A stretch of 21,360 bases of DNA. Origin: Spirochaetales bacterium (GTDB lineage: Bacteria > Spirochaetota > Spirochaetia > JABEVK01). The number at the start of each line of letters is the position of its first letter. Position 1 is the stretch's first letter. Shown piece after piece: positions 1-21,360 of the stretch. The stretch covers positions 1 through 21,360 of the forward strand of contig JBAXAI010000053.1 in assembly GCA_037142615.1 (NCBI GenBank), in the 5' to 3' direction. Below the pieces are notes generated by a model, which was given only the letters and a program-made list of their open reading frames with translations, was not told where the DNA came from and did not search any database. Both the position numbers and the translations under genes were made by a program.

Positions 1-53
1 TCCTTGCGGAAAAGCCTAACCTACGCAGGAAGATGGGTAGAATTGACGGTTAC
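1..53 (-). mobile_element. Left end (terminal inverted repeat plus tnpA RBS region) of a second IS66-family element, inserted into tnpC of the first
   Basis: Minus strand begins GTAACCGTCAA at 53 (IS66 ends start GTAA). Positions 1-53 match 1415-1467 at 40/53 ungapped, including the AAGGA RBS. The tnpC frame loses homology exactly here. Confidence 0.85.
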
Positions 54-689
54 GCTGATTTCGGCTCCGATACGAAGGAACCCGTGTTGCTGGCGGTAGA
101 ACGGCAGGGGTAAGCCGTAGGCGTCCCCGTGGTCACAGAACTTGGCGGTCCAGATGTGCGCCAGAAGCTGGGCGCTCACGATGCTGCGTGGGAACAAATC
201 AGGCTCACCGGCGGCCCGGATGACGCCAGGCTTGCTCTCGTCTGCCAGTCCCTGACAATGCTTGCAGGCGTACTTGGCGTGGTGATGCCGGTCCACCCAA
301 ACCTGCGCGGGGATCATCACCAGTTTCTCGCTGATGTCCTCGCCAATCTTCGTCATCTGATGACCACACCCGCAGGCCTTCTGGGCGTCTGCCAGGTCAT
401 GGTAGACGTCGGTGCGGGGAAGAGAGTCGGCCAGACGCTTGCGACCGGCCTTGCTGCGCCATTCGTGCTGAGCGATGACGACGGTCTCTATGCTCTCGGG
501 GGTCTCATCGTTCTGCAGGTCTTCAGAGGGCAGATCGTCCTGACCGACGATCTTCTCGCTGGACTTGCCGAACTGCCGCTGGAGAGCCAGCCGGAGTTCT
601 TCACGAAGACGCAGGATTTCGGCTTCCAGCTTGGTGGTGCGGGCCGTGAGCTTTGCGTTCTCCTGTTCCAGCTCGGCGACGCCCTTCAT
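54..689 (-). pseudogene. tnpC: IS66 transposase TnpC, 5' part only (leucine zipper, zinc finger, start of DDE domain)
   Basis: Motifs LRLALQRQFGKSSEK, CGCG..IGEDISEKL, YACKHC, KFCDH..LPFYRQ. About 212 codons before the second IS66 end, versus roughly 500 aa for a full TnpC. Confidence 0.9.
108..128. repeat. 21-bp hairpin element, copy 1 (in-frame insertion in tnpC)
   Basis: GGGTAAGCCGTAGGCGTCCCC. Removing it restores KFCDHLPFYRQ. Confidence 0.85.
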
Positions 690-695
690 AGGAAA

Positions 696-724
696 ATTCT
701 ATCAGAACGGAATTTGCGTGTAAA
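696..724 (-). promoter_or_regulatory. Putative sigma70 promoter directly upstream of tnpC (leaderless)
   Basis: Minus strand TTTACA-N17-TAGAAT with TG extension, then 6 nt to the ATG at 689; no SD sequence. Confidence 0.5.
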
Positions 725-742
725 TTCCTTTTGATGGAATCT

Positions 743-1108
743 TCAAAGATTCGTATAGTGTCGCTCCTGGTGGGCACGCCAGAAGTCGATCCCATCGAGC
801 AACATTGCCAACTGCTCGCTCGAGATCTTTCTGATCTCTCCGACGTCTTTGGGCCACGGGAACCGGTCTTCTTCCAGCCGCTTCTGCCACAGACAAAAAC
901 CGTTGCGGTCCCAGTACAGAATCTTGAGCCGGTCGCGGCTGGGGCCGGCGAACAAGTACAGGCTGCCGTCAGGGGTAAGCCGAAGGCGTCCCCCGGGGTC
1001 ATGCCCGAGTTGGTCACGCACAAGCGCTGCCAAGCCGTTGATTTGCTTGCGCATATCCGTGGTGCCAGGCCGGACAAACACCCGAAGCTGACTCCAGTCG
1101 CGGATCAC
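743..1108 (-). CDS. tnpB: IS66 accessory protein TnpB
   Basis: Motifs TDMRKQINGL, LYLF..RDRLKILYWDRNGFCLWQKRLEEDRFPWP, QLAMLLDGID. Confidence 0.95.
   Translation of the reverse strand: MIRDWSQLRVFVRPGTTDMRKQINGLAALVRDQLGHDPGGRLRLTPDGSLYLFAGPSRDRLKILYWDRNGFCLWQKRLEEDRFPWPKDVGEIRKISSEQLAMLLDGIDFWRAHQERHYTNL
973..993. repeat. 21-bp hairpin element, copy 2 (in-frame insertion in tnpB)
   Basis: GGGTAAGCCGAAGGCGTCCCC, 20/21 identical to copy 1. Removing it gives HDPADGSLYLF, the usual DPxxGxLxxF spacing. Confidence 0.85.
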
Positions 1109-1407
1109 AACGACCCCAACACCTTCGCCACACGACCCAAGTGCTCCAGCGGCCAGGAAGGTGGTGCGTCAATCCGGATTCTATTGGGCAGGTGGATCCT
1201 CAAGACCGCCGAGGGCGACAAGAGCTCTGTGACTTCCACCATCGAGGAATCACCGGCGTCGGTGGCCGCCAAACGGCGACGCCAATTCCCCAGCGACGCT
1301 ACAGAAACTCCGTAGTCCGCAGCGACCGCCCTGTCGGACATGCCCCTCGCTGCCTTTGCATCCAAAAACTGTTGCCACTCGATCGCCGTTCTCCGTGTTC
1401 GTTTCAT
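1105..1407 (-). CDS. tnpA: IS66 accessory protein TnpA (HTH)
   Basis: 100 aa; motif W...GMS..AVAADYGVSVASLGNWRRRL; AAGGAG RBS; GTGA overlap with tnpB. Confidence 0.88.
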   Translation of the reverse strand: MKRTRRTAIEWQQFLDAKAARGMSDRAVAADYGVSVASLGNWRRRLAATDAGDSSMVEVTELLSPSAVLRIHLPNRIRIDAPPSWPLEHLGRVAKVLGSL

Positions 1408-1467
1408 AGGATTCTCCTTACGAAAAAGCCTACTTCACCGATCAAGATGGCAAGATTTGACGGTTAC

Positions 1468-1704
1468 TTCTGGACGAACGCTGCCCGGGAATTCGAACGG
1501 GCGTGCCGGTCCCGATTCGTTGATTGCGATGGATGGACTTCGTTTTCGGAACGGTGGCGCGATGCCGAACTGCTGTTTGACAATGATCCAACATTGCCCA
1601 AGGACGTCTGCTTTCTGGACGTGAACGAGTTACTTCCCAAGATCGTTCAGCTTTGGGAGCGGGTCGGGGTGATTCCCAAGAAATATGAAATCATCGGGAA
1701 ATGA
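1468..1704 (+). pseudogene. 3' remnant of an unidentified gene cut by the IS66 insertion
   Basis: Open frame runs from the first base outside the IS66 TIR to TGA 1704 (FWTNAAREFE...KYEIIGK), with no start of its own. Family not recognised. Confidence 0.5.
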
Positions 1705-1754
1705 ATCTCTTCGTAAGCTCAACATCCTGGTCAGAACCGCCAAGTTGCCTTCAA

Positions 1755-1865
1755 GTCCCCGACCGCCCCGGCCACGACCGCCGCTACGCCATCAACTGCG
1801 ACAAGCTCAAGAACGAGCTCGGCTGGAAGCGCCGAGTGGACTTCGAGGAGGGGCTGGAGCGGACT
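1755..1865 (+). pseudogene. rmlB: C-terminal fragment of dTDP-glucose 4,6-dehydratase
   Basis: [37 protein letters not shown] is the RmlB/RfbB C-terminal signature; the rest of the gene is absent. Confidence 0.88.
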
Positions 1866-2002
1866 CGCCCGCCTGCCGCGACCAGCTGAACATCCCGTAC
1901 TGAGGCCGCAGCAGTTTTTGCCTGTGGTAGAAGCGGCTTGAAGTGAACCGGTTCCCGTTGCCCAAAGACTTTGGAGATTATACCAAGGGGGGCGCAGCCT
2001 TT

Positions 2003-3133
2003 CTACTTGATCTCCAAGGCTTTGACGAACCCGCCACTTCTGTTGTTGTGGTCGTAGATGATCAGCGGCAAATCCACCTTCGGGTTACAAGATCGCCCGA
2101 TTTCTACGGCCATCGTATGCGGAACCGCAGGAAATACGTGGACTGTCGCATTGGGCCCGTGTCTGGACCTGATTTGGGCGAGAGCCCCTCGGTAGACACG
2201 ACTAAACTCGTCCAGTTGCTCCCTGGTTCGCAGAAAGTGCACCGATGGATTGCTCGCCCCGATTTCCCATATTGGGACATCCTGCCCGAGGACCGAAGTA
2301 ACCCTCTCTGGATCAATAGCTGCGGAAACAGAAAGGATGAGTGCTATTTCCTTTGCCTCAGCCCCCTCTCCGGGAGGCGCCTGGACACTTAGCGATCCGC
2401 CAGTGTCCCGATACCATGTCCATTGATCCGGGTTCCTATGTCGCTGGTACAGCTCGGTAAGAAACAAGTCGGAGAGAAGATGCCCGAGATACGCCAACAG
2501 TGGTTGCGGAGCAAGCGCGAAGACAGAAAGGTGCGCCTTTCGATTCTCAAGAAGTGGACGCACCAGTCTTTCGAATTGGCGAGTCAGATTTCGGCTCTCT
2601 TCCTCCCAAAACCCCGGTTCGTGGTCTCGGGACTCTGACCAGTGCAAGCCCATTTGAATTGGCTCACTTGCAGCTGGATAGCGCCCACTGGAAACCACTG
2701 CTTCAAAAGCCGACACTCCGTTTAGCGGGGAGGCCCGATCCCCAATGTTGGCACCATACAGCACGACAAATGACTGGAGGTCCGGTCCGATACCGGTGAC
2801 TCGTTCGATGCGTTCCTCATGGCTCTTTTTGTAGGCCCTAAGGACCTGAACGCCATACAGTTCGACTTGCTCTCGATCGATCAAGCGATGATGTGTGTCA
2901 CAGAGCAACATGAGGTTCGAAAGATCCGTGGAAAGCTTCGGAGAGAGTTCGGGGTCACCCCGCGGTCCCCCTGGCTTGTCAGCAACAATGTGCGCGACAT
3001 AGGAACTGTTTCCTCGAAACTGGGTCAGTCCGTCTCGATACAGAATCGCGTTGCATCCGGGAAACTCACACCGGCCGCTGGCCTGCGCCCACAAAGCCTT
3101 AACCGTGAACTCTGGTATTTTGGTATTGCTCAC
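2003..3133 (-). CDS. cap5: CBASS effector, HNH endonuclease-SAVED (Cap5-type)
   Basis: N-terminal GRCEFPGC..AHIVADKPGGPRG..NLMLLCDTHHRLID (Zn-HNH). SAVED motifs SVFALAPQPLLAYLG, LYQRHR..WTW, VHVFPAVP..AVEIGR. GTG start at 3133 with AAGGAGG RBS, overlapping the upstream stop. Confidence 0.92.
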   Translation of the reverse strand: MSNTKIPEFTVKALWAQASGRCEFPGCNAILYRDGLTQFRGNSSYVAHIVADKPGGPRGDPELSPKLSTDLSNLMLLCDTHHRLIDREQVELYGVQVLRAYKKSHEERIERVTGIGPDLQSFVVLYGANIGDRASPLNGVSAFEAVVSSGRYPAASEPIQMGLHWSESRDHEPGFWEEESRNLTRQFERLVRPLLENRKAHLSVFALAPQPLLAYLGHLLSDLFLTELYQRHRNPDQWTWYRDTGGSLSVQAPPGEGAEAKEIALILSVSAAIDPERVTSVLGQDVPIWEIGASNPSVHFLRTREQLDEFSRVYRGALAQIRSRHGPNATVHVFPAVPHTMAVEIGRSCNPKVDLPLIIYDHNNRSGGFVKALEIK

Positions 3134-3732
3134 GCTGGCCTCCTTTGATGTGCTGCTTGGAGACGCGGCAGACAACAGAGTTTGTACTTCTTGCCGCTTC
3201 CGCAATAACAACGGGCGTTTCTGCCAAGTCGGGAGACTAGTTTCATCGTGTCGTGAATCTTCTCGTCAATGCCATTCTGGTGAGAGTATTCTCCCCAGGG
3301 GGCTTTCTCGTTGAACGTTTCCCAGTATGCGTGCCAAGCAAAGTAACTGAAGACAACTTCGCGTACAAATCTGACGACAGACATCCTTTGCACTTCAATT
3401 GGAAGAAAGATTCCAACACAGCAGGACCCATCGCCGTTAACATGCGCGTCCAGACACATCGCTAGCTGACGTTCCTTGATAACCGTTTCGAGCTTTCCAC
3501 CAACCTCCCAAACCTTAAAGAGGCCGCAGAGGTCTCGCTGATTCAGGTCAATCAGAACACAAAAACAGCCCGAGAAACGTCGGTACCTTCGGTCGGGGAT
3601 CCCGTTCAAATGGAGTTGTGCCCCATCGAAGTGAGCGTCGAACGACATCTCTCCTCGGAGCGTGTTCGATGCTCCTTCCAAGTAAAGATCGGGAAAGGCC
3701 TCCTGGATGGAGGCCAGTTCGTTCGCGGTCAT
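3130..3732 (-). CDS. CBASS ancillary protein: prokaryotic E2-like domain plus C-terminal SEC-C metal-binding motif
   Basis: HVNGDGSCC resembles the E2 HxN..G.xC catalytic strand; PWGEYSH; GRNARCYCGSGKKYKLCC is a SEC-C motif. Lies between the CD-NTase and effector. Start is ATG 3732 or GTG 3741. Confidence 0.75.
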   Translation of the reverse strand: MTANELASIQEAFPDLYLEGASNTLRGEMSFDAHFDGAQLHLNGIPDRRYRRFSGCFCVLIDLNQRDLCGLFKVWEVGGKLETVIKERQLAMCLDAHVNGDGSCCVGIFLPIEVQRMSVVRFVREVVFSYFAWHAYWETFNEKAPWGEYSHQNGIDEKIHDTMKLVSRLGRNARCYCGSGKKYKLCCLPRLQAAHQRRPA

Positions 3733-3737
3733 GTCTA

Positions 3738-4670
3738 TCACCAATGAGCGAATGGCTTGTGAGGGATCGTCGTCTGGGAGCGCTCCGAGGAGCCTTGGAT
3801 GATCGTGCCGAATGAGTCCCCGAACACCTTCCTCCACTTTCGAATACTCTCGTTCCGATCCTGTTCGTTGTAGGCCGCATCGACTTTCTCGCGATAGTCA
3901 TTCACTTTGTCCCGAAAGTTACTGTACTTTGACCGTTCCCAATACCGATTGAAGTTCTCCCATGGTAGCACCGGATTGTTGACGGCTGGCATCGACGGGC
4001 TGGCCTGTAACTTATCGTCCAACCGATCCATTAGGATCTTGAAGGCGGTCGCGAGATCGTCAAAGTTGTCTCCACCAACACAGTTTCCCAACAAAGTTGA
4101 CAATAGTATTGATTTGACGGAGAAGTTGCTACTTCGGTCCCGAAGGTACTTGAACAGGCGAGTCGCCTTCTTGAGATGACTGTTCGTAACTCGGTTCTTA
4201 TCATTGAACCAGTCGCGAAAACCAGTGCCATCAGTCTCTTCGAACGAATCGGTATCGTAGTTGCAGATATAAACCCGGCCGTCCTTCTCGATTGCAGGAA
4301 CGAGATCGAGGTGGAAGTCGGCCTTGTAGTCAATGGTCATGCACCTGGTTTTTCGTCGAACGATGTCTTGGTAGTTGCCATTCTTTTGGAAGACTGCTAG
4401 CAGCGACGTGATGTAGTCCCGCGCGGTCCAGCTCGCCTGTTCCGCCATATAGACCAAGAGATCAGCGTCGAACTCGTCGGTATCCCTAACGGGTTTGATG
4501 ATTGTCCCCAATGCGTAGGAACCTTGACGTTCAGTCTTACGGTAACCATCCAGGCAGTCCTTCAGGAGTCGACTGATGATTTCAGTCTTCTCGTCCAAGG
4601 TTTTGATCCTGGAAGGATTGAGGTTGACCTCTTCGTTCAGAAAGGTCTGGAAGTCATTGTGGTGCTTCAT
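3738..4670 (-). CDS. CBASS cyclic oligonucleotide synthase (CD-NTase/SMODS nucleotidyltransferase)
   Basis: Motifs QGSYALGTIIKP..EFDADL, KTRCMTIDY..FHLDLVP, NPVLPWENFN, WRKVFGDSF. ATG 4670 with GGAG RBS; adjacent to a SAVED effector. Confidence 0.93.
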   Translation of the reverse strand: MKHHNDFQTFLNEEVNLNPSRIKTLDEKTEIISRLLKDCLDGYRKTERQGSYALGTIIKPVRDTDEFDADLLVYMAEQASWTARDYITSLLAVFQKNGNYQDIVRRKTRCMTIDYKADFHLDLVPAIEKDGRVYICNYDTDSFEETDGTGFRDWFNDKNRVTNSHLKKATRLFKYLRDRSSNFSVKSILLSTLLGNCVGGDNFDDLATAFKILMDRLDDKLQASPSMPAVNNPVLPWENFNRYWERSKYSNFRDKVNDYREKVDAAYNEQDRNESIRKWRKVFGDSFGTIIQGSSERSQTTIPHKPFAHW

Positions 4671-4711
4671 GATCAGCTCCAAATGCTCAGTGCAGGGTTA
4701 TCCCCGGACTC

Positions 4712-4741
4712 TTGACAAGAGGAAGCTATCGTTCGTAAGCT
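4712..4741 (+). promoter_or_regulatory. Putative promoter antisense to the CBASS leader
   Basis: TTGACA-N18-TAAGCT. Confidence 0.45.
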
Positions 4742-4747
4742 AATTTG

Positions 4748-4846
4748 CCACGCCAAACGAAGATAGCCTTTGGACCTTCCGGTCCCCGGGTTGTTTGGTT
4801 CGACCCTGTTACCTGGTTGCCGCCGGGGCAGGGTCGTTTTCTTTTC
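4748..4846 (+). ncRNA. Candidate small antisense RNA of about 100 nt
   Basis: Lies between the 4712 promoter and a terminator-like hairpin. Contains CCAAAC/GTTTGG pairing that encloses GGACC-TTCC-GGTCC. Confidence 0.3.
4801..4846 (+). terminator. Intrinsic terminator-like hairpin
   Basis: CGACCCTG...CAGGGTCG stem followed by TTTTCTTTT. Confidence 0.55.
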
Positions 4847-4848
4847 AC

Positions 4849-4878
4849 AGTGTACTGATTTCTGTCAACATTCGTCAA
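4849..4878 (-). promoter_or_regulatory. Putative sigma70 promoter of the CBASS operon
   Basis: Minus strand TTGACG-N18-TACACT, about 180 nt upstream of the CD-NTase ATG. Confidence 0.5.
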
Positions 4879-4915
4879 GCAATGACCGGCCTATTTCATC
4901 AAAGAAGCTTTTTTC

Positions 4916-4951
4916 ATTGACAAACTTGGATAAATGATAGATATTGTCAAT
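4916..4951. promoter_or_regulatory. Inverted repeat/operator overlapping the promoter of the HTH-peptidase gene
   Basis: ATTGACAA-N20-TTGTCAAT; the left arm is a perfect -35; AAGGAG RBS at 4955-4960. Confidence 0.6.
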
Positions 4952-4971
4952 CTCAAGGAGAAGAAACGACG

Positions 4972-6150
4972 ATGATGGGAGATAGACTTCGACAACGGCG
5001 GCTTGCCGTGGGGATGTCACTACAGCAGGTCGCGGACGCTCTGATCGCAGCTGGCACGCAGATTACCCGTGCCACCCTATCAAAGTACGAGCTAGAGCAA
5101 AGTTCACCGAATGCTCTAGTACTTCGCGAGATCGCAAAAGTCTTCGGCGTGAAGACCGACTACTTTTTTTCTGAGACCCGTACAGAAGTTCAGTGGTTTG
5201 CCTACCGTAAACGGTCCAGCATGTCGCAAGCCGACCAGGCAAGCCTCCAAGCTAGCGCTATCGAAGCCTTGGAACGACGGGTCAAGGCTGAGGAGCGATG
5301 CGGTGTGGAACCCACGGGGCTTGGCGAACAGAATAGGGAACAGTGCGAAACATTTGACCAAGCCGAAGACTTGGCAATGGGGTTGCGTGATCACTGGGGA
5401 CTAGACCTGCAACCGATTGGGTCTCTGATCGACCTCCTTGAGTCCAAGGGCTTTGTGATGATACCCCTTGCCACAGGTGAGCTCAAGTTTGATGGGTTGT
5501 CGGGACTGTTGAACGGCGTTCGATCAGTCATCGTGTACAAGGAAGATGTAGTCACGGACAGACTTCGATTCACAGTTGCCCATGAGCTGGCCCACCACTT
5601 TTTGAAAGCTGATGATCCAAGTGTCGAGGAGAAGTTGGCCCACCGATTTGCCGCCGCGTTCCTGATGCCTCAAAAGCGATTGCGCCACCATTTGGGATCA
5701 AATCGGACCCGCCTCAGGTTGGAAGAACTCGTCCTCTTGAAGGAACAGTATGGGCTAAGCCTTCACGCTCTCGTTTACCGTGCCGGCGATGCTGGCATTA
5801 TTTCCGACCGGACTCGTACGGAGTTGTTCCAGTTTTTCGGTCGCATGGGTATGCGGAGGGCTGAGCCGGGCCGCTACAACGTGACCGAGAAACCGGACGA
5901 ACTCAAGCGCATTTTGCTGAAAGGTGTTGCCGAGGGCCAGATCACCGAGGCCCAGGCAACCGAGCTCGACCCCGAGTTTCCTGCCGAAAAAGAGAGGAGC
6001 CAGACCATGCCTACTTGGGATCTCAGAGAACTCCTGGCGCTTCCGCCAGAAGAACGCGACAAGGTTCTTGAAGACGCGGCGGCCTCGGCCGCGTCACTAT
6101 ACAATCACGGTGGTCCTTTGGGCGATTTGGAAGTACTGGATATTCAATGA
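4972..6150 (+). CDS. Xre-family HTH fused to ImmA/IrrE (DUF955) Zn-metallopeptidase, with an extra 47-aa C-terminal tail
   Basis: LRQRRLAVGMSLQQVA..ITRATLSKYE (HTH_3); RFTVAHELAH (HExxH) and EEKLAHRFAAAFLMP. Confidence 0.92.
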   Translation: MMGDRLRQRRLAVGMSLQQVADALIAAGTQITRATLSKYELEQSSPNALVLREIAKVFGVKTDYFFSETRTEVQWFAYRKRSSMSQADQASLQASAIEALERRVKAEERCGVEPTGLGEQNREQCETFDQAEDLAMGLRDHWGLDLQPIGSLIDLLESKGFVMIPLATGELKFDGLSGLLNGVRSVIVYKEDVVTDRLRFTVAHELAHHFLKADDPSVEEKLAHRFAAAFLMPQKRLRHHLGSNRTRLRLEELVLLKEQYGLSLHALVYRAGDAGIISDRTRTELFQFFGRMGMRRAEPGRYNVTEKPDELKRILLKGVAEGQITEAQATELDPEFPAEKERSQTMPTWDLRELLALPPEERDKVLEDAAASAASLYNHGGPLGDLEVLDIQ

Positions 6151-6503
6151 CCGACACTCTCCCCAGACGCGGCGAAATCTGGAATGTGAATTTTGATCCA
6201 ACAATCGGAGCAGAAATCAAAAAGCTCCGTCCTGCGTTGGTCATTTCTCCCGATAGCATCGGTAAACTTCCGCTCTGCATCGTTGTCCCAGTAACAAACT
6301 GGGCCGACTCATTCGAGGCCTTGCCGTGGATCGTCAGACTGAGACCAACGCGTGAAAATGGTCTTTCCAAGACTTCTGGAGCAGATTGCTTCCAGGTCAA
6401 ATCGGTTGCCCGAGAACGGTTCACTGAGAAGTCGGGCAGCGTAACGGCGGAAGAACTGGATCTCGTCGTGAGCGCGATCCAGCTCTGCATTGGTGTCTAC
6501 TGA
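6147..6503 (+). CDS. mazF: PemK/MazF-family endoribonuclease toxin
   Basis: Motifs PRRGEIWNVNFDPTIGAEIKKLRPALVIS, VVPVT, ENGLSKTSGADCFQVKSV. ATGA overlap with the upstream gene. Confidence 0.93.
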   Translation: MTDTLPRRGEIWNVNFDPTIGAEIKKLRPALVISPDSIGKLPLCIVVPVTNWADSFEALPWIVRLRPTRENGLSKTSGADCFQVKSVARERFTEKSGSVTAEELDLVVSAIQLCIGVY

Positions 6504-6677
6504 CCATAAAGGCGAGGCGGTCCGTGTTGCATCGCCTGCTCTACGAGGGAATCTCCCTTGTCGAGAAGGAAAGAATTCAGACTTTTGTCCTTGATGCCAG
6601 GGAAGTCCTTGCCGTGCGGAAGGGTTCAACGAAGCCTACTAGTGCAGCACGGTCAGTCCGACGGGAGAGCTGAAACG

Positions 6678-7010
6678 ATGGTTGAACCTCCGCTTTCCAG
6701 TTTGTTGACACCGGAGAAAGCCTGCATCTTCAGACTGATCCACCGTGACAACGTACCTTGGGTCTTGGCAAATGGTCTCCATAGTGCCAGCAGCGCCACC
6801 AAGTCACCACACTGGGTCCCGATAGGAAATCGGGAGCTTATCAAGAAAAGAGCAAATTGGTAGGTTCCCGAGAAGTTCGAACAGTATCAGGCCGAGGCCT
6901 TGGTGCACGGCAGTTGTCCTGTGTCCGCACTGATGAGGCTTGCGTGTTTCGACCTTTCGGTCGAAACTACCCCGCGGGATCAGATCGAACAGGCAGGGCT
7001 TACCCTGCCT
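6678..7010 (+). pseudogene. darT: DarT (DUF4433) DNA ADP-ribosyltransferase, internally deleted with an in-frame stop
   Basis: N-part LTPEKACIFRLIHRDNVPWVLANGLH..IGNRELIKKRA, then TAG at 6861-6863, then in the same frame the C-part PEKFEQYQAEALVHGSCPVSAL. The central YVPFYF/F.FTD region is missing and no darG follows. Confidence 0.85.
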
Positions 7011-7301
7011 ATGGTCTTTCCAAAAACCGCCATCGATACAAATGGACTCATCGAACTGGCAAAGTCGGTTCAGGTACTTGAGTTGTACTTGTTTGGCTCT
7101 GTACTACGCGAGGATTTTCACCAAGAGAGTGACATCGACATTCTCATCGAGTTCGACCGCGAGACCTACTCGAACTTCATCCGGCTCGCATACTTCCATG
7201 AGGACAACCTGGAACGAACCGTGGACCTGCTAACTTCCGACAGCCTCAGTCCCTATATTGGCCCCACGATACTCCGTGAGGTGGAGTATGTTTCACTCTG
7301 A
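7011..7301 (+). CDS. Minimal nucleotidyltransferase (MNT) antitoxin
   Basis: LFGSVLREDFHQESDIDILIEF (GS-x10-DxD) and VDLLT..LSPYI; 96 aa; start uncertain. Confidence 0.8.
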   Translation: MVFPKTAIDTNGLIELAKSVQVLELYLFGSVLREDFHQESDIDILIEFDRETYSNFIRLAYFHEDNLERTVDLLTSDSLSPYIGPTILREVEYVSL

Positions 7302-7450
7302 CAAAGAGCTGTTTCAGCACATTCTTGACGAGATCTCCTTCCTCAAGAGTGAGTCCGCAGTGCTCACCAAGGAGCAGTTCCTCGCCGGAGATCACCCTCC
7401 GGTACTCAAACGTCGAGTGGCGAAACATAGCGGGAATGCGTGACAAGTGA
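7288..7450 (+). pseudogene. DUF86/HEPN toxin remnant
   Basis: MFHSDKELFQHILDEI..KEQFL, then a frameshifted PEITLRYSNVEWRNIAGMRDK*. The middle is deleted and the RxxxxH motif is cut before the His. Confidence 0.8.
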
Positions 7451-7591
7451 GGCAAGTCGCTGACGACGTTGAGTACCCTTCTTGCCGCAAATTGGGTTAC
7501 TGATGCATAGGCCGAACGGTCTGCAGGTTGCCAGATTGACGCTCCGCGCCAAGGAACAAATCGGACATTCCGAAGTTCCAGAAAGGGTAGC

Positions 7592-7623
7592 TTGGCGAAT
7601 CTTGTGAATGGCATACAATATGC
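7592..7623 (+). promoter_or_regulatory. vapBC promoter with palindromic operator
   Basis: TTGGCG-N16-TACAAT; GCATA-caa-TATGC overlaps the -10; AGGAG RBS follows. Confidence 0.55.
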
Positions 7624-7638
7624 ACAGGAGTTCAAAAA

Positions 7639-7830
7639 ATGCGAACTACGCTAGACCTTCCCGAGTCTCTCTTGCAAGAGGCAATGTCACTTACTCACAC
7701 ACAGACCAAAACAGAAGTGATTAAGTTGGCTTTGAGCAATCTGATCCAGAAAGAAAAGATTCAAGAATTGAAGTCATTTTTTGGAAGACTTGATCTCGAA
7801 ATCGACTTGAACGAGCTTCGAAGTAGATGA
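7639..7830 (+). CDS. vapB: VapB-family antitoxin
   Basis: MRTTLDLPESLLQEAM...TKTEVIKLAL...LDLEIDLNELR; ATGA overlap with the PIN remnant. Confidence 0.88.
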   Translation: MRTTLDLPESLLQEAMSLTHTQTKTEVIKLALSNLIQKEKIQELKSFFGRLDLEIDLNELRSR

Positions 7831-8036
7831 GTCTCGTTCTTGTCGAGATCATCCGAATGCAGGTCAGGAATTTCGAGGCAGGAAACAACCATGTCGGAAT
7901 ACCCGACCTGGTGATTGCTCAGAGCGCGATGAAGAATGATTTGATTCTTTTTGAGAATGACAATCACTTCCAGGCCATGAAGAAGATTTTTGGATTGGAA
8001 CTGCTGAGGAAGGAAGACCAAGAATCTCATATCTAG
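7827..8036 (+). pseudogene. vapC: VapC/PIN toxin with internal deletion
   Basis: MSLVLV is joined directly to the C-terminal half (GIPDLVIAQSAM..LFENDNHF). The first catalytic Asp (DTS) and central helices are absent; 69 aa versus about 130. Confidence 0.8.
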
Positions 8037-8102
8037 ATCAACCTGATGCTCTTGCTTCGCCACTTAGACTTGTGCCGAACATGTGCATTCTGCAACTTCA
8101 AC

Positions 8103-8131
8103 TTGCAATTTACACATGTCAGCGCTAGCAT
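8103..8131 (+). promoter_or_regulatory. Putative promoter, leaderless start
   Basis: TTGCAA-N17-TAGCAT-N6-ATG(8138); no SD sequence. Confidence 0.5.
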
Positions 8132-8137
8132 GGTTCC

Positions 8138-9283
8138 ATGATTCCCCGTTTGGCCGAAGCTCGGATCCGGTCGCTGGCACGCCAGTTTCCTATTGTGGTG
8201 GTCACGGGTCCCAGGCAGTCGGGCAAGACGACCTTGGTGCGTGCTCTGGCGCCCGAAAAGCCCTACTACAACCTAGAGCGCCCCGATGTGCGCCAGCGCG
8301 TGGCCGACGATCCGCAGGGGTTCTTGGCCAGTTGCGCCGAGCGTGGGGCCATCGTGGACGAGGCGCAGCGCTTCCCGGAGCTGGGCTCGTGGTTGCAGGC
8401 CTATGTCGACGAGCACCCCGGTGCAGGGCAGTTCTACCTTACCGGGAGTAACCAGCCGCTGCTGCGGACGCAAGTGACGCAATCGCTGGCGGGCCGTGCG
8501 GCACTCGTCAATCTGCTCCCGCTGACGGCCGGCGAACTAAGCTCCGCTGGCCTCGCCAATTCCCTCACCAACACTTTCCTGGCCAAGGGCTTCTATCCTC
8601 CGCTGTACGACAAGCCGTTTGTCGCTGCCGATTGGCTGGCGCAGTATGTGCAGACGTACTTGGAAAAAGACCTGGTGCTCCTGGCCCAGCTCAAGGATCT
8701 GTCGGCCTTTCAGCGGTTCCTGAAACTGTGCGCTGGTCGGACAGGGCAGGTGCTCAACCTGTCGGACCTGGCTCGCGACGCGGATGTGTCGCACACCACA
8801 GCCAAAAACTGGCTGTCACTCCTCGAAGCCTCGTTCCTGGTGTTCTTGCTGCCGCCGTGGCACGCCAACTACCAGAAGCGCCTGGTGAAAAGCCCCAAAC
8901 TGTACTTTTACGATGTGGGCCTGGCCGGTTGGTTGACCGGCATCCGTTCACCTGAGCAATGGGACAACCACCCCCTGCGCGGAGCGTTTTTTGAGACTTT
9001 GGTGGTGGCCGACTTGGTCAAAACCTCGCTGGCGAGCGCCGACCCTTCGCAGTGGTACTTCTGGTCCTCACCCTCGGGCCTGGAAGTCGACCTGGTGGAA
9101 CAGCGCGGACCCGAAGTCTGGGCCCACGAAATCAAGTCGAGCGCGACGTTCAAGCCCGAACACGTCAAAGGGCTGCTCGCTTGGAGCGAACTGTCGGGCG
9201 TACCGCCCCACCGCCTGTGCCTGCACAACGACGGCAACGAGCGGTTGGAGTTCCGTGGGGTGAAGGTTGGTCCGTGGAAGTGA
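8138..9283 (+). CDS. AAA_14 ATPase with DUF4143 (PD-(D/E)xK-like) C-terminus
   Basis: Motifs GPRQSGKTT, IVDEAQR, LTGS, SLAGR, KSPKLYFYDVGL, EVDLV..EIKS. Confidence 0.92.
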   Translation: MIPRLAEARIRSLARQFPIVVVTGPRQSGKTTLVRALAPEKPYYNLERPDVRQRVADDPQGFLASCAERGAIVDEAQRFPELGSWLQAYVDEHPGAGQFYLTGSNQPLLRTQVTQSLAGRAALVNLLPLTAGELSSAGLANSLTNTFLAKGFYPPLYDKPFVAADWLAQYVQTYLEKDLVLLAQLKDLSAFQRFLKLCAGRTGQVLNLSDLARDADVSHTTAKNWLSLLEASFLVFLLPPWHANYQKRLVKSPKLYFYDVGLAGWLTGIRSPEQWDNHPLRGAFFETLVVADLVKTSLASADPSQWYFWSSPSGLEVDLVEQRGPEVWAHEIKSSATFKPEHVKGLLAWSELSGVPPHRLCLHNDGNERLEFRGVKVGPWK

Positions 9284-9285
9284 GG

Positions 9286-10638
9286 CTAGCGGCCGCATCC
9301 CTCCAGCAATTCCAACAAGCGCCCCGCAAAATACAGGGGCAGTGAAACGAGCTCGGTAGTTCCCGTTTCGGAAACCAGGCTTTGTGTGGACGGAAGGTTG
9401 AGATCGAACCTCACAGCCACCGGGGGCTTCTTGGCACCCACGAACTGCTGAAGCGACTTGAGGGTTCCTGCCTTGCCTGACTTCACCTCGATCGGGACAA
9501 CCTGTGTTCCTTGGGCGATCAGAAAATCGAGCTCGGCGTTGTTGGAGCGTCCTTCGCGCAGCCAATAGTGAAGCTCGGGCAGCTGCTTGCCACCAAACCG
9601 ACCCAGCAACTCTTGCCCCACAAACTGCTCGGCCAGGGCGCCCTCGTTGAGCAGTCTGCGTTCATCCAGCGACTGCGTCTGTGGCCAGGTCATGCCGAGA
9701 ACCAGGCTGACCAAGCCGATGTCGAGAAACAGCAACTTGAACGTCGACGAGTCTTGACCCGCACCCAGAGGGACCCCCGAACCGTCAGAGTGGTACACCG
9801 GAGTACAGATGCGGGCCTTGCACAGCAGGTCGAGGGCCGTGCGCACCTCGCCGCTTCGGTCGTCGGGGGAAAGGTGTGTGAACTTCACTTTGCGACCCAA
9901 CTGGGCAGGCACCGTGCGGAAGATCCGTTGCAAGCGCGCCAGCTGAGCCTGGCGGGCGTACTTGGCAAAGTCGTCGACATAGGTGTCGAGGATGGTCCGC
10001 TGAACCTCGGCCACGCGATCGAACAGTTTGGTATCGAGCCACGTCTGTACCGCTTCGGGCATTCCTCCCACGATCAGAAACTCTCGTTGCCTGTGCAACA
10101 GCGCGTTGTGACGGCTCACGGGCAGGGGGTCGCCCATCTTCCAGTCAAGGTAGAACCGGTGAAGTTCGGCATCGGACGCCAAAAGGAACTCCGCAAACGA
10201 GAGCGGCCCCAGGTGAAGGTAGGTGATGCGTCCCACCGGCATCGAAAACCTGTGGTCAGCCAACGCAAACTCGAGGAGCGAGCCCGCAGCGACGACCGCA
10301 AGTTCGGGCATGTCTTCAAAAAAGTACCTGAGGGCAGCGATGGCCTCGGGTACCGCCTGGATTTCGTCAAGAAACAGCAGCGCAGAACGCTTTTCGCGGA
10401 TTTCGCCAGCCAGACCCGCCAGTTCGCCCAGGATGCGGTTCAGATCACCGCTGGCAAACGCGTCGCGGAGGAACAGGTGCCGCTCGAGGTTCACCTCGTG
10501 GAGCGCCAAGCCTTTGTCCCGGGCGAAAAGCCGCACCAGAGTCGACTTGCCGACTTGCCGTGCTCCCCGGAGCACCAGAGGCTTGCGAGGGCTCGATCGA
10601 AACCAGAGGTCCAGCTGTTTCTGCGCATCCCTCTCCAT
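9286..10638 (-). CDS. AAA_14 ATPase with DUF4143 domain (450-aa subtype)
   Basis: Motifs GARQVGKST, FLDEIQ, AAGSLL, SMPVGR, VGGMPE, FLDIGL, AELDFL..PIEVKSG. Confidence 0.92.
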   Translation of the reverse strand: MERDAQKQLDLWFRSSPRKPLVLRGARQVGKSTLVRLFARDKGLALHEVNLERHLFLRDAFASGDLNRILGELAGLAGEIREKRSALLFLDEIQAVPEAIAALRYFFEDMPELAVVAAGSLLEFALADHRFSMPVGRITYLHLGPLSFAEFLLASDAELHRFYLDWKMGDPLPVSRHNALLHRQREFLIVGGMPEAVQTWLDTKLFDRVAEVQRTILDTYVDDFAKYARQAQLARLQRIFRTVPAQLGRKVKFTHLSPDDRSGEVRTALDLLCKARICTPVYHSDGSGVPLGAGQDSSTFKLLFLDIGLVSLVLGMTWPQTQSLDERRLLNEGALAEQFVGQELLGRFGGKQLPELHYWLREGRSNNAELDFLIAQGTQVVPIEVKSGKAGTLKSLQQFVGAKKPPVAVRFDLNLPSTQSLVSETGTTELVSLPLYFAGRLLELLEGCGR

Positions 10639-10711
10639 AATACCCCCCTAAAACAGCATCAAGTGTGCTCATTTGATGGGGTATTGGCAAGAGGGCTTAC
10701 GAGCCACTACC

Positions 10712-10745
10712 TTGACCCACGGGCAGTGCGCACGTAATATGTGCA
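10712..10745 (+). promoter_or_regulatory. TA promoter with operator palindrome, leaderless start
   Basis: TTGACC-N17-TAATAT-N6-ATG(10747); GCAC-N7-GTGC spans the -10. Confidence 0.6.
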
Positions 10746-10746
10746 T

Positions 10747-10971
10747 ATGACCAACATCACTTTGTCGATCGACGAGGAACTCCTGAAGCTGGGCCGCGAA
10801 TATGCTCGCACGCAAAACCTGTCGTTCAACGTCTTGGTTCGCAGGTTGGTGGAACAGACGGTGACCAAGAAGGACTCCCAATGGCTCGATGCGACGTTTG
10901 AATACATCGACGAAAATGTGAAATCCGCCGAGGGCATCACTTGGAAGCGGGAAGACTTATACCGTGGCTAA
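10747..10971 (+). CDS. Ribbon-helix-helix antitoxin (DUF6364-like)
   Basis: MTNITLSIDEELLKLGREYA...SFNVLVRRL...WKREDLY; overlaps the PIN gene. Confidence 0.85.
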   Translation: MTNITLSIDEELLKLGREYARTQNLSFNVLVRRLVEQTVTKKDSQWLDATFEYIDENVKSAEGITWKREDLYRG

Positions 10972-11386
10972 AGTGTTCCTCGACACGAACCTGCTTATCC
11001 ATACGGTAGACACGAAGGATGCCGAGAAACATGAACGTTCCCGGGAGCTGCTCAGGGACGTTTCTGCGAAACACCTACCCGTGATTTCCACCCAGGTCTT
11101 GCAGGAGTTCTACAACGGCCTGACAACGAAGCTGAAGGTCGACAAGATCGTGGCGAAGAACATTCTTCACGGGTACCGCAACCTCGAGATTGTCTCGGCA
11201 GACCTTGCCATGATTGAGCAGGCTGTCGACATCAGCATGTTGTTTCAACTGTCATTCTGGGATTCGCTGATTGTCGCCGCCGCAGAACAGGCCAACTGCT
11301 CGGTTCTGTTCACGGAAGACCTGAACGACGGACAGAGCATCCGTGGAGTCAGGGTCGTGAATCCGTTCAAGACGCCACAGACATGA
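10964..11386 (+). CDS. vapC: PIN-domain (VapC) toxin, intact
   Basis: Motifs VFLDTNLL, ISTQVLQEF, LSFWDSLIVAAA, LFTEDL..VVNPF. Confidence 0.93.
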   Translation: MAKVFLDTNLLIHTVDTKDAEKHERSRELLRDVSAKHLPVISTQVLQEFYNGLTTKLKVDKIVAKNILHGYRNLEIVSADLAMIEQAVDISMLFQLSFWDSLIVAAAEQANCSVLFTEDLNDGQSIRGVRVVNPFKTPQT

Positions 11387-12840
11387 TCCTTCCCCGCCTC
11401 GCCCTCCGCAACGTTCGCCTGAGCCTCCGACGCCGCCTGTTTGTGGCTACTGTCATTGCGCTGACTTTAGCAGTGCTGCTGGTGGGCAACACGGTGTTCC
11501 AGAGCACCGAGAGCGGCATTCAGCAAACGTATCGCAACAGTTTTACCGGCGACCTGTCGGTGTCGGCCGACAGCGAAAACGCGTTCACGGTGTTTGGCAG
11601 CGAACTGCCGCTGGTGGGCGACTACGAGGTGTTGCCGGTGCTCGCCGACCCCAAGGGAGCTGAGGCGGCGCTGAAGTCGCAGGGTACGGTGGCGGGGGTG
11701 GCGCACCAGGTGTCGGCGGCAGCGTACCTGCAGGTCGGCGGGCTGCAGAAGGCGACCCCCCTGTTCGGCGTCGACTTTGCCGAGTACCTAGCGTTCTTCC
11801 CCTCGCTCCAGCTGACCGAAGGCGCTTTGCCGGCCAGCGGTTCCCATGCCATACTCATCAACAGCGTCCGCAAGGCCGACCTCGAAGCAGGGCTTGGCCG
11901 TGCCCTCAAACTGGGCGAACCTATCCAGCTCGTTAGCACCAACGCCGGTGGCTTCACCATCCGCGAAGTGGCCTACGCCGGGGCCTATCAGTACCCGGTG
12001 GGCGACGAACTGCTCAACCGCATCGTGCTCGTCGATGCCGACACCGCCCGCGCCCTCAACGGCTACGTGTACGGGGGCCAGCGCGCGGTGACCACCCATC
12101 CCAACCAGACCCAGCTCCTCACCAACACCGACAGCGTCGACGACCTGTTTGGCGACTCCGACGACACCACCTCGGGCGGCGAAGCTTTGTCGCTCGGGGC
12201 CATCGACCAGGCGCTGGCCACGCACGACACCACCGCCAGCGTGACTGTCGACGGTGCATGGAACTTTTTGCTGGTGCGCCTTAAGCCCGGCACCAGCGCC
12301 ACCTGGGAGGCAGGTTTTGTGAAAGCTTCGCTGCCCGGGGGCGGTGCCGACGTTCAGGTGCGCGACTGGCGCGGCACGGCCGGTGGCAACGCTCAACTGG
12401 TGTACTTTGTGCGCCTGCTGTTCAACGTCGGGATGATACTTCTGGTGCTGATTGCCATTTTTGTGATGACCAACGCGCTGGCGCTGAGCGTGTACGAACG
12501 CACCCGCGAAATCGGCACCATGCGGGCCGTGGGCGCCACGCGGAGCTTTGTGGCCCAGTTGCTGACCCTCGAAACGCTGATATTAGTCGCCGGGGCGGGG
12601 ATCGTCGGGCTGGCCTTGGGCGTCGCGGCCCTCGAGGCGCTGGGGCAGGTCGGCATCCCGCTCACCAACCCGCTCATAGCGGCCTTGTTTGGCACCAGCC
12701 TGATTCGCCCCACGGTGCTGTGGGACCAAGTGGGCTGGCACTTGGTGCTGGCGGTTCTTATGGGCGGCCTGGCGCTGCTCTTGCCCCTGCGCGTGGCCCT
12801 GCGAGTGTCACCCGTGAGCGCCATGGCGAAGGAGGCCTAG
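11383..12840 (+). CDS. FtsX/LolCE-like ABC transporter permease
   Basis: LALRNV N-terminus, one TM, large periplasmic domain, SVYERTREIGTMRAVGA, three C-terminal TMs. Confidence 0.9.
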   Translation: MILPRLALRNVRLSLRRRLFVATVIALTLAVLLVGNTVFQSTESGIQQTYRNSFTGDLSVSADSENAFTVFGSELPLVGDYEVLPVLADPKGAEAALKSQGTVAGVAHQVSAAAYLQVGGLQKATPLFGVDFAEYLAFFPSLQLTEGALPASGSHAILINSVRKADLEAGLGRALKLGEPIQLVSTNAGGFTIREVAYAGAYQYPVGDELLNRIVLVDADTARALNGYVYGGQRAVTTHPNQTQLLTNTDSVDDLFGDSDDTTSGGEALSLGAIDQALATHDTTASVTVDGAWNFLLVRLKPGTSATWEAGFVKASLPGGGADVQVRDWRGTAGGNAQLVYFVRLLFNVGMILLVLIAIFVMTNALALSVYERTREIGTMRAVGATRSFVAQLLTLETLILVAGAGIVGLALGVAALEALGQVGIPLTNPLIAALFGTSLIRPTVLWDQVGWHLVLAVLMGGLALLLPLRVALRVSPVSAMAKEA

Positions 12841-12841
12841 G

Positions 12842-14125
12842 GTGGGCGGCTTGGCGTTCCGCAACTTGACGCGGCAGTTTCGGCGTTACGGCGTGCTGAT
12901 GGCCACGCTGGTCTTTGGGTTTGCCGTCGTGATGCTGGTGCTGGGCCTGACCAGCGGCATGACCCGCAGCCTGGAACGCAAAGCGGCCCGCTACTTCGCC
13001 GGCGACTTGAGCATCACCGGGTACTCCAAAGCAGCGTACGAGTCGATCGACGATCAAAAGGAAGTGCTCGCGGCCATTGCCCGTTCGGGGATTCCCACTT
13101 TGGGCGTAGCGCGACGCACCAACTACAACAGCCTCGACGCCACGCTGTTCTTCAACGGAAGCTCGGTGCGTCAGCGCCGCCTGGTCGGGGTCGACTGGAC
13201 GCTCGAGGCCCCCAACTTTGCCGACATGGACTTTGTCAGCGGCGGCTTGCAGGGCATGGCCGGCAGCGAGGGCATCTTGGTCAGTACGCAAGTGGCCAGC
13301 AAGACCGGAGTGCGGGCCGGCGACCAGATTCTGCTGCTGATGAGCACGCGGGGCGGGGCCCAGAATACCGCCAACTTGGTGGTGAAAGGCGTGTACCGTG
13401 AAAGCTCGTTTTTCGGCAGCACGGCTTACCTGGACATTGAGACCCTGAACCGGCTGTACGGTCAGGCTCCCGGCTCGGCCACCGACATGGGCGTGATGCT
13501 GGCCCCGGGCATTTCGCCCACGTGGGCCGACGAAAGGTTGCGTGCCGCACTGGTCGCCAAGAAGCTACAGGTATTTGGCCCTATCGACACTCGTGAGGCC
13601 CAGATTCAGGCCTTCACGGAAAGCTGGGAAGGCCGCAAATACGCCGTGATGACGCTGCGGGCGCACCTGAGCGTGATCGCCGACGTGCTCGACGCCGTCA
13701 ACGTAGTCACCGCCTTTGTGCTGGTGTTCTTTCTGGTGATCATCGTGGTGGGCGTGTCGAACACTTACCGCATGATTGTGCGCGAACGGGTCACCGAGAT
13801 CGGCACCCTGCGGGCACTGGGCATGCAAGCTGGTGCCGTCCGGAGCCTCTTTCTGCGCGAAGCCGTGCTGTTGGCGGTGGGCGGCATCGGCGGGGGGCTG
13901 CTCGTCGGGTTGCTGTTCCTGTGGGGTGCCACGGCCATCGACCTGTCGGGCTACGGGGCGCTGCTGATGTTCCTCAAGCAGGGGCGACCCGACTGGTACC
14001 TCGAACCGGTGTGGCTGCTGGCCAGCTTCGCGGTGATGTTTGCCAGCTGCCTGTTGGGTGTCTGGGGCCCCGCTCGCAGCGCCGCCCGAATGCGTCCGGT
14101 GGATGCGCTGGCCGATAAGGGATAG
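12842..14125 (+). CDS. FtsX/LolCE-like ABC transporter permease
   Basis: Motifs LAFRNL, IVRERVTEIGTLRALGM, PARSAARMRPVDAL. AAGGAGG RBS before GTG. Confidence 0.9.
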   Translation: MGGLAFRNLTRQFRRYGVLMATLVFGFAVVMLVLGLTSGMTRSLERKAARYFAGDLSITGYSKAAYESIDDQKEVLAAIARSGIPTLGVARRTNYNSLDATLFFNGSSVRQRRLVGVDWTLEAPNFADMDFVSGGLQGMAGSEGILVSTQVASKTGVRAGDQILLLMSTRGGAQNTANLVVKGVYRESSFFGSTAYLDIETLNRLYGQAPGSATDMGVMLAPGISPTWADERLRAALVAKKLQVFGPIDTREAQIQAFTESWEGRKYAVMTLRAHLSVIADVLDAVNVVTAFVLVFFLVIIVVGVSNTYRMIVRERVTEIGTLRALGMQAGAVRSLFLREAVLLAVGGIGGGLLVGLLFLWGATAIDLSGYGALLMFLKQGRPDWYLEPVWLLASFAVMFASCLLGVWGPARSAARMRPVDALADKG

Positions 14126-14134
14126 AGTGTAGGA

Positions 14135-14443
14135 ATGAGGCTTTCTTCCAACCAACGAACCGCCATTGTCGAGTCGGTTCGCGAATCCTTTGGCCCCGAG
14201 GCGAAAGTCTGGCTGTTTGGGTCGCGGATCGACGATACCAAACGGGGCGGCGACATTGATCTGCTGGTTGCCGCTAAGGCCGAGCCGGGGCAGGAAGTTC
14301 GGCAGAAACTCCGGGCTCTTGGACTGATTCAACGCAAAATCGGCGAGCAGAAGATCGACCTCGTCGTGACCGACGGAAGCCCCGATTGCGAGGCGCTCCT
14401 GATCACGCGCAATGCAAGGGCCGTGGGGGTGCCGCTTGAATGA
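14135..14443 (+). CDS. MNT nucleotidyltransferase antitoxin
   Basis: Motifs VWLFGSRIDDTKRGGDIDLLV and GEQKIDLV. Confidence 0.9.
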   Translation: MRLSSNQRTAIVESVRESFGPEAKVWLFGSRIDDTKRGGDIDLLVAAKAEPGQEVRQKLRALGLIQRKIGEQKIDLVVTDGSPDCEALLITRNARAVGVPLE

Positions 14444-14909
14444 GACCTTGAAGGCGACGCTCCAGTCGGCGATCTCCGAAAACGATTCTCACCTAGGTAG
14501 GATGCGCTGGTCGAGAACTGCACTTTCAGGTCAGTTTCCTCTCGACGTTGACAAGCTCGCAGGGCTTTCCGACGAAGAACGGGCCATCCTGGACCAGTTT
14601 CTCTACCGGTTCACCAAGATCCAGGACTCAATGGGAACCCGTCTGTTGCCCGCCCTCTATCACTTGCTCGAAGGCGACGACAATCCGCGACCCTTCCTCG
14701 ACACTCTCAACCGGCTCGAACAACTGGGCGTCGTGACAAGTCAAGAATCGTGGCAGAAGTTCCGGGACCTCCGCAACACGATCGCTCACGATTACCCCGA
14801 AACGGTGGCGAAGACCATCGAGACCATCAACACTCTCTTTGACGACGCCAACGAGTTCTATCAGCTCTATACGACCGCTCGAGAGTCTGCCCTAGAGAGG
14901 CTCTCGTGA
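14436..14909 (+). CDS. HEPN-domain toxin (partner of MNT)
   Basis: Motifs LDQFLYRFTKIQDSMG, FLDTLNRLEQLG and RDLRNTIAHDYP (RxxxxH followed by DY). Probable TTG start at 14436. Confidence 0.87.
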   Translation: MNETLKATLQSAISENDSHLGRMRWSRTALSGQFPLDVDKLAGLSDEERAILDQFLYRFTKIQDSMGTRLLPALYHLLEGDDNPRPFLDTLNRLEQLGVVTSQESWQKFRDLRNTIAHDYPETVAKTIETINTLFDDANEFYQLYTTARESALERLS

Positions 14910-15664
14910 CGGTGCTTCGTCTTTTTGCTGGCGCCTTGCTTCTCCTCTCTTCTCTGGTGTTGACAGCCGAACCCACGCTGGCCCAGATCGACGCGCAGAT
15001 CAGCTTTATGGACACTGACTTTTCGGCCGAGTACACCATCGTGAAAGATTCGCCCGGCGAAGGGCAGAGTGTCACCGTGGCCGCCATGTTCCGTCGCGAC
15101 AACCTTAACAAGTACCTCATTTTAATTTTGCAGCCCGATGCCGACAAGGGCAAAGGCTACCTCAAGATCGACAACAACCTGTGGCTGTGGGACCCCGTGG
15201 CCCGGCGCTACACCGTGACCAGCGCCCGCGACCGGTTTCAGAACTCGAGCGCGCGCAACAGCGACTTTACCCGCTCGAGCATGGCCATCGACTACCGCAT
15301 CACGGCCACCAGCCAGGCCAAGCTGGGCAAGTTCGACACCACGGTGCTTGAACTGACGGCCACCGCCGACGCCGTGGTGTTCCCGCTGCGCAAAATCTGG
15401 GTGAGCTCGGGCGACAACCTGGTGCGCAAGATGGAAGACTACAGCTTGTCGAAACAGTTGCTTCGAACCACGGCCATCCCCAGCTACCAGAAAGTGGGGA
15501 CCCGCTGGGTGCCCGTGAGCATGCTCATTGTCGACGAGCTGCGCGGCAAAAACGTGAACGGAGTGTTCGTGAAAGAGAAGACCCAAGTGACCATTGCCAA
15601 GCCCGGCTTGGGCAAACAACCCGACCTGCTGTTCACGCAGGCGTACCTGGAGAAGGCGCGATGA
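14906..15664 (+). CDS. LolA-like outer-membrane lipoprotein-sorting protein
   Basis: Signal peptide; motifs FRRD..KYLILILQP..DKGKGYLKIDNNLWLWDP, FQNSSARNSDF, DYSLSKQLLRT, FTQAYLEK. Confidence 0.8.
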   Translation: MTVLRLFAGALLLLSSLVLTAEPTLAQIDAQISFMDTDFSAEYTIVKDSPGEGQSVTVAAMFRRDNLNKYLILILQPDADKGKGYLKIDNNLWLWDPVARRYTVTSARDRFQNSSARNSDFTRSSMAIDYRITATSQAKLGKFDTTVLELTATADAVVFPLRKIWVSSGDNLVRKMEDYSLSKQLLRTTAIPSYQKVGTRWVPVSMLIVDELRGKNVNGVFVKEKTQVTIAKPGLGKQPDLLFTQAYLEKAR

Positions 15665-16851
15665 GGGCTGCCAGCTTGAGGGCCGCCGCGCTGCTGTGCG
15701 CACTCGTTCTGGCAGTGGGACTAGGGGCGCAGGACGCCAGCGAGCCCGTTGCCGAGACTTCCACTGTTGCCGAATCCTCGACCGACGCCCTGTTCGACGA
15801 CCCGGCGGTCGACGTGGTGGCGCCCGAGGGCCCCAAGGTTGACCTGAGCCCGCTGTTCTCGGTTCCCAAGCCGACGTTTGGCGGCAGCATCACCAGCACC
15901 TTTGGCGGCTACGTCGGCTGGCACGACCGGCTTCACCCCACCAGGCCGCTGTACAATTTGGGGTACGGGTTCGGCTACGAGTTTTCGAGCGGTCTGAGCC
16001 TCGACTACCGACCCGACCCGACGTTTCACTGGGCCGCTTCGCTGGGCTCCTCGATTCCGGCTGGCGGACTCAGCTGGAGCACCCCCTCGATCGGCTCGAT
16101 GTACGTCGACTACACCCTGCTTGACACCGTCTTCTTGACGTTTGGCCGCTTTGGGGCTTCGTGGGGAATCGGTAGGTTGTTTGGCGTCAACGATTTGCTG
16201 AGTCCCCTGGGTGGCTCGATGGCGGTGAAGGCCTTTGCCCCGGTGGGTCCTTTGGCGGTCACCACCGTGGCCATGCTCGCGCCCGGAGCCGCAACGCTCG
16301 ACGCTGTGTCGTGGGCCGGTCAGGTCGAGACCAGCTGGCAGTCGCTCAACTTCGCGCTCGGTTCGCTCTACGTTCCCAAGGCCGACCTCAAGTTCGACGC
16401 CTCGGTCAAGACGGTGCTGTGGGGTGCCGATGTGTTCACCGAGGCAAAAGTCGTCGTTCCTCAAGCGGGAATCACGGGCATGGTGCCGTTGCAGGCTTTG
16501 GCGGGGTTCTATTGGGAAGGTGGCGACCCGAAGTTCCACATTCAGGGTGAGTGGACCGCCAGCGCGCTCGACCTGACGTGGGCCGACCAGTCGGTGGCTG
16601 TCGGCTTTGGCTGGAGCAGCATTCCGGGCACCAACTGGAAGCCGCAGGCCAAAGTGACCTACGCTCTTATTGACAACTCTTTCCAAATGATTTTCGGGCT
16701 CGAAACCGACGTGCTGCCCCACGTGCACCTGACTTTGGGGGCCCCGATCAGTTGGGGCGACCCCACCTCGCGCTGGGTTATGGCGACCACGTCCGAATAC
16801 CATGAGGCTTGGGCCCTAGCGGCCAAAATCGACCTTTCCGGAGGCTTTTGA
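15661..16851 (+). CDS. Secreted hypothetical protein, probable outer-membrane beta-barrel
   Basis: Signal peptide, acidic linker, alternating amphipathic aromatic-rich strands, C-terminal Phe. Confidence 0.6.
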   Translation: MRAASLRAAALLCALVLAVGLGAQDASEPVAETSTVAESSTDALFDDPAVDVVAPEGPKVDLSPLFSVPKPTFGGSITSTFGGYVGWHDRLHPTRPLYNLGYGFGYEFSSGLSLDYRPDPTFHWAASLGSSIPAGGLSWSTPSIGSMYVDYTLLDTVFLTFGRFGASWGIGRLFGVNDLLSPLGGSMAVKAFAPVGPLAVTTVAMLAPGAATLDAVSWAGQVETSWQSLNFALGSLYVPKADLKFDASVKTVLWGADVFTEAKVVVPQAGITGMVPLQALAGFYWEGGDPKFHIQGEWTASALDLTWADQSVAVGFGWSSIPGTNWKPQAKVTYALIDNSFQMIFGLETDVLPHVHLTLGAPISWGDPTSRWVMATTSEYHEAWALAAKIDLSGGF

Positions 16852-17754
16852 ATGAGCGATCCCCGACCCGCCGAAACCGAAGACACCATCAGCCTGATTG
16901 ACCTGCTGGTCGTCTTGTTGCGCTTCCGCCGATGGATCGGAGCGATCACCGCGACAGGAGTGCTTCTGTCGTTCACCTACTTCTGGGTTCTTCCCAAGCT
17001 CGAGTTGGTGAAGCTGGGCCCTGACACCAGTTACACGACCCAGGTGACCGTGAGCATCGTGAACCCACCGGGGTTGCTGGGGGCGTACTTCGATACCAAT
17101 ACGGCCAACCTCACGGTGGCTTGGTTCCAAAACCTGTCGCTCGTCACGCCCGTGTACCGGGAGTTGGTCGTCGAGAACAACGACCAGTTTGCTTCGGTGG
17201 GCAGCTTGGAAAGCTTCCTTCAGGAAACCGTGCTCGGCAAAACCCTCAAGGTGTCATTTGATGGGTCCACCGTAACCACCAAAGTCACCATGGAAGACCT
17301 CGATCCGAATCGTGCCAAGGTTTTTTTGGCGGCGCTCTCCGAAAAGGTAAAGGCTCAGGTGACCGCTGTGTTGCAGAAGCGCATCCAAAATGCGCGGCAA
17401 GCCCTCGACGACTCGGTGGCCTCGCTCAACGTGAGCACGAGCGGCACCCAAGAGCGGATATTGGCCCTGTCGGACCTGCGACAAAAGCAGTTTCTGCTCG
17501 ACCAATTGGTCAAGGACAAGGACTTCCCTTTTCAGCAACAAGGCGACATCGTCGTGCTCGAACAGTTGCCTGGCAAGGGCCCGGGCAACAAGGGGCTCTC
17601 ACCCAACCTGATGATTGTTGCGATTTCGCTGGGCAGTCTGTTCGCCTCGATCTTCCTTACGTTTGTGCTCGAGTACTTTCGCCGTGTGCGGACCAACCTC
17701 GACGACATGCGCAAGATCCGAAATGTGCTGGATGAAAAGGCGCAAACCCGCTAA
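16852..17754 (+). CDS. Wzz/polysaccharide co-polymerase-like protein
   Basis: EDTISLIDLLVVLLRFRRWI N-terminus; two TMs flanking a coiled-coil periplasmic domain; Pro-rich segment before TM2. Confidence 0.75.
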   Translation: MSDPRPAETEDTISLIDLLVVLLRFRRWIGAITATGVLLSFTYFWVLPKLELVKLGPDTSYTTQVTVSIVNPPGLLGAYFDTNTANLTVAWFQNLSLVTPVYRELVVENNDQFASVGSLESFLQETVLGKTLKVSFDGSTVTTKVTMEDLDPNRAKVFLAALSEKVKAQVTAVLQKRIQNARQALDDSVASLNVSTSGTQERILALSDLRQKQFLLDQLVKDKDFPFQQQGDIVVLEQLPGKGPGNKGLSPNLMIVAISLGSLFASIFLTFVLEYFRRVRTNLDDMRKIRNVLDEKAQTR

Positions 17755-17765
17755 ACTGATCTTCT

Positions 17766-18848
17766 ATGACCAGCCCTTGGATTGTTGTTGGAGCTGCTGC
17801 TGCGGCCCTGGTCCTCAATAGCCTTCTGACCCCCCTCATTCTTTCGGTGTCGCGTCGCCGTAACTGGGTCGATGAACCCAATCACCGGACGGTGCACAAG
17901 GATCCGGTACCGCGCTTGGGCGGCGTGGGGATGTTTGGCAGCATCGGCGTGGTGCTGCTCGGCTTGTACGTGGCTGACCTGCTGTGGCCGGGACTGGTTA
18001 CTGCCGGCACCTGGACGTGGTCGGCCTTGTTGCTGCTACTCGGGCTTGGCTCGACGCATGTGCTGGGTGTGCTCGACGACTTTGTCGAGCTGCGGGCTAT
18101 TTACAAGCTGCTGCTGCAATTGCTGGGCGCTTTACTGGCCATCGGCGCGGGGCTGAGTTTTGATCATCTCGCGGTACCGTTCACCGACTGGGTGCTGAAC
18201 CTGGGACCGTTTGCCCCCTTTGTCACCCTGCTGTGGGTGGTTGGCATTACCAACGCGGTCAACCTGATCGACGGCATGGACGGCTTGGCGGGCGGTTTCA
18301 GCCTGATCAGCCTGGCGAGTATCGGTGCCTACTACGCGCTATCGGGGCAGTTTCTGCCATCGGTTGTAGCGTTTGTGGCCGCTGGTGCCGTAATGGGCTT
18401 TCTCTTCTTCAACTTTCCCCCCGCCAAACTGTTTATGGGAGACTCGGGCAGCTTGACCTTGGGTTATCTGCTGGCTGTTTTGCCCTTGTGGGGTGGCACG
18501 CAGTCGTTGATGGGTCAGTACTGGCTATTGCCCATCGTGCTGGTTTTGGTGCCGATGTCGGACACTCTGGCCGCCATCCTGCGTCGGCTACGCGAAAACC
18601 GGCCCATATGGAGCCCGGACAAAGAGCACATGCACCACAAGATGCTGAACATGGGCGTGAAGACCAAGCAGGTGCTGGCCATCGTTTACGCGGCCACGCT
18701 GGTCACCGCCGCCCCCGTCGTTTTGGCCGGGGTGTTCCATTCCCCCCCCTTGGACCTGTGGATGTCGCTGGCAGCCGGGCTCGTCATCCTTGTTCTGTTC
18801 TCGATCTTGCACTATGCCCACCGCACCTTTGTGCGAAAAAAGGCCTGA
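17766..18848 (+). CDS. wecA: WecA/TagO-type undecaprenyl-phosphate HexNAc-1-phosphate transferase (GT4/MraY family)
   Basis: Motifs VPRLGG, GVLDD, NAVNLIDGMDGL, FNFPPAKLFMGDSGS, PDKEHMHH. Confidence 0.92.
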   Translation: MTSPWIVVGAAAAALVLNSLLTPLILSVSRRRNWVDEPNHRTVHKDPVPRLGGVGMFGSIGVVLLGLYVADLLWPGLVTAGTWTWSALLLLLGLGSTHVLGVLDDFVELRAIYKLLLQLLGALLAIGAGLSFDHLAVPFTDWVLNLGPFAPFVTLLWVVGITNAVNLIDGMDGLAGGFSLISLASIGAYYALSGQFLPSVVAFVAAGAVMGFLFFNFPPAKLFMGDSGSLTLGYLLAVLPLWGGTQSLMGQYWLLPIVLVLVPMSDTLAAILRRLRENRPIWSPDKEHMHHKMLNMGVKTKQVLAIVYAATLVTAAPVVLAGVFHSPPLDLWMSLAAGLVILVLFSILHYAHRTFVRKKA

Positions 18849-18850
18849 AC

Positions 18851-20545
18851 ATGGCCCTCGGTCGCGTCCGCACGGAGTTTCTCGCATGGGCCCTGCTTGC
18901 CGTCTTGCTCGTGGCGACGCCGCTCGGTGCGCAAAATGGCGAGAACCCTGTGCCCGTGGATTCGCCCGTGTATCGCTGGTTAGGGGCGCTGGAGACCCAG
19001 CACGGCGTTGTGGCGGCCTCACGATCGGCTCCGTATACCGCGCGGCAAGTCCTTGACCTCGTCGACCAACTGGGCGACGATGGCCCGCTCGCCGAGGCCA
19101 TTTGTGATGCCCTGACCGTGCAACCGACGTACACCGAACCCGGCCAGGCCTCGGGTTCCGGACTTGCCGTCAAAATCACCAACGAAATCAACCCGGAGTT
19201 GTATCTCGGGATCGGTCAAGAGACCCGCAAGTGGGACTACGGCTACAACCAGCGGCTGCCCTTTGTGCGCTTTGCCACCGAGGCATGGCTGTTTGACGGG
19301 CTGTACGGGGCCATCGACCTGCAGTTGCAAAAGGACCCGTTCGCGGTGATCGACGAGAATCAGCCAATTTCCAATGCCCCGTCGCAAGTGGCCGAGATCG
19401 ACTTTGAGTGGCCCTATTGGGCCGGTTTGGTCGTCGGCGGCCCGAACTGGGACGCCCGGTTCTTCCGCTCCAAAGCCAGCTATGCCGTTTCGCAGTGGAA
19501 CCTGATCCTGTCGCAAGACGCAGGTGAAGTCGATCAATTGAGTCTGAGCACGTGGTGGAACAACTTCAGTTACACGTTTCTCTGGATACCGCTCGACAAT
19601 ACATGGATATCCCCGGGTCAGACCTACGGGTACTTCAACACCGCCGAAAACGATAGCAGCAACGTGGTACCGTATGACCAGAGTAAGAACTTCGTCGTCC
19701 ATCGGGTGCAATTCCGACCCCTACCACAATGGTCGTTCGCGTTGACAGAAGTTCTCATGATGGAGTCGAGCGTGTTCGACCCCAGGTACTTCAACCCGCT
19801 GTTGCCCGGGCACAACTGGTTTGTGTTTGAAAATGCCAATTCCGACGTGTCGCTAGAGGTGGAAGCCTCGCCACTACCCGGGTGGTCCATTTGGGGCCAG
19901 TTCTATGGCGACTACATCAAGACGGCCTTCAAGGACGAGCTTTACCACGACCCAACTCCGGGAGCCATGGCGTATCTGGCGGGCACGAGGTCCGTTTTGG
20001 CTGTTGCCGACACCTTGGTGACGGTCGAGGCCGAGGGCGTGTACACCGACCCGTTTTTGTACCTGAACAACCATGCCAACATGCTCAAGACGACCCGCTA
20101 CCTGAGCAACTACGGCACCCCAGGCCGCCGCATGATCGACACGCCGCTCGGCTTCGAACTTGGACCCGATACCATCGCCGTTCGCTCCGTGATCCGACTC
20201 GAACAGCCCGGGACTTGGCGCGCCGAGGTTGGCTTTCCGTTCCAAGTGCGCGGCGAAAACACGATCCGGACCCTTCACCCGCTGCAGCAGTACGCGTGGA
20301 CTGTTCCCGCCAACGCGATCCTGAACCCTCTGTACGGCAACCCCGACATCTACCTTCCGTGGGTGACGCCAACTGGAACTCCCGAATGGAAACAGGGACT
20401 GATGTTGGCCGGTGAGGTGGGGCTCCCATGGAAGGGCACGATCGGCCTTCAGTCCACCCTCAGCCTGATTTGGAACAAGGACCACGTGGTCGCCCCTATG
20501 ACTTGGGACTGGCAGTCGATTCTCACCTGGACCAACAGCTTTTAG
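18851..20545 (+). CDS. Capsule-assembly Wzi-family outer-membrane protein
   Basis: Signal peptide from ATG 18851; motifs VHRVQFRP..FALTE, YFNPL, NANS, WGQFYGD, PLGFELGPD; C-terminal Phe. Confidence 0.65.
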   Translation: MALGRVRTEFLAWALLAVLLVATPLGAQNGENPVPVDSPVYRWLGALETQHGVVAASRSAPYTARQVLDLVDQLGDDGPLAEAICDALTVQPTYTEPGQASGSGLAVKITNEINPELYLGIGQETRKWDYGYNQRLPFVRFATEAWLFDGLYGAIDLQLQKDPFAVIDENQPISNAPSQVAEIDFEWPYWAGLVVGGPNWDARFFRSKASYAVSQWNLILSQDAGEVDQLSLSTWWNNFSYTFLWIPLDNTWISPGQTYGYFNTAENDSSNVVPYDQSKNFVVHRVQFRPLPQWSFALTEVLMMESSVFDPRYFNPLLPGHNWFVFENANSDVSLEVEASPLPGWSIWGQFYGDYIKTAFKDELYHDPTPGAMAYLAGTRSVLAVADTLVTVEAEGVYTDPFLYLNNHANMLKTTRYLSNYGTPGRRMIDTPLGFELGPDTIAVRSVIRLEQPGTWRAEVGFPFQVRGENTIRTLHPLQQYAWTVPANAILNPLYGNPDIYLPWVTPTGTPEWKQGLMLAGEVGLPWKGTIGLQSTLSLIWNKDHVVAPMTWDWQSILTWTNSF

Positions 20546-20561
20546 CCCCACGGAGAACCCC

Positions 20562-21332
20562 ATGATTTGGCTCGTCGGACAAGACGGCATGCTCGGCACG
20601 GAGCTTCGCCAACTTCTCACCGCCCAAGGTTTGGCCTGGGTGGGTAGCAGCCGCGACGTTGACGTGGGCGACGACACGGCTCTCGACGCGTTTGCCGCCG
20701 CGCTGCCGCAAACCCCCACCTGGATTGTCAACTGCTCTGCCTATACAGCGGTCGACAAGGCTGAAGACGAGATTGCGGCCTGCACTCGCGTCAACGTGAC
20801 CGGGGCCGAGAACTTGGCCCGACTTGCTCACCGACTCGGGGCGGCCATTCTGCACATAAGCACCGACTATGTGTTTGATGGCAAAGGACTTGTTGGCACC
20901 GATGCCCTGCTGCGACCCTACATCGAGACCGACCCTGTTGGTCCGCAGGGTGTGTACGGCCGTACCAAGGTTGACGGCGAGGCGCTCGTCCGCGAACTGT
21001 GCCCGCGGCACCTGACGCTTCGCACTGCATGGTTGTACGGCGCGGCGGGTCCCAACTTCGTGTTCACCATGCTTCGCCTGATGAAGGCCAAGGACCTGTT
21101 GGGCGTAGTAGCCGACCAGTTTGGTTCCCCCACATGGACGCGTGACTTGGCCACCGTGATGGCTGAATTGCTGTCCCGGCCTGTGCTGGCGGCCAACGAC
21201 CCGGCCTGGGGAACCTACCACGTCAGCGGCGAGGGCCAGTGCAGTTGGTTCGAGTTCGCGCAGGCTATTCTGGAACGCGGACGGGCCGAGGGGTTGCTGG
21301 ACCCAGCTAGCCCGATCTTCTCACGACGATAG
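20562..21332 (+). CDS. rmlD: dTDP-4-dehydrorhamnose reductase, C-terminally truncated (possible pseudogene)
   Basis: Motifs GQDGMLG, NCSAYTAVDKAE, HISTDYVFDG, YGRTK, RTAWLYG, DQFGSPT, SWFEFA. Lacks the usual final PA.RP.YS.L...W segment. Confidence 0.88.
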   Translation: MIWLVGQDGMLGTELRQLLTAQGLAWVGSSRDVDVGDDTALDAFAAALPQTPTWIVNCSAYTAVDKAEDEIAACTRVNVTGAENLARLAHRLGAAILHISTDYVFDGKGLVGTDALLRPYIETDPVGPQGVYGRTKVDGEALVRELCPRHLTLRTAWLYGAAGPNFVFTMLRLMKAKDLLGVVADQFGSPTWTRDLATVMAELLSRPVLAANDPAWGTYHVSGEGQCSWFEFAQAILERGRAEGLLDPASPIFSRR

Positions 21333-21360
21333 AAACGGGGTGCGAGCCGTCTGATATAAT

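Follow-up and report, generated by a model that had tools for sequence, protein, structure and literature searches.

Two 21-nt hairpins inside one IS66 element of a Spirochaetales bacterium as probable inserted copies of a REP-like repeat family

How does one and the same short hairpin come to lie inside two different genes of a single insertion sequence? The question is raised by a contig of a Spirochaetales bacterium (JBAXAI010000053.1, assembly GCA_037142615.1), of which we analysed a stretch of 21,360 nt, referred to as the window. A 21-mer with the consensus GGGTAAGCCGNAGGCGTCCCC occurs there twice, within two genes of one IS66 element (Table 1). Both copies, at 108–128 and 973–993, were confirmed where the original prediction had placed them, each with CAG directly on its 5′ side and with T and A, respectively, as loop base N. 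In dinucleotide-preserving shuffles of the window, at least two matches were seen in 0 of 100 cases, even with 3 mismatches allowed. The copies are indeed read in different frames: in tnpC the element encodes GDAYGLP, placed between the His and the Leu of the conserved DH/LPFYRQ motif (product ...KFCDH-GDAYGLP-LPFYRQ), and in tnpB it encodes GGRLRLT (product ...HDP-GGRLRLT-PDGSLYLF). No target duplication is visible at either site, again as predicted.

Table 1. Features of the IS66 element and its hairpins (window coordinates)
Feature	Position	Strand	Remarks
Terminus of the second IS, a multi-copy IS66-family element that has entered tnpC	1..53	-	Contig breaks here
tnpC 5′ part (leucine-zipper, zinc-finger, start of DDE region)	54..689	-	Pfam zf-IS66 and LZ_Tnp_IS66; NCBIfam transpos_IS66 partial
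Flanking G completing the GGGG/CCCC outer stem of copy 1	107..107	+	Part of the target Leu codon
Hairpin copy 1, GGGTAAGCCGTAGGCGTCCCC	108..128	+	Loop N=T; antisense within tnpC
tnpB, 121 aa	743..1108	-	Pfam TnpB_IS66, 9e-33; NCBIfam IS66_TnpB
Flanking G completing the outer stem of copy 2	972..972	+	
Hairpin copy 2, GGGTAAGCCGAAGGCGTCCCC	973..993	+	Loop N=A; antisense within tnpB
tnpA (orf1), 100 aa	1105..1407	-	NCBIfam IS66_ISAeme5_TnpA, 38.5 bits (cut-off 28)
IS66 left end	1408..1457	-	Begins GTAACCGTCAA on the - strand; from GTAACCGTCAA on, it can be aligned with the second IS's end

The host element carries tnpA, tnpB and tnpC in that order, with IS66 domains, tnpC being truncated at window position 54. 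The frame listed for tnpC spans 21..689, yet homology stops at 54, where the terminus of the second IS interrupts the gene just after ...GAEIS; the alignment with full-length homologues likewise stops at ...AEIS. Identical stretches of 53–54 nt terminate contigs C63 and C68, and sequencing-run contigs show several different loose ends at place 53/54. An uninterrupted, insert-bearing tnpC is present in runs X5 and X9, and contigs of runs X1, X5 and X9 cover copy 1 with 0 differences. The IS66 occurs in freshwater samples. It probably picked up its hairpin copies before the second IS cut it.

Protein homologues tell the occupied from the empty state. None of 120 TnpC homologues has residues in the 7 insert columns, and among 120 TnpB sequences the 7-residue insert is confined to the window's own protein, P0001 (0/119 others), whose length of 121 aa compares with 114–115 aa in most homologues. 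The two inserts are the only window-specific insertions in either protein, and the concern that homologues might all carry them is thereby removed. Excision of 21 nt from tnpC restores KFCDHLPFYRQ at a junction that is exact to the base and lies between two codons; WTAKFCDH-LPFYRQQH is present exactly in 4 of the 120 homologues, and Leu occupies the flanking-codon position of copy 1 in 117 of them. The claim that excision restores both genes holds less well for tnpB: the spacing returns, but an Ala is left at a position that is Leu or Phe in 114 of 119 homologues and Ala in 1, and the junction is not clean. An empty tnpB could be found in a contig of run X1, 93% identical over window 879–967, which then reads RDQLGRDPLD by hand translation and has no insert; this copy has GAGAG where the window has AG, the 21-mer and CGG. 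Further afield, the family (12 genomes) offered only short matches as close DNA relatives of the IS66, the best TnpB in the class (401 genomes) is 62% identical, and the same class search found no TnpB relative in the four congeners. Contigs of four runs contained no 21-nt gaps or joints at either hairpin over window 1–1500, bearing in mind that contigs hide rare variants. On these alignments, both 21-mers are insertions relative to all homologues and to the related empty tnpB. In an AlphaFold2 model of TnpB, whose mean pLDDT is only 65.6, the insert (residues 39–45) falls in low-confidence coil, a faint hint that it may sit in a loop.

Could the inserts be assembly or adapter artefacts, or an old peptide linker peculiar to this IS66 lineage? 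The metagenome-assembled genome is fragmented (76 contigs), but the same sequence also occurs in contigs of 4 runs from 4 studies, in the genomes of two other species and in 11 further metagenome contigs, and homologues up to 85% identical lack the insert, the closest IS66 relatives standing at 81–85% protein identity. These copies and the insert-free homologues refute either version, and we give it virtually no chance of being correct.

What kind of sequence is the 21-mer? The original prediction saw in it a stand-alone tiny element; it turns out to be just one of the stem variants in a family that numbers over 50 members in this genome (G000). The 21-mers are the smallest members of a genus-specific, REP-like hairpin family, whose architecture comprises a G/C outer stem, an asymmetric internal loop that does not vary (5′ TAA opposite 3′ GT), a variable inner stem and an apical loop that is mostly GNA. 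The outer stem is GGGG/CCCC in the 21-mers and GGCG/CGCC or GGCC/GGCC in most members. A strict scan (outer stem-TAA-stem-loop-stem-GT-outer stem) returned 50 matches in G000, as compared to 1–3 for each of seven permuted tag pairs. These members measure 22–33 nt with the outer stems included, and their inner stems of 3–7 bp start with G in 49 of the 50. With a pattern of the tags only, G000 had 51 matches and the control 1; the four congeners had 5, 3, 3 and 4, and the family's 7 remaining genomes had 0. Of 29 other families, 2 gave one match each, which looks like chance. In the covariation analysis there were 82 tag-only matches, and 26 distinct members of 26 nt were ascertained by the tags alone. 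The inner stems of these 26 are 88% Watson-Crick paired, while shuffled partners average 62.5% and never exceed 70.8% in 500 shuffles; one to three Watson-Crick pair types occur per inner-stem position, two or three at four of the five positions, and the loop is GAA in 13 of the 26. The family exists, and its stems covary.

The predicted fold of the 21-mer with its flank is the one that had been claimed, GGGG.(.GCC...GGC.)CCCC. The claim of stability fared less well, as the nearest-neighbour energy of −4.1 to −5.1 kcal/mol is equalled by 20–30 of 200 shuffles; it is the covariation within the family, not energy, that supports the hairpin. The C-GNA-G apex of the 21-mer and of most family members corresponds to the mini-hairpin DNA motif GCGNAGC / GCGNNAGC, which is described in PMC13037366 in terms of oligonucleotide chemistry, not as a genetic element. 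The stability bonus of such mini-hairpins is not apparent in the nearest-neighbour fold of the 21-mer. Loop base N, thought to be the sole variable base, is all that distinguishes the four true copies (T, A, G, A) from a search of 61 genomes with 2 mismatches allowed, but 104 kb of related loci contained one more variant, T17G.

As to genomic context, only the two IS66 copies sit in frames that have protein homologues; for the remaining 48, position in stop-to-stop frames was the sole criterion, in a genome of 61% G+C. Many copies are located just outside long frames, and one pair directly follows a stop codon. Such positions, together with the constant TAA/GT internal loop, the compensated stems and G-T pairs that would be permissible in RNA, could also indicate that selection maintains the hairpins in place as RNA or DNA signals, such as sites for protein binding or stabilisers of transcripts, with the IS66 copies as a by-product or as transposase regulators. 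Yet Rfam had no match for 11 loci at E up to 1, the strand with the GNA loop runs antisense to the IS66 mRNA, and a signalling role fails to explain the same 21 nt inside two conserved protein motifs. We regard it as improbable as a sole explanation; it is, moreover, compatible with insertional spread rather than a true rival to it.

The boundaries of the blocks are best seen in the GGGTAA...GTCCCC sub-family, with members 21, 23, 25 or 30 nt long. We collected 18 flank contexts, not all of them independent given that several are variants of one repeat. The GGGTAA-hairpin-GTCCCC ends are identical across these contexts, the flanks are unrelated, and no target duplication was found at any of the 18. 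Position −1 is G in 18/18, −2 is A in 12/18 and −3 is C in 13/18. The proposed preference for CAG as a target therefore survives in a looser form, as a G at −1 and mostly CNG (13/18), since CAG itself precedes only 7 of the 18. A G at +3 is likewise present in 18/18 contexts. The notion that the length of the element preserves reading frames had to be abandoned: there are sister members of 23, 25 and 30 nt, only the 21-nt variant can sit in-frame, and it is by the accident of this stem variant's length that both IS66 frames stayed open. Miniature inverted-repeat transposable elements (MITEs), according to PMC3733652, measure 70–300 bp, with terminal inverted repeats of 15–30 bp and a target-site duplication, and elements of 21–30 nt with no duplication at 18 contexts are not MITEs.

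The lack of target duplication would also fit scars left by the imprecise excision of a larger element with the ends GGGTAAGCC... and ...GGCGTCCCC, and the 21-mer does resemble two short inverted ends joined by 1–3 bases. Half-site pairs 40–6000 nt apart in G000 are, however, at chance level (1 vs 0.67 expected), the one pair being the two IS66 copies themselves; for shorter half-sites, too, the counts were 68 vs 74 and 253 vs 263 expected. Scars would, in addition, leave unexplained the same architecture and covariation in members with other stems. Excision thus appears extremely improbable as the origin of the 21-mers.

Where else does the 21-mer occur? Further copies had been expected, and they were found in other contexts in related genomes; with the empty tnpB of run X1, both additional copies and an empty allele are at hand. 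In G000 itself, the genome scan suggested by the original prediction recovered the exact 21-mer nowhere but in the two IS66 copies. A scan of genomes from 185,579 species detected it only in two congeners, and viral contigs held no copy. Occupied and vacant sites can be compared in a ~380-nt repeat, which contains a 23-nt sister hairpin in G000 (contig C39) and twice in the congener G002 (C16), and is without it in G001 (C29, site CGGCAG/GGGC) and in G002 C8. Repeats of family B, not present in G000, contain hairpins with the 21-mer, of which a pattern count gives 7 and variant left flanks add 3, as well as 2 hairpins without it. The IS66 possibly acquired its copies in another host, given that this genome has no other exact 21-mer and that the repeats of related species commonly contain it.

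The same repeats invite an explanation with no dedicated enzyme, in which hairpin blocks are copied from existing repeats by replication template switching or microhomology-mediated repair, the mini-hairpins stalling forks and short G/C runs providing microhomology. Several junctions look the part. The 26-mer in tnpB (AG, the 21-mer and CGG) is identical to that of family B repeats, with five target bases seemingly replaced; CGGCAG followed by the 21-mer is common to tnpC and the loci L004 and L019; locus L020 has a half copy, CCGAAGGCGTC, where L010 has the full 21-mer; and one slot of the family A repeats is occupied by different hairpins. The want of a linked enzyme gene points the same way. 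Template switching predicts ragged ends and carried flanks, though, and we observe identical GGGTAA...GTCCCC ends amid unrelated flanks, a base-exact tnpC junction and IS66 copies that hold at most 2–3 bases of family A or B flank. All in all, we consider this route unlikely, if worth keeping in view.

That the 21-mers of the window are inserted copies of a REP-like family is, in our judgement, very probable. Which enzyme might have placed them? RAYT-like genes exist in all five genomes of the genus (PF01797 matches in G000 and G001–G004), one or two per genome alongside about 3–80 hairpin copies, and 6 of the family's 7 other genomes lack them; this phyletic match rests on a single genus, and G007 has RAYT-like genes and no hairpins. 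The RAYT-like protein encoded in G000 (contig C3:49509–50027) reaches 77.9 bits against NF047646, just below the cut-off of 80. Linkage, which the original prediction had led us to look for, was not seen: the search for a repeat-flanked HUH, IS110 or reverse-transcriptase gene came up empty, and a TAA/GT hairpin lies near 0 of the 7 RAYT-like loci of the genus (~2 kb on each side, less at contig ends).

We suggest that each copy would have entered tnpC or tnpB as a discrete block immediately 3′ of a G (mostly CNG), leaving the target unduplicated, and that the hairpins may spread in trans by structure-specific cleavage and joining of single-stranded DNA, with an enzyme of the HUH/RAYT type for which the hairpin, TAA/GT irregularity included, would be the recognition signal and the flanking G the place of cleavage. 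E. coli TnpAREP, as characterised in PMC3333891, acts on single-stranded DNA only and needs both the REP tag and a stem irregularity; the flank rule of the hairpins is unlike the C/T cleavage rule given there for this enzyme. We put forward an HUH-type mechanism tentatively, as one that may well prove wrong. The insertions, discrete ends and further copies agree with the non-autonomous mobile element originally envisaged, but movement is deduced here and not observed. Taken as a whole, an account in which REP-like family copies were inserted, and in which HUH-type spread is the provisional part, seems to us reasonably probable.

How does the family relate to known systems? REPs form GTAG- and CGTC-tagged super-families that include intragenic copies (Di Nocera et al. 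2013, PMC3733652). As portrayed in that survey, they are small (20–40 bp) stem-loops with constant unpaired tags and compensated stem variation, they occur in sub-families, clusters and arrays, mostly outside genes, with some in-frame intragenic copies, sometimes two in one gene, and there is a RAYT-like gene in the genome; the hairpins described here are alike in size, constant tags, compensated stems, grouping, in-frame copies and the presence of a RAYT-like gene, and may also be so in lying mostly outside genes. Even the tags are similar, with GTAA beside the stem recalling GTAG, and CGTC on the 3′ side. However, GTAA is outside the GTAG variants listed in PMC3733652, and the CGTC families of that source, with 8–9 bp stems, A/T first pairs, 4–5 nt loops and a CCA tail, are unlike the present one. 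An outer stem closes off the constant part here as an internal loop, so that it forms no free end; the RAYT-like genes lack flanking repeats, in contrast to classical REPtrons; copy number is modest, at about 50–80; and the two intragenic copies reside in transposase genes. The family hence shares with REPs the small repeated stem-loop, the compensated stems with constant tags and the RAYT gene in the genome, and departs from them in having neither terminal unpaired GTAG/CGTC in the described stem-loop formats nor RAYT genes flanked by repeats.

Rickettsia palindromic elements of the RPE-1 type, at 100–150 nt, are much longer than the hairpins here; their host is an obligate intracellular proteobacterium, and we know of no TAA/GT internal loop described for them. 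Still, they are palindromic repeats that sit in-frame in genes which probably stay functional, and PMC3733652 assigns RPE-4 and RPE-6 to the CGTC REPs. Cyanobacterial small dispersed repeats are a second parallel, being very small palindromic repeats that appear as insertions in genes and in other repeats and for which no enzyme is known. Eight of them, SDR1–8, were reportedly described by Elhai et al. in 2008 as 21–27 nt long. Citing papers (PMC3116915, PMC5861425) give their context, and SDRs are, according to PMC5861425, reported only in Nostocaceae. Going by the descriptions, what sets them apart is the phylum (a spirochaete here) and their fixed sequences, as opposed to a structural family with variable stems. 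With IS200/IS605 elements of the HUH Y1 type, TnpAREP and BIMEs, as presented by Ton-Hoang et al. 2012 (PMC3333891), the hairpins have in common the lack of target duplication, perhaps an adjoining short conserved flank, a hairpin irregularity of the kind recognised in single-stranded DNA, and BIME-like mosaic arrays. They differ in being a single two-tier hairpin in place of two different subterminal end hairpins, in having the transposase neither inside nor beside the element, and in a flank of G at −1 (CNG) rather than the TTAC, TTGAT or TnpAREP C/T of that paper. A literature search found no published description of a TAA/GT hairpin family, with the proviso that the supplementary REP lists of PMC3733652 might hold a similar spirochaete family. 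We regard it as a new REP-like family whose intragenic copies are a phenomenon already described for REPs.

To our knowledge, the spread of REP-like hairpin repeats has never been shown in vivo, and most REP-like families are too numerous and too old for clean insertion sites. The present one, otherwise an ordinary kind of element, is small and young-looking and gives unusually clean sites, with exact ends, no duplication and a biased flank; for two of the insertions, 120 homologues each show what the protein motif looks like when empty. Few copies and one or two RAYT-like genes per genome make biochemistry with 22-nt oligonucleotides feasible. More speculatively, and with little confidence, a hairpin of 21–22 nt may come near the smallest unit that the single-strand DNA machinery of a cell can move, settling in-frame in transposase cores and leaving them undestroyed, with the IS66 as a vehicle between species—a parasite of a parasite. 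If true, this would explain why the exact 21-mer is found only inside the IS66 here and in the own repeats of related species. A transposase gene can, in any event, carry a REP-like repeat in-frame, which bears on the annotation of IS families and on how 7-residue 'linkers' in proteins are to be read.

Are the two hairpins in this IS66 element really insertions? Each 21-mer lies directly after CAG, at the position originally noted (Table), and no shuffle of the window sequence gave two matches. Residues in the seven TnpC columns of GDAYGLP occur in none of 120 full-length homologues (up to 85% identical), and the GGRLRLT insert is unique, among 120 TnpB homologues, to the window's own protein; these two are the only window-specific insertions in TnpC and TnpB. 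Excision had been said to restore conserved spacing in both genes. In tnpC the conserved DH^LPFYRQ motif is split by the insert precisely at the boundary of its His and Leu codons. Clean 21-nt excision from tnpB leaves Ala at a position occupied by Leu or Phe in 114 of 119 homologues. We also compared contigs of four public sequencing runs, from four studies, with window positions 1-1500. The inserts are unchanged wherever these contigs cover the sites (site 1 in X1, X5 and X9; site 2 in X2 and X5). In the window, tnpC breaks off at ...GAEIS, where the end of a second IS66-family element (positions 1-53) interrupts it, and the same 53-54 bases form the ends of contigs C63 and C68; left of position 54, the X5 and X9 contigs continue as RQDMVNWTMK (read by hand), the normal TnpC continuation, so an insert-bearing tnpC not cut by a second IS exists. 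A 165-nt contig of X1, 93% identical over 879-967, runs on as RDQLGRDPLD and represents a related tnpB without the insert; it reads GAGAG where the window has AG, the 21-mer and CGG. By these sequence comparisons both 21-mers are insertions; the feature is real, and the core of the original prediction is correct.

Table. Features of the window (C53) and loci elsewhere in the same genome
Feature	Position	Strand	Remark
21-mer copy 1	108-128	+	GGGTAAGCCGTAGGCGTCCCC
21-mer copy 2	973-993	+	GGGTAAGCCGAAGGCGTCCCC
IS66 tnpC, first 212 codons	54-689	-	
IS66 tnpB	743-1108	-	
IS66 tnpA	1105-1407	-	
Gene debris	1701-2011		adjoins IS66
Short frame	1701-1889		by eye resembles C-terminal end of sugar-nucleotide dehydratase
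106-nt piece	1872-1977		82% identical to tnpB 837-942, opposite orientation; protein-level match to 2011
CBASS-like defence operon	2003-4682	-	adjoins IS66
SAVED-domain protein, weak HNH match	2003-3211	-	CBASS-like operon
Protein with SEC-C motif	3130-3837	-	CBASS-like operon
SMODS/DncV-like nucleotidyltransferase	3738-4682	-	CBASS-like operon
HTH + M78 peptidase (IrrE-like) gene	4972-6150		beyond operon
AAA_14/DUF4143 ATPase gene	8138-9283		beyond operon
AAA_14/DUF4143 ATPase gene	9286-10638		beyond operon
Family A copies	C12:89095-89164, C14:126, C73:478 and 1927, C3:50753-50832, C68:1424-1456, others		
Hairpin arrays	C21:1-400, C37:36380-37211, C30:43250-43650, C72		spacing ~94 nt in C21 and C37
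Tandem hairpin pair	C49:25171-25227 joined to C8:1-50		
RAYT-like and BrnT toxin genes with retroelement-like cassette	C3:49500-54500		L034, L056
Second RAYT-BrnT pair	C5:80959-81747		degenerate

Searching the genome (4.27 Mb in 76 contigs, the window being one entire contig of 21,360 bases) for elements that share the ends of the 21-mer, whatever lies between them, returned sisters whose stems are different and fully complementary. A strict scan (outer stem/TAA/inner stem/loop/inner stem'/GT/outer stem') gave 50 hits, against 1-3 per permuted tag pair (n = 7). Ascertainment by tags only gave 82 matches, including a 26-nt class of 26 distinct sequences. Watson-Crick pairing in the inner stem of this class reaches 88%; 500 partner shuffles average 62.5% and do not exceed 70.8%. 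One to three pair types occur per inner-stem position (two or three at four of the five), and 13 of the 26 sequences have a GAA loop. This is a hairpin with a constant irregularity, conserved by compensation. A tag pattern matches 51 times in this genome (control 1), 5, 3, 3 and 4 times in four congeners and nowhere in seven other genomes of the taxonomic family, with single matches, lacking hairpins, in two of 29 other taxonomic families; the hairpin family is therefore specific to the genus, with an expansion in this genome. Its smallest member, the 21-mer, has a 3-bp inner stem and a GGGG/CCCC outer stem that is rarer within the family. Arrays of ~94-nt units, often located at contig ends, contain many of the members and look like BIME-type mosaics. 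Each array unit holds one TAA/GT hairpin and is flanked by CGGAAACTGCA-like sequence and by another hairpin whose loop contains GTAG; contig C37 alone has 17 hairpins. Elsewhere, two tandem members with 7-bp stems (GGATCGC...GCGATCC) directly follow a stop codon, and an assembly break falls inside the pair.

We tallied 18 distinct flank contexts of GGGTAA-hairpin-GTCCCC elements, six of them family B variants and hence not independent. The ends are identical in all 18, and target duplication, already noted as lacking, was found in none. Twelve contexts hold elements of 21 nt, three of 23 nt, two of 25 nt and one of 30 nt, so the frame-preserving design once proposed does not hold. As to the suggested preference for CAG, only its G is invariant (-1, 18/18), A at -2 and C at -3 being present in 12 and 13 contexts, respectively; G also stands at +3 in every case (window 131 and 996, plus 16 other contexts). 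A ~380-nt repeat contains a 23-nt sister element in C39 of this genome and twice in C16 of the congener G002, and lacks it in C29 of the congener G001 (site CGGCAG^GGGC) and in C8 of G002; CGGCAG is the 5' flank also in tnpC and at loci L004 and L019. The elements are discrete blocks with constant ends, found in unrelated contexts beside G and without duplication.

Where else does the exact 21-mer occur? The expected further copies turned up in relatives, but the rest of the genome held none when up to four mismatches were allowed. One copy each is present in the congeners G001 (N=G) and G004 (N=A), the only two records with the exact 21-mer in a 185,579-species genome scan; it was absent from the viral contigs searched. 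Metagenome contigs gave 16 matches in 13 contigs, of which L018 is the window's own sequence and L017 has G001 flanks; nine of the other 11 are 65-75% identical to parts of the genome and hence come from relatives, while L011 and L016 have no match to it or a short one only. In these contigs the 21-mer is embedded in larger mosaic repeats. It sits in the loop of the longer family B hairpin, GGTCAGGCG...CGCCGGTG (seven units with the 21-mer, three more with variant left flanks and two with a CAAC loop instead, among the loci examined), and in the relatives L012 and L003 it fills the variable slot at the centre of family A, GAGGGGGTAGCGGAAGACCCCGCAGG + variable hairpin + CCGAGGAGGCTGGAGCGAGGGGCAGGCGCCCC, a repeat with no Rfam match and at least 10 copies in the genome, differing in their central hairpins. 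Contig L020 carries a half copy, CCGAAGGCGTC, on the minus strand ~100 nt after its 21-mer, within one copy of an additional repeat; another copy of that repeat, at L010:60-80, contains the complete 21-mer. These two copies differ by 17 nt between two CCG triplets, which could reflect decay by deletion or stepwise growth.

Since the exact 21-mer is lacking from the other 4.27 Mb, it is very improbable that two random hits would fall within 1.4 kb. None of the four congeners yielded the IS66 lineage, and this IS66 with its inserts is present in contigs of all four runs. Most likely, the IS66 gained both 21-mers elsewhere or earlier and then brought them along; local re-insertion, or a preference for single-stranded intermediates of IS66, is possible.

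How might such hairpins move? By analogy, an HUH-type route may tentatively be considered, wherein a trans-acting enzyme would read the hairpin in single-stranded DNA and would cut and join at its ends in the manner of Y1 HUH enzymes. E. coli TnpAREP acts on single strands only, requires the REP tag and a stem irregularity, and is capable of strand transfer (PMC3333891). In favour of such an enzyme, every one of the five genomes of the genus has RAYT-like genes, as does one of seven others of the taxonomic family, and against the REP-associated tyrosine transposase model (cut-off 80) the protein from this genome scores 77.9 bits. Against such an enzyme, none of seven RAYT-like genes has a family hairpin nearby, so that the anticipated repeat-flanked RAYT did not materialize, and the flank rule differs from the C^T rule of TnpAREP (PMC3333891). 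The tnpB junction also counts against it: 26 nt shared with family B appear to have replaced 5 nt, which fits copying by template switching, a route we regard as unlikely overall. The remaining probability falls to routes other than HUH-type transfer and template switching. An origin of the hairpins as excision scars is unsupported. Separately, the RAYT-like and BrnT genes on C3 lie beside a diversity-generating-retroelement-like cassette. It encodes a reverse transcriptase (RVT_1) whose IGNLTSQ motif is typical of such enzymes, together with a bAvd-like protein and a target protein of 559 aa that has an Lcl_C domain; a family A repeat directly follows the reverse transcriptase gene.

Precedents besides the REPs are the RPEs, with in-frame copies in genes, and the cyanobacterial SDRs of 21-27 nt. 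REPs are described as small palindromic repeats that carry tags and have compensated stems; arrays, RAYT genes and the occasional in-frame copy inside a gene, two insertions within one gene included, are documented for them as well (PMC3733652). The present family does not fit the GTAG and CGTC super-families as strictly defined by tag and format, and has no counterpart to the REPtron; we therefore classify it as a new REP-like family and not as a member of a named one. Its chief value lies in offering an unusually clean setting for tests of how such hairpins move.

What the first reader, a model, noticed from the sequence alone, without database searches (positions are those of the whole stretch)
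4972..6503. Single-chain HTH-metallopeptidase plus MazF module head-to-head with CBASS: candidate stress-sensing switch controlling two death pathways
Seen: an Xre-HTH/HExxH peptidase fusion is divergently transcribed from an intact CBASS operon across about 300 bp, and is translationally coupled (ATGA) to an intact MazF with no separate mazE. Known: CapH (HTH repressor) and CapP (IrrE-like peptidase) are separate genes placed divergently upstream of some CBASS operons and derepress them on DNA damage; ImmR/ImmA and DdrO/IrrE work similarly. Inference: one polypeptide may combine repressor, sensor protease and antitoxin, so that (auto)cleavage both induces CBASS and frees MazF. I do not know of this three-domain-plus-MazF-plus-CBASS arrangement being described.
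Basis: partly seen in the sequence, partly recalled or inferred. Interest (0 to 1): 0.85.

Follow-up and report, generated by a model that had tools for sequence, protein, structure and literature searches.

The report
Self-cleaving regulator-antitoxin, MazF, and CBASS
A single protein that joins a DNA-binding repressor, a zinc protease and a tail predicted to hold the MazF RNase in check sits head-to-head with a CBASS anti-phage operon; each part is of a known kind, but the MazF pairing and the five-gene package look new.

Summary
A 392-aa Xre-HTH + M78/IrrE peptidase (HELAH) overlaps an intact mazF by ATGA. It is divergent from an intact CD-NTase/E2/Cap5 CBASS operon.

- **Known precedents:** HTH-peptidase antitoxins are known (Xre-COG2856 2009, RosmerTA RmrA, self-cleaving M. 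tuberculosis VapB52 2026). CapH-CapP fusions beside CBASS were counted in 2022.
- **Toxin partners:** among 80 homologous loci, 62 carry a PIN toxin downstream and 8 carry MazF.
- **MazF clade:** all MazF-linked proteins form one clade with an extra 57-72-aa acidic C-terminal tail. That tail is predicted to bind the MazF dimer (ipSAE 0.81, best control 0.00).
- **CBASS link:** 17 of 80 loci have a CD-NTase, always upstream and divergent.
- **Second copy:** an 84%-identical metagenomic copy keeps the same five genes, and homology stops at the cap5 and mazF stop codons.
- **Operator:** a conserved GTTGACA-N~20-TGTCAAC operator overlaps the regulator's promoter, and another half-site lies in the CBASS promoter.

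Likely mechanism: an autorepressor-antitoxin self-cleaves at Y78|R79 on DNA damage and derepresses CBASS. Release of MazF is not established.

A 140-nt intergenic block is the best-conserved part of the unit and may encode an RNA.

The parts
2003..3211 (-). cap5-like CBASS effector (HNH endonuclease + SAVED sensor). The true start is probably downstream of the TTG at 3211.
   Evidence: Pfam SAVED, E 7.5e-46. PADLOC effector/endonuclease, E 1.6e-135, aligned from residue 28. The HNH motif is seen in the translation.
3130..3732 (-). E2-like CBASS regulator (Cap2-short type) with a C-terminal SEC-C zinc motif. The longest ORF runs to 3837; the probable ATG is at 3732.
   Evidence: PADLOC E2, E 2e-18, aligned from residue 37. 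Pfam SEC-C, E 1.6e-7.
3738..4670 (-). CD-NTase (cyclic-oligonucleotide synthase), 310 aa from ATG 4670.
   Evidence: Pfam SMODS, E 3.7e-30. PADLOC cyclase, E 2.8e-113. QGSYALG, DEFDAD and HLDLVP motifs are present. The SD GGAG lies 7 nt before the ATG.
4849..4878 (-). Promoter-like site for CBASS (TTGACG-18-TACACT). A GTTGACA operator half-site (4863-4869) lies in its spacer.
   Evidence: Consensus scan. Both hexamers keep the TTGACG / TAnnnT form in L087. The half-site was read.
4706..4850 (+). Most conserved block of the whole unit. It is either a candidate ~100-nt + strand RNA (about 4748-4846, antisense to the CBASS leader) or the structured CBASS 5' leader. It holds TTGACA-18-TAAGCT, two stem-loops and a hairpin followed by a T-run.
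   Evidence: Identity to L087 is 0.90-0.92 in 60-nt windows, against 0.55-0.88 in the genes. The + strand fold is -45.6 kcal/mol, z -3.7; the - strand fold has z -3.1. The two-sequence consensus is -38.5 kcal/mol (+) against -29.3 (-). There is no Rfam match at E<=10, no tRNA, and the block is single-copy in the genome.
4916..4951 (.). Operator ATTGACAA-N20-TTGTCAAT, overlapping the -35 (TTGACA 4917-4922) and the -10 (GATATT 4940-4945) of the regulator-mazF promoter.
   Evidence: The same GTTGAC..GTCAAC inverted repeat with similar spacing lies upstream of 9 of 10 MazF-type genes. L087 shows a symmetric change (TTGACAT..ATGTCAA).
4972..6150 (+). HTH-peptidase regulator/antitoxin, 392 aa. It comprises an Xre HTH (residues 1-67), the conserved Y78-R79-K80 (5203-5211), the M78 peptidase with HELAH 204-208 (5581-5595) and E220, and a helical domain to about residue 332.
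   Evidence: Pfam. PADLOC RmrA, E 4.6e-44; capP, E 2.2e-14; capH, E 1.9e-8. AF2 model: pLDDT 88.2, pTM 0.80. Foldseek matches IrrE 3dti, CapP 7t5t and PprI 8sln; the N-terminus matches ImmR and the CapH NTD.
5968..6147 (+). C-terminal tail (residues 333-392), the predicted MazF-neutralising segment. The predicted contacts are residues 348-392.
   Evidence: The tail is 57-72 aa in 10 of 10 MazF-linked proteins. In 70 others the median is 20 aa. Complex prediction with two MazF copies gave ipSAE 0.81/0.81/0.80, best control 0.00.
6147..6503 (+). MazF/PemK-family endoribonuclease toxin, 118 aa, translationally coupled (ATGA).
   Evidence: Pfam PemK_toxin, E 5.4e-26, positions 1-107 of 109. All family-invariant residues are present.

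Best explanation
The 392-aa protein is a three-function regulator-antitoxin of the Xre-HTH/M78 (IrrE, CapP, RmrA, VapB52) kind.

**Resting state**
- Its HTH binds the GTTGACA-N~20-TGTCAAC operator over its own promoter. This is inferred from conservation of the site.
- It probably also binds the extra half-site inside the divergent CBASS promoter. This is inferred.
- Its acidic C-terminal tail (residues ~348-392) lies across the MazF dimer and blocks it, as the tail of MazE does. This is predicted.

**On phage infection or DNA damage**
- ssDNA activates the zinc peptidase, which cuts the protein at the conserved Y78|R79 junction. This is inferred from VapB52, CapP/CapH and IrrE/DdrO.
- The cut removes the DNA-binding domain and derepresses both the CBASS operon and the regulator-mazF operon.
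- Whether MazF is then freed is open. It could happen through a second cut, loss of avidity, or turnover of the cleaved antitoxin.

The five genes 2003-6503 behave as one mobile defence unit.
For: **Domains and catalytic residues**
- H204, E205, H208 and E220 are present in 80 of 80 family members. R79 is in 80 of 80. Position 78 is F in 53 and Y in 27.
- The fold matches IrrE, CapP and PprI.
- The top PDB sequence hit is 9vzy_A, a 393-aa HTH protein (E 3.5e-10). I take it to be VapB52 from its motif positions.
- VapB52 self-cleaves with ssDNA at an FR motif at the NTD-peptidase junction (passages).

**Antitoxin role**
- MazF follows the gene directly in 8 of 80 surveyed loci and in L087.
- All ten MazF-linked proteins, and no others but one, carry a 57-72-aa tail. 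They form one clade.
- The six of those MazF loci that have upstream sequence lie among housekeeping, prophage or other toxin-antitoxin genes. No mazE ORF was called between the two genes, and no CD-NTase was found. The pair is therefore self-sufficient.
- Complex prediction: ipSAE 0.81, best of 3 controls 0.00; partner pLDDT at least 72; runs agree in at least 90% of contacts. The mark was reached by 58 of 80 solved complexes and 2 of 110 mismatched pairs.

**Repressor role**
- The operator is found in 9 of 10 MazF-type loci.
- A like operator with GTTTACA half-sites is found in 10 of 11 PIN+CBASS loci inspected.

**CBASS link**
- Homology to L087 begins at the cap5 stop and ends at the mazF stop.
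- 17 of 80 loci have a CD-NTase, all upstream on the opposite strand.
- On the tree the CBASS label needs at least 5 changes.
- 4 of the 13 TTGACA sites in the 21-kb window lie in the 301-bp intergenic region.
Against: - No experiment bears on this locus.
- The predicted MazF-binding tail is at the opposite end of the protein from the conserved cleavage site, so cleavage need not free MazF.
- All 17 CBASS-linked loci of the survey are PIN-type. None of the other eight MazF-type loci has a CD-NTase, and the six with upstream sequence have other neighbours. For the MazF clade the CBASS link therefore rests on the window and L087 alone.
- TTGACA is also the sigma-70 -35 consensus, so the extra sites may be promoters rather than operators.
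- The CBASS promoter is only a consensus match.
- MazE-MazF complexes are solved, so the complex score may partly reflect memory. My own alignments were used, so the calibration holds only roughly.
- The genome has 12 PemK-family matches, so antitoxins acting in trans cannot be excluded.
- The tree is the quick one, because the careful search did not finish.
Confidence: 0.55

Rival explanations
1. The pair is an autonomous toxin-antitoxin or abortive-infection module (RosmerTA-like) that merely neighbours CBASS in a defence island. The protein regulates only its own operon, and CBASS has its own independent promoter and leader.
For: - MazF-type pairs elsewhere stand alone among unrelated genes.
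- The window is a dense TA/defence island with MNT, VapB, PIN, a DarT fragment and IS66.
- The full operator lies next to the regulator's own promoter. Only one half-site lies in the CBASS promoter.
- The long conserved CBASS leader suggests separate, RNA-level control.
Against: - The five-gene unit is kept in a second context, with homology ending at the outer stop codons.
- In the family, a CD-NTase is found in 17 of 80 loci and always in the one head-to-head arrangement, never downstream or co-directional.
- The CBASS label has several independent origins on the tree.
- CapH/CapP in the same position were shown to regulate CBASS (passages).
Confidence: 0.27
2. The pair serves mainly as an addiction cassette that stabilises the CBASS island. 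Loss of the unit frees the longer-lived MazF and kills segregants. The peptidase only tunes antitoxin turnover.
For: - The unit is horizontally acquired. It was found in 0 of 11 genomes of the same family. In the phylum, 13 of 401 genomes (own included) have a match, and none besides the own is of the tail-bearing type.
- It lies beside IS66 genes.
- Type II TA pairs classically act this way. This is general knowledge, not tested here.
Against: - This does not explain the invariant catalytic and cleavage motifs.
- It does not explain the fixed divergent orientation towards CBASS.
- It is compatible with, rather than exclusive of, the main explanation.
Confidence: 0.1
3. The protein is purely a fused CapH-CapP transcription regulator. 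MazF is held by another antitoxin encoded elsewhere in this TA-rich genome.
For: - The genome has 12 PemK-family matches.
- The protein matches the PADLOC capH and capP models.
Against: - The ATGA coupling.
- The strict co-occurrence of the tail with MazF, 10 of 10.
- The passing complex prediction.
- The stand-alone MazF-type pairs in six unrelated genomes, with no mazE ORF called between the two genes.
Confidence: 0.05

Closest known systems
CapH + CapP, including CapH-CapP fusions, beside CBASS (Lau et al. 2022 preprint 10.1101/2022.04.27.489752; passages read; Table S1 not seen)
   Same: An Xre-type HTH repressor plus an M78/IrrE peptidase, encoded upstream of and divergent from a CBASS operon. 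The authors counted 15 fused forms and drew a DISARM locus with a vapC-like gene beside a fusion. Cleavage is N-terminal to an Arg.
   Different: CapP is ordered peptidase-HTH-GAF. Here the order is HTH-peptidase-helical domain-tail, and only residues 178-271 match the capP model. There is no Cys in the loop between H208 and E220, so no cysteine switch. A toxin gene is translationally coupled, and its role was not discussed in the passages I read.
M. tuberculosis VapBC52 (NAR 2026, PMC13273310; passages read)
   Same: A three-domain antitoxin of about 393 aa: N-terminal HTH, IrrE-type peptidase with HExxH, and a C-terminal domain. It has a conserved aromatic-Arg motif at the HTH-peptidase junction and shows ssDNA-triggered self-cleavage. 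It is a distant sequence homologue (9vzy_A, E 3.5e-10).
   Different: The toxin is a PIN tRNase bound through the N-terminal domain. Here the toxin is MazF and the predicted binding part is an added C-terminal tail. VapB52 has a cysteine switch. No CBASS is mentioned beside it in the passages read.
RosmerTA (RmrT/RmrA; Millman et al. 2022 preprint, Ernits et al. 2023; passages read)
   Same: An antitoxin with an HTH and a Zn peptidase, paired with interchangeable toxins, with an anti-phage role. The window protein's best PADLOC match is RmrA (E 4.6e-44, residues 2-313).
   Different: RmrT toxins are of unknown or membrane-active kinds. MazF matches no PADLOC model. No C-terminal MazF-binding tail is described.
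Xre-COG2856 fusions with PIN or RelE toxins (Makarova et al. 2009, PMC2701414; passages read)
   Same: A fused HTH-metalloprotease in an operon with a type II toxin. 62 of 79 surveyed loci are of exactly this PIN kind.
   Different: MazF is not among the listed partners of COG2856 in the table I read. A link to CBASS could not be known in 2009.
MazE-MazF
   Same: A PemK/MazF RNase dimer predicted to be blocked by an acidic, aromatic C-terminal peptide lying across the dimer groove.
   Different: There is no MazE gene and no AbrB or RHH DNA-binding domain. The tail is grafted on an HTH-peptidase.
ImmR/ImmA and DdrO/IrrE
   Same: A protease-gated Xre repressor that responds to DNA damage. The fold matches IrrE and the ImmR DNA-binding domain.
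   Different: Those are two proteins that control mobile-element or repair genes and carry no toxin.

Membership tests
Xre-HTH + M78 (COG2856, ImmA/IrrE) fused antitoxin/regulator | N-terminal Xre HTH and an M78 peptidase with HExxH plus a downstream Glu, in one chain | tested here: met
   Pfam HTH_3 and Peptidase_M78. H204, E205, H208 and E220 are invariant in 80 of 80. Foldseek matches IrrE and CapP.
Xre-HTH + M78 (COG2856, ImmA/IrrE) fused antitoxin/regulator | A type II toxin gene in the same operon | tested here: met
   MazF overlaps by ATGA. In relatives the partner is PIN in 62 of 79 loci and MazF in 8 of 79.
VapB52-type self-cleaving antitoxin | Conserved aromatic-Arg motif at the HTH-peptidase junction | tested here: met
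   Y78-R79-K80. Position 78 is F or Y in 80 of 80, R79 is in 80 of 80, K80 is in 74 of 80.
VapB52-type self-cleaving antitoxin | ssDNA-stimulated autocleavage | not testable with these tools
   This needs purified protein. It was reported for VapB52 only.
VapB52-type self-cleaving antitoxin | PIN toxin bound by the N-terminal domain | tested here: not met
   The toxin is MazF. The predicted contacts are residues 348-392. The N-terminal part was not put in the complex job.
CapH/CapP controllers of CBASS | Encoded upstream of and divergent from the defence operon | tested here: met
   The 301-bp divergent intergenic region. The same arrangement is found in L087 and in 17 of 80 family loci.
CapH/CapP controllers of CBASS | CapP architecture: peptidase, central HTH, C-terminal GAF | tested here: not met
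   The domain order is HTH then peptidase. There is no GAF hit in Pfam. The capP model matches only residues 178-271.
CapH/CapP controllers of CBASS | Represses the CBASS promoter and is cleaved on DNA damage | not testable with these tools
   There are only indirect signs: a half-site in the CBASS promoter and the conserved unit.
RosmerTA | RmrA antitoxin profile | tested here: met
   14 RmrA models match, the best at E 4.6e-44.
RosmerTA | Adjacent RmrT toxin | tested here: not met
   The neighbour is MazF, which matches no PADLOC family.
MazEF type II TA | PemK/MazF toxin | tested here: met
   Pfam, E 5.4e-26. The invariant residues are kept.
MazEF type II TA | Separate MazE antitoxin with an AbrB or RHH domain | tested here: not met
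   No such ORF exists. The tail of the upstream protein is predicted to take its place.
CBASS type II, short form | CD-NTase + E2-only regulator + effector | tested here: met
   PADLOC cyclase, E2 and endonuclease-SAVED effector. No E1 or JAB gene was seen among the ORFs beside them.

The most novel reading that the evidence does not exclude
A whole class of CBASS controllers are toxin-bearing. One self-cleaving HTH-peptidase both gates CBASS transcription and holds an RNase toxin: PIN in most cases, MazF in this clade through a grafted MazE-like tail. A single damage signal therefore arms a fast RNA-level arrest and a slower nucleotide-signalling suicide pathway. Any phage that destroys or titrates the regulator also triggers the toxin. 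In this lineage a conserved ~100-nt RNA, antisense to the CBASS leader, adds a third layer of control.
Probability: 0.25. Interest if true: 0.75.

Novelty: new variant of a known kind. Interest (0 to 1): 0.55.

Why it matters
CBASS kills its host, so how it is kept silent and when it is released is a central question. The survey indicates that the fused CapH-CapP-type controllers next to CBASS usually carry a toxin of their own: 16 of the 17 CBASS-linked loci have a PIN gene downstream.

The texts I could read do not discuss this. It would mean that regulator and toxin-antitoxin are one device. The MazF clade gives a clean natural experiment on how an antitoxin domain is grafted on, because the tail is present if and only if MazF is. 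It also gives a defined operator for testing dual promoter control. The conserved intergenic block is a candidate new regulatory RNA of a CBASS operon.

Tried and rejected
- **RNA databases:** Rfam at gathering score over the whole window, and at E<=10 over 4650-5000, gave no match. ARAGORN found no tRNA or tmRNA.
- **Small protein in the intergenic block:** there are only TTG-started ORFs, none with ATG.
- **Hidden mazE in another frame (5924-6196):** no Pfam hit at E<=0.1.
- **The block as a repeat:** it is single-copy in the genome. An exact 25-nt search of viral contigs found nothing.
- **Close relatives in viral contigs:**
  - 237 relatives were found and the best 80 were kept.
  - None of the 80 has MazF.
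  - 14 of the 80 have PIN.
  - One has a CD-NTase, which lies downstream and convergent.
  - The cyclase itself has no relative there.
- **Plasmids:**
  - A DNA search gave only a 62-nt MazF match.
  - A protein search gave 204 records, all under 60% identity. The 25 listed rows all match residues 1-332 only.
  - One annotated Bradyrhizobium example was opened, but its gene table lacks the cyclase and PIN genes.
- **Covariation in the block:** with two sequences, none of the 29 pairs has a two-sided change, so there is no test.
- **RNA evidence:** The look-up of sequencing runs could not be reached in six tries.
- **Other tools and papers:**
  - The EMBO J version of Lau et al. is not held.
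  - Supplementary tables (Lau Table S1, NetFlax datasets) could not be seen. They may already list toxin genes beside the fusions, or a MazF node linked to the ImmA hub.
Full report
**1. What is in the sequence**

The window carries three genes on the minus strand:
- a CD-NTase at 3738-4670;
- an E2-like protein with a SEC-C tail at 3130-3732;
- an HNH-SAVED Cap5-type effector at 2003-3211.

The cyclase shows the GS, DxD and later Asp motifs, and Cap5 shows its HNH motif. This is a CBASS of the short type II form.

Two genes lie on the plus strand, 301 bp away. The first is a 392-aa protein with an Xre HTH and an M78 peptidase. HELAH is at residues 204-208. The second is a full-length PemK/MazF gene whose ATG overlaps the upstream stop as ATGA. 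No mazE is present, and an alternative-frame ORF over the junction has no family match.

One correction: the cyclase more likely starts at ATG 4670 than at TTG 4682. The ATG has an SD GGAG, and the PADLOC alignment starts at residue 5 of the longer ORF.

The surroundings are a toxin-antitoxin and defence island next to IS66 genes.

**2. What the 392-aa protein is**

- Its best match among defence-system profiles is RmrA, the antitoxin of RosmerTA (E 4.6e-44 over residues 2-313). The capP (E 2.2e-14) and capH (E 1.9e-8) models match weakly.
- An AlphaFold2 model on 34 homologues is confident (pLDDT 88.2, pTM 0.80).
- The peptidase part of the model resembles IrrE, CapP and PprI. The N-terminus resembles ImmR and the CapH DNA-binding domain.
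- By sequence profile, the best solved relative is 9vzy_A, a 393-aa HTH protein (E 3.5e-10). From the positions of its HExxH and loop Cys I take it to be M. tuberculosis VapB52. That identification is my inference.

**3. Family survey**

One scan of one-genome-per-species contigs gave 294 relatives. The best 80 were kept, at 30-38% identity. 79 of the 80 had a callable ORF.

*Toxin partner*
- MazF lies directly downstream in 8 loci.
- A ~165-aa protein lies downstream in 62 loci. 57 were called as adjacent, and 5 have ORF calls that run into the upstream gene.
- Of 57 downstream ORFs sent to Pfam, 28 match PIN and 9 match DUF3368.

*CD-NTase neighbours*
- An iterated profile found CD-NTase ORFs in 17 loci. 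All lie upstream on the opposite strand, and one is a fragment.
- Of 82 upstream ORFs sent to Pfam or PADLOC, 14 are SMODS. There are also TRIP13/AAA (7), HORMA (2), Cap17-like (2), patatin (2) and ThiF (2). Several CBASS types are therefore involved.
- All 17 CBASS-linked loci lie in the PIN-type clade. Sixteen have the PIN gene downstream, and L044 has none called.
- The six MazF-type loci with upstream sequence lie beside aminotransferases, anthranilate synthase, an MFS transporter, a terminase or an AbiEii gene.

*Phylogeny*
- A quick IQ-TREE run was used, because the careful search did not finish. One short row (L045) was dropped and 17 context-less database proteins were added.
- All MazF-linked proteins fall in one clade of 25 rows (SH-aLRT 84; inner nodes 90 and 97).
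- A subclade of 13 rows has 12 with CBASS (support 95). The thirteenth is on a short contig.
- The CBASS label needs at least 5 changes on well-supported branches.

*Other collections*
- Viral contigs: 237 relatives, with the best 80 kept. None has MazF, 14 have PIN, and one has a CD-NTase that is downstream and convergent.
- Same taxonomic family: 0 of 11 genomes have a match.
- Phylum: 13 of 401 genomes have a match, the own genome included. The other 13 places match only up to residue 308-350, and 10 of those 13 loci have PIN downstream.
- The unit is therefore acquired horizontally.

**4. The protein as MazF antitoxin**

The evidence here is sequence comparison plus a structure prediction.
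- After the position of residue 332, the ten MazF-linked proteins (window, L087 and eight loci) have 57-72 further residues. These end in an acidic, aromatic stretch. The 70 others have a median of 20 residues (range 13-31, with one at 63).
- I folded residues 296-392 with two copies of MazF, each with an alignment.
  - The scores were 0.81, 0.81 and 0.80, against 0.00 for the best of three controls.
  - Partner pLDDT was 72-73, and the runs agreed in at least 90% of contacts.
  - The mark was reached by 58 of 80 solved complexes and 2 of 110 mismatched pairs in the tool's calibration. That calibration holds only roughly here, because my own alignments and a two-copy chain were used.
  - The contacts are residues 348-392, lying against conserved groove residues of both MazF copies.
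- Because MazE-MazF structures exist, the pass may partly reflect likeness to them.
- With the stand-alone MazF-type pairs, I put the antitoxin role at about 0.85.

**5. The protein as repressor**

- The promoter-like site TTGACA-17-GATATT (4917-4945) is bracketed by the inverted repeat ATTGACAA-N20-TTGTCAAT.
- The same GTTGAC..GTCAAC repeat, with 18-24 nt between the arms, lies just upstream of the gene in L087, L001, L002, L003, L010, L020, L028 and L050, but not L019. That makes 9 of 10 with the window.
- L087 differs from the window by a symmetric change in both arms.
- The PIN+CBASS clade has the like repeat with GTTTACA half-sites in 10 of 11 regions inspected. 9 of 16 loci have one more half-site towards CBASS.
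- In some of these loci the whole intergenic region is only 82-103 bp. There the operator must overlap both divergent promoters.
- In the window, 4 of the 13 TTGACA sites of the 21 kb lie in the 301-bp intergenic region. One of them (4863-4869, conserved in L087) lies in the spacer of the CBASS promoter-like site TTGACG-18-TACACT.
- TTGACA is also the -35 consensus, so this last point is suggestive only.

**6. The five genes as one unit**

A metagenomic contig (L087) encodes a protein 84% identical, with the same cyclase, E2, Cap5 and overlapping MazF. In 60-nt windows, identity rises from background (0.3-0.45) at about 2000, the cap5 stop. It falls back at about 6505, the mazF stop. This suggests, but does not show, the same pairing.

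**7. Mechanism**

From the papers I read the following passages.
[quoted passage not shown] 15 CBASS systems have an apparent CapH-CapP fusion. A DISARM locus has a vapC-like gene beside a fusion (Lau et al. preprint).
- VapB52 is a three-domain HTH-IrrE antitoxin. It cleaves itself with ssDNA at an FR motif between the HTH and the peptidase, and this probably frees the PIN toxin bound to its N-terminal domain.

In the present family the equivalent motif is kept. Position 78 is F in 53 and Y in 27 of 80, R79 is in 80 of 80 and K80 is in 74 of 80. The zinc ligands and the catalytic Glu are also kept. The window protein has no Cys between H208 and E220, so it lacks the cysteine switch.

I therefore expect damage-triggered self-cleavage before R79 (about 0.55). 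This would detach the HTH and derepress the promoters it controls. CBASS is probably among them (about 0.55-0.6).

Since MazF is predicted to sit on the far C-terminus, this cut does not by itself free the toxin. I give release of MazF about 0.3-0.4. Seven of the ten tails have a hydrophobic residue followed by Arg or Lys just before the conserved helix (L351-R352 in the window). That would allow a second cut, but it is only a lead.

**8. The intergenic block**

- Positions 4713-4832 are the best conserved part of the unit (0.90-0.92).
- The plus strand has TTGACA-18-TAAGCT (TAAGGT in L087), two stem-loops, and a hairpin followed by a T-run.
- It folds at -45.6 kcal/mol, z -3.7.
- The two-sequence consensus structure is stronger on the plus strand (-38.5 kcal/mol, 29 pairs, 5 of them G-U) than on the minus strand (-29.3 kcal/mol, 25 pairs).
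- The block has no Rfam match, is not a tRNA, has no ATG-started ORF, and is single-copy.
- It could be a small RNA antisense to the CBASS leader, or the leader itself.
- Two sequences give no covariation, and the RNA-read tools could not be reached.

**9. Comparison with what is known, and novelty**

Known before:
- Xre-COG2856 fusions with PIN or RelE;
- RosmerTA and the ImmA antitoxin hub;
- VapB52 self-cleavage;
- CapH-CapP fusions at CBASS.

Not found in my searches or in the passages read from seven papers:
- MazF as the partner of such a fusion;
- a C-terminal MazF-binding tail;
- the point that the CBASS-linked fusions are usually toxin-bearing;
- the five-gene unit.

Supplementary tables that I could not open may hold some of this. 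I file the finding as a new variant of a known kind, of moderate interest.

Noticed in passing
window 4706-4850: This intergenic block is the most conserved stretch between the window and the 84%-identical copy. It has a promoter-like site, two stem-loops and a terminator-like hairpin on the + strand. It is a candidate new RNA, antisense to or part of the CBASS leader.
   Followed up: partly
window 21-1407: IS66-family element on the minus strand: an HTH orf1-like gene (1105-1407), a TnpB_IS66 gene (743-1108, E 9e-33), and a transposase ORF of 222 aa (21-689) that stops just as its DDE domain begins. It lies about 600 bp from the end of cap5.
   Followed up: partly
window 6558-7635: A 101-aa ORF matches only the first 45 positions of DarT (E 1.9e-4), so it looks like a remnant. 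It is followed by an MNT-type nucleotidyltransferase (6900-7301) and an unassigned minus-strand ORF (7246-7635).
   Followed up: no
window 7639-14909: Further toxin-antitoxin-like genes: VapB (7639-7830) with a short PIN-like remnant (7827-8036); two convergent AAA_14/DUF4143 ATPases (8138-9283 + and 9286-10638 -); an RHH-like ORF plus PIN (10741-11386); and an MNT/HEPN-like pair (14135-14909) placed inside an FtsX/LolA-like transporter cluster.
   Followed up: no
own genome (G000): There are 12 matches to the PemK/MazF family over the Pfam cut-off in a 4.27-Mb genome. This is an unusually TA-rich organism.
   Followed up: no
L018, L025, L027, L029, L038, L048, L049, L070 (about 10 nt upstream of the left operator half-site): A recurring TTTCAAG(A/G)GG-like motif precedes the GGTTTACA operator in many PIN+CBASS loci. 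The window has GTCAAGCA at a comparable place (4873-4880). Its meaning is unknown.
   Followed up: no
L044:7935-7979: One CBASS-linked locus of the PIN-type clade, with no toxin ORF called downstream, carries the GTTGACA form of the operator that is otherwise typical of the MazF clade.
   Followed up: no
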